A stretch of DNA of 64,000 nt. Source: Callorhinchus milii. Taxonomy: Eukaryota. Below the pieces are notes generated by a model. The model made no database searches and was not told where the DNA came from. It saw only the letters and a list, made by a program, of their open reading frames with translations. Both the position numbers and the translations under genes were made by a program. Shown here one piece after another: positions 1 through 64,000 of the stretch (positions are counted from its first letter, which is position 1; every line of letters starts with the position of its first letter). Where the stretch lies: assembly GCF_018977255.1 (NCBI RefSeq), contig NW_024704745.1, positions 61,938,001 through 62,002,000 of the forward strand. Reading direction: 5' to 3'.

Positions 1-633
1 GTATGGAGCCAGGATTTCTTCCCACTCAGCCCCTGTTAATCCTGCCAGGCAAAGCACTCATGTGTAAAATGGTCCTAGCTGGAAAAGCAGCAGAAAGTGC
101 TCTCAATGGCAAGCTATGTGGTTTTAGCTGGTTAAACTCCAGCAGTACCCCAACGCATACTTGGGGGTCCCCAATCCTTGGCTGTTGCCAACCTGCACCT
201 AATACTTTTTGGAATTAAGTAGTGCAGAGTACATCCCTCCAGGGAGTTCCAGATATGCAAATTTCCATGTGTAGGTGGCATGCATGGAACTCTGTCTGAT
301 TTGTATACGTCTGCATATGTCAGACACCGGGCTGACCCAAAAAACATTATCGTATGTTCAGTAATTTTCTTCACATCCTTGAACAGGTATTTACAAACAC
401 CATGTCAGTATTCAAGTCCTTGTGAATCAAAAGATATTTGGGACCCAAAGTAATGACTCCATTGAAAAAGTACAATAGTTTGGGGGAAGGGGGGGGAGAA
501 GGATTTAATATAGAATGTTATTCGAAAGGCAAAGGTAGCAAGCGTTCTGCTTCAGAAAAGAGTTGAGCAGTTAAATTGGATTGACTTTTCGGGGGCAATT
601 TGGATCCGAGAGGAAAATTGGCCGAAACACATT

Positions 634-2630
634 ACAACCGCAACATCAAGATTCCATTTATAGAGCGCCTTTCATGTCGGGAGGACGTCCCAAGGCGCTG
701 GACAGTTGTGTCAGGATCCAAGCAGGGGGGAAATGGTCAGGGTGAGAGGAGGGAAGGGAGGGAGCGAGGAGGGGGGAAATGGTCAGGGTGAGGGGAGGCA
801 AGGGAGGGAGCGAGGAGGGGGTAGAGAGTCGAGAGGGGAGCTGAAGGCACGGTCAAAGAGAAAGGTCTTGAGACCGGCCTTGTAGGAGGAAAGGGAGGAA
901 GCGGCGAAGGCACTGGGGGATGGAGGTCCAGAGCCTAGGGGCTGAGAGGCTGAAGGCCCGGCCACCGATGGTAGGGCGGTTGGGGCGGGGGATGTGGAGC
1001 AGACCTGAGCCAAAGGAATGGAGGGTACGGGCAGGTAGATAGGGGGATAGTAGGTCGGACAGGTAGGAGGGAGCAAGGCCGTGAATGGCCTTGTAGATGA
1101 GGATGAGGATCTTGAATTCGATCCTCTGGGGGATGGGGAGCCAGGGGAGGCGAGCGAGGGTGGGAGTGATGTGTTTCCGAAGCCTGGTGCGGGACAGTAC
1201 ACGAGCTGCAGAGTTCTGAATGACCTGCAGCTTGTGGAGGGAGGTGCCGGGAAGGCCGGCGAGGAGAGAGTTCCCATAGTCCAGCCTTGAGGTGATAAAG
1301 GCGTGGACCAGACTTTCAGCAGCGTGAGGGGTGAGGTAGTGCCGTAGTCTGGCGATGTTCCGGAGGTGATGGAAGGCGGTGCCAATTGTAGCGCGGATAT
1401 GAGGAAGAAAGGAAACTCAGGGTCGAACAGAACCCCGAGGTTCCTGACTGGCTTTGAGAGGTGGAGAGTGCAGCCTTGGATGCTGATGCTGTCAGCGCCT
1501 GAGGTGCGGAGGCGCTGACGTGAGCCAATCAGGAGGGCCTCACTTTTGCGCACGTTGAGCTGAAGAAAGTTGTCTCTCGTCCAGGACTCGATGTCGGACA
1601 GGCAGCTGTCAGGACATCGGTGGTCGTGGAGTTGAGGGTAGAGGAGGAAAGGTAGAGTTGGGTGTCATCTGCATACATGTGGAAGTTAACCCCATGTCTG
1701 CAGATGATGTCACCAAGGGGGAGCATATAGAGGGTGAAGAGGAGGGGAACAAGGACAGAGCCCTGAGGGACACCGCATGAGACAGTGCGGGGGCTGGAGG
1801 AAAAGCCGTTTGTGGAAACAAAATAAAGATGGTGGGAGAGGTACGATCTAAACCACTCAAGGACAAGGCCTTGAAGGTTGAGGTGGGAGGACAAGCGGTG
1901 GAGGAGGATAGCATGGTTGACCGTATCGAATGCTGCCGATAGGTCGAGGAGGACGAGGAGGACGAGGAGGCAGAGGGAGCCCTGGTCGCAAATGGTCAAG
2001 ATGTCATTGGTGACCTTGACCAGGGCAGTTTCTGTGCTATGGGCAGCACGGAAACCCGACTGAAGTGGTTCGAATAATGCATGGGTGGAGAGGAAAGAGC
2101 GCAGCTGGGAGGCGACAACTCTTTCAAGGACCTTGGACAGGAAGGGGAGGTTGGAGATGGGCCGGTAGCTTGATACCTGCGATGCATCAAGGGAGGGTTT
2201 TTTCAAAGTGGGAGTGATGATGGCAGTTTTCAGGGGAATAGGAACAGAGCCAGGGAAGAGGGACAGGTTGATGATGTCTGTGATAAGTGGGGCAAGGAGG
2301 TGGAGCTGAGAGATAAGGAGTGGAGTGGGGATGGGGTCAAGGGAGCAGGTGGTGGGTTTCAGGGACAGGATGAGTTTGGTGACAGAGGGTGGGGAAACGG
2401 GTTCGAACGTGTGTAGGAGAGGATGGGTAGGAGTCGGAGTGTGGGAGGGAAGGGGTGGGGGGTGGATGGAAGTTGGAGGGGGAGTGACTGCCGAGCGGAT
2501 TCCCTTGATTTTGGATTCAAGGAAATCCAGCATCTCCTAGCAGTGAAGGTTGGAGGAGATGACCTGCGCGGCGGGGTGGTGGGGGGGACGGAGGAGTCGG
2601 GATGTGGTAGAAAACAGAAGCCTGAGGTTA
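634..2630 (-). mobile_element. L2-clade (CR1 superfamily) non-LTR retrotransposon, 5'-truncated, with intact 3' end
   Basis: Minus-strand translation shows RT motifs [48 protein letters not shown] and YADD (1664-1675), then RNLGVLFD and LKTFLF. The 3' UTR has the AGCGCCTT..AAGGCGCT stem-loop and a TTG-like tail near 634-700. Homology stops near 2630 (RLLFST), with no endonuclease domain or ORF1. Confidence 0.95.
783..2630 (-). pseudogene. Frameshifted L2 ORF2 (reverse transcriptase and C-terminal region)
   Basis: RT homology is split across ORFs 1529..2533 and 783..1553 and other frames, implying several frameshifts. Confidence 0.9.
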
Positions 2631-3689
2631 CACTGACAATTAAAATGAAGTACAAGGAAGTAGAAGCAAATGTGAAAACAATATTTTGAGATATCAAGAG
2701 AGAGAATATAGTATTGATAGAGGCAGAGATTTATTGGCAGTAATCCAGTCCTACTGTTCTGCTGATAAACAAACTTGGATTTTACTTTCTCATTTTACCA
2801 ACACCTTGATTGGATTACTCCTTGTCATCTATCTGTTGCCAACCATGCAATATCCTCCTTATATTGGCGGATCAGTTCAGCGAGTAGGTGGAAATGTTTC
2901 TGCTGTAAAAAAAACTGCCATTGCAAACGTTATCAGTGGACTGAAGGACATTGTGTTCCGCCACTTCAAAATAAATTTCACAAGATTGTGGTACACTTTT
3001 TTTAATCTGTGGAAGAGTTTATCAACATGTTAATTAAGTTAACTATTCGTTATCTATCAGCAAGAAAAATGTTTCGTTGGTTTACATTACCTTCTCCGTG
3101 AAATGTCTTTGTGAATGTCATTATGGGGATACATGAAGCCATCATATTCCATTATATGGGATGAATATATTCCTGTCACACCTTGCAGTTTATGCAGTTT
3201 TTCAAGTTAATACTCTGTATCATCCAGCTCAGCTGAACTTTGCAAGAAGCTGTATCTTCTCGTTCTATCATTGAGACAGAGGAAATTGAAGTAAAATTAA
3301 GCTACTTGACATTATCTCCAATATCTCTGAGCAGCTCATATTAACCGGGATGAGTAAGAACTCCACGGGACAGAATGTTATGAGAGGGAGGGCATTAGGG
3401 AGGAGTGGAAAGAAGTGTAAGTGGAGGGCAATGGGTCAGGTTACCCAGCCCCTGACAGCCACTGGCAAAACTTCCACCCACACCTCCTTTCCCAACTTAA
3501 CATTTAAAATGTTTTGTAAATATTTTCCCAGTCCTAGCACCATAAAAAATCTTTGTGTCCTGTGGAATATTTGATAATGTGACCCAATCTACAATAATAT
3601 TAATAATAAAAACAAATTAATCCATGCATTTAATAATCTTCATTGGTGATCCTATCTCACCACCCTATCAACCGGGGCAAGTTTTGTAG

Positions 3690-3950
3690 AAATATTCCTG
3701 TATTGTTGTCTGTAATTGAGCAAGAACTACTGAATATTCAACTATTCCCACCATTCAACCCAGACCTGTTACCTTCCATTTTTATATAAAAAAAACTTCT
3801 TTTCCCCACCCACCTCTGTCTTATTACCAGAGAATCTATTCTGTTGCATAGAGTTCCAGGATATCCTTTTGAAAGTAGGGCACCCAAAACTTGCATTCAG
3901 CTGCAGACAACACTAAACTTTATCACAGTGAACTATAATCTGATTCTGCT
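3690..3950 (-). mobile_element. Highly decayed CR1 LINE 3' fragment
   Basis: Weak resemblance to the other minus-strand CR1 3' ends (22236, 42290). Confidence 0.35.
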
Positions 3951-5864
3951 GGAACAAAGAATGCAATAAGGCCTCCACGGGTAATTGATGCAAACAACTG
4001 GGAACAGTCTATACCGGCATTACAGCATTACCAGAGAATTGATGGAGATGCAATAAGCCATTCACCGTATCCACTCAGAGAATGCCCATGAGCCAAGTAG
4101 AAAACTTGCCAAGAGAGAATATATGCCAAGGTTGATTTGTTTGTTTGTGAAAGCAGTCCTTGTGTCTGGCATATAGTGTGTGGAAAACAGGTTAATTACA
4201 CTACCTGTGTAACAGTAGCTCAGTTAAATTGAATTTGGACTCACAACAGTGAGAATCTTACAGAATCTGCAAGCTGACAATGATCCCTCCCTTGAAGGAA
4301 GAGAGGCCTACCCTCAGTGCCTCTTTTAACAATCAAACTGTTGCAAAGAAATTATTAACTTTAAAATGTTTAGTAAATATTTTAAATAAATGTTAAGTAC
4401 TGATTGAATCACCAAAGAGCGAGGAGGATGAGCCATTGAGGAGCTTAATTAGAATACACAGTGGAAATGACAAGATCACTAAAACATCCAGGCTTAATGA
4501 TTGTATCTTTACTGATATCAGTTCCTTCAAACTGGCTCAGTAATGCATCCAAACACTGCTTTGTGGAATATAGACTGCCCCAGAAGGCGCAAAGCCTGAA
4601 TCTATTGGGATGGTTTAAAGGGAGATGGATGGATACTTGAGAATTAAACGTATTAAATGAGTGGGGAAATGGGATTAAAAGATCTGCACTAGTTCCTTCA
4701 TTGTGAAATTCTCCTTACTTTTGCAGAAACAACACAAAAACTCGATCGCACATTCCTCCCTAAGGTGAAAAATTCACACATTTGGGTCAAGAGGTGCCAC
4801 AGTGGACCTTCCCTCTAGTCAAAGTTATTAACCTTGAGGGTTAACACTCAAGATTTCCTATGATAAGTGGACACCCATAAAATTGATAGCTTCACTGACC
4901 AGTGAAATTCTAACCTTACTGTTGACAAAACCAACATTGAGCTAGTTTTTCAGAGGAGCCTGAGTAGACCAGAGATGGTACAAGGTGTTTTAGTATTCCA
5001 TGCGCTCATGCTTTAACAACATCTAAGAGCACTTCAAAAGTTATTACAATTGTTATTACTTCCAAAGTTATTACAAAATTATTACAGAAGTCATAAAATA
5101 ATTTTGAATGAGATGGGTATGTTGCATCTATGAATGAATCTATTCCATTGTCTTTCAACAATAATTTCACTAATGTAATTAATTAGTATTATTACTATTA
5201 ATTGCAATGGCTAATGAGGCCAGTGTTGTTATCCTAGCTGCTGAGCAACTTCTTTTCAACCCTGGATTCTGAAAATATTAAACCCTAATTTGTCAAAGGT
5301 TTTCTGCTTTTTATTAACCAGGTTGAACAAGTAGCTTGTTGTTACCATACTTTAGGCTCTTTTGACTCGTGGAAATGCTGGGTGGTATGGGTACATCTGT
5401 TCTCTTGTCCAAAAATATTGATGCCTTGCTTATTGACCTTAAAGCAACCCTATCAGATAAATCAGATTGAACACGTCTCTTTCACAAGGTTCATTGCTTT
5501 TTAATCGTGGGTTTGTTTGTTTTGCTGTTAATCAAGTCAGTGTGCCTTTCTCACTAAGAGCATGGATTCCTAATCTGGAAATCCAATTTCTACCCCAAAG
5601 TAAAGCTCTGAAATGTTAATGTTAAGAAGCCAAAGAAGAAAACATAAATTAGAAAGTAACCACAAATGAAAGAGACACTCTTGAGTAAGTTTTGCACAAA
5701 GCCATTGTTTTCAAATTTCTAAGTAGTACCTGAATCTGGTGTGTTTAGTATTTTACTTTCCACTGAACTTAGACTGCTTTTTGAACAATTTCTAAGTCAC
5801 TCTGTCAACCTATTTTCCTATTAGGAAGTTTTAGTAAGTGCTCATTTTTTCAGGATTCAAGGTG

Positions 5865-6036
5865 GCTGCACTTAAATCATAATTGTGTTCCCCCCACCAA
5901 AACCTATTCCATTTATTTTTCCAAAACCTCCTCAGTTTCCCCCAACCTTAGCTCCGAGTCCCCATCTGCTGTGTGAAGAGCTTTGAGAACTCCTGATTTG
6001 AAAGACATTATATAAATGTAAATTGTGGTTGTTGTT
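5865..6036 (+). mobile_element. L2 3' end fragment
   Basis: gtgaagagctttgag...tatataaatgtaaattgtggttgttgtt tail preceded by a C-rich 3' UTR. Confidence 0.6.
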
Positions 6037-6051
6037 ATAGGCAAGGCAGAG

Positions 6052-6365
6052 TAAAAGAAAACTTGCAATTTTATAGCACCTTATCGGGTCTAATGTCTCA
6101 AAGTGCTTCACAGATAATTGCTGTCAAGTGTAATGATTATTGTGTAGGCAAACGTGATACTATTTAGCCAGCAAGATCCCACAAACAGCCATCAGGTCAA
6201 TGGCCAATTAATCTCAATGGTTAGAAACTGCATTCTCTTTTCAAATAGTGTCATGGGATCTTTATCGGGTAGATAGGCCATCAGTTTAACATCTCATTCA
6301 AAAGTCAGCAACTTGAGCACAACGCTCCCTATATTCAGCATTGGAGTGTAAGCTTAAATATAGGA
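6052..6365 (-). mobile_element. Old SacSINE1/DeuSINE-like element
   Basis: Reverse complement contains atgagatgttaaactga, gatcccatgacactatttgaa, ctgtttgtgggatcttgctg and the tail ggtgctataaaattgcaag. Confidence 0.75.
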
Positions 6366-6369
6366 GCTC

Positions 6370-6620
6370 AGAAGCTATTTGCTCCCTGTCAGACATCAGT
6401 ACCTGGGTGAGCCACAATTTCTTGCAGCTCAATTGGGATTCAATGGAAGCCATCCTTCTCATTCTCAATTGCTCAGTGGTTTCTCTAGCTCCACCATCCG
6501 TAAACTTCAATTTATCCAAAACTTTGCCACCCGCATCAAACTTTATATCCTGCACCTCATTCCTCGCCAGGCTCCACTAGCTCCCTGTCTCCCACCATGT
6601 GGATTTCAAGGCCCTCTCAC
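6370..6620 (+). mobile_element. Decayed L2 ORF2 fragment
   Basis: Translates to CSLSDISTWVSHNFLQLN and, in another frame, SSSTIRKLQFIQN, both typical of L2 ORF2. Confidence 0.75.
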
Positions 6621-9339
6621 CTAAAAATCAGGAAACAAATCGGGCGAGGACTGTAGGTGACTTGTGCTGATTCAGTAGCTTTTAGTTCCCTTGTTTGTAT
6701 GTTACAAAGCATTTATACCAATGCTATTTCTGAGTGCTTTAACATTAATATTTCCACACATTTAAATTTGTGTCACACCATTTGCAACAGTGTGAAATCT
6801 GGTCACAGTGGTTGAAAGTAGCCATTGGAAAAAATGGTATCAACCAGTTCTGCTCTGTTTGAGACTGGTGCTCAAATTCACCCTGCTCTCTATGCTTAAT
6901 ATGAATTATGAAAATGTTTCTAAAATGTTATTACTGGATTGTTCACAATCCCTTTAACAGATATGGCTGGATTTGCACAAAATGTTTTAATGTGTGACTA
7001 GGTGTATGTTACTGTGGGAATGCTGTAATGTTCCCAATGTTCAGAATTCAGTCATTAGCATCTAACATGTTCCAATTTTGAATCCCAAATTAGGGAATCC
7101 CATTAGAAATTTCCACCCCAGCACCCCCCCCCACCCACCCCACTGCCATCCTGAATCTAAAATATAACCATAAAATTGTTGTCTTTTAAAAAATATTTTT
7201 AAGGATGCTGTATTCTAATTGCAAGCACAGTTTGCCATAACCTACTAAACAGTAAAGAATGTGTTCACCAGAGAAATTTAGTTTTAAATATTTAATCTTC
7301 CTGTTTAGTAATTAAACATTAAGTTAGACCTCCTAATGGCTTTCCATGTGTTCATCACAGCTACCTGCATGAGTTTGCAGTAATTAAGCAATCTGAAGCA
7401 CTGACTGACCCAGAGAGATAGCTATTACATAGTGCGAGTGTCCTTGAAATGTCTTCATCATCACACATTTTCTTTTCTTCATCTCGCTGAAAGCTGGTGT
7501 CAGCACTATTTTGGATCATTCTGTACAAGAGCATTTATTGAAATCTTATAAGGGATGCTGCAGAAATGAGGCGGTGAACAAAACATAGAGGTCAGACAGC
7601 AGGGGGAAGAAAAAGTGCTCTGCATCAGGCTTTTTCACTGTGGAAAATAAAAGAGATATTTGGGGATTTTTTTTGTAAGGTCAAAATGTGATTAGCATCT
7701 GAATAGATCCACAAGTTGAGCTTGCTTTGAGATTGTTATGGCTAAGTCCATGTCATTTAATGTCAGCAGCCATCAAAATTGTGATAAAATTAATAGAACC
7801 CCGAGTGATTGATAACCCAGCTCATCTGCCATTCTAGCAGAAACGTCCCAGTGGCCCAGTTGCGAGAGACAATGGTTAGATCATTTCTGAAAGGAGCCCA
7901 TTTGAAAGATGTGACTGTGTGCTTTAATTAGTTCCTGAAATTTGTGACAGCCTTCTCTTATACAAACGACATGATTTGTTTACTAATGCAAGCAGAAGTG
8001 ATGTACGTTTCAGCTGTAATGAGCGATAGATGGGCTGTGCATTCATTATTTCCAGTTCCAAATCAGAATAAGATAAGAGCTTGTGTATTCATGCTCACTG
8101 GCATAGTACAGGTGCGTATTGACCGACTGCCAAGTAACCTTTGCCCCCAGGTATTTTGGGGATTTGGGGATAATTCTACAAGCAAATGTCAAATTTGCAT
8201 AGTCTGATTATTAATGAGTTGATAAAAAAACATTGGAGTGGCTACGGATGTCAGGTTGACAAGTCGCACCAAGCAATTTAAAGTCCAAGTGAGTTAATAT
8301 CCAGTTGTTTTATAATTGCAGATAATGAAACAATAATGAATAGGAGGGGTTGAAATTATTGCAGTGGCTGGCTGGCTGGCATATATTTCAGCATCATCTG
8401 AAGTGTTGTCATCAGTCTCAAGTTCATTATAAATAGATATGAATTCTGAAAAATATGCTGTCTACAGCTCTCACTGGATACTGGATGAGAGCACTTCCTT
8501 AGATTGGGTATTGACTTTTTAATAGTTAATAGACGATTGGAAGTATTTGGTGCTTTAATAAAGCAGGGTGCTCTTCACAATGTTACAGTGCAAAATCATT
8601 GCTGCACGTTTAGTTCATAGCCTTAGAGGAGAGCTTCGCAGTAGATGATAAGTGACAAGGTTTGGGATTTGGTTAAATTATTGAAGTACTCCAATGCCTT
8701 CTGTAATCAAACGTTAAAAAGTAATGGCTAAATGAGGGTAGAATTGTGCTATATTTCTTACTGTCATCCTTTCACTATGTGTGCGCATCTGTAACATTCC
8801 CCACTCGCTCTGTCTCACCACCAGTGGCCCAGCCTTCAGCTCCTAAGACAGTTAAAAGCACTTTCCCCATTCTGTACCTTTTACATCAAACACCAATGTA
8901 CACCAAACAACGGTAAATGAACAATATATGTCTTCTTTGATGGTGAAGAAAGCAACTATTGCACCAAGGTTGAACATGTGCAGTGCATAAGTTCATTCAT
9001 CATTCTTGATTTGATTTACATTTGGTGAGGCCAGTGGATCTAATGGGGAAGCCATATCATGCAAATAGGTCAGTTAGTGAACGTGTGTCAAGTTATTACT
9101 CCAAATAATTCAAATCCTAATCCAAATTTAATGCGTTAACCCTGACGAGTATTTGAATGTGTCAGTCAGTAATATAACTTGTGCATATTACAATTCTCAG
9201 AGAGCTGTATTTGGATTATCTCAAATATGGAAAGTACATTACATGTTAATTCTTATTCTACTGAGCTAATAAATGGGAGCATCCTATTGTTAGTATAATT
9301 AATGCCATACTTAGTTAACTGAGTTAAAGGTTTATTATT

Positions 9340-9510
9340 TAACATGCTTTTTATCATGCTTTCTGCTATCCTCCCCCTCACCCACCACTCAACCCTCCAC
9401 CCCTCTTGATTCCAACCCCAACTTGGATGAAAGCCCCTAATTGCCCAGCATTTTGGGAAATCTTTCCGACGTGAAAGGCGCTCTATAAATGTAATTTTGT
9501 TGTTGTATTG
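9340..9510 (+). mobile_element. L2 3' end fragment
   Basis: C-rich UTR followed by ccgacgtgaaaggcgctctataaatgtaattttgttgttg, matching the tail of the 634-2630 element. Confidence 0.75.
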
Positions 9511-12186
9511 ATAAAGGTACAAAACACTGTATAAAGCTCCAGCTACTGTAATTTAAATGTGTCATTGAAGTAAAGCATTGCAATATATTTTAGTGGAGAT
9601 CTTACTCCATTTCATTGCATTTTATGCTAGTTTTACAAAGTGTCTTCCAACATAGTTAACTTTTCATAGCACCAGAGAGAACAAAAAAGAGAAAATCTCC
9701 ATGCCCTACCAGGTATTACCTGGTTCAGTTGATAGCACTCGCGATTTGGAAGATTTACTGTAAAGCTGCCCTTTACAGTAAAATTATTGTGAAGTGAGAT
9801 GTTTCAACATGATAAGATGGATTTTATTATTGTGCCCAATTAACTGGAACATTTGTTTGTAAAAGATTTCTTAAGTACCATTAGGTTTCCACTCTATAGT
9901 GTTTAACTTGCATTGGGGTTTCCTTCACGGGGCTGCATTGATACGGGAGTGGATGAAAGGCTGATACAAGGAGTGAAAGAGTAAAGGGACTGGTGGGTTA
10001 ACATACATAAATCCTTTATACTGGTTCTTAATTGTATATTTGAAGGCATCTGTGACTGTCTGCATGTGGTTATCCCAATTTGCAAATTTTCCACATGGGT
10101 TACTGCAAATTGATTTCATTGTAGAAAAATGTCATTGGACTTTAAACATCCATCACCAATCCAGCAGAAAAACTGAAAATTGCTTTAAAACAATAGTTTA
10201 CTTTCTTTCTTGAATTCCAGCACCTTCGGACATCCTCCCGACGTGAAGCATAACTATACAAATGTAACTTGTTGTTGTATTTGTTGTTGTGTCTGGTAGC
10301 AATGACAATGTAACTGTAGACATTGTGAAAAGTTATGGTATGTTAACTTGTTTCCTGGAAGACAGAATAAAAATATTACTAACTTTAGCAACCTGCATAT
10401 GGTGCGCTCAGGAAAAAAGCTTATTAAGCGGATATTTAAACCTTCGATTAAAGGGAAGGGTAGTGAGGCCAACTTATTGAAATGCAGGTTAAGTGGTGGC
10501 CATCTAGCATGTTGGTTGCCGTGCTATGGTGTTGAGCTGTCATTTTAAGTTAAGACAGTACAGCATTGCCGTTCAATAAAATGAATCTGAGATCCAAGAA
10601 ATATAATGAAAGCAGTAGGAATTCTTTGGTGTGCATTCCATCACACCATCTATGTGAGGTTTGGAAAGGCAATTGTCACATGGCCTCAGGCCAAACCATT
10701 CCCTTTGCACATACTACTCTGAGTAATATATAACTGCAGGGGAGAAAGGATAGTATCCATTTAATAAACGTCTGATACTCTGAAGATAAAAAACGAAGAT
10801 CACCAGGAGCACAGAGATTTACGATTTATAAAAAAGTTAATGTTACCTGATTTGTTTAAGTTATTTGTGGGTGAAGATAGTGTACAGGACGTCTTTCCCC
10901 ATGAATAATATTAGTTACTTCCATCAGGCTACTGTTAAATATAATTTCTCCTTAAAATCACTAGAGGGCTCTGTGACGGTTGCTGAAGATTGACTTTCAA
11001 AGGTATTGAGAAGTGTCTCGTGTCACAAAACAGAGCGGTTCAATTGGTGGTTGATGTAACATTTATTACTACATGGCAGTGTGAAAATGTCTGTTTACAA
11101 ATTGTTGTAGGTGATGCTGCAGATATTATAGTTTAAAAGAAAGTGTGAAACAGTTGAGTGAAATGTTCCTATGTTTATTATATTCTGGGAAAATGATGAA
11201 CGTAAAAACTAATGGATCAAATCATTTAAGTAATGGAAATGGGCTCATAAATGAAATAATCAAAATATTTTATTTTTTGATTTGCATTCTCATTTTAGTT
11301 CCTGATTCTATCATTTAGGTCAAGTGGGTGGAACAACAAGAGATTCATGAAGTTAAAAAAAGAGACAAAGTTGTTTTGCCCAACTCCCCATTCCTTTCAA
11401 AACGTTCATCGTTCTTTGAACCATTGGGTAAGTACAGTAGAACTCCTTAATAACATGCTTCATTATTATGCAGATTTGCTTGTAGGGTATTTGCGATGCT
11501 GATCCCAACATTTTCTTAGCAAAAATGTTAAATCCAAGTACTTGCATCGATGTTTTGATGTCAAAATGGCCAACTGCCAGGTCATCAGGTCATTGCTGAT
11601 GCCACTTCCTCCGTGTTCACTCACAAGGTGACATCAACAACAACTTAATGACTTCCACCCAACATGAAAATTGCCATATCAAAAGGATTATTATTACTAT
11701 TGTTACAATTATTATTATTAAACACTGATCTGCAGGAATTCTCCTCTGAGGTGATTAATTTCGAGTTCAGAGGGGTACATTTCCAGTTATGATTAGGAGG
11801 CACTAACTGTGACTCCATTTGCGAATACCACATATTAGACCTCAGAGTGAATATATCCCATACTCATTGAATGCTATTGTGGAAGCAATGATTTTTTTTT
11901 GCCAAACATTTGTTACAAGTGAAATCCACCATCTCATGATTTTAGGGAATATTCTTTTTACTGGACTACCATTTCTCTGTTGACTAACACCATTCTGCTT
12001 TTGAAATGAGCTTCAGCTACACATTATTAGTTTTATCATTATTAATATATTTAACTGTTTGGGTTTGTACTCAAACTCTCTTCCCATCCTTCACCAGCAT
12101 TTTAAGTTGGGAGGTAAGGGGAATTCCTTTTGCTGGTCACCGGGGCTGTTACAAAAGAGACATTTATTCAAAACTTGCACAATGGT

Positions 12187-12540
12187 GGAGTCCTGTCGCT
12201 CAGTGGTCAAAGCACTCGGCACACTAAGCGAGAGGATCTGGGTTCAATTCCCAGGCAGGGCGAAATGTTGGGCAAGTCTTCTTATTCCATATGCCTCTGT
12301 TTACCTCTTAGTTGATTGGTGAATCACTTTTCCGGAGGTAATAATCCCTTAAAAAATAATAATAATAATTTGGTCACTCAATCCATGACTGTTTGTGGGA
12401 CGCTACTGTGTGCAATTGGCTGCCGCATTTCGTCCACAAAATATACAGTCAATTCACTTTACAGTATATTCTGTGAAGCACTTTGAGATGTCTCGTAGAC
12501 GTGATAAGGCGCTATATCAAATGCAAGGATTATTATTATT
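12187..12540 (+). mobile_element. Young tRNA-derived SINE, near full length
   Basis: GGAGTCCTG head with A box and B box (ggttcaattcc), body shared with the copies at 25959, 41603 and 45200, L2-like tail and (TTA)n. Confidence 0.92.
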
Positions 12541-13239
12541 TTGTAATGCAATCTGCACGATCCAACTTGACAGTTTGTAAATGTATTTGTCGCTGTTACT
12601 TGAGGTATGTTCCACCATTCCATCCAGCTGGGAGCTGGCAAACCTCCTCGCAGACATATTGTGAGGAGCAATTGTGTCAGCCAAGGCTGGGGTGCAAAAC
12701 CATAAAAACTGAGACGTGATGTGAGCAATTTAACATTGGTCTACTGAGATGTTCTCACTGTCATCTGCATTGTGCAGGCAGCCTTGCTCTCTTCTACCAG
12801 AATGAGGAATGCCACTTACTTGACCTCTTTTATTAGATTTTACTCCCCTGAAGGAAAGCTGTCACTACATTTGGGAGGTTTCAGGCAAACTTGGTTTCTG
12901 AATCAGTCATTCTGAATTCAATCTGAATCAGTAACAGTTTCAGATACTCTGCTGGACTGGCACAGTACTAGTTTCTTTGTCAGTTTCATACTGTTATGTT
13001 TTATGTTATGTGTAATGTTATGTTGCCAGGAACCAAAGTGATCACAAGATCAAGCTACAATAATTACTGCACATGTCCTTGAATCATTTTTTAAAATTTG
13101 AATCTTAAAATGTTACAACAATGATTTTTCAATTATATAGCTTCTTATATAGCAGGTATGAGGGAAAGGGGAATAGAGTTGTATGGAAGAGATGATTAGA
13201 AGAGGTGAAGGCACATGTGAAGCGTAAACACTGGCATAA

Positions 13240-13420
13240 ACTAGTAATGCAATGTGATAGCGCCTTTCACATACAGAATGTTTCGAAACACTTAACAAAG
13301 ACTGAGTGGGAGCCTGTGCTGAAATGGAGATGAGGTTGAGGTAGGGGAAACTAGCCAAAGGCGCAGTCAAAATGATAGGTCTTTAGATGTTGGGGTGGAG
13401 TGGGCTGGAGGCATGAAGCA
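13240..13420 (-). mobile_element. Old L2 3' end fragment
   Basis: atagcgcctttcacat tail motif followed by a purine-rich UTR and gtcaaaatgataggtctttaga (LKTYHF-like on the minus strand). Confidence 0.55.
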
Positions 13421-14044
13421 TAACATAAACTCCCAGCAAAGGATGCAATAAGCAAATGGAATGACGTTAACATTATCTTGTTGCTGGTAGCACAATTGCA
13501 TTCTGTTCTATGTATAAATGTGGTGTGATGCCTTGCAGGTCTCTACTGTGGCAATCGTGTCCTCAACCTCTAACGCCTGAAATTTGCTTGTTATGATTTG
13601 TCGTCAAACAGTAAAAATGTCAGCAGTGCACAAAACATTATTGAAAATAGGATTGCAAAAATTGCAGCATCTGCGACTCATGCCATGTTTTATACCCCAA
13701 AATAAATTCAATTAGTGCTGTGGATATGTTTGCCTTCTCCCAGATCTTTAACTAAAATCTTGATTCTCCAGTGGCCAGTTATCGAGGCTGGTTCCTCGCA
13801 CAGTCAGCTTTGTCTCCAGAACTGATAAACGTGTTCCACACCACAGTTTTGAAACATTTGACTGGAAGCCAAAATGTCCTGATTTTGATACAGCTCACAT
13901 TTTTATAATATTTAGCAAGAGAAGTCCAGAAGCGAGATCTCTCTGTGAAAATTACAGAAGTGAAAATAGGCTCGTAAAAAAAGCTAAAGGTGGCTTCTTC
14001 ACATGATGGCTCATCTATTTGTATAGTGAATAACTGAGACATAT

Positions 14045-14300
14045 AGACCAGAACTGTCCCAGGTTAGATCTGAAAATTATGCTTAGATGATCTCAGCTAA
14101 AGTAGTAATTTGGATGCTAGAAATGGAGCCCAGATTAGTGAGAGGGAAATCAGACAGGGTTCTTATTCCTGATCACTATCAAGCAAACCTCATTGCATGT
14201 GCATGTGTGTAGATGTTGGGAAGCACAGCCAGAATCAGAATTAATTATGTTCTCCCCACTTCCCACCCAGACAATCCTGCTGACATTCACTGTCAATATA
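14045..14300 (+). mobile_element. Ancient SINE-like repeat (third family)
   Basis: Motif gggaaatcagacagggttcttattcctgatc is shared with copies at 54655, 55480 and 63610. Confidence 0.55.
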
Positions 14301-14580
14301 CATATCCAGTGAGCTCACTACAAATAGTTACTACCCTTGACAGCAACTGCATTTGAGGCTCTTTGAAATTCTTTAATCTGATAGGTACTAGACCAAATGC
14401 AAGAACTATTATATTTATTATATGATGATAATAATAATAATCGTTGCATTTGATATAGCGCCTTATCACATTGTCGAGTCACCTCAAAGTGCTTCACATG
14501 GTTTATTGTAAAATGTAGTAACTGTATTTTTATTGGATATTAAGACTTGCAATGGCTATTTGGGTGAGAGTGCCAGGTGG

Positions 14581-14810
14581 TAGCCAGGCTAAGGTAGTAC
14601 CACTCTCGCCTCTGATTCAGAAGTTTGTGGGTTCAAGTCCCATGTCAGAATTTGAACTGGCACCCAATGTGATGTTGGGGGGGAGGGTGGGGAGAGGAGT
14701 ACACTGTTGGAGGTACCATCCTTCGGATTCAATATTAAACCGAGGACCCTGTTCAGGTTGACATTAATGATCCCATGCCACTCCTTGAAAAGAGAAGGGA
14801 GTTTCACCTG
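14581..14810 (+). mobile_element. DeuSINE (SacSINE1-like), 5' and central part
   Basis: tRNA-like head (ctctcgcctctgattcagaag..ggttcaagtcc) and Deu-type core cttcgga..ttaaaccgagg..gatcccatg. Confidence 0.8.
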
Positions 14811-15239
14811 TGTTTATATAATATTGTTATGTACAAAGGGCTGCTGCTCATCGAATGCTGTTGAGGAAGGAATGATCTGTTTCTTGCCATACATTTGCTA
14901 TAACTGAGATCTACCACCACCATCCACCAAGATGCATAGGTTATGAGAAGGAATTGTGACTCTATGGTCATAGATTTTGCTTTTTTTTTGTTATTTTCTT
15001 TATTTCTTCTTTGCTTCTCCTAAAGATGGTGACTCAATTTAGGCGATATGTCCACAGGGACCAGAAGACTTTCAGCACCTCCTTCAAGTGGTAATTCTTA
15101 AGTCTCATCTCGAGCAATGAAGGAAGGTGGAGGTGGTCACCTTGCTACCAAACACAATCTTGTATACATTCAAAAAGTCCTCCAAAATAATAATCAATTT
15201 AAGATAGTTTTCCAAAACTCCAACGTCTTAAATATTGTG

Positions 15240-16060
15240 GCAACAAATTTTAGCTTAAGAACATTAGAAATGTTGGGTCTCGTATCTAGGCACAGACAAT
15301 CCAGCGAGATAATGCTGAGAAGTGCTGAGAAGCTGGAACCCCAGATTGATTAATTTTAAGGAGCACTGGTGTTGAAACAGGAGATTAAAAACATTCAGAG
15401 GCTGTCCACGTAGTGGAAGAACAGTGGGGTGCTGGAGCATACTAATGATTATTGTTGAGAATGAATATGAGATTAGACTGAGCTAGGGAAGTAAGGCAGT
15501 CACAAACAACTGGCAAACAGGTACTTGTAATTGTTAAACATTTCAGGAAGTGGAAGTACAGATAGAGTTGGCAGGAGTCTGGATGAGAAAGCAGCAAGTC
15601 AGCATTAATAGATGGAAGTTTGTCAGCTGGCTTCGGGGATGATGTGATGAGTTTCTTGTCCTTTAGCAAATGAGATTCTCAGATAGCAGAAGCAAGATGT
15701 AATATGGGAAGGGCAGTGCGGAAGAAAATGCTTGCTCGGGGTAGAGGGAGCAGGTAGATGCTACTGGAACAAAAATAAATGATCTTCTGATTAAATTTTT
15801 TTTGACATTGTGATTTATGTGGACCAGGACAAATTGTCACCTATGTAGAGTCCAAGATATTTGAATGAGGGATTTGTTCAATTACACTGGAGTTGATCGA
15901 GAGGTTAATATTCCTATGTGGGCAGAAGAAGATTACTGAGAATTTAGTTTTCCTGAGATTGTGACGAAAGGTTAATGGCCATTGGATAAAGCTTGGAGTA
16001 TGTGAATAGCTGGAGCTTGCTATGGAGTGAAAGATGAGCAGGATTTGCTTCCGAGGAACC
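15240..16060 (-). mobile_element. Very old L2-type RT fragment
   Basis: Purine-rich + strand. The minus strand gives remnants such as cttccatctattaatgctgac..gactcctgccaactctat (degenerate FHxYADD..QLY). Confidence 0.45.
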
Positions 16061-17239
16061 ATTGAATAACAGGAATAATGACTATTTTAATCCACTGCAA
16101 ACCTGCTTTAAGGCAATATCACCTGGGTTAACAAACCCAGGTGATATTACCACTCAAGTGGGTTGGCAGTGGATTAATATAATTGCTATTCCTGTTAGTG
16201 CAGTATACTTATTGCAATGTAAACAAGCTGTGCAATATGAATCTGACTGCAACTGTGTATTTATTTTCACCTCTATTTTGTTTTCTGTAAAAAGTATTTT
16301 AGCTGATAAGGATTTGTGCTTTGATCCTCCATTCAGGTTTAAGTGAGATTCAGGATCCTGCCTGTCTAATTGTTTGTCAATATGATCATAAACTTGCCAG
16401 TGGTCATATTTTTAAATATTCCCCATTTTCAAAGGCTTCAGTGACTTGCCCCTGCCACATTTCCCCAGTTTTAATTCTGACTACCCTCTGATTTCTGCCC
16501 CTCCCCGTGGCAATCTGTTGCACTAAGAGGAGGAACAAAAAAACAAAATTAACTATCCTGGAAAGAGCAGAGGGGAAAAAAAAGCCATTAAAAGTGGCGA
16601 AGCGTTTTATAGCTTCCTTGCAATGATCAGACCTAGTGAGCTCTCCACAGGCACAAAAATAAAACATTAATTTTAAAGTTTCCCCGCATTACGAGCTGAG
16701 CAGTTGTTGAACCAGCGGAGTCCTGTGATTTGTAGTGTGCGCGTTTTTTATTCTGGGGGGAGCTGTCAACCAGTAAGTCAGAGGTCGTTTAATGTACAGC
16801 AGGTTTTTTTTGTAAACAACAATATATCTTTTATTCCAGTGTGCATTGCAAAGTCAAAACAGATTGAGTGAGCACAGTTTGCAATGCTGCAGCTTTGTTT
16901 AGTACCAACATTTCAAGTTGCATTGGATTTCCGGCATCTCTACAACAACAACAACAAATTACATTTATAAAGAGCCTTTCACATCGGGAGGACGTCCCAA
17001 GGTGCTCTAAGTCTTGTTTTCCACATCAGCGCTATTCATACTTTCCTCCGGAATAAGGTCCGAACTCATTTTTCCACTTTTTTCGGGAGGAGTTTGCTGA
17101 AACTGGGAAATATCTACTCAAAATATGCTTTTTCTAAAATGTTAAAAATATTTGTAGGATTCCTTAGGAGAAAACAAAATTCTTTGACTTGTATATTATT
17201 ACCACTCGTTCTTCAAGCCGCCTCCATGTATTATACATT

Positions 17240-18060
17240 TGACAACAACAACTTGCATTTATACAGTGTCATTCATGCAGGATAGTGTCTCAAAACACGT
17301 AACAGCGGTGTGGACTGAACCCGGCACTATCAAAGAAAAAAGTCTTGAAGTGTGATTTGAAGACTGGCAAAGAGGGGGCAGAGGGAGAGATTGACGCAGG
17401 GTTTTCCAGAGCTTTGGGATGTAGTGGTTGAAAGCATGGCCACCAAGGTGGAGCAGAGGGGATGGACAATTTGCAGAAGACCTGGGCCAACTAGGAAGAC
17501 CGGTGAGGAGTTCATTGGAAAAATCGGGGCGGGAAATGATGAAAGCGTGAATGAGGGTTTCAGCAGAGTTTGAAGTAAGATAGGGTTGAAGCCAGGTGGA
17601 GGAAGGCATTCCTAGTCAGAGACTAGGTAGAAAGGATAGCTGGAGATCAAACCTGACGCCAAGGTTATCTACAGGTTTGGCGAGTCTGAGGGATATTCTG
17701 TGGGGCGCTTTGAGATGTCTCGAAGATGTGATGAGGCGCTATATCAAATGTAAGGATTATTATTATTGATGGGAGTCCAGAAGGATGGATTCCCTTTTTT
17801 TCATGTTTAACTGCAGAAAGTTAGCATTCATCCAAACCTTGATGTCGGACAAACAGGCAAGAATAACAACAAATTACATTTCTATAGCGCCATTTACGTC
17901 AGGAAGATGACTCAAGGCAGTCAGAACATCGGTAGGACTGGAGTCATGACCAGAATAAGAAACATAGATTTGGGTGTCATCTGCATAAATGTGGAAGTTG
18001 ATCCCACGTCTGTGGTTGATATCATCAAGAGGCAACATGTGAGTGAGAAAAAAGAGGTGT
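17240..18060 (-). mobile_element. L2 3' fragment carrying nested SINE-tail and LINE-tail insertions
   Basis: Minus-strand peptides GINFHIYADDTQIY, AETLIHAFIISRPDFSN and FKSHFKTFFFD. Inserts lie at ~17693-17768 and ~17862-17915. Confidence 0.9.
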
Positions 18061-18699
18061 ATACCATAGGTGACCATGCGAGAGTGGAAGGAGAAACCAT
18101 ACTATATTCACATAGGAAGTGACCTGATTCTAAATTCTACCTCTGCCACTCAAACTGTTCACAAGATGTTCTGAGTGACTCAGAATAGTTGTGAACTTAA
18201 TGTGCTGGAAATCAAGGTTGTTAAATACCGGAGCTCTAGTGTACTTCACTACATCCCTGGGGGCAGCAACCTTTCACAATGTTTTGATGTTATAGGCACA
18301 ATATAAATTTAAGAAGTATTATTATTACTTTGAACAGCTAAAGAAAGAATTGTGCAATACTGGGGTTTAAATACAATAGAACAGCCCAAACATCCCATTT
18401 GCGATCGCATCAAACAATGTCAATGAATCCAAACTTTTAAGGCTGAAATACTTGTTCTGTGCCCAGTGCAGGTCTGCTACAACTGGTACAAAGCTGAAGT
18501 GATTTGAAAAGTGACTCCTTCTACACTTCTCTTACACCAAATCAATCTCACAAAAGTGGAATTCTGCTGCAGATTTTGGATTGATTTAATGCAGTAACAT
18601 AACTATCCTATAAACCTCTCTAGTTCCAATCAATCGTACAGATTCCAAGTTCCAACTTGAAAGGAATATAGGAGTGAAATTTTCATACATAATCCCTAT

Positions 18700-18909
18700 A
18701 ATAATCCCTTCAAAATAAATAAATAAAATAATAATAATAATTTGGTCACTCAATCCACGACTGTTTGTGGGACATTGCATTGGCTGCAGCGTTTCGCCCA
18801 CAAAATATACAGTCAATTCACTTTACAGTATATTTTGTGAAGCACTTTAAAACATCTCAACGACATGATAAGGTGCAATATCAAATGCAATGATTATTAT
18901 TATGATTAT
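18700..18909 (+). mobile_element. 5'-truncated young SINE
   Basis: ataatcccttc..tggtcactcaatccacgactgtttgtggg..tail matches the 3' half of the 12187 copy. Confidence 0.88.
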
Positions 18910-18914
18910 ACTGT

Positions 18915-19420
18915 ATGTAGCTCAGGTTTGGGCACCATACCTCAGGAAAGATGTACTGACAATTAGAGAGTGTGCAACACAGATTCTGCAGAATGGTACC
19001 TGAGCTGAAGGGATTAAATTAGGAGGCAAATCTGGGCTATGAACCATTGAGCTAAGAAGGTTTGAAAGGTGACCTGACTGAGGAGTTTAAAATATAAAAG
19101 GATTTGACAAGGCAGATGAAGAGAAATGGTTTTAGGTGAATCCAGAACAAGGAGACATTATCCTAAAATTAGAGCTAAACTAGTTGAGAGTGAAATCAGG
19201 AAACAATTTTTACTCCCAATAGAGTTGGGGAAATGTTGAATTCAAAAAGGTGTAGATGCCAGGTTGACTGAAATATTTAAGAGAAGCAGATGAATATTCA
19301 GTGGATAGGGATATCAAGGGATATGGCGAAAGGGCAGAGAAAAGGTATTAAGTTACAGATCAGTCGTGATCTAATAAAATGGGTGAAACGGGCTCTAAGG
19401 GCTAAATGGTCTACATCTGA
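18915..19420 (+). mobile_element. CR1 LINE 3' fragment (decayed ORF2 C-terminus and 3' UTR)
   Basis: Translates, with frameshifts, to WAPYLRKDV..LESVQHRF.RMVPELKGL...LELRR..GDLTE.FKI, the CR1 C-terminal signature. Confidence 0.85.
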
Positions 19421-20264
19421 TCCTACACGGTCACTACACTTTACAGTAAATACTGCAAAACACTTTGAGACTGCCAACTCTTGAATTAAAAAGGTGCTAT
19501 ATAAATTGTATTGTATTATCTTATGGCCTCAAGTATTTCTTGTGCTAACACAATGAAAGTGTTATGAAATGCTCCGAAACTGTTTACCCCATATTGGATT
19601 GTTAATAGATTAAAATAGATTTTTTTTTAAAAAATTCAAGTACGTTTGTTCACTAATAATCTTGCCAAAACACAAATGCACTCATAATTCTACCATAACA
19701 TTTCCTGTGCCATTTCTCAAAGACTTTTTAAAGATATTTAATATGTGAATCGTAGTAACCTTCTATTAACTGTTAAATTTGACTATTTTGTCAATTTTCA
19801 TCCTGTACACTATATACTGATGAAATGTTAATGGATGTTCATACGTGTTATAACTGTGACTATGAACCTGAGTAAATATCATTTAAAGAGTTTGAAGATA
19901 TCACAGAATTAGATTATGTGTGTAAATGGAGCTTATCTTAACAGTTTATTCAAAACAATTAAATCACGGTAATTGAATATTTCAAATAAAATTATAGTAA
20001 TACAATGTTTTAAATATATATATATTATACCCTAGAACTGAAATGACAATCCTCAGGGGCTAGTATAACAATATATGTGAGCAAATATAGCTGTTTTCCA
20101 CTGTTACAAACTGTGAGCAGTTTTATTCAGTGAGGGATGGAACAATAGAGTGGTTACTTATTGTAGATTACCATTATACATCCATTAAATAAATGCTGAC
20201 AGAAAGCCAGAAACATGAGAATATATACCTATAGAAGTTAAATAATAATTGCATTTGTTCAACA

Positions 20265-20631
20265 TATGTTGCCTCTGAGTCAAAAGTGTGTGGGTTCAAG
20301 CCCCACATTGGGACTTATAATCACACAGTCTAAGCTAACACTCTAGTGCAGTACTGAAGGTGTGCTGAATTGTCAGACATGCTGTCCTTCGGATGAGACG
20401 TTGAATTGCGGTCCCATTGTCTGATCAGGTGGATGTAAAAGATCCAAAAAGAGAATGGAGTTTTTCTCTCCTGGTGTCCTGGCCAACAATCCCCCAAATA
20501 AAATTGGTCACTCACCCCACTCACGTTCACAAAATACACAGACATTGCACTTTGCAGTATATCCTGTGAAGCACTTTGAGATGTCTTGATGATGTGTTAA
20601 GACACTATATCAAAAGCAAATATTATTATTA
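20265..20631 (+). mobile_element. DeuSINE (SacSINE1-like), near full length
   Basis: gcctctgagtca..ggttcaagccc head, cttcggatgagacgttgaa core, ggtgtcctggccaac and L2-like tail. Confidence 0.85.
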
Positions 20632-21764
20632 AGTACATTAACATGTGGTTAGAAGTAGCGCTTCCTGAGAATTCTGAATAATGGTAGTGGCCAAAACCAG
20701 ATGAAATACCCCCCACCCCCTAAAAAAAAACTCCTCTCTGCAATGAGGCTATCAAACCTATTGGCACTTTTCTGTTCCTTGCACTGGGGTGAAAATTGTT
20801 GTTTATAATTGGTAACATACGGTGATAATTATCACAGCATTGAAAATAGGCTCAATGTGGTCAGTCATCAACTAAAGATGGTAACACCCTTCACCCTCAT
20901 CTCCAAAACCAGCCTTTCATGTTATTAAACTTGCTGGCCCATAGATTGAGTATTGCAGAGCTAATTCAGTGGTAATTCATGCATTACAGGTGCCAATAGT
21001 TCTCCTGACAGTGAAGTGACCATGATAAAACTATAATTGTGACATTCTACAATATATTCAAAGCCACTTTCTTTGGAAAAATGTCCACATTGTAAAAATT
21101 CTCACACCTGCATTTGCCCCTTCAGTGCTATTTGCATATTGCATATGGTGTTTCTTTTCAACTATTTGCAAAATCTATGTAACTGTAAACTTCCTACTTC
21201 AATTCCTACCAGCTGAAAATCTATTTGACTGTGTTTCAACACCTTTGCTCCCACCCCCACCCCTTGGAGCTCAGGCTCCCACTCAATCCCTGTAAAGTGC
21301 TTTAATACATTCTCCTAACGAAAGGGACAAATTCTTGTTGTTCATCTTGGTTTTCATTTTTCAACTCTTCTTTGTCTCTGTTTATAGGCCATTACATTAG
21401 TTACATATTAAAATGATCATGTTGAGGGCAATGAAGATCTATTTTCGGTTTAATAAGTTTGACTTACTGTTTAAACAGTGACAGAAACTACCACGTTCTA
21501 GTTGTTGCCTCATTTAATATCCAAAAATCCTGCAAAAAATTTGTATAAATCTTCAATTAAAACACGGATCAGAATTCAAATCATTCATTGTGGTTAAATG
21601 TATCTGTAGCATGCACTCAGTTATAACCAAAGCTATTGAAGGGCAAAGCATAATTCACACCATGTATTATTTAACCAGGGTTAATCATCATTAACTGTTT
21701 CCCTAATTTGTGGCTGCACCTTGAGAGATAATCCTAACGCAATTTTAAACTTACAGTTTGAATA

Positions 21765-21930
21765 TGATATAATTTAGATTTATATACCACCTTTCACATC
21801 GGGAAGAAATCTCAAAGTACTTGACAATGCTGGATGGGTACAGAGCTGAGTTTGGGAGCTGAGGGGGGAATGGGGAAAGATGACTAAAGATTGGTCAAAT
21901 AGATTTGTTTTGAGACATGCCTAATTGGAG
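21765..21930 (-). mobile_element. L2 3' end fragment
   Basis: tatataccacctttcacatcggga tail, then G-rich UTR and ggtcaaatagatttgttttgaga. Confidence 0.6.
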
Positions 21931-22235
21931 GAATATGGCACTGAGCCCAGATCAGCCAATGTACTTTCGACAGGGATGGTGTGGAACAGAAATTTGATTC
22001 CAAAACTGGAATTCTTTAATTTTGGATGTTGAATTGAAGAACACTTCCAGTTTCAGAATCCTTATGATACTAGTAGGAATTGAAATGTCATTACCACATA
22101 TATTAGAGAGTTGGGCAACATTACAAATAGATATTGGGAGATGAGCATCTAAAGAGAATTTCTGACAAGTAGATAATAAAATACATGACACATTTGACTG
22201 TCCTTTAATTTTAGAATTGCAAATCAGAGCAGAAT

Positions 22236-22590
22236 CATAGAATTTTACAGCACAGAAGCCTATTGTGCTTTTGTCTGCTCTCTGAAAGAGCTATCCTTTT
22301 AATTCCCTCCTGTGTCTTTCCCCATTCCCTTTTATATTCTTTTTCAAATATTTGTCCAATTCCCTTTTAATCATAAGATCCTGCTTCAACCACTGCTTTT
22401 TTGTAGGGAATTCCATAACTCTGTGTAAAAAAAAATATTTTCATCTTTCTCTTTACTTTTTGTTGGTGGTCTTAAATTTATGCCCTCTCAGTACTGACTT
22501 AGCAAACAGTTTTCTATTTATCTTATCAAAACCCACTTATAATTTTCACCACTATTAAATCTCCTCTCAACTTTCTCAGTTCTGATGAAA
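22236..22590 (-). mobile_element. CR1 LINE 3' fragment
   Basis: Begins with atcatagaattttacagcacagaag (reverse of a CR1 tail) followed by a pyrimidine-rich CR1 3' region. Confidence 0.7.
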
Positions 22591-23719
22591 ACTTGCATGG
22601 GAAAATGTTAATTTAACATCGCTGTGTCGAAAGTGGGTGATGCAAGCTCAGAGCTTCGGTTCATGTTTGAATGATTAAGATGCTGGTGGATTGTTAGGAT
22701 AGTAGCTATACCCATATAGTAATGGACGTTGATCAGATCTCAACACAAATAAACACCAGAGTCTGCAGTAATCATTTCATAAGCACAGCACTTTTGTATG
22801 TGTAGTGGGAACATTACTGTCAATTGCTCAAATCTGTCTGTTGGTACAAAATAACCTTTACAGTATGTTCTCCACTTGAGCTTCATAATGTTTATGATAG
22901 TTGGCGTTGCATATTTATATGATATTCTTAAACGTTTCATTGGATGGAAGACATGTTGTGGGCTGGGAGCTGGAGAGTTGCATAACAAGCACAGCTAAAC
23001 TATCATTGTGTCCCTTTTCCTATTGAATCATTTATTTAGGTCCTATCTGCTTTGTGATTCAGGTGGAAGTGAAGGGACCATCCCCCACAGACCGATCGCA
23101 CGTTATAATTGCGGGTCGTACAAGCAGGGGTGAAGTTAATGTGCACTGTGAAAAGTGAAAGATTTAATTGGAAGGAACTGGATTTATGAGTCTGCAATAC
23201 TTAGTATTCCATGACTAACATTGGTCCTGTCTGTTTCATCACTTCAACACAAGCCATATCCTGGTCACATCAAATCCACAAAGTGTAAAGTCACTCCACT
23301 TTACAGTATATCAGCGAACAACAACTTACATTTATATACATCAAATTTTCCTGCAATTTTCTGCAAAAAATTAAAATTTCCCCTCAAATTTTGGCAAATA
23401 TTTCCGTATATTGGCTCAGGCTCTGAGCAATGATTGGAAGCTAGGGCTCTTCAATCTTGAGAGATGACTCAGAGAGATCCTATAAACAGAGCTTTTTTGT
23501 GAATAAGAAATAAGTTGAAATAAAATGAAAAACATTGTATAAAACAATATAAAATGAAAAAATCAAGCACAACCACCACCACAGTGGTTGTTGGGGAGGC
23601 ACAGCAGTGCAAGCAGTTTCAGGAGATGAAGAAGCATCGACAAGAGAGGTATTAATGTACTTTTATCCATTAGAAATATTTCATTTCTTTTTATTACATT
23701 AGTGTAATAAATGTACACT

Positions 23720-24040
23720 ACTTGGAGAGGTGTATAGAATTTTAAATGGGATTGGTAAACTAAACCCAGATCAATACTTTAGGGTGCACCAAAGCAGTAA
23801 AACAAGAAGATAAAGGTTTGGAGTTGCAAAGGGCAATTTTTGGATATATAACAGAAAGTTTTTTTTCAATCCAGTGGGTAATTAACACCTGAAACAGGTT
23901 GCCAAAAAAGGGTGGTTGAGACCAGGACACTGGACTTGTTTAAAAGTCAGCTTGATGCTATGGGGGAACAGTAGGATGGTATTTTAGAGGTGTGAGATCA
24001 GATGGGCGGAATACCTACTTCATCCAAACTTGTGATCTTG
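23720..24040 (+). mobile_element. CR1 LINE 3' fragment
   Basis: EVYRILNG...SKTR..., ttttttttcaatccagtgggtaattaacacctgaaacaggttgcc (FF..xVIN.WN.LP-like) and a ttgtgatcttgt tail. Confidence 0.75.
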
Positions 24041-25958
24041 TAAAATATAATTTGAAATTAGGGTTCCCTTGCTCTAACATTGTGGCAAAACAGTGAGTAG
24101 GTGTGGAGGAGGGGCTATATTTTCACTCAGGAATCCCTGGAATATAGCTAGTAAAGTGAAAATAACCTTTGCAACTGTCAAGTGTGAAACCACAGTATCT
24201 CATAACATGACTGCAGGTGTGGAGCTCAAGAGGGCAATGTATTTGCATTAAATTCCACCGTTTTTGTTTAACTGTAATGGCTCTTTATGGATTTTAACAG
24301 AATTTCCAGAGATTGAATTTCAATGCAGTGTAAAATTCACTTTATGGTTTGATAACAAAATGCATGTTCAAAGTATTTTCTCTCCATAACTATAATTCAT
24401 AAGGACTTGTCTTGAAAATACAGTAAAAAAAACTAGCCGTGGGAATACCTTAAGCTACAAAAAGCCTCTATTAGAGTTTTGGGCACAGGAGAGTAAACTG
24501 AGATCTCTTCATATTCATCAACTAGGATTCATAGAACTTTCTGTTTGTGTTGCCATTTCCTGGTGGAGTGGAGATATTTTATTTGGCTAGCTCACAGTGT
24601 ATGCACAATTGGGAACATTTTTCTGATTGGAATAAATGTGAGCGAAGAATGTTTCTGTTTATTTTTCTGCCTCGCTTTGTTTGAAATACTGGAGGTCGAA
24701 ACCACATCAGTTATTTACTGTGGTGCAGTAGACATAATTGATGGGATGCACAGCGGATGTGAAATGTGCACATTTTGTCCGATCCCCTCCCACCCCACAG
24801 AAAAGTCTTGGTTCCTCTCTGATGAGGTTCAGCAATTGCCTTCACAAGACATCAGGCTTTCATTTTTTGGTCTTTGAAAGTTTGATCAATACTGCAGCCA
24901 TGTGCCCACACAACAATTCATTTTAATATTAAGAATAATAATGGTAACATTTAGGTAGGCGAGCTTTCAGGCACTTTGCCCCTGTTCTCTGGAACTCTCT
25001 TCCAAAATCCTCTCCGCTTTAACCCACATAGAAATCTAACTCTTGGAATGGACTTCATCCCTCCTACCTAGTGTGAGCTCCCACTCTGACTGAAAAGGTA
25101 TTTAAGATCTTCTCCTAGATGAAAAGAGTTACATTTGTGTTTTACAGCAGCTCTCTTCTCGTACTGTTCATAACACGTCTTAGTGCATCTAGTCTTCCCT
25201 TCAAATACCACTGTCACTGTCAAATACCACTGGTTGTGGATTTCATCTCAAGCTGGGGAGTTTCACTGGATTGAAGAGACAGAGAGAATCGGATCATCAT
25301 GATCATAATAAGCACTGTAATTAATAAAGTGCCTTTCATGTCAGGAGGATGTCTCAAAGCACTTCACAGGATTTACTATAAAATGCATTGAGTATATATT
25401 TTGCAGGTAAACGTAGCAGCTAACATGTGCACATTAATATCACACAAACAACATCATAAGTGTCAAAGGCAAGGATTGTCTGATCTGTCATTCATGGAGA
25501 GCCCAGTATCTTTGAGTGAAATAGCACTGAAAACATTGTGAGAAATCTATACCATGAGAAACATCTCTGGCTTGAATACTTGTGTCTTCTCTCCAGCTCA
25601 CTGTGCACACCAATGGAGAAGGCCATCTGGTCTATAAAATTGCAGAACCTATTTGGGATCTAACATGCAGTTTAAATTTAGAAATTTTTAATGTATGGAT
25701 TTAGTAATTACCCACATGTGCCAGGGACGGATCTCTTTGATTCCTTTTCCAAACTTTTCCAAACAAGGAGAGAGGACACAGTCTGAATCCACTTTTCCTG
25801 TAAAATAAAAGTTCATAAGAATAAAAACACCAGCCTTAACTGTGAGATTCACAAAAGGTTTTATAAATGTTGAATCTGGAACTATGATAGTGACCTCATT
25901 GAGACCCAAACGCATTACTTTAGTCCGTGGTTAAGATTGATATCTTAATTGATTGTGT

Positions 25959-26319
25959 GGAGTCCTGTAGCCCAGTGGTTAGAGCACTCGCCTCTCAAGC
26001 GAGAGACCTGGGTTCAATTCCTGGCAGGGCGAAATGTTGGGCAAGTTTCCCTACTCCACCCACCTCTGTTTACCAAGCAGTAAGTAGGAACCCAATTGTT
26101 AGTGGATTGGCGGATCGCTTTTCCAGGAGTAATAATTCCTTCCAAAAAATAAATTGGTCATTAAATTCACAACCGTGGGACACTGCTGTGCACAAATGGC
26201 TGCTGCATTTCTCCCACAAAATATACAGTTAATTCACTTTACAGTATATTCTGTGAAGGGCTTTCGGACATTTCGGAGACGTGATAAGGCACTATATCAA
26301 ATGCAATGATTATTATTAT
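25959..26319 (+). mobile_element. Young tRNA-derived SINE, full length (long subfamily)
   Basis: A box, B box, central ctctgtttaccaagcagtaagtaggaaccc segment and (TTA)n tail. Confidence 0.93.
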
Positions 26320-27208
26320 AGCTGAGCAGAGTTCCGGGGATAAATGCAGGATTGCCTATTTACTAATCCTTTGGCAAATTTGCAATTTAGAACTTGTTGT
26401 TTGTGTGTCTCTCAATAATCCATTGGCCATTTTCAGATCTTAATACTTCCCAGTATTTTGTGTGAATATTGCTGTGAGCAAATTGGCTGTCGTGGTCACC
26501 TACAAAAACTTGGTCACATGCATTTCACCCAAACTTTGAAGTGCATTGAGAAATTCTCAATGTTATAGGTGCTATATGTATATCAAATGCAAGCATAATT
26601 ATTTTTATCATAATTTTCATTATATTAAATGGAAAAACATTGTAGAAAACTAGAGGGTGAAGGACTGATATAAAAATAGTTCTCTTGTTTACCTATTAAT
26701 AAGGCAATCAATCATTCCTTTACATCTTGTACTACAAACAGTAGTTTTAAACCCCAGTCAGGCTCAGGAACTGACTATCAAGACTGCCACAGACGGTAGA
26801 CTCGATTCTGACAATCCATTGTGAAGTACGTCACCTTAGAGCCAGTTCAGCTGCAAGGATACCACACTACCACACTTATTCATGGTTTTCATGGTAGTTC
26901 AGCAATTTATTTTGACAATAGGTTCTTCTTTAGATAATATTCTGTCGAAATAACAACAACAACTTGGATTTACATTGCACCCTCCACGCCGGACGGCGTC
27001 TCAGAGCGCTTCACAGTAACGGATCCCGGGACCGAGCCAGGGGGAGGGGGTTGGAAGGTAACCAAAGTGCTGAATTATGATGAAAATCCTAAATAGCTTT
27101 ACATTATTTTTGATTTCTCTTTTTATGTTAAACGCTCTATAATTTCACTAACTCTCTTTCACACTTCATGCAAAAAAAAAAATTCTTTTTGCTGGCTTTG
27201 AGTTTCAG

Positions 27209-27362
27209 AATGAGCCGAGTGACTGATCGTTCTATGTGCTTTCCAGAGCGAGAGAAAAATGATCACATCCCCACAGCAGTCTTCAAAGTATTGCAGTTGG
27301 AGAGTGAAATGGGAAATGAACTGCGGTTCAATGACCCAATGTGGCCTAAGCAGTGGGAGCTG
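27209..27362 (+). CDS. Exon of a proprotein convertase (PCSK/kexin family), N-terminus of the mature catalytic domain; acceptor at 27209 or 27247
   Basis: Frame reads ...ELRFNDPMWPKQWEL, matching the family motif FNDPxWxxQW[YH]L. Donor CTG|GTAAGC at 27362/27363 is phase 0 and fits the next exon. Two candidate acceptors: tttcag|27209 and ttccag|27247. Confidence 0.85.
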
Positions 27363-27785
27363 GTAAGCATTGCATCACTAGTTATTCATTTTTGACTTTT
27401 AACCCTCTAAGCACAAGCTTCTCATACGTTCCTTTCTCCCATACAAACATGCACACAAAAAAGTGGGATCATCACAAAAAAGTGTAATCATAAATCAAAA
27501 TAAATGTGTTATTCTACTATTGTTGCTTCTTATGTGATGAGTCTTAAATCGGTTTCCATTTTATCAAGCAAATGAGCAGTTTAATTTGGCACCTTCCTGC
27601 TTTATTTTGTCATTGTTAGCAGAAGAAAGGAATTGCCAATGGAGTTTCCTCTCCATGTTTGCATTACCCCCATTTCTAGAAACAATAAAATAATTGGGAT
27701 ATTTGTCGAATGACATTCTAAGCAGTTTTGTTAAATCAATTATCATGCAGAAATTCATATAAAATTGACTCAAATAACTTATCGA

Positions 27786-28247
27786 TAATATCACACAGTT
27801 AAATCCACATTTACCAATATCTCACAGTTGCAATTCCCAGTTGCTTATATCTCACACAGATATAATCTATATTTATCAATATCTCATGAAGCTTACAATT
27901 CACATTTCACACAGTTACAATTTTCAGTTGCTAATTTCTCATGCAGGTACAATCGACATTTGTTAATATCTCATGCAGCTGCAATTCCCAGGTGCCAATA
28001 TCTTTCAAAGTTACAATTTGCAGCATTTAATATCTCACTCAGTTACAATCCGGTATACCACGTCTAATGCAGTTACAATTCACAATTCTTAATATTTCAC
28101 AGTTACAAATGGCAGGTGCTACTATCTCACACTTTTGCTGATATCTCCTACAAATTACAATTTGTTTGCTGATGTACCCATGCAGTTTATAATGCACATT
28201 TGCTGACATCATCGTGAAGTTTAGAAATCATGCTTGCTGAGATCTCT
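27786..28247. repeat. Degenerate minisatellite, ~30-32 bp unit, roughly 14 copies
   Basis: Recurring unit approximating AATATCTCATGCAGTTACAATTCACATTTGCT. Confidence 0.85.
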
Positions 28248-28981
28248 TGAGTTCAGATGTGTTTGCACTTTATAATACACTTTACCTTTGTGTCCAGGCA
28301 GTCTGTGATCTGCATTTGCTAATCTTGTATGGTTTTTCTCTCTTTTTCATGATTAGGTACATTTCAATGGGCAATTTTTGCCTTCTGGTCCCTCACTCTA
28401 GTGATCATTCTTCATGTGAGAGCATAGACATTGAAAGCTGAGAAGCTATTCCACCATGAAATCTGAGCCTGATCATTTTCTCGTCATGGATTATGACTGT
28501 GTGAGATATTAGTCCTGTACTTTCCAGAAAGGGTCAGTAAGCAGAAATAGGGAGTGAAAACCCTGGCTGATTATTGCAGTTTATAATCCAGAAGATCATT
28601 CTCAAAGAGTTCACAATGTGGGTCATCTGATATTCTTCCAGCAGGTTATTATCTGTGTATCATGTGGTTCTCATCTGAGACCCAAAATACCATCCAGTCT
28701 TAGACATGATCACACAGAATTGTGGAAAATTCTCTAATTCAGTCTTAATCTGGAAATTTGCTCATTTTAAGAGCTGCAATAAACTGGCTTTCCCAGTCTC
28801 CTGTTTCATTGAAATGTCAACCTAGACTTGAGCTCAAAGTCTTGACTTTGGTTTGAACCTACAATCTTCTAAGTGCAGAGACGAGAGTGCTACAAACTGA
28901 ATCAGGCTGATACATAATGAAACAATGCCATATGATATTTTGATCCAGTTTGTCAAATCTGGTACTAATAACAGAGTGTAT

Positions 28982-29205
28982 TAATAATAATAATAATAAT
29001 AATAACGCTTCCATTTGATATAGCACCTTATCATGTCTTCAAGAAGTATCAAAGCACGTTACAGAATTTATTGTAAAATGAATTGACTGTGTATTTTGTG
29101 GGCAAAACGCAGCAGCCAATTGAGCACAGCAGTGTCTCACAAACAGTCGTGCATTGAGTGACCAAATTTTTTTAAAATTTTTTTTCTTTGAAGGGATAAC
29201 CCCAC
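28982..29205 (-). mobile_element. 5'-truncated young SINE
   Basis: (TAA)n followed by the reverse complement of the SINE tail and body (gcagccaattg..acaaacagtcgtg..gagtgacca). Confidence 0.88.
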
Positions 29206-29714
29206 TGAGAACATTTATTTCCCAGAATTTGTGCAGCTGCATACAAGTGTGGTATAAACTAATCAAGTCCAGTATATCATAAATAATATGAAGAAAGTCC
29301 ATATGGAGCTAGACCAAAAATAATCCATATCTCTGGAGAAAGAAAATCACCCATGTCTTTGGGGAAGAAAAATCTTGAATAACACAAAACATAATCTACA
29401 ATGCTAGTATCAGAATAAAATCAATAGCATGCCTAACCTGTTGTCATCAAGCTTTTTTTAAATTTATGTATCAAGGTAGTGAGGAGGTTAATCTGCATGG
29501 TAACGTGGGTTAATATCAGTGGAGGATCCTTGGCGTGGGGGGTGCGGAGGAAGGTCAGGGGCCCTTATGACACCGCAATCACTTTGAGGTCAGCCAAACC
29601 GTATGTCAATCATTCAAAACTGACCCCAAATAACTTAATTACCTAGAAATTCATGATCATTTGCCATTATGAATCTTGTGCGAAGGCAACATGGCATGAG
29701 AGGATTGTTAACCA

Positions 29715-29925
29715 GAACAAAAACAGAAACTCCCTTCTCTTTTTGAATTGTGCCATGGAATTTTTAAAATACACCTGAACTGGCAGACTGGACCTCAGTT
29801 TAACATCTCATGCAAAGGACGGCATCTCCGACAATGTAACACACACCAGCATTGCACTGGAGTGTCAGCTAAGACTATGTGAATTCAACTCTTGACGTGG
29901 GGCACAATGTTCTGAGTCAGAGGCA
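29715..29925 (-). mobile_element. DeuSINE fragment
   Basis: Reverse complement of the Deu core (gccatgg..tttaacatctcat..aaggacggca) and of the head (tctgagtcagaggc). Confidence 0.8.
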
Positions 29926-30804
29926 GGTGTGAGACCAGAATGTTGCAGGAATATCGGTTATAAAATCTTGGTTAAAACTACCTATGGGATCATTATCAAT
30001 TTCTTCAGGTCACTGATGAAACTTGAGCAGTCCCAAGTTTCTTTGTCTGTCCCAACTTTCAGCTCGAGTCTCCTTCACCTGCTCTTCATGCGACCTGCTC
30101 TGTTACAGATACAGCTCAATTTATGCAGGTTGAAAAGGGATGCACAGTATATGCCACTGCATATTTTAGCCTTATTACTTCTTCGTACAAAATAGTTTGA
30201 GCTAGAATGTGTGAATATCAGAAGATTGCAATCTGACATTTAATACTGTTAAAGAATACAAATCAGATCAATTCTCCAGGCATTGTGTTAACCCTTTCCA
30301 TTGAAACTCTTTACACTGAGCTTTAAATTAATTTCAACTCTATTTTCAGAGAATGTTGTCACATTATTAGCTGTTGCTTTAATAGATGCTGCAAATTCCG
30401 GAAATTGTTTTACTCTACCAATGGACAGTGTAATCAACGAGGGCTTAATTTCTCTTTAATTTTAGTTAATATACAGTATACTTCGAAAATGCAAAATAGT
30501 TAGTCTTTTGTAAATAAATAGTCTATTTCATATTATAACAATATAAATGTTTGTTAAACAAAGATGTTAATTTTCAATGGACAATATTGACATTTAATTT
30601 GCATTTATTTTGGGGCAAAATTTTATTTGATTTTTAGCAATCTTTTTGACTACAAAACCAGCCGACCTTTGGGTCATAATTTCACCATGGACATCACTTC
30701 AGTATGCTGATCATGAATGCAATCCCACTGACAATGGGCAAGCAATTTCACTTTCCACGTGCACTATTTGAGGTGCAGTCTTTATTGGCATGAATACATA
30801 GCAA

Positions 30805-30980
30805 TACAATACAATTTCTACAGTGCCTTTCACATCAGGAGGACATCTCAAAGTGACAATGGTTGATGGGCACCCGAGCTGGGGTGGGAGCTAATGAGGG
30901 TGAGAAAGGAAAAGAATGACCAAAAGTGCGGTCAAAGAGGAACATTTTGAGATATCCCTTGAACGAGGGGAGAAAGGGAT
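30805..30980 (-). mobile_element. L2 3' end fragment
   Basis: agtgcctttcacatcaggaggacatctcaaag tail and ggtcaaagaggaacattttgaga. Confidence 0.7.
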
Positions 30981-32564
30981 TTGCGGAAGTCTTCCTTGGA
31001 TCTTTAAAATAATCATTCTAAAGATTTAGGGATGCTTGCTTAGAAACATATAGTCACTACACGTCACAGAAAAAAACAATTGGTGAAGAACTTTGAAACA
31101 TTTTCATGATAAGTCACAAGATCAAATACAAGTGTTTTTTAATAGTATACATTTAGCTGCAGTGAGAAAGATCTAAAGGAATTGTATTGAATTCTGAGTT
31201 TGATTAATATTTTTGTATTTAAATTAAGTACTTGTACAATTGTCACTAAAAATAAACAAATATGAATAATTCATCAATTAGATGCTATTAAAACTTCAAA
31301 TACTCCCACTTAAAAAGATACTAAATATAAAAGTGATCTCTATTGTGGTTTTACCCTCAGCATTGTAACTGATTATCTATGAACCATGAAAGTTTTAGAC
31401 ATGTGTAACTGCAGACTGATATTTATAAGAAGGGAAATTGCTCCGACACATTTGAATGTATTTAAAATTCAGAATGAATATTGTTCCATCATAACAGTTA
31501 CTGCAACAAATATAATTGAATTTTTCATATTCAGCCCAGTCATCCAAGCACGTTATTCGTTTGAACATGATCTGTTGAGGAGCTATCCCTAGCAGACCAT
31601 TGATGATACAACTTCCACTATCAATCTAAAATACCTAATGCAATAATTGCCATGGCTTTCTCTTTCTCGCTAATTCAAGTCTTAGCAAATTCCCATTGTG
31701 GACTGTCTGTGGTTGAAGGAAATAGCATCAATGTATTTCAGACGAAACTTGATACATACAACAATAACAACAAATTACACTTGTATAGCGTCCTTCACGT
31801 CGGAAAGACACAAGGGAGAAAAGAAATGGAGGAGTATAGGAGGGGTGGAGTCTCCTGTAGAAAATAAACACCGGCTGGACTGATTGGGCTGAATATTGTG
31901 TTTGTGTGCTATAATATTTTATGTATTTCTTATGGCAAATCTTTTATATTTACTGCATGGTCATAAAAACACGAAGGGCCGAATGGCTGCCTTCTGCGTT
32001 GTAAATTTCTATGGTTCTAAGATTCCAAACAAACATCTTATTTAAGCAATGTATGAACATAATACTAGTAAAGGTTAAAGCACCGGTATTGTCTATATTT
32101 AGGTTTGTCAATATCTGGTCAATGGACATTCATTGGGTTTTCTGATTTTCTCCAAATCAAGGAGTGCTCTTAAATTTGAAGACTATTGGATTAGAGTATT
32201 GTTCTTTTCTAACTTTGGATCCAGGCAAATGGACTGGAATGCCCTCTTCCTGTCTTGTTGGTTCCTACGTCATTTTTGGAATGTGGAAACCCCTGGAGAG
32301 GCAGAGTCTATTGTAAGCTTCAAGAGGGAAGTAGGCAGGTATAATAAAGGCTTGATGGGGATAAGGCAGGACAGTGAGATTGAATGAGCAGCTTGCTCTG
32401 AGAGTCGGTGACTCAATGGGCTGAAGGTCATCCTCCTGTGATGTATATTTCTATGTTCCCATATTAGCTGGGCAACATCTATTTGTGGTATCATTGTCGG
32501 CTGATGGCCTGGATGTTGGAGTAGGCAATTTTTCTGTTTGAATTCAATCCAGAGTGGCAGGCTG

Positions 32565-33290
32565 AAACAATAGCAACAACTTGCATTTAAATAACACCCT
32601 TCACATTGAATAGCATCTTGGAGTGCTGCACGTTGGTGTGGTTGGAGGCCAAGCAAGAGAGAAGGGAGAGGGGGAGGTGACAGTCGACTTGGTCAAAGAA
32701 GTAAGTCTTAAGATGTGATTTAAAGATAAATAGGAATCAAGACTGAGGGACTGAGGCAGGGAGTTTCAGAGGTTAGGAGCATAGTATGGAAGTCTTCTTT
32801 CACTGCTAACTACAACAACAACTTGCAAATATATAGCGCCCTTCACGGAGGGTAGCATCCCGGAGTGCCAGACAGTCGGCTGATGGCCTGAATATTGAAG
32901 TAGGAGAGTTTGACACTGAGCCAGGGGGAAATGGAGGGGGCGATGACCGCAAGCATGATCAAAAAGGAAGGTCTTTAGATGGGATTTGAAAGTGGGGTCG
33001 GGCAATGTTACAGAGGTGGGTAAAGGTGGAGGGAGTCATGGCCCGGATGTGGGGATGAAGGACAGTTGAGGGTAGAACAAGACACCGAGGTTCCATATTT
33101 GCTCCGTGAGGTGTAGAATACATCCATGGAGCAGATCGGATAGGTAGGGAGGTGTGAGGGCATGAAGGGATTTGAAAACGAGTGAGAGGATCTTGAAATC
33201 GATCCGTTTGGTAATTGGGAGCCAGTGGAGCCTGGCAAGAACTGGTGTGATAGGGGTACAGAATTTTGTGTGGATGAGTACCCGAGCAGT
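32565..33290 (-). mobile_element. Two adjacent or nested L2 3' fragments (~32565-32800 and ~32810-33290)
   Basis: Two caacaacttgca tails, each followed by gtcggctgatggcctg-type or purine-rich UTR. Peptides FKSHLKTFLFD and LARLHWLPITKRIDFKIL-like on the minus strand. Confidence 0.85.
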
Positions 33291-34439
33291 GGAGCTTTGA
33301 AATAATTGAACTAAGAATCTTAGGTGAAATTAATTTGGCCAGCCTCAATCTGGAACTGTCTGCATTTTGCAAAAATTGGCATAAATTCATAATTCTCACT
33401 TTTGTTCCTTTTACACTGCTGGAAGTGAAGTAATTTCCCTTCAAGCAGAGGAGCAAAGGGAAGCAGGAAGCCTGATTTTAGGTTTTCTGTTCCCATTGGC
33501 AAAGGACTCGAATGAGTTCTCACATGTGCAGAACTGCAATATCTGCAGTGACTTTACACCAATTACCTTTGAAACTCTTTGAGATGTTTTAACGTTAAAG
33601 GCACTATATCAAATGCTAGAATTTTTATGATTTGCCACAGTTTGGCCCAAATGCATAATTGATCAAGATCAACTTGAATGCTATTTACTCTCCTCGTCCT
33701 CACTTGCCCACATAGCTAAGAATCAGCACATTTTATAAGAGTACAAGAAGACATGCTCTTCTCCTAGTCACTGATGAATATCAAGAGAGCCAGAGCAGAA
33801 AAAATTCTAGTCGATATCCCAGAGGAAACATTTTTTATATCCATTATCATCTTCTACCTGACAAAAGCTGTTTGACAATAAAATTGTCTGCCAAGGATTT
33901 AGAAATAAAAAATCTATTGTTTCTATCGTTGTGATTACAAATAGAAGCCACTAGCTTAATAAATCAGCAGTATAAACCTTCTTGGAGAATGATGTGACAG
34001 ATGTGGATGTGCAGACCAGATGAGGCATTCATGGCTGAATCTCTTTCTCCCACCCATTGGCTGTACCAAGCACTTCATAATAATCCTGATATTTTTTGCT
34101 TATATGTGGTATAGTGCCTTTCACATCGAGAGGACATCACTAAGGGCTTCACAGGATACTTGTAAAGTGTAGTGACTGTGTATTTTGTAGGCAAATTTGG
34201 GGTGAATGGTGGAGGTAGGTTTTTGAAACATCAATTCACTCCAAGGGCAGATCAAACTTAAAGGGGTTAAGCTATCAAAAGGGTTAATCAGTTCGACTGC
34301 AAGTAATTACCAATATCATTTCATCTCAATTAATTGTAATTGTTCAATTGGAATTTTCCCCTTTACGCTACGTTTAATGCAGTTGTTGTAAATAATTTAA
34401 TTCATAGTTTCCAGATAAGACTACAATGTAACAATTATT

Positions 34440-34757
34440 GGAGTCCTGTAGCTCAGTGGTTAGAGCACTCGCTTTGCAAGCGAGAGACCTGAGTTCAATT
34501 CCAGGCAGTGCGAAACCTTGGGCAAGTTTCCTTACTCCACACAGAGCCTAATAATAATCCCTCCAAAACCAAAAACAATTATAAATTGGTCATTTTCAAT
34601 ATACGACTGTTTGTGGGACATTGCTGTGCACAATTGGCTGCCTCGTTCGCCCACAAATATACAGTCAATTCACGTTACAGTGTGTTCTGTGAAGCGCTTT
34701 GGGACGTCCTCCCGACGTGAAAAGCGCTATATCAAATGCAAGGATTATTATTATTAT
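34440..34757 (+). mobile_element. Young tRNA-derived SINE (short subfamily), CpG-rich
   Basis: TAGCTCAGTGG A box, GAGTTCAATTCC B box, no central ctctgtttacc segment, and tail gggacgtcctcccgacgtgaaaagcgctatatcaaatgcaagga(tta)n. Confidence 0.95.
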
Positions 34758-36379
34758 CAGTTTGAAACTATAATTTCATCAATGATGCAAAGCATGTAGT
34801 AGACATTACTTTGGTCTTCCACCACTTGTAGAAAATAGGATTTGCATTCAGTTTGTTCTGAGCAAAATGTTTGTTTTGAGATAAATGTATACTGAAACCC
34901 GGGCTATTTGAACGATTGGTTTGGTTCGTAATTCCTGGTGTTTTACTTCACGTTACTATGAATTAAATATTGCAATAGGTTATAATTAAAACGCGAAATA
35001 CAAATCTCCACACATACACCCACACCAAGGTTCCTCAGAAATTTATTTTGTAATTTTTAGAATGGGTCATATAAAATAAATCAAATTCAAGACTTTTAGA
35101 AGGTTCATAAGAACTGTATTTTTTAAATAAGCTTTTTGTGGACAACCACCACACCAGAGGTCAGGGTTTTAAATACGAACACATGCTATGAAGGAAACCA
35201 TGCAGGAATTTTTTTTTAAATCTTCCTTGTTTTGTTAGTTTAGATTCTGAAAGAAGCTTTTGTGTGTAAAGATGTAACTCGAACCCAGGCCTGGAGCTAT
35301 GCCCTGTGGTACACAGACCACTATTTCTGCCCGGTACCAGCGCGAAAGAGACTAACAAGCCTCGTATCTCCAAAATGACACCAGCTTTTGTAAGGTTTAA
35401 TTTAATTTAACCATGGTGATAAAAAGGGCTTTTGTGCCATTCCCCTGCTTGCACTTAACAGAAAGGATCGAAGACTTGACTTGCTGCTGTTATTAGAAGA
35501 CGATCCATTTTAGAATATCACATTGGTTTGATTCCAGCGTTTAAAACCATATTCTTTGATTGTTGTCCAGAAATCGCCCGCTTCCGTTTTTCAGTCCCAT
35601 CTGCTTCCCTCTTGATGCCTTTATTTGTTAATATTTCCCTAACCAGCTTCATTGATTGCTGGACCAAGCTGCCAGAACAATAATTAAATTGGTCGTTTAT
35701 AGCTGAGGTAGAGGAGGAAATTCACTTTGGTGTGAAAAATTGAGGCTTTCCCAACAAAAGTTATGGAAAAGCTACTGAACATAGATTTGTTTTGTTATAT
35801 GAAAAAAAACAGCAATGTCAGGAGAGCTATTAGATAGCTTATCTCTTTTTCTACCTTGGCACGTGAATACTCCCAGTTCAGCGTGCTGTGTGTCAAATCT
35901 ATCATCTGATATGTCAGCTACCATTATTCCCACTTTTGTCACCAATTTTGACCAAAGGGTGAAAAATTGCTGTCAATACACTGGGAAAATTATTGCTGAA
36001 AAAGAGAAGCCTGTCTTTAGGTGTAAGCCAAGGTGAAAACACAGGAAAACTCTCCTTAGATTAGGTCTTGGCTAAGAGAATATTGATCTGTATGCTGAAA
36101 ATTGTTGATCCCTGGGAACAGATGACAAATGGTGGCAAAGAAAAAAAATCAAGTCTCTCGAAGGACATTCCAGCTGTACTGTGTTCACTGAAAGTATCTG
36201 TTTAGTATTAGTGGAACTTGTTTCTTGTCCCCAGCAGGGATTGAACTTGGCTTCTGCCAAACCTATTTGTTTTTTTGCACAGTTTTCCATTTCAATCTAT
36301 TTTACGTGTTTGAAGTGTTGGGTTTTATTTTACCCGAGATTCCCAGATTCTTTTCCATTGAATTGTATCACATTTGATG

Positions 36380-37240
36380 AATAAAAATAATAATTTTGTC
36401 ACTCAATCCACGACTGTTTGTGGGATACTCCTGTGCGCAATTGGCTGCCATGTTTCGTCAACAAAACACACTGTCACTACACTTTACAGTATATTCTGTG
36501 AGCGCTTTGAGACATCTCTAAGACGTGATAAGGTGCTATATCAAATGCAAGGATTATTAATTAGAGCTGCAGTTCACCTACAAAATACAGTCACTAAACT
36601 TTACAGTAAAACCCTGTGAAGTGCTTTGAGATATCATCCTTAAGTGAAAGGCACTACATGAAGTGCAAAGATTATTGGGGTCCTGTAGTTCAGGGGTTAG
36701 AGCACGCGCCTTGAAAGTGAGACACCTGGGTTCAATTCTAGGCAGGGCGAAACCTTGGGCAAGTTTCCTTACTCCATATGCCTAATAATAATCCTTCCAA
36801 AAAACAAAACAATAATAAATTGGTCATTTTTAATCCACGATTGTTTGTGGGACACTGTTGTACGCAATTGGCTGCTGCATTTCGCCCACAAATATACGGT
36901 CAATTCACTTTACAGCATATTCTGTGAAGCACTTTGAGACGTCTAGAAGACGTGAAAAGCGCTATATCAAATGCAAGGATTATTATTATTATTATTTAAG
37001 ATTGAGAAGGGAGAAATTGAGGTGTGTGTTTATTTAGTTGACACGGGGTTTCACAAAGAAACTCTAGAAATCTTTCTGTCATTGTAACTGTTAAGAGTGT
37101 TGTATAGTGTTTGGAACCAACTACAGCTGTTCACCTACAAATACAAAGTCACATCACAGTAAAAATCCTGTGAAGCGCTTTGAGACACCTCGATAACATG
37201 ATAAGGTGCTACATCAAATGCAACGATTATTATTATTATG
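36380..37240 (+). mobile_element. Cluster of four same-orientation SINE copies or fragments (36380-36561, ~36565-36676, 36677-36996, ~37125-37240)
   Basis: Four successive SINE tails. The copy at 36677 is a full short-subfamily element. Confidence 0.9.
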
Positions 37241-38834
37241 ATGGGAGGTTTTTCTTTCTACATAATGCAGAATGATGATTTAAGCGCAGTGATTCTAAAT
37301 TGTCACATTAAAATAATCAGCCACTATTATTGATTAATGATTCAGTACTCCAAAAGCAATTATCTTTCCACCAGGTTTTCTCTCTGTTTATTAATTTTAA
37401 ATGCATATACGGTATAATTTTGTTTAATTTTGACCAGGTGCTTGATATAGATTTAAACAATGCTATTTTGACTGTATACATGTTGCACCAGGAATAATGT
37501 GAGAGGATTTTAACCATACAAGTGATGGATCATGGGGACCCCATGCATTCATTTGTGGTTACGTGTTCATGAATTCACATCTCATATGTGGAACTAACTG
37601 CAGCTGTAGTCAATTATGAATTGAATGATACAATCCCACCCCCTTTTTAAGTATTCTTTAAAAAGAAGTGGAATATTTGATGAAGAGATGCCTGTGAATG
37701 CTGAAAATATTTCTTTGCTTTGGAGGACATCAAGAAGGATCACTCCCATGATGGTTTCACTGGCAGAGGAGAGTGTAGCCAATTGTTCATGTTGTGTCAG
37801 TGACAATGATCTTAGACATCAATGTTATGTTGCATTCAAGATGTTTGTCTGGCAATAAGTTTCTCTGTAAATTTAATAATTCTTGCATTTGGTATATCGT
37901 TAAAAATGTCTCAAAGCACTTCATAGGATTTACACCAAAGTAAAGTGGCTGTGCATTTGTAAGTAAAGTAAATCTCTTTAATCCCCTGCCCCCACAATGC
38001 ATGTTGTTCTGCAATTTGTTGTTTTAATGTACAGCTTTGTGTACCATTCAGAACTGAATATAACCATAAGCGCTTTGAGACAGCCCTTTGACATGAAAGG
38101 CGCTATATAAATGTAAATTATATTGTAAATACATTGTGTTGTATTGGTCAGGGGATAACTAGAGTTGAATTTCAGGGAGAGGGTGGTATTAGGATTTAAG
38201 AAGCTCTGAATGAGGGCTCCAAAGTCTCCGTCTATAAACCTACCAAGTTTTGATAAGTCCCCACCACCAAAAAGCAGTGTGTTTACCGAAAATGAAGAAG
38301 TCTTTTGAGTCACCACTGCTAGATTCAGGTCAATGGTAATTATTATATATAAAGCTTGCGTGCATGCATTTGTAGAAGGCACCAAGTGTAAACCATGTGT
38401 GAATGGTTTGGGACATCCTCCCGATGTGAAAGGCGCTCTATAAATGTAATTTTGTTGTTGTTGTGAATACACATGTACAGAGAGGTGCCCCTAATGATGT
38501 AATTTGCAACCAACCGCAATGTAGCGCTATCCCAGTAGAGTGTCAGCCTCAGCTACAAGCTCACATCCTTACGTGGAGGAGCTTGAACCTACAACCTTCT
38601 AACCTAGAGGCCCAGGTAATACCAGCTCAGTCAAGCTGGTACCCAAGACGTATGCTACGTGTCTCAGAATGAGTGTGGCACTAAAACCATGTCCATCCAT
38701 GACTGCACTCATTTTAAAAAAAAAGGATTAATCAGATTAATTCCTTGTTACAACCCTTTGCTACAACCTATTCGATATTTACAGCAGTGTCAATAACCTC
38801 TTCCAGATTTAGTCTCGCCACTGAATATTAGGTA

Positions 38835-39240
38835 GAACTTCTTCTGAGCCTGAAGGTTTGTGGGTTCAAGCCCCACGTTGGGTCTCTGACCTCCCAAAAT
38901 ACAGACCTAGGCTGACACTTCAGGACAGTGCTGCAATATCAGATATGCCATCCTTCGGATGAGACGTTAAACCGGGGCCCTGTCTGCCTGTTCAGGTGGA
39001 CATTAAAGATCCCATGGCACTATTCAAAAAGAGAAGGGAGTTTCTCCCAGTGTCCAACAATACCCCAGATAAAATTTCTCCTTCACTTTATGACTGCTTG
39101 TGGAACATTGCTGTGGGCAAATTGGCTGCCATATTTATGAACACAATACGGTCATTAATTTGACAGTAAGTCCTGTGAAGCACCCTAAGATGTCCCCCTG
39201 ACATGAAAAACGCTATGTGAATTGTAAGGATTATTATTTT
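38835..39240 (+). mobile_element. DeuSINE (SacSINE1-like), near full length
   Basis: ggttcaagcccc B box and core ccttcggatgagacgttaaaccggggccctgtctgcctgttcaggtggacattaaagatcccatggcactattc, then tail. Confidence 0.9.
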
Positions 39241-39729
39241 TAATTCAAGCACTAAAGATCCAGGGAACTCAGTTCATTTCAAATCAAGCTGATTCCCATA
39301 CATCAATATCGATTTAGAGACACGATTTATGCCATTTCTCCACTAGCTCTCATCATAGACAATATCATATATTCTTAACTCCCCTAATACATTATATGGC
39401 ATCATTAATCAGAAGCACCTAACACTAACACATTTCCTTACTTGTATCTCTCACAAATGTCTGTCACCCATTTTTCAGGGACCAGTTCTAGCTCTTCTGT
39501 ATACTATACTCATGAATTCATGTAATTCCAAATTTAAAAAAAAGTACATCTTGTTAAGATACAGTGTAAATCTTGGCCTCTCAAATATGTTCATTATTAC
39601 CATTGGCAATGATCATATTATAGATAAATAGTTATTTTAAATTTTAAGACAATATATTGCATTTTACATTTATAAAGCAACTTTCGCATTGGGAGGACGT
39701 CTCAAAGCGCTTGTCAGTTCTGAATGGGC

Positions 39730-40035
39730 ACAGAAGGTTGTGGGTTTAAGCCCCACGTTGGGATTCAGAACTCAGTCTCGGCTGAAACTCCGAGAGATCA
39801 CTGCATTTCTGGAAGGATCGTCATTTGATAAAACAGGTCCCATCTGTCTATTCTGATGGATGTTATAAAACTCATGGTACTATTCGAAAAATTGGATCAT
39901 TCACTTCATGACTCTTTGCTACATTGCTGTGCACAAATTGGTCTCAGCATTTGCCTACACACTTTACAGTAAAATCCTAAGAAAAGATGTTTGGCATGTA
40001 CTCCTGAAGTGAAAGGTACTATATCAACTGCAAGG
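39730..40035 (+). mobile_element. Decayed DeuSINE
   Basis: gaaggttgtgggtttaagccccacgttggg head, partial core, ttgctgtgcacaaattgg and tail. Confidence 0.7.
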
Positions 40036-40635
40036 GGGAAAGTTACGAGAGGTAAAGATGATGTAGAAAATAGAAGATTTATTTTTTCCCCATAGAGCAG
40101 TCAGTAACATTTAATTTTTGCTTGTAGAATTACTCTTTAAAGGATTTTCTCCAAGTTTCCTAATTATAAGTTACAGCCTTGCAGAACAGTTGATGTCTTT
40201 AGTTGTCGTCGGGGTAGAATTTTCAACTATATGTTAATTATCATATCACAGAGCCCAATTTTCACCCCCATCTTTCTAATTCACTGTATTGAATAAACAA
40301 AAGCCCTGATTGTCCTTTTGTAATATGATTGGTATTTCAGCTTGTGACAAAAGCTATGTAACAGTTGCGGTTAAGTCTTGTGCCATATTTCATTTGTGCT
40401 GGCAGCAAACTGGTAGAATATTGGATGAACTTTCTTTGATGCCTACCTCAGTGCTATTGTAGTTCTCATCAAATTCATTTCAAGCAGGTTGAAATCTGCT
40501 GCTTGCCTTGGGGAGGTTTTTGTTTTCAAATGAAATCATTGTTGTAGAGTTCTTGGCATTGCTTTGTCAAGCCTCCTGAGTCTGCTTTCACTGAAAACTA
40601 TCTGTAGAATTCACATTCATCATTTTCCTTTGCAG

Positions 40636-40744
40636 TACAACAACGGTCAGACCAGCGGACCAAAGCGATTTGACCTCAACGTGATGCCAGCTTGGCAGAG
40701 ACACATAACTGGCTCGGGTGTAGTTGTGACAGTCGTAGATGATG
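40636..40744 (+). CDS. 109-bp exon of the proprotein convertase, containing the catalytic Asp motif (VVTVVDDG)
   Basis: Polypyrimidine acceptor ttttcctttgcag|40636 (phase 0) and donor G|gtgagt (phase 1). Translation YNNGQTSGPKRFDLNVMPAWQRHITGSGVVVTVVDD(G) matches the kexin-family pattern DLNV..AW...TG.GV.V.++DDG. Confidence 0.93.
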
Positions 40745-41602
40745 GTGAGTAAAATTCTCATTTTAAACTCAATAAAATCCGACCTTTTTCTTAAAGTCAG
40801 TAACAGGACACAGCTTCTGGATTGCAGCAGCACCTGCTGACATGAACACATCCATTCATAATAATCACTGGCCATTGCCCTTCAGTTTATAGGCCATAAC
40901 ATTTCAGTATTTGTCAAATGGTCTCAACGACCACCGGTCTGGTTCAGTCCCAAAAATAAACACTTGATATCATTGTCACTGCAGCAATAAATTATTATAA
41001 CAATCTTCTGAAACACACTTCATGATCAGCACTTCCATTCAGCCAAAGGCTGAATCTAAGGCTTTGGAAAATCAATTTTCATTTTGAAATCTAGAATATT
41101 TGGGAATTGCAATATTTCATGTTTTATCATACCTGCTAGACAAATATATAGTGGAAAGATATTTCTGTTCAAACATCTTGTATGTATTTTGTATGCTGTT
41201 TATTTCACTACCCTGCTCAGCCGTGTAATCCTATCCTTGTTGAATGCTCCCTGTGTCAATTAACTATCTGACTGAACCTTTCATAAAAAATGGAATGGAT
41301 TTATACGAAAACAAAAATAACAGATGTGCCAATCCCAAAACATGGAATGGAGCATATATTTTCACCATCACAAAATAATCATTGCTCAACTCATTTGATT
41401 CGCATAATAGTCCAGTTCTCCCATCAAAGTTCAAGGTCATCTCCACCATCTGCTTTTCCCCCAGATATATTTTTAATTTGTCAACCTGGTTCAGTTGGTC
41501 CCTGATGGTTAGGTTTAGGGTTAAGGTTATGAATTTGTCACTTCATGGCTGTTTGTGGGACACTGCTTTGTATCAAATGTAAGAATTATTTTATTATTTT
41601 GT

Positions 41603-41963
41603 GGAGTCCTGCAGCTTAGTGGTTAGAGCGCTCACTCCACAAGCGAGAGGACCTGGGTTTAATTCCCGGCAGGATGAAACAATGGACATGTTTACTTACT
41701 CAACACACCTCTGTTTACCTAGCAGCAAATAGGAAACCGGTTGTCAGTCGATTGGCAGATCGCTTTTCCAGGAATAATAATCCCTTCAAAAAATAATTAA
41801 AAATAAACAATAACAATAATTTGGTAACTCAATCCACGACTGTTTGTGGGACACTGCTGTGCGCAATTGACTGCCACATTTCGCCCACAAAACATATAGT
41901 ATGTTATGTGAAGCGCTTTGAGACGTCTAGAAGATTTGATAAGGCGCTACATCAAATGTTATT
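41603..41963 (+). mobile_element. Young tRNA-derived SINE (long subfamily)
   Basis: Head, central segment and body as in the 25959 copy, placed directly after an older SINE tail. Confidence 0.92.
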
Positions 41964-42289
41964 CTGAGACAACTATTAGGACACAAACATACACATCCCA
42001 TTATAAGTGCTCACCACCAAGAAGCAGTACATTTACTGACGAGGGGAAAATAATCCATGCTCTGCACTAAAAGGTCTTCAAATTTATCAACCAGAAAGGA
42101 TAATCTCCTCAATGTTGGTTTCTGAACCCATTGCACCATTCTACAGTCCCATGAAGGTAGGATCTGTGTCTTCATTGGTGTGAGGCACAGTAATGGTACA
42201 AGACTAAATTGTTTCCTATTGCACTGATCTACAAAGTCGCAAGAAGTTCAGATGAAGAATACCCTTCAGATCATTTGATCACATCCTTC

Positions 42290-42720
42290 CAGGATATCAA
42301 AGATATTCACCCTCCCAGCTTTCCATCATAAAATCAAGCTATTTTTAATGATTCCAGTGTCTTGGCTTTCCTAGTGACCTGTTTCAGTTATTATTTGCCC
42401 TCTGGGTAAGGAAATACTTCCTGGTATTTGTACTGAAATTGCCATTTCAAATCCTAAACATGTGTGCTTTTGTCTGCTGTTTCAATACATCTAAAAGTAT
42501 TGTTCTGAACTTACCTTCTCAGTCCTATTTAAAACCTTTTCCAACTCAAAAATGTCCTCTCTGAAACATGTCTTGATTTTTGAAAGCTGAAGAGCTCTAG
42601 CTTGTCTAATCGTTGCTCGTAGCTCATTCCTTTAACATTGAGGATCAAACTCTTTGCTCTCCTCTGCATCATTGGTCTTCATACTATGGACCAAATATTT
42701 ATATTTTGGGTTGACAGAGA
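42290..42720 (-). mobile_element. CR1 LINE 3' fragment
   Basis: The reverse complement includes ctacgagcaacgattagacaagctagagctcttcagctttc (YEQRLDKLELFS) and tatttccttacccagagg (YFLTQR). Confidence 0.75.
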
Positions 42721-44034
42721 AGAGTCCCCCACAGCACATCATGGCATATTATGTCTCTTTTAATGAACACTATTTGAAGGCTGCATTGTCAGCTTGATAT
42801 GATTGATTAGGAGGCAGATGCATTTCAATTTGCCAAAGAAAATGTACTGCATAAAGTGCATTGATTTACTTCACTGTTTTAACAGCTCAATTTTCTTTCC
42901 CCTGTACTTGCGAACTTATAAAATATTGGTAGTATATCAATTAACACTCTTTAAAGCTATTACTTCCATCTGCCTGGAAATTTAGAGGGTAAATATAAGT
43001 CTACAGTTGGTGTCATATTTAGCTTTAAATGCCTCAAGTTAAAAATTTCTGTCCATTGCTTAATTCTGGTCATCACTTACAGTCTGTTTAACAAAACATG
43101 CACTTACATATGACTGGAAATATACTACAAGCATCCCATGCATCTGCTTCCCCAAATTGATCTTCATAAATTTGAAGAATATGACTGTCAGCTTTGCAAA
43201 TCCACAAATAATAATATAAATCAAAACAGAAGATGGTCTCCTGCAATTTCCTTTTGGTCATAGAATAAGGCACCAGATGTCCTTGGCATGCTGAAGAAGC
43301 TTTTCATCTCCTTCAGATTCTTCCAATGTCATAAAAATAAATGTAGCTTCTTTTTTGGAATCTTATTATATAATGTTTAGGTTTCCCACTGACCTGTGAT
43401 GCCATCTGTGTAGCACTGATTCAGCTCCAGTGAAAGGCCTATTTATTCAGAGAAGGCAATGTTGTTTTAACAAGTGCACATGTGCCCAGAACCATGACTT
43501 GTTGGAGAATTGAGCACACAGGAACTGTGTCATTCTATAATATTAAGTTAGTCATTGAAATACATTATTCACTATCATAAAGTGGACTTTGCATTGGATT
43601 TTGTATGGTTTTTGTACATTCAAATATAAATGACACTCTTTGTTGCTTCTTAATTTTTTTTTCCCAACGCCATATCCAACCTTATAATCACTTACATCCC
43701 TGAGTCTTCTTTGTTAAAACCAAGACTCATCAAACAATCTCCTACTTCTATCTTTGCAAAACTCCTTCATCCTTCTCGAATAATCTGAGGTTTGTAAACC
43801 CGAGCTTGGCATTACCTAACCATTCCTTTTTTATTTATTTTGCTCTCATACTTATTTTGTTTCCATTTTGGGAGTGTTTAGCACTATGGTCTTGACCACT
43901 TATCTAGTTTCCTCAATTGATATTCACTGTTGTTGTGAAATTTCATTGGTTGGTCATGTTTTTGAGATCTTGCCATGTTCTTACAAGTGCCCTTTCTTCA
44001 TTACAAGTGCATTCTGCTGTAATATAGGCTAATG

Positions 44035-44485
44035 CTCCAACATAGTCCTTGGGGTTTGCTGCATTGTTGGAGGTGCCACCATTTGGATGAGACATTAAAC
44101 CAAGGGTCCCATCTTCCTGTTCAGATGGATGTTAAAGATTCCACAGCACTATTTGAAAAGAGATGGAAGTTTCTCCCAGAGTACTGGCCAACAATCCCAC
44201 AAATAAATCGATTTTGCCCACAAAATATAAACTCAATTCAGTTAATTATTTATAATACAGCATATTCTAGTAAGCTTTTTGAGCTTTTTGATTTTGAGAT
44301 AAGGCGCTATATCAAATGCAAGGATTATTATTATTATTCATTTCATGGAGGTTTGTGGGACATTGCTGTGCGCAGATTGGCTACTATATTTACCTACAAA
44401 ATACAGTCGCTGTATATGCTTTGAGACATCCTCCTGACATGAAAGCCCTTTTACCAAATGTAAGCATTATTATCATTATTATTAT
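44035..44485 (+). mobile_element. DeuSINE with an additional nested SINE 3' part (two tails)
   Basis: Deu core at ~44065-44200 and tails ending at ~44337 and ~44485. Confidence 0.8.
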
Positions 44486-45199
44486 GCCAGGTTCCATTAG
44501 AAATTAATTCAAGATACAGTAGTCTCAGTCACACTCTAACCACAAAAGAGACTGATGGGATATATTTCTGTTGACATCCTTGAGATATCTTTCATCACTG
44601 TGGAAAGTATCCAGAATCCAGTAATGTGAAGTGGATCTTGAGTCAGTGCATATATAAAAAGCGCAGGCAAAGGACATCTTTATTAATTATAGTTATCCTA
44701 GCATTTTGAACTTGAAGACATTTTCAATCTTCATCGGTCTCCACGTTATTATTAAAGCCATTCACGTAAATAGGAATTATCTTTGTACAAAAAGATTTCT
44801 ATTTGACAAATACTTAATTGTTTGGAAAGAGAGAGGAGCCACAGGTCATCTTTAGAGTGATGTGACAGGTGAGTGATCCAGTGACAGAAATATAGAAATT
44901 CCAACTTGGGTCTAAATATATTCTATTTATGTAGCATTTTGGAGCATCCCGAATCTGGAAAATTGTTGAAAGCACATTCACCCACAGAATATACATGCAT
45001 TCCACTTTACAGTATATACTGTGAAACATTTTGAGACATCCTCTTGATGTGAAAGGCATATTAAAATATAAGCATTATTATAATTCTTACAAATTTTAAC
45101 TTTCAAGCCTTTTTTTCTGTTTATTGAAACTTACCGAAATACAGCTTCAAAATTAAGGCTGTATTCAAGAATTTGCTCCTAGGTGTAACATAGTGTAGT

Positions 45200-45546
45200 G
45201 GAGTCCTGTAGTGTATTGTTTAGAGCACTCACAAGCGAGAGGACTGGATTCGATTCCTAGCAGGGCGAAACATTGGGCAAGATTGCTTACTCCTCACGCC
45301 TCTGTTTACCTCGCAGTGAAGAGGAACCTGGATGTTAATCGATTGGCGGAACACTTTTCAGGGGGTAATAATCCCTTTAAAAAAATTTGGTCAATCAATC
45401 CACTACTGCTGTTTGCAATTAGCTGCCGCGTTTTGTCCACATAATATACAGTTAATTCACTTTACAATATATTCTGTGAGGCGCTTTGAAACATCTCAAA
45501 GATGTGATAAGGCGCTATATCAAGTGCAAGGATTATTATTATTATA
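45200..45546 (+). mobile_element. Young tRNA-derived SINE (long subfamily)
   Basis: ggagtcctgtag head, cgcctctgtttacctcgcagtgaagaggaacc central segment and (TTA)n tail. Confidence 0.92.
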
Positions 45547-46109
45547 AATAGGGTAATTCTGAACCTGAGTGGAATTTCTCCCCATTTATATTTCATGATT
45601 TGTACTGTACATTTGCTAACAAATGAAAACGTTTTCCAAATGCTTTACTTATGACTTGTGTTTCTTTAAATATAATGACATAAGATCATTGCACTTCGAA
45701 ATGTGCAAAGTGGACAGTGCTGAGTAATGGGGTAAAGGATTTCAATTCATTTATGAATAATGAAGTTCTACTCCACATAGGAACAGGAGTAAACTATTCA
45801 ACCCATCAAGCCTTTTTGCCCATTTTAGTAGTTCATGGCTTTTCTTTATCTTTCTGATCTTATTTCCCCACCTTTTCTCCATATCCCTTTGTTTCCCATT
45901 TCTCTATTGTTTTCTTTAGCACCTCAATTGATGTATTTTTTGCCTTCTAGAACAGCGCATCCCGTATTCCACACCCCACTGTTCTGAAATTTGTGTGGTC
46001 TTATTTCCTAGTTTCAGTAACCATACAGTGTGGATTCCAGTACTATTCCCGCATTATCTTAAATAACTAATTGGTATTGTTTCTTAAACTGAATATTTTT
46101 GCAACATTG

Positions 46110-46645
46110 ATCAATTCTCCAACTACCTCCCTCCCTGGGCTACCAAGACCCTCATCCACAACTTTTTCATGTCCAGGCTTGATTATTTGAATGCTCTGCT
46201 TGCCAGATTCCCCAGTTCCTCCAAGCACAAGCTACAGACTATATCCACAAATCTGTTGACCACGTGCTCTTGCGCACCAGGCTCTATAAGCCTTTCACCC
46301 CTATCTTCATTCAAGTCCATTAACTCTCCATTTCCCAGTGGATCAAACCCAAATGCTTATCCTCACACTCAAATCCGTCATTGTGGCCTCCTGCAAACCA
46401 ACCATCCCACTTACTCCCTCTGCTCAACTAACCACAAGCTGCTTCACGTCTCACACCCAATCTGTCCTATCACTGAATGAGCTTTCATCTATTATGTCCC
46501 CACCCTCTGGAACTCCATCCTACAGTCCCTCTGCCTTGCTCCCTCCCTCTCCAGTTTGGGTGACTAGTCAGCTATGTGAGACACATTGCGATGCCCACAC
46601 AATGTAAAAGACACTATATAAAATGTAAATTGTAATTGCTGTTGT
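46110..46645 (+). mobile_element. Old L2 3' fragment
   Basis: Peptide TKTLIHNFFMSRLDYLNALLARFP..KHKLQ and tail ctatataaaatgtaaattgtaattgctgttgtt. Confidence 0.8.
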
Positions 46646-49600
46646 TTCATGTGAAAAATAAGTGATTAGCCAATTCGTATTGAATGGGTAAACTTCTTCT
46701 GATTGTCTATGCACATTTATCTTCCAGTATTTCAAAAACATTTTTGTTCTTTGGTCAGCTGGACATCCAACACATGCAGAAACCCACCGCCATGCTTAAA
46801 AGTCTCTAGACCAAACTATTGAGATTTCCACAAATGGAAGGTTTCCGTTTTAAAAGAAATAATAAGAGGGTTCTGAAGAAGCGTCAAGCCTAACAATGCA
46901 GCCCCTCTTTCTTACAGAGAAGCTGATTTTCCTGCTGTGAATTTCCAGCACCTCCTATTTTTATAATAATCGTTACATTTGGTATAGCGTCTTTTATGTC
47001 GAGAAGGCATCTCAAAGTGCTTCACTGGACATACTGCAAATTGGAGTCACTGTGTTTTGTGGGTGACACAGCAGCCAAATTGTACACAGCAGTCTCCCAC
47101 AGACAGGCCAATGACCAATTTAATCCTTACAATTTAATCCTAACATTTTATAATCCTTGCCTTTTATGCTGGAAAGACGTCTTAAAACACTTCACAGGAT
47201 TGTAGTGACCGACTGTGTATCTCTGTAGGCGAATGAAAGAAAGTTGCAGTCCTTGATCAAAGACACATTTCTTAAACATAATCAGCTCAACACCTTGGTT
47301 TGTGTGAAGCCAATTGAGTCTGTCCACAGTCATAGCCCAAACAATCTCTTTTTTTTGCAGCTTTACTTGTAATAACATCCATCATAGGGCCACACAGTGA
47401 GGTGTTGTTTAATTTGAATACTAAGAGGCACTTTAGGCCACAAAATGCTCTTTTTTCTTTCTCCTGTCTAACACAAAGGTGTAGCAGTGCTTTGGCAATT
47501 ATTGCAGCTGAGCGAAGATAATGACGACTTTTACGACATATACATAAGCATCTGAACACTGATGGGAAATCAGTCTTGTTGCAGTCGGTGCTCAGTGAAA
47601 TGACATACTTGCATCCAGCCTCTGATTTCAGGTCACCCACAAAACACACAGTCACTCCACTTTACAGTATATCCTGTGAATTGCTTTGAGACGTGCTCCT
47701 AATTGGAGAGGCGCTATACCAAATGTAAGGATGATATTCATGATGGGGTCTAAAATGCAGCTAATTTTGTTTTGGCCAGCTTGGTGTCTGACATATGCAG
47801 AAACCCATTATCATGCTTAAGAATATTCATACTAGATAGCATTCCACATATGTTTGCCACCTACACATGGAAATTTCTGTGTCTAGATTGGAAGGAGCAC
47901 TTTCTCTCTCTCTGGAGGGATGCGTCCTGCTTACCTAGTTCCACAGCATATTAATTACAATTTAGCAAGAGCCAAGGCTTGGGGACCCAAGAGTGTGTGT
48001 TGGTGGTACTGCTAGAGTTTAACCAGCTAAAACTGCATAGTTTGCCAATTCGAACACTTGTCTGGCAAGTTTCCTGCTGCTTGTCCAACCAAGATCACCC
48101 TGCCTGTTAGGGCTTTGGTGTGCAGAGTTAACAGGAGTCGAGTTACAAAAATGCCTGCCCCAGTTTGTCCCTCCATGCCCTGCTGGCTGGTCTGTCATCA
48201 GCAGTGGCTTGGAATACTGAGACCTGCCTGGAACTCGACCATTTAGATCGCCATAGAGTTGACTCCATTCCAACATCCTGTGACAAAGCAAATCCCACAA
48301 CTTTAGGCGCAAACTGAGAGCTTAATTTAATGTAATAAATTTGGTTTCTAAATATCACAAAATACTGTAAATTAATCCTTGCATTTGATACAGCGCCTTT
48401 CACATCTGGAAGAAGCCTCATAAAGGTTCACAGGATTTCACTGTAAAGTGCAGTGATGCTTTAACAGATATTCAAAGCAATAAAATAAGGTTGTTTCATT
48501 ATTATTTATTATTTTATTAAAATGCAAAACTCAGTTCAATCAAGCAGCAAAGGGAGAGAAGGTGAGAACATTGTACAGAGATTTAGAACCTTAGGAGGCA
48601 AAGAGAAAACAAGCAGCCAACATTGTTTGCTGCTGTGTGGATCTCTGGACTTTGTCAATGCTCGCTGCTCATGTGAGACCTTGAAATGAACAGCAGGCCT
48701 GATGGGAGATGGCAAGCAGGAAATAAACACCTGGAGAAATTGACTTCAGTGGTGCCCAAGCCCTTGATAAATCACACACTGGGAGTTTGGAGAACTCTCA
48801 CGTGGAAATCATCGTCTCTATCAAAGCCTGTGTAAAAATGAGCCCTCCTTTTGGATGGATGCCTGCAACTGCTCTTTAGAAACCATTAACTGAACATAAG
48901 TGGCAGATAGACATTGACTTCATTGCCAAAGCAAATACCAAGAGGAACTAGCTGATGTCTGTATTGCAGCTTCAATGGAAAGAGTCATACTTGTCATCTG
49001 AACAACAGGTTTTCTCTGACTCTACAGAGATGTTTACTGCAAACCAACATGCAGAGACATTATGGACTAAAATGCAACAATTGTAAACTGGATTTGACTC
49101 ACTAATGCCGACTTCTGGTTTGTGAGATTCACTAAACACCAAAGTTCAATTCCCTAAACCAGCAAAGTCTGGGGTTTTGCTTGTTGGTCATTTTTTGGAC
49201 TTTTGACAAATTGCAATGTGTCAGTTGTCACATTTGAGACCCATGCCCAAGTTACTTCCTAAGTTTCCTCTGCATTCTCTACTATAGGCATCCTGCATAC
49301 TGAATTGGAAGGGAGCGTAAACCACTGTATTTGAAACAGTTTGTAAATAAATCTGTACTTATTCAGTCAGGACCACCCTGCCTACCTATTAGAGTTTCGG
49401 CTTGCAGGATGCTAATTGTAATTAAGGTTCTGATGAGAGAGAGAGGAAAAATCCTCTGCGGATAAGTAATTGTATGAATAAGTGATTGTGATCTGTAAAT
49501 GAGAGGTTGGGCAAAACTAGCCATTTAAACCCATGGCATTGGCACGTAGAGAGAGCTGATAGATCTCAGTCATGACAAAGAGCAATATCTCTGCCAAGCC

Positions 49601-52149
49601 GGGTATATGAAGCCATGGAGCTGCAGTCAGTGGTCATATGGTTATTGTTTACTTGAGATTTGAAGATTAGTTTTTTTTATTACACTAATATTGGATCCTC
49701 TCTTCTTTCTTAAGACATCCTTCATAATATATGTAAGAGATATGGTTTTAATCTGATTTTTGAAATTTTCGAGTTTATTTAACTTCCTATCTATAATACA
49801 GAACAGATTCTGGCCGTTCAATTTAAACCAGACAGTGAAGAAGATTTGCTTATAAAGGTTACATTGCAGACTCCTATTCATATCACATTACATTATTCAA
49901 GGTGAGTATTCCACCACTATAAATATTGGTGCAACTGTAGTACCAATCACAAAATGCCTGTACCTCAAAGTCCTACATCAGTGTCACTTTTAGAAGCTTT
50001 TTATCAAATGTAAGGCTTTTACCATCTCCACCTGAGATCCACTATAAAAGAAAAATCTTTTTTTTAAAAAAATTGGCTATTAATAAACATCATAATGGAA
50101 AATACAATGGATTTAAAAAATTCAATGGTTCTTAACAGATTCCAAGTTATCAAATCTGCAACAAAACATTTGTCTCATTTTTCAACCCCTCCCCTCTCCC
50201 GTATAATGAATGTTAAATGCATTTAATACAGTTATTCAGATCTGTTCTGTTGATATTCAGAAACTACTTCAGCTTTCCTGTTATAGTTTGTAGTATTATC
50301 AACAGTTGAACTGCATTGCTTGCTATTATTCCTCATTGATTGATTAATGCATTTTAATCTCTGATAAAGGTGCAAGTATATTTGTATTTCCTTCTTTTAT
50401 TTCAATTTTTTTTGCTCATTTACGTTCCCCAACAAAATACGCAATCAGTGGACTTCACAGTAAATCCTAGGCAGGTCTTCGAGATGTCCTCCCGACTTAA
50501 AAGGCACTATATTAGGTGCAAGGATTATTATTATTATGATTTTTATTATTACTTAAACTCCTCACAACAAATGTGTGAAAAAATTAACTCTGATAATTGA
50601 GACAATTTCAAAGCTTACATTTCGGAGTATGTTCAAAACGTTTTTAACAATAATCTCTTCTTTGTACTAATTTTTCTGTTTGCCCATTAAAGACAAGAGA
50701 AAAGCTGTGTAGAGTCCTCAGCGTCTATTTTCTGTAGAACCTTATTAATGTTTTCAGGCATCACAAAATAGGCGAGTCTGTGTTTGACTGAGAAAGATGC
50801 AGCACAGTCCTGTTGCTGTTCATTAACAACTGAACTATCTCAATTAAAAAGAGAAACAGTCACCTGCATACTTGTCCTCAAACTCTTGTGTGCACCTACC
50901 TTCAATATATGAGCAGTACAAAGGGTAATAATAGATGTCTATATAAAGTAACCAGTGAAACTCTACATTAGGCAAATCTGTCATCCATTTCCATTTTTTG
51001 AAAAGAGAAGCATAATCAAAAGCCTAAATCACAAAGACTTGACAGTAAGATTCTGTTGCAAATGATTCCTGAGTCGCCAGCCTGGGGAGAGGCTGAAGAA
51101 GTTCCCAGCAGACCTGATTAATTCCAGTTTCTCCAGCTGCCAGGGGAGCAGAGGCTAAGCAGTTTCACAGAAAGGAGCCTATTACCGCTACCAGGCTGAA
51201 ATAGATCTAATCAACCAGCAGTAGCTCAAAAGGAAACTTTACAAGTTCAGCTCGCTGAGGCAGGGCTTTTAAAATGAGAGCTACAGAGAATCACACCAAT
51301 TCCAGCATATTTCAGGAAAAAATGATTGTTTATGCCATTGTGAGCTTGCGTTAATTTACTCAATGTGACATAATTTTGTATTAAAAGTCCCTAATTCTGT
51401 TTGTTTTCCTTCCAGTCATGTTGCTGTGTATTTGCTTTAGGCTTGTGGCCATTTAGACGGGAACACAGTAAGTCAGGAATTTTAGTTTTGAGGCTTATTG
51501 GTTAGCTTCTAACTAGCTCTGTCCTTCAATTTACACTAACATAGTTGTGTCATTTGTCCTGGAAACTACAAAATGCTGAAAGGTGCGATTTGACATGAGC
51601 CCAATATTACTGAGTGTCAGTGTACTCCCAGGACTGTTAAAATGAAGGAAGTCAGCAATAAACTTCACAATTCTTTTAGATCACTGTTTATTGTATTTTT
51701 ATATTCTTGTGAATTATTGTACCATCACCTACAAATGCACTGTCACTACACTTCACAGTAAAAATCCTGTGAAGCAGTTTCACAGTAAGAATTCTGTGAT
51801 GCGCTTTGAGATGTTTTAACAAAGTGATATAGTGTTATGCCAAAGGCAAGGATTATCATCATCATTTGCCATTTATGCACCAATCGCTCCAAAATAATCT
51901 ATTCATTAGTTGGTTTGAATGGGGTTTCCCATTATAAACATGTTGCAAAAAATCATAATTTTTAAGAAATGATGCATGTTAGAAATTTAGTGCTTAGTAA
52001 TAGTGCAGTATCTGATTAGCAGGTAAAGCGTTAATTACATTTTAATCATTACGTGATCCTCTTCCTCCATATTGTTCTCAAGATTTTTGATCTTAAGAAT
52101 CTTGAGAGATTACACTTTGTTTCTTTATTCCCTTTCAGTTTTCTGGCAG

Positions 52150-52300
52150 TTTTTACCCTATCTGAGGCCAATTGTAGCTTCACCCCCACAATCACCATGG
52201 CTGAGATAAGCTAACTCAATGCAGAGCAAGGAATTGAAATTGTCACCTTGTGCTCTGCTTGGCTCGCTTTCATACACCACCAGTGGCTCTACTGCGTAAG
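52150..52300 (-). mobile_element. Ancient SINE-like repeat (third family), 5' part
   Basis: Reverse complement gagttagcttatctcagcc..gctacaattggcctcag resembles 14080-14130. Confidence 0.5.
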
Positions 52301-52984
52301 CCAACAGGCTCCATGGGGTGGGTGGGGGGTGGAGGTTGGAGAAGAGGTATATTGCACTATTTGAATTCCCAAGAGTGGCAGCAAATAGATTAGCCACTGC
52401 TTTCTGCTGATTATATATTAAGACAAGCACAGAAGTAAGGAAGAGTTAAAGCCAAAAGAACCCTTTAATGGTTTNAAAAAAGGATTAGCAAACGCTGTAA
52501 TCAATTATATAACAATTGTCTTCTCCACCACGCTCCAATTGTTTCTTGGGTCAATGACTAATAAAGCAGTTGTAAATGTGTGGATATATATGGATTGTCT
52601 GGTTAGTCGTTTATAGTTAATCTTAAAAGCACAGTTGTGGGTGAAAAGTTCTATCATTGGATTCTACTAATGTTAGTTATGTTTCTTATGTTATACCAGT
52701 TTCATAGTAGCATTGAGATTTTCCAGTGAACATTTTCTCCCTATAATATTGCTGACCTCTCTGAAGAAGGTGACCCACGTTGAGGTCAGTGCCTGACAAT
52801 GCTCAAGTGCTTCAACCAATTTACCAATCTTCGCCTGCTGGGTTACCAGCTATTTGACTAAGAGGAACTTCATAGCTTTTTATTTGAGACTTGAAGACTA
52901 GTCCTGCGAATTACACTAATATTCGATTCCCTCGTTTTTCTTGAGCACTGTATTGCATCGCACTCCATGATATTCCAAAAATGT

Positions 52985-53172
52985 GATGGAGTTGTGCTAC
53001 ATTGTCAGAGGTGCATCCTTCGATGAGACGTTAAACCACGGTTCATCTGTTCATCATTCAGCCGCATTTCCCTACAAATGCACAGTTACTACACTTCACA
53101 GCAAAATCCTGTGAAGCACATTGAGTTGTCTCGGTGATGTAATAAGGCAGTATATCAAATGCAAAGATTACT
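52985..53172 (+). mobile_element. Internally deleted DeuSINE
   Basis: gaggtgcatccttcgatgagacgttaaacc joined to the SINE tail. Confidence 0.75.
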
Positions 53173-54654
53173 TATAAGTGGAAATCTGTTTTTTTAATTT
53201 TTCCATTTTATTTAATTTCCTACCTAAATATACAATAGAATCCAATCATGTTCTCTCCCACTGGCCTCGCATGTGAACTTTCCAATGGGGGGCAATATGT
53301 AGCGATCAGAAACCTGAAATTCCTGACAATCTAATAGCAGTAAAACACCTTTCATATTAAGTGTGAATTTAAGAATTTTCCAAAAATTCTTAAATTCAAA
53401 GGCAGTCATTTTAAGACTGAAACGAAGAGAAATCTCAGGACTTCGGAATAAGGAACCATGGCATTTCTTTCCCTCCTCCTAACTAGAGGACAATTAATTC
53501 TTAAATGCAAGTCAAACAGCCTTTTTATGTTTGAATAAATATTGAGGCAGACATGTAAGTTAGTACAAAAGAAACTCATTACTGTGAATGTCCATATAAT
53601 CTGTATTTGGGTTGGATGTCAATTAATGTCCAGGCTAAACATGAATTTATTTTTTAAAAATAAAATAATGTGGTTGGACCTGCAACGGAAGTGATGTTCA
53701 ATTATATTTTAAGTGCACTTACCAATACTTGGAGTTCACATCTTATATACTGCCTGTTACAAAGAGGCAGCTGAGTACAATAGACCCAGATAGAGAAACA
53801 CTCTCCTTTCCTTTATTAAACTGGCAGCTCAGTGTCCTATTGAGCAAAATATGTTCCAGTTTAATACAAAAATAGAGTGGCTCATTTCCTTGCAAATTCC
53901 TTTAAAGTAATAAATTGCAGTCTGTGGCATAAGCAAACTTCAACAATGACCCCTCTTTGCTGAATCTCAGGCCGTGATTTACCGAGAAGCTGTATAATGC
54001 ACGTTGTAATGTTTGTGAGACCCTGATGTGGGGAAAATAAAAACGAGTCTTTACACTGGTGAGAGCTTACACTGCGGCTGAGTGATGTTAGCAAGGAGTT
54101 TCCGAAGTGGGGTGGGAGAGAAAAAACATACATGTGAAATAGTTAATCTTCAAAACCAGAGCTGCTGCCCATCATAATCATTGGCAGTCAATGGTTACCT
54201 GTGTTCTTATTTTCACAATTGAAGACTGGCTATAACTCACTCATGGAACTGGAAAGAGTATTCTAACTTGAGACATTTAATACCCTCAGACTTGCTCAAA
54301 ATGTGACACAGCATCGCTTTAGAAGGTGTAGGCTCACTTACGACCTCTGCTTATTTACTGAAGCAGGGTTGAGGAGCTCCATGAGAGAAGCTGTGACCAA
54401 TGCAAAAGAACAGGCACTGGGAGCTGTAAGAATGACCTGGAACTGGTCAGCAATAAATACCACAGGGAGGAGAATGTAAGTCTTTGATCATCAAGTGGTG
54501 TTGCATTTGTTTCTTCATTTTTCGTTTTTCGACTGAAAGCATTTGACTCCTTTTCTCATGAAATCATCAGTGGAGTTGCATTGTGTTGTTTAAGGAACTG
54601 CCTGCACAGATTCTCGTGTGGCTAAGTTGCTCAGTTGTTAATAGTAAAGTGAAC

Positions 54655-54870
54655 GATACAGGCCCCATGTTTAATCTCATGTTTAAGTTACATTCTAAGT
54701 TTGGATGCCACATTTGCACCACCTTAGCATCCTCTGAGCTAGAAAAATATCAGCCGGGAGTCTCTAACCTGAATGCGATTGAGTTAGATCAGGATGAATT
54801 CAACTGTGATGTTCTCCACAACTGAATAGGCTGACGATACTCACTATTTGGGTCACTTGGGTGAGGCTTT
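54655..54870 (+). mobile_element. Ancient SINE-like repeat (third family)
   Basis: aaaatatcagccgggagt..ctgtgatgttctccaca..gaataggctg..ctcact..ggtcacttgggtgagg. Confidence 0.55.
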
Positions 54871-55189
54871 GCAGGGAAACCATATTTGAAGCATGTTAAT
54901 CAGTGACTGGGCACAAAAGTCAGCAGAAGAGTTGAAGGGAAGTCACAGTGGTTGTGTCCCATTACTTTGGCAGACAACGGAAATTAGACCCAACTTCCCT
55001 TTGACTGCACTAGCTGTTGCCACGAGGCTTTCTAAGATCAGAAGGTTGCAAGTTCAAGGTTGCTGAGGTATTTGATGTGAGCTGGAGCAACATTTGGCCT
55101 CAGAACCTTTGTTTTAATGCAGGAGATTGGCTGGTTCCCCCCAGAAGCTGCAAGTGCACCACAGGGGCATCTGTGTTAAAAGCAAACCC

Positions 55190-55473
55190 TAAAGAAGTGC
55201 TTAAGAGAAGGCAGTTTCTCCTGGTGTCCTGGCCAATAAATCCCCTAAATAAAAATTGGTTAATCACTTTATGGCTGTTTGTGAGAATTTGCTATGCATA
55301 AATTGGTTGCTGTGTTTCACCCAGGAAATGCACTTTACAGTAAGATATTTAATTATGGTCTGGACTGATAACACAGATCAAGTCCACAGTCACAATACGT
55401 TGTATTATGTGAAGCACTTTGAGATGTCTCAACGATGTGATAAGGCTCTATATCAAATGTAAGGATTTTTATT
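55190..55473 (+). mobile_element. DeuSINE 3' half
   Basis: gtttctcctggtgtcctggccaa..ggctgtttgtg..tail. Confidence 0.75.
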
Positions 55474-55479
55474 TTGACA

Positions 55480-55715
55480 TAGGGCATGAAAACATCAGCT
55501 TGGGTTCCTACTTTTGATTGCTATATGGAGACTACTGTTGAACTAGTGTGCTGTTTGGATGATGTGGGATTGGGCTCAGGTCTTGTATACTTCTAAGATA
55601 AGTCTGGGCTCATGTATTAAGCATGGTCACTTGTGTGAGGCAGTGGAGGGCAGGTGGCACTCTTGGAACAGGATCACTGCATAGAGAAATAGCGGAAAAA
55701 ATAGTTTAAAAAAAG
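55480..55715 (+). mobile_element. Ancient SINE-like repeat (third family)
   Basis: aaacatcagcttgggttcctacttttgattgctat..tggtcacttgtgtgaggcagtggaggg..tggaac and an A-rich end. Confidence 0.55.
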
Positions 55716-57381
55716 GTAAAAAGACAAAGTGATCTTGCATGCACCACCACCAGGGTTCTATGGACTTCATACTGTTGGTTGGCAGGAAATGCCTCAGATT
55801 TGTTCAACATTAACGTAACGCATAAAATCAAGCAGGGACTGCCTGAATCTATCTCAGCTTTTAATGGGTGCATCCTTTAAGTGACCTGTCAATGAATTGT
55901 TAGAAACAAAGGCTGCTGAAAAACATTCATTTGGCAACCTTTACAAAATATATTTGCAGCAATACTGGCCTTATTAACATGCAAGCATTTGCATTAGGTT
56001 TTGGGCCACATAAAAAGTAATATGCAGTGTCATCTTTGGAAGTTCTTTATTTGTACGGGATGATTAAGTTGGGGCCACTCATTTATCAGTACCGTTCATT
56101 TGTTGAAAACGATCACTTGTTATTAATTGATGTGATAGCAACACTGAGGTAAAATTAATGTATGTTCAGCAGAGGTCAGACTGTCGGTAGTGGGTAGCTA
56201 TCAAATAGAAAGACGTGAGATAAATAGTAGCTGTGGTGCCACCATTGCACAAGAGATAACCAGGAAATATTAAGCGACACTATGGTGATATCTATCTTTA
56301 TTGGCATGATTTAAAAAAAATTAATTCTGCACTATTGTGTAACTGGTGAACATCTGGTGTAAATATTAAATAATTTCATTGCATTATAACCTGCAATACT
56401 TGTTTAATCCTTGCCATTATTCTATTTGCAGAATTAATTTCTGGAATTTAGGTGACGGGTTTAAATTTTGGTCAGTCATACACTCTCTCACCCTTTGGCC
56501 TGCCTTGGATGTGCTAATCTTATTTGACTATGCCAAGCTGTTCTCTGTACCCTGTGAGTTGGTAATATACTCCCATCTCTCATATAGGCAGGCAGCAGAG
56601 GTAAAGAATGCACCAAGGCAACATGTTCTGTCTGCCTTGAACAGACTGTAATGAATTGCGCTTTCAGCAGTAAGACAGACAAATTTTTCTTTTAATCCAA
56701 GTATGCCAATGAGGAATTTGGTCCCCACACCTGTTTAATAATGACCGTGAAAATAAATTTGTCTATGTACGTCTGTTTACGGGTCACTGCAGAAACAGGG
56801 AGTGTAGTGCATTTTGCAGGCCTGATGTACATAATCAGGGTAATTGATATTTGGAGCAGCCAGTTTTCAGTAGCACAGGTTTGCTTCTCCCAGTGAGGCT
56901 ATGATCTGTGTTATCAGTCCAGCCCATAATTAAATATCACTCTCTTACAATATGTTTCAGGTTCCTTAATGAGTCTGAACCAGAAGCAGTCACCTCTTTT
57001 CCCTCAGAGCTTTATTTGCTTGTTATTAAACAATATTATTGAGCTGATTGTATTCTCAGTTGTGTCGCTGTTTCCATAATCATATTTGATTTAAAGAATA
57101 CTCAGTTACTGGCAGACTCGCCTTTTTACCTGAGGAAAGCTTTTTAGAGAAACAAAATAAAGGCATTTTAGTCCTTCCTAATTCCATTCGATTGCAAGAT
57201 TTGTACCAAATGTAAAGGGGAAGGTTTTTTTCATGGTTGTTTTTCCATCACAAATCCCCCCACCCCACCACCATGCAGACTCCTGTGACTTTCATCATGA
57301 CCTTGTGCTGTGTTGTTAAGGGTCCAATTTGCTCATTGTTCCATGCTTGCATAATTCCCAACCCCCCCCACCCACCTCCCT

Positions 57382-57422
57382 ACACGCACAGACACGCGCG
57401 CACACACAGACACACACACAGA
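57382..57422. repeat. Imperfect (CA)n/(CG) microsatellite
   Basis: acacgcacagacacgcgcgcacacacagacacacacacaga. Confidence 0.8.
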
Positions 57423-59586
57423 CTTAAACCTTTGCTGTTTGGATCTGCTCATTTAAATTCTATGGGTAAGCGCTATTCATTTGAAGCTAGCAAGCTGTGT
57501 AGTTTCAGTAATTCATTCTAACCTCTTTCCACAGATTCCCCTCTCAACCCGCAATAAGCAATGTATTAAGTTTGCTCTGAAAAAAAATCCTTTCGCTTTC
57601 TGCCGTGTCACTTTTCCTCACAAGTTGCAGGCACGCCGCAGATTGGCCCTTTTTTTTTTCACATGCAGGTTGCCACGGTGAAGATTTACAATGCCAGTTA
57701 TTCACACATCTGCCTTCCTTTTTTTCCTCCTCATTGTGAAATCCCCTGGGTGAAGGCAACCTTGATACCCAAACTCGTAAAATTCATGCAGGCTTATCGT
57801 CCTAATGCTGATGCTGTTTTCAGGCGCTCATTACCTTAACCAGCTGCTCTGGCACACACCCGCCAAGGCATGATGGGACCACAAGCCAATATGTAGACCG
57901 ACAAATGCATTTCTCCCTGCAGTGATATCAGACGGAAATATCAAACATGGCAACATCAGGCATACCAGAGCCTTATTAAACAATACTCTCCCTCTCTGAA
58001 CTGTAAGCCTTAAAATATTATTCTCAGGCAACAATAGTTTAACAAAAAAATATATTTTTGCTTTGAATAGAAAGTTTTAAATTGGGGGTCTCTCACTTCC
58101 AAACAATGAGCTAATTTCTTCCTGCAGTAACATATCATCAACTGGGAGGGCACTCTTGCAGCAATGCAGCCCAGTCGAGCACATGTAGTTGTTTCATGAA
58201 CGAATACAAACTCTTCATCGGTGCATTGTTTTTCACGTCAGTACCCAACATTTTGAGAGCTAAACATCTGTTTGATGAATATTTTGCTTAAAAGAAATTT
58301 GCCCCAAGCAAGAAACTAAGAGCCTTGGCAAACACTGTCGTACACTGCAGCTTGTGCGTTTTAAAAGTATAAATCACCTGACAAACGTTGTGACGTGGTC
58401 AGTGACCGCACAGTATTTAACAGTTACCTGAGGCCACAAGTACTGCCTTGTTGCCCTGAGATCACAAACTATTCCTGCAACAAAAGCACTGTTCACCTGC
58501 AAAAGAGCTTGAAGAAAGCAAATCCTCGTTGTAAATCTGTTAAATGTAGGCCCATTTTGTTTAACATAGGGACTTCTGCAGAGGTTACCAGCAGCTTATG
58601 ATTTGATGGTGAGACGCTCAAAAGCCTGGCAATGGTGACATGTAAACCTCATGGGGACAATACAATATACCTGTGTACCAGCATTAGCAACGACTTGTTT
58701 GCCAGAAAATCCTGTTTTATAAATTTTTATGCTGTATTAGCATTTGCCCAGAACCACCATTGGACTCTCTTCCTCTATGGTTTAGTTTTTATGGTTTTTT
58801 TTTGGTATCAATATCATTACTTCAGGAAGCTTCCTTTTCAGAGGAAAACAGTTCGCAACACATATCCTGTCCCCATTCTCTTTAAAGATGAGAATTACCA
58901 TCTTGGACTTGATCCACAGGGAGATGGGGAGCCAATGGAGTCCAGCGAGAACCACAAAAAGCATCTGCTGCAGAAAAGTAAAATAATGTCATTCCAACAA
59001 CGAGAGCTCCTCCAACCTGGGATTGCCTTTCCAACCCCAAAACAACTTCAAGGTGTTAAAATATGGGTTTGAGAGATGATGGGATACTGCAGCGATAGAA
59101 CGGTAAAGAGAACAAAAGATAGAGCCAACGTTGAGGAGGAAGGGGGAAGAATTGGGAAACATTGTCAGCAAAGAAAAGGGTCACAGGTGGCGAATCAGAA
59201 ACGTACAGAGGATTGCTACTTGCGGTCTATCTCAGTCCTGTCCTATATTTCTAAGAGAAAGATAAATCAAGCGAAACTGATGCCACATTGAAGAGGCAGG
59301 AAAAGCAAGGAAACTGAGAGAAAGAACCATTTTATCAGTAATTCAGAGAGAGAGGAAGGGTAAATGTAACCTCTGAGACAAGACATGCTGTGCACTGCAC
59401 TGGCACTGATCCAGCTTGTTGACATTTTAACCTCTGTGTACAACAGTAGAATGTAAAATTCATTACTAAAGTACTGTACCAGGTTTCTGATCTGTGGAGC
59501 CAATGTATGGAAGTGAAATCACATAAAATATCCAGTCCTACATCCTCTTATTTGAACACTGGTTGAGTCTGTGATTCTGACTGTAC

Positions 59587-59744
59587 TACAATAAACTCCT
59601 AATATCTCGACCCTGGCTTAATTTGTCACCACTACTAACTCATCCTGCTATCAATATCCTGGATGCATTTATTTTTTAATTTATGTATAATATGTATTAT
59701 ACTCCGGATAAATTGTCACTGAGCTTTATCAGGAGTTGATTATA
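59587..59744. mobile_element. Putative Tc1/mariner (pogo/Tigger-like) MITE relic
   Basis: Left end TACAATAAACTCCTAATAT versus reverse-complemented right end TATAATCAACTCCTGATAA (15/19 matches), with TA at both ends. Confidence 0.5.
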
Positions 59745-59956
59745 CATTTATACATGACAAATTTTATTATACAAAGAATCCATTGATCACTCCAAGACAG
59801 CGGAGTTCTGTGGCAACTTTGATGTTTAAACCCATAGTCAAATCACATAAGGGAACGTACAAACAGAGGCGAATGGAAACCATATGAAAATAGTCAAACA
59901 ATTTAACAAAATAATAAATCATAACCAATTAAAAAGAAAAAAAATCATGATCCTCA

Positions 59957-60078
59957 CAGTCACGGCTCTCAACAGATCTCCTCAGTGATGACACTCATCA
60001 GAACTCCACAGCATTGTTTCTTGTCAGATCTAATCAGTAATGGCTCTCATCAGATCTCCCATGGTCATGACTCTTCCA
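59957..60078. repeat. Degenerate 26-bp minisatellite, ~4.5 copies
   Basis: Units start at 59957, 59983, 60009, 60035 and ~60061, with consensus near CAGTAATGGCTCTCATCAGATCTCCA. Confidence 0.8.
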
Positions 60079-60079
60079 T

Positions 60080-60548
60080 AGTTCCCTTGGCATTATTTGA
60101 AAAGGAAAGGGAGTTTCTCCCAGTGTCCTGGCCAACAGATTATTGGTCATTCACTTCATGGCTGTTTATGAGACATTGACATTGCTGTGTGTAAATTGTC
60201 TACCTGGTTCGCCTTCTGCCTTTTGGGTTTTAAGCAGGAAGTGTCAGAAAAGTTACCACAGGGATGAGTGACTTGTGGTGACCAAGTGTTCATAGTGAAG
60301 TTGTTTTTGATCCTTCAATGTCAGCTCTTCCTATCACTGTGAAGCAGAATTCACCAAGTGTTAGATTGTTCATCCACTAATAAGAAACGTCAGCTGGGTT
60401 TAGACCACAGTGAGACAGTTTACTGGTGATGTGTTGTTGCAGTAGTAATCAGCCACTGCACAGTCACTACACTTTATATAAATCCTGTGCACCAAACACT
60501 TTGAGACATCCTCCCAATTCTAAATCAAAGTTAAGGATTATTATTATA
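60080..60548 (+). mobile_element. DeuSINE 3' half interrupted by a 28S rRNA fragment
   Basis: SINE body runs to ...aaattgtctacctggttcgcc and resumes at ..cacagtcactacacttta..ctttgagacatcctccc..ggattattatt. Confidence 0.8.
60212..60450 (+). pseudogene. Decayed 28S rRNA fragment (domain V, peptidyl-transferase region)
   Basis: Matches recalled eukaryotic LSU sequence GGTGTCAGAAAAGTTACCACAGGGATAACTGGCTTGTGG..TTTTTGATCCTTCGATGTCGGCTCTTCCTATCATTGTGAAGCAGAATTCACCAAGCGTTGGATTGTTCACCCACTAAT..GAGCTGGGTTTAGACC. Many mismatches are CpG>TpG/CpA. Confidence 0.93.
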
Positions 60549-61669
60549 ACCGATTTGACAAAGTGAAGAGCCAAAGGATTTAAGAACAGATATTACATTT
60601 TAAAACTCCCACATGCAGTTATTATAGGAGACTGCTTTAAACAAATTAATTCCCTTTTATAGAATTGAAAAATCAAAGCTGGAGAATCTTTACCTTCCAT
60701 CATTCTTTCAGTCTCCTGGCTTTCTTGCTAAGTATATTTATAACGTTCTAAGTAATTTTTGTTGAAACAGTGACTATCATATTCAACAAGTGTGGCTCAC
60801 AGTTTGTGTTGTCACTAGGCAACTGAGGATTTATTTTTCTGTAATTGGTTTTTAGATAGGATTGTTTTTGTGTTCAAGGTGAAGGGTCTCAGTGCTGGGA
60901 ATGGAATTTCATTTTACACTTTTTGCACAGTGTCAGCACACTTCAAGGTCAGCTATGTGTCCAAGGTTGGAAGCTCCCTCTGCTCCACCCTCAGCAGTAT
61001 GCCTTCAATCGCATGAAGAGTTTTATCTTATCAATCCTTTTGGATTCAAACCCAGGTCATGAGAGAAGAAGTCAGTGAAATCATCCCACACATGTACACA
61101 GAACAGGAATCTGTGCTCAGCCAGAAGGTCATCTCCTAAGTGCTACACTGTACTTTGATACAGTGTAGATGAGAGAGAGAAGAAATTCAATCTGCACAGG
61201 AAGTGATATGAGTGGTGGCCATTTTTTCAGGAAGTGGTGTCATCAATTGCGATTTTCCCCCAGGAAATGATGTTAGCATAATTTGGGGGGGGGGGGGGTA
61301 ACAAATACAGAAATGCAGCCCACCTATTCCTGTTGTTCATACTTACCTGTTCACCTAGCTTTGAATCTGTTTAATACCCTGATTTACGCACTGACCAGAT
61401 GTAAACCAATTAATCCTAAAATGATGTCATTTGTGTGAGTACTATTCTTGTTGAATTTTAAGGGCTGTACAGGACTGAAACAGGCCATTCAGTCCAATTG
61501 GATTGTGCCCATTGTTTATACTCTCATGTGAAGTTTCATCCTAATCCTCTTTCCCTTACCACTCCTTTCCCTTCTCCCCATGTAGGCAAATTATCTTTTT
61601 GTTGAACAATGAATAGAATAGTGCTCCATTAATATGTAAATGAAACCAGGATTTGTAGTAATAATCCTA

Positions 61670-62146
61670 ATAGTAATCCTTACATTATTATTGAGCCTTC
61701 AGGTTGGCAGGACATCACAAAGCAGTTAACGTCCTCCCGACGTGAAAAGCGCTATATCAAATGCAAGGATTATTATTATTATTATTAACTACAAAGTGTA
61801 GTGAGTGTGTTTTTGTGGGCAAGCGTTGCAGATAATTTTGTCCACAGTAATGTCCCACAAACAGTCATGGAGTAAATTATTAATTTTATTTGGGGGATTG
61901 TTGGCTAGGACACCAGGAGAAACACCCTATTCTTTTTTTAATAGCGCAGAGGGATTTTTAACATCTGTCTGAATGGGCAAATGGGGCCTCGGGTTAAAAT
62001 CTCATCCAAATGACAGCACCTCCAAAATTGCAGGATAACCCCAGTACTGCACTGGCATTTCAGCTTAGACTATATGGGTTCCATGGGGTTTGAACCCACA
62101 AACTTTTGACCAGGAAGTGAGAGTTCTACCAACTAAGCCAGGCTGA
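61670..62146 (-). mobile_element. Near full-length DeuSINE with a nested + strand SINE tail at 61731-61784
   Basis: Reverse complement shows the head (cagcctggcttagttggtagaactctcac..gggttcaaaccc), the Deu core and the tail. Confidence 0.85.
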
Positions 62147-62904
62147 GATATCCTTACAGTATAAAGGGGATGTGGGGCAGGTGAGCCCGGAAACTCTGCA
62201 ATAACCTCACACTGAGTTGTAATGCCAAAGAGGGACTTCTATGTAACTTTTTAGTTGACATTTAGAGGGCAAATATATCAAAGAAGAGATAGAATGATCT
62301 GTCAAGATACAAGGGATAAAGATTTTATTTAATTTTGTACAAATTCTGTCATTCCGTACAATAAACTAAAAGATTTTGAAGGTGAAAAGGACTAATGAGC
62401 TAAATATCTCCTTGCATCAGAAAAAAGATTTAAAGTGTATCTCCCCAGGGCTGTGTGCATCATGTCACCCACAAGAATACAGCTCCGCCCATTGCAAATG
62501 TTTGCAAATACCATTAAAGCCAATTTGAGGAAGTTTAATTTTGTCTCTGGGTTTTCAGGAGAGATCAGTTTCTGACATTTCCTGAGTGCTCAGAGGGTAA
62601 AGCAAGTCCTATATCGGTCCAGGACAGCGATTTCCTATAATTAGCCTGACATCTGATTGCATGTCTTGTTTTCCTCATCACGGCAACATTTTGTGCCAGG
62701 CCATACAAACCGATACTGTTTACACTTTCTTTAACATAAGTGCCATTCTATTATCTAATTGTACCTCACAAACCAGGCTGTATATTTTCTACTGTAGTCT
62801 CAATAAAGCTCAAGGGAACTTGATCTGATGCTATGTTTGCCTTCAAAATCAGTCACTAAACTTGACAGTAATTACTTCAGAAGCGCTTTATGTCATGGAA
62901 TCTT

Positions 62905-63150
62905 TATACATCAAGTTGAACAGACAGATGGAACCTCAGTTAAAAGTCTCACCTGAAGGGCGGCACTTCCAACCATGCAGCTCACTTCCAGTACTGCCTT
63001 GAAGTGTCAACCTTGACTGTGAATTCGAAGTCCCAATGTGGGGCTTGTATATTTTCCATTGTGGTCATACCGTGGCTCAGGGGAACTTGATCTGAGGCTT
63101 TTGACCTATTGACTCGGAGGTGAGAGTACTACCAAATGAGTTAGGCTGAC
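62905..63150 (-). mobile_element. DeuSINE 5' and central fragment
   Basis: gaacagacagatggaacctcagttaaaagtctca..cagtactgc..gtgtcaacct..tgactcggaggtgagagtactacca. Confidence 0.75.
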
Positions 63151-63329
63151 ATACATGTGGCACTTAATACAATGAGGTACTTTTAACTCTAGTGACTGTT
63201 GTGATATCGGCGAATGCAGCAGCTGATGTTTGCCAGCAACATCTCAAAGAGGACAATGAGATCAATGATAAATGGATCTATTTATGCGGAATTTGAATGA
63301 GGGAAGATGAGGCCTCGGTCTACATTATG

Positions 63330-63558
63330 AGCTCAATTCCTGATCAAGGGATGGGATTGGGGGAGAGAGTTCCAACTTCCGGGAATTGTGGTTAAAAGCA
63401 CAACTGCCACTGGTGGAGGGGAGGAGGGAGAAACAGGAGGCCAGAGCCAGCCAAGCAGAAGCAGTAGAGCGGGGAGAAAGCAGGTCAGAAATGTAGGAAA
63501 GTGCCAGGGCGTGAAGGGATTTGTAGATGAGTGAGAGGATCTTGAAATCAATCCGTCA
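63330..63558 (-). mobile_element. Old L2 fragment
   Basis: gtgagaggatcttgaaatcaatccg (RIDFKILS on the minus strand, as at 33180) and WNSLP. Confidence 0.75.
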
Positions 63559-63609
63559 GTTTTCTGACCAAAAGATTAAAATGCTACCAAGTGAGGCAAA
63601 CTCACACTC

Positions 63610-63870
63610 AGAGCTCTGCAGTTATACTCTGTACTAATGGTGGGATGGAGAAAATCAGCCAGGATTCCTGATCTTGATGGTGATAGAATTCAGCAGGTAA
63701 GGAGAGGATCAGACTTTTTAAACTATTTCTCCCCTGGATGAATAGCCTGCACTCTCAAGGCTTACACTTAAAAATGGGCCATTGAAGCGAGGTACTAGAG
63801 TGTGCTTGTGGAACCATAGCCAAGTAGAAGTTAAAAGGAACCAAAAACTTTGAGGAAAGAAGAACACTGG
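63610..63870 (+). mobile_element. Ancient SINE-like repeat (third family)
   Basis: gagaaaatcagccaggattcctgatcttgat..gaatagcctgc..ggccattgaagcgaggtactagag..gtggaacc. Confidence 0.55.
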
Positions 63871-64000
63871 AGGAAACTGGCGGAGATCAATTGCTAAATT
63901 TGGAACAAAATCAGGTTGCTCAGCGCAAAGCAGGAAGTTATGCTACAGGAAGTTTTTACAATGTCCATTTTGTACATTTCCTGTTAGAAATATACATCAT

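Follow-up and report, generated by a model that had tools for sequence, protein, structure and literature searches.

The two exons noted in the window (the whole stretch of 64,000 nucleotides of Callorhinchus milii DNA that was analysed) are, in our confident judgement, part of an intact, spliced gene of the kexin type, likely copy a of PCSKX, with a product predicted to be a soluble, calcium-dependent convertase that cuts at Lys-Arg. Within this gene, which in the elephant shark is 343 kb long or more, they form the fourth and fifth coding exons. To our knowledge, the vertebrate set of kexin-like convertases is regarded as closed at seven.

Gene structure and splicing

The gene model, assembled by tblastn with shark orthologues, comprises 18 GT-AG exons on the + strand that form a single, stop-free open frame of 760 codons. 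Coding exon 1, with the start codon and a hydrophobic N-terminus that would be the signal peptide (judged from hydropathy only), lies about 97 kb before the window's first base and coding exon 2, which belongs to the pro-domain, about 45 kb before it. The window therefore opens in the 3' part of intron 2 (1-11318). Coding exon 3 (11319-11427), which the preliminary description did not include, has AG/GT ends and encodes the end of the pro-domain with the predicted self-cleavage site HEVKKR (11346-11363). It is followed by intron 3 (11428-27246, phase 1) and by coding exon 4 (27247-27362), which encodes a spacer and the start of the catalytic domain, FNDPMWPKQWEL; this peptide reaches the exon end at 27362, directly before GTAAGC. 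Intron 4 (27363-40635, 13.3 kb) is in phase 0. Coding exon 5 (40636-40744), bounded by AG and GTGAGT, encodes YNNGQ...VVDDG, including the catalytic Asp (codon 40738-40740), and stops in phase 1 within a Gly codon; the 5' part of intron 5 occupies the remainder of the window (40745-64000). Since the 36 residues of exon 5 match convertase loci at seven other places in the genome, their resemblance to convertases is not due to chance.

Coordinates past 64000 extend those of the window, and the position on G000:C4 is obtained by adding 61938000. On this scale exon 6 starts at 76909, the exons with the catalytic His, the oxyanion Asn and the catalytic Ser are at 90507-90595, 94214-94450 and 110194-110294, the P domain extends to 235126 and exon 18 ends at 246089, all on the + strand. 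Pfam matches in the genome itself place Peptidase_S8 and then the P domain at C4:62.03-62.17 Mb; the corresponding pro-domain profile search did not list the locus, and the pro-domain exons came from tblastn. The junctions of exons 5-17 match the database fragments P0463, P0464 and P0378. Past exon 17 the RefSeq fragment departs from the model, and within 128 kb downstream no credible match to the tails of 9 shark proteins was found for the last coding exon.

Both convertase peptides are on the + strand and, in line with the earlier proposal of two in-phase exons, join in phase 0. The join of 27362 to 40636, for which spliced reads had been named as the check, was found in the contigs of runs X1 and X2, which leave the genome match at 27362, skip intron 4 and resume with the first 30 bases from 40636. 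This join was read from loose contig ends, in runs from a single study that were presumed by guess to be RNA; the DNA-like run X4 continues past 27362 into intron 4. The exon start originally placed at 27209 did not survive. Contigs of X1, X2 and X3 cover only 27246-27362 here and then extend upstream to exon 3, the 3' end of which is their loose end, and in the frame test an acceptor at 27209 places a stop codon right behind exon 3, so that the true acceptor is at 27247. Exons 3, 4 and 5 are the only ones of the 18 that are joined in the run contigs, and a 4495-base X1 contig would be long enough, on a length argument only, to contain the start codon and the remaining gene.

Phylogenetic position and the PCSKX group

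The chimaera gene falls in a clade with hagfish, tunicate, amphioxus, echinoderm, spiralian and cnidarian proteins (bootstrap 100), including those of Nematostella, Crassostrea and Lingula and several amphioxus paralogues. This clade of 24 rows received support of 100/98 with LG+G4 and of 100/99 with LG+C20; the long-branch row P0284 was omitted from the LG+G4 trees and the AU tests and included in the C20 tree. Nematode AEX-5 may be a further member. It attaches with support of 92/91, has a very long branch and lacks the diagnostic Phe discussed below.

Two other placements may be weighed against membership in an ancient PCSKX group. In the first, the gene is an orthologue of a canonical convertase (PCSK1, PCSK2, PCSK7 or the furin group) that evolves rapidly, or a duplicate of recent date. 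The position of the exon 5/intron 5 boundary is common to PCSK2, alone among the seven paralogues; the database names of relatives ("neuroendocrine convertase 1-like", "PCSK4-like", "furin-like") point in the same direction. However, all seven canonical loci are elsewhere in the same genome, with named tree neighbours as anchors; PCSK1 is at C1:108.7 Mb and PCSK2 at C3:78.9 Mb. Trees under both models contradict such a grouping, and four AU tests reject it, with PCSK1 (p 3.3e-11), with PCSK2 (p 3.6e-82), with PCSK7 (p 2.7e-7) and with Furin / PCSK4 / PCSK5 / PCSK6 (p 1.2e-80). Moreover, the core is closer to that of a coral protein (56% identity) than to the paralogues of its own genome, to all seven of which it is evenly related (45-49%), and its oxyanion residue is Asn, not the Asp of PCSK2. 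We therefore regard a canonical origin as extremely improbable. These results bear out the earlier suggestion of an additional ancient kexin-family paralogue, and the even divergence takes the place of the mosaic of PCSK1, PCSK2 and PCSK7 motifs that had been perceived.

The other placement concerns the name. In the accessible part of a 2019 preprint by Tao et al. (bioRxiv 10.1101/802215), PCSKX is an orthogroup with members in Nematostella, spiralians, echinoderms and several amphioxus paralogues, sister in the LG tree to PCSK2 + PCSK1 + furin-like, and it includes a broadly expressed leech gene (the label being exemplified by Hro-pcskx). Its classification assigns the kexin-like genes that are complete in Nematostella, Crassostrea, Lingula and Branchiostoma floridae to PCSK7, PCSK1, PCSK2, furin-like and PCSKX. 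We identified no Helobdella protein among the homologue hits, and the preprint was the only source for "PCSKX" in the literature outside subscription journals. Our match was made by membership and topology, not by shared accessions, and the preprint, as far as its accessible text goes, dropped some incomplete models; this leaves a small opening for the clade to be a seventh, unnamed orthogroup. We consider this quite unlikely, as the clade contains genes of the species used in the preprint, lies outside the other groups and occupies the position of PCSKX in the LG tree given there. The clade is thus likely PCSKX.

Two vertebrate copies beside POU3F genes

Jawed vertebrates carry two copies of this gene. 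Copy a is intact in cartilaginous fish; copy b is intact in rays and teleosts and has decayed in the C. milii genome. When fragments were included in the tree the copy-a sequences did not form one supported clade, and hagfish, lungfish and one coelacanth fragment had no supported place. Each copy precedes a POU3F gene of the same orientation, and these account for two of the four top POU3F-type loci; for copy a the POU3F gene is intronless and begins about 38 kb past exon 18. One teleost model of copy b carries a fused POU tail, which is closest to the C3 POU gene (87% vs 76-79%). A conserved non-coding element within intron 13 of the convertase gene (222319-222376 in window-extended coordinates) is common to copies a and b, which were its sole matches in a genome search. 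Among the 140 of 653 candidate flanking frames that were scanned, the POU gene alone passed the Pfam cut-off, and no upstream neighbour gene was found in 103 kb. A search of the literature outside subscription journals for microsynteny of a convertase with Pou3 returned nothing. The POU3F neighbour of both copies, together with the common intronic element, points to an origin of a and b by whole-genome duplication. Such an event would have copied the convertase gene along with its POU3F neighbour, after which lineages would have retained a, b or both, and tetrapods would have lost both. Tetrapod absence refers to protein searches with the best 120 hits listed, and the earlier proposal of loss in mammals is consistent with these.

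The same arrangement lends itself to another reading, in which the gene is transcribed yet dispensable or dying, a bystander retained mainly for intronic enhancers of the adjoining POU3F gene. The introns are huge, POU3F genes stand beside both copies, the intronic element has outlived the decay of copy b, copies have been lost repeatedly across lineages, and an internal Lys-Arg in the pro-domain of sharks has become Lys-Cys in the chimaera. Nevertheless, the open frame extends over 18 exons, every catalytic residue is kept, and core identity to elasmobranch orthologues is 71-75% in spite of the age of the chimaera-shark split, which together argue for selection on the protein. We judge a mere bystander to be highly unlikely. 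A wider scenario is one that we advance tentatively, at somewhat less than an even chance. The ancestral vertebrate would have possessed an eighth convertase of the kexin type, which had a cleavage preference of its own. The gene would have been duplicated along with POU3F3 and POU3F2, and its giant introns would host their enhancers. Losses would then have followed one copy at a time, of b in the chimaera, of a in most ray-finned fish and of both in tetrapods, among which the ostrich has a decayed trace. What remains of the two genes would be the gene-poor regulatory regions that precede POU3F3 and POU3F2 in mammals, and fish would possess a route of hormone or growth factor processing that is absent from mammals. 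The POU3F link offers a testable origin for two regulatory landscapes.

Active site and comparison with known convertases

The chimaera protein retains the full triad (Asp207, His250, Ser432) and the oxyanion Asn351, a pro-domain ending in HEVKKR112 and a P domain with RGD. The shark orthologue P0003, with a core 75% identical to that of the chimaera, contains three Pfam domains, the S8 pro-domain, Peptidase_S8 and P_proprotein. The found part of the chimaera protein lacks any transmembrane or cysteine-rich segment; there is one Cys in the 150 residues past the last P-domain motif, and the tail hydropathy peaks at 0.39 versus about 2.0 in two PCSK7 proteins. The acidic furin residues D258, D301, D306 and E331, which bear on P1 recognition, are all retained, as are E236, D264 and Y308, and at furin 230 and 257 Lys and Asn stand in place of acidic residues; these positions were interpreted against Table 1 of PMC2820236. 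The residue at furin His364 is Phe in 24/24 clade members tested (the 24-versus-30 residue count omits P0284 and four outgroup rows). The self-cleavage site is without a P4 Arg, P4 being Val, Ile or Leu in 14/14 listed copy-a sequences from cartilaginous fish. A matching of charge between P3 of the pro-site and furin 257 (raw count 84/119 acidic/basic) was unsupported when 9 independent pairs were considered (median p 0.375).

By analogy with the biochemistry of furin, the enzyme would enter the ER, remove its own pro-domain after HEVKKR112 and, with its acidic pocket kept, recognize a P1 Arg in a calcium-dependent manner, acting as a soluble protease of the secretory pathway that cuts precursors after Lys-Arg. 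The prediction of calcium-dependent dibasic cleavage may be refined, since loss of the acidic residues at 230 and 257 is the mark of PC1 and PC2 and suggests that simple dibasic sites would be favoured over polybasic ones. Because Phe replaces His364 at a P1'/P2' contact, the prime-side preference probably differs from that of every mammalian convertase. The eighth convertase offers a naturally occurring variant of the convertase active site.

Medaka, salmonids, stickleback, sharks and hagfish all have the subfamily, which goes by incorrect names there (PCSK4-like, NEC1-like, kpc-1-like), and fish transcriptome and endocrine studies may consequently misassign it. A cichlid survey, in its accessible part, treated a "PCSK-like" gene without FU domains as an assembly error or an incomplete gene and set it aside (PMC4992253); this gene may belong to the same subfamily. 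The name foreseen in the preliminary description, "PC3-like endoprotease", is in fact in use, as the exons match at 100% a C. milii UniRef fragment called "PC3-like endoprotease variant B". The Hydra protein of that name is its likely source. The name is misleading, as the Hydra protein groups in the clade and neither protein is an orthologue of PCSK1 (PC1/3). In the accessible portion of the literature outside subscription journals, "PC3-like endoprotease" led to cnidarian work only.

Among known systems, PCSK1 and PCSK2 resemble the chimaera protein in their soluble architecture, which lacks a cysteine-rich or membrane segment, and in having lost the acidic residues of furin 230 and 257, but they form separate clades and have His at furin 364, and PCSK2 differs also at the oxyanion. 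The missing P4 Arg of the self-cleavage site HEVKKR likewise sets the chimaera protein apart from them. The predicted structure of P0003 has the fold of furin (PDB 4OMC, 1P8J) and yeast Kex2 and overlays furin with a TM of 0.96. The furin of the same genome has about 48% core identity to the chimaera protein, which, unlike furin, has no membrane anchor in its found part, has Cys-Cys-Trp-Gly-Pro in place of Ala-Ser-Trp-Gly-Pro, and carries Gly, Leu and Phe at furin 193, 298 and 364. Hydra PC3-like endoprotease variant B is in the same clade, with 53% core identity, Phe at furin 364 and no transmembrane segment, but it is a cnidarian protein whereas the chimaera gene is a vertebrate one. Finally, PCSKX has the membership and LG tree position of our clade but, in the accessible text of the preprint, was reported as lost in vertebrates and ecdysozoans from a tree in which the vertebrates were human, chicken and frog only (bioRxiv 10.1101/802215). 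The clade described here occurs in hagfish, sharks, rays, chimaera, gar, sturgeon, many teleosts, coelacanth and lungfish, and the published claim of vertebrate loss is corrected by proteins that were already in the databases under misleading names.

Structure of the convertase gene

The preliminary description had proposed a divergent convertase on the basis of two peptides, and both were found in the window sequence (G000:C4:61938001-62002000, from a 992 Mb genome), with canonical splice signals. The junction it required was borne out as well: contigs from two of the sequencing runs matched to the window (X1 and X2) depart from the genome at 27362 and resume with bases from 40636 on. The start of exon 4, which had been placed at 27209, must be moved, since contigs of X1, X2 and a third run, X3, start at 27246/27247 and extend upstream into the exon at 11319-11427, and a start at 27209 leads to a stop codon after exon 3. 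These three runs belong to a single study and their RNA status is a guess; a fourth, DNA-like run (X4) continues past the exon into the intron. A downstream exon matches at 100% a UniRef fragment from Callorhinchus milii, "PC3-like endoprotease variant B". A high-copy short repeat at 26980-27050, 200 bases 5' of exon 4, has very deep cover in all four runs, and the introns contain reverse-transcriptase-like frames (786-2536, 17262-17615, 32769-33477 and 46088-46477) that appear by eye to be typical of decayed LINE fragments.

Shark orthologues served to map 18 coding exons, which begin 97 kb before the window and reach 182 kb beyond it; all the introns are GT-AG and the open frame comprises 760 codons. 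The last exon of the gene was not found. The encoded protein begins with a hydrophobic N-terminus, followed by a pro-domain with HEVKKR112 at its end, the catalytic set Asp207, His250, Asn351 and Ser432, and a P domain with RGD; there is no membrane-length hydrophobic stretch in the tail of the gene model. The database entries found for this species are fragments of 159-466 residues, none with a signal peptide or pro-domain. The shark orthologue P0003, as modelled by AlphaFold (mean pLDDT 78), overlays on furin with a TM of 0.96. Between the predicted pro-site and the start of the catalytic domain (window 11364-27330) lies a spacer of about 48 residues, longer than its counterpart in those paralogues for which this part was available, which in the chimaera carries a second Lys-Arg that is absent from the five sharks and rays compared.

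Relationship to other convertases

Seven other convertase loci are present in the same genome, and they group with named PCSK1, 2, 4, 5, 6 and 7 proteins, the furin locus being assigned by motif and as the sister of PCSK4 because its tree neighbour is unnamed. Over the core, the window protein shares 45-49% identity with each of the seven. Two trees, of 58 and 59 rows picked from a 206-row FastTree, place it in a 24-row clade supported at 100/98 (LG+G4) and 100/99 (LG+C20), together with proteins of hagfish, Styela, amphioxus, sea cucumber, a hemichordate, Lingula, Owenia, molluscs, Nematostella, Hydra and a coral; the chordates within it nest according to the species tree. AU tests reject trees that join the vertebrate copies to PCSK1, PCSK2, PCSK7 or the furin-like group, so that the proposal that this gene is no canonical PCSK holds. 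One column is fully diagnostic: Phe occupies the position of furin His364 in 24/24 clade rows, versus His in 30/30 canonical rows.

The orthogroup PCSKX was defined from Nematostella, spiralians, sea urchin and amphioxus, the last with multiple paralogues, and was reported to be lost in vertebrates (Tao et al., 10.1101/802215). Human, chicken and Xenopus are the only vertebrates in the tree of that preprint, from which all four lamprey models were dropped; zebrafish enters its gene count and is absent from its tree. No zebrafish protein was among the matches listed in our protein searches. The 24-row clade has the membership of PCSKX and, under LG, its position in the preprint, and we conclude that the window gene is likely PCSKX, a label given by membership and elimination. 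The phase-1 intron at window 40744, which interrupts the Gly that follows the catalytic Asp and precedes a short exon, has a counterpart in PCSK2 alone among the paralogues (locus on G000:C3). This fits either the preprint's alternative grouping of PCSK2 and PCSKX as sisters or the retention of an old intron.

Lobster (P0237) and millipede (P0185) proteins and the nematode AEX-5 (P0059) were also placed; the first two, from arthropods, group with the PCSKX clade at 94/90, and therefore the loss reported for ecdysozoans may also be incomplete. AEX-5 has a long branch and its placement is uncertain.

Two vertebrate copies and their POU3F neighbours

The best 120 of 1320 matches come, among others, from sharks, rays, gar, bowfin, sturgeon, reedfish, many teleosts and hagfish; none of these 120 is from a tetrapod. 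When short proteins were searched (best 120 of 148), lungfish and two fragments from coelacanth appeared in addition; the named tetrapod matches among these 120 are two, a PCSK6 and a PCSK5-like piece. The ostrich model P0068 (XP_068781307.1; 273 residues) consists of three short degenerate blocks strung together, the best matches of which are all copy a, and this suggests that birds keep a relic of that copy.

Jawed vertebrates have two copies, a and b. Copy b, from rays, coelacanth and ray-finned fish, forms a clade at 100/100. For copy a the cartilaginous fish make a firm group, which bowfin and gar fragments join at 89/81, and lungfish and the other coelacanth fragment take no settled position relative to it. 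The chimaera's own copy b (G000:C3:48153379-48804394, L088-L127; C3:48.15-48.80 Mb) extends over at least 650 kb. Its match to exon 5 stops short of the catalytic Asp, an Asp stands in place of the Gly that precedes the catalytic Thr-Ser, and no exon for the His or the oxyanion residue was detected across 370 kb free of assembly gaps. Judged from these lesions it is likely a pseudogene, although copy b is intact in rays and teleosts.

An intronless POU3F gene follows each copy on the same strand, about 38 kb downstream on C4 and about 110 kb downstream on C3, the latter being a distance across sequence that was not itself read. The C4 gene (L079:461-1624, at G000:C4:62.22 Mb) is of POU class III, lies in a GC-rich region and resembles POU3F3 in its motifs, so that it is presumably POU3F3; that on C3 is presumably POU3F2. 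In mammals the regions upstream of POU3F3 and POU3F2 are probably gene-poor. In a teleost gene model of copy b, the convertase is fused to a POU tail, the best match of which is the C3 gene. The two copies also share a paralogous non-coding element of 58 bases, located in intron 13 of copy a (L024:8319-8376) and, in copy b, directly behind the corresponding exon (L089:4003-4061). The two versions are 86% identical and are the only two matches in a search of the genome. The element, which has an AT-rich TAAT cluster and is kept even in the decayed copy, is a candidate POU3F enhancer. POU3F2 and POU3F3 are reported to share paralogous conserved elements from the vertebrate genome duplications, and a convertase is unmentioned in the part of that account drawn on here (PMC3595034).

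The orthogroup was already named and its proteins were already in databases. What is new is that PCSKX has persisted in vertebrates, that its two copies show reciprocal decay, and that they are linked to POU3F; in the literature covered, outside which most subscription journals fall, we found none that places PCSKX in vertebrates or ties it to POU3F genes.

Predicted specificity

By analogy with established convertase biochemistry, the protein would enter the ER, cleave itself at the end of the pro-domain and recognize a P1 Arg in a calcium-dependent manner. In furin numbering, the P1 residues D258, D301, D306 and E331 and the P4 residues E236 and D264 are kept, E230 is replaced by Lys and E257 by Asn, and His364, a P1'/P2' contact, by Phe. 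The self-cleavage site of copy a has an aliphatic P4. The pocket residues and this P4 lead us to predict that the enzyme is soluble and acts at Lys-Arg sites without requiring a polybasic motif, and that its preference on the prime side is altered. A P3/257 charge match was also considered and was rejected because it failed a phylogenetic control. The PCSKX gene of a leech is broadly expressed (10.1101/802215). Among the known convertases, PC1 and PC2 have the loss of charge at furin 230 and 257 in common with the window protein, and in those enzymes it has been linked to a reduced sensitivity to P5/P6 (PMC2820236).
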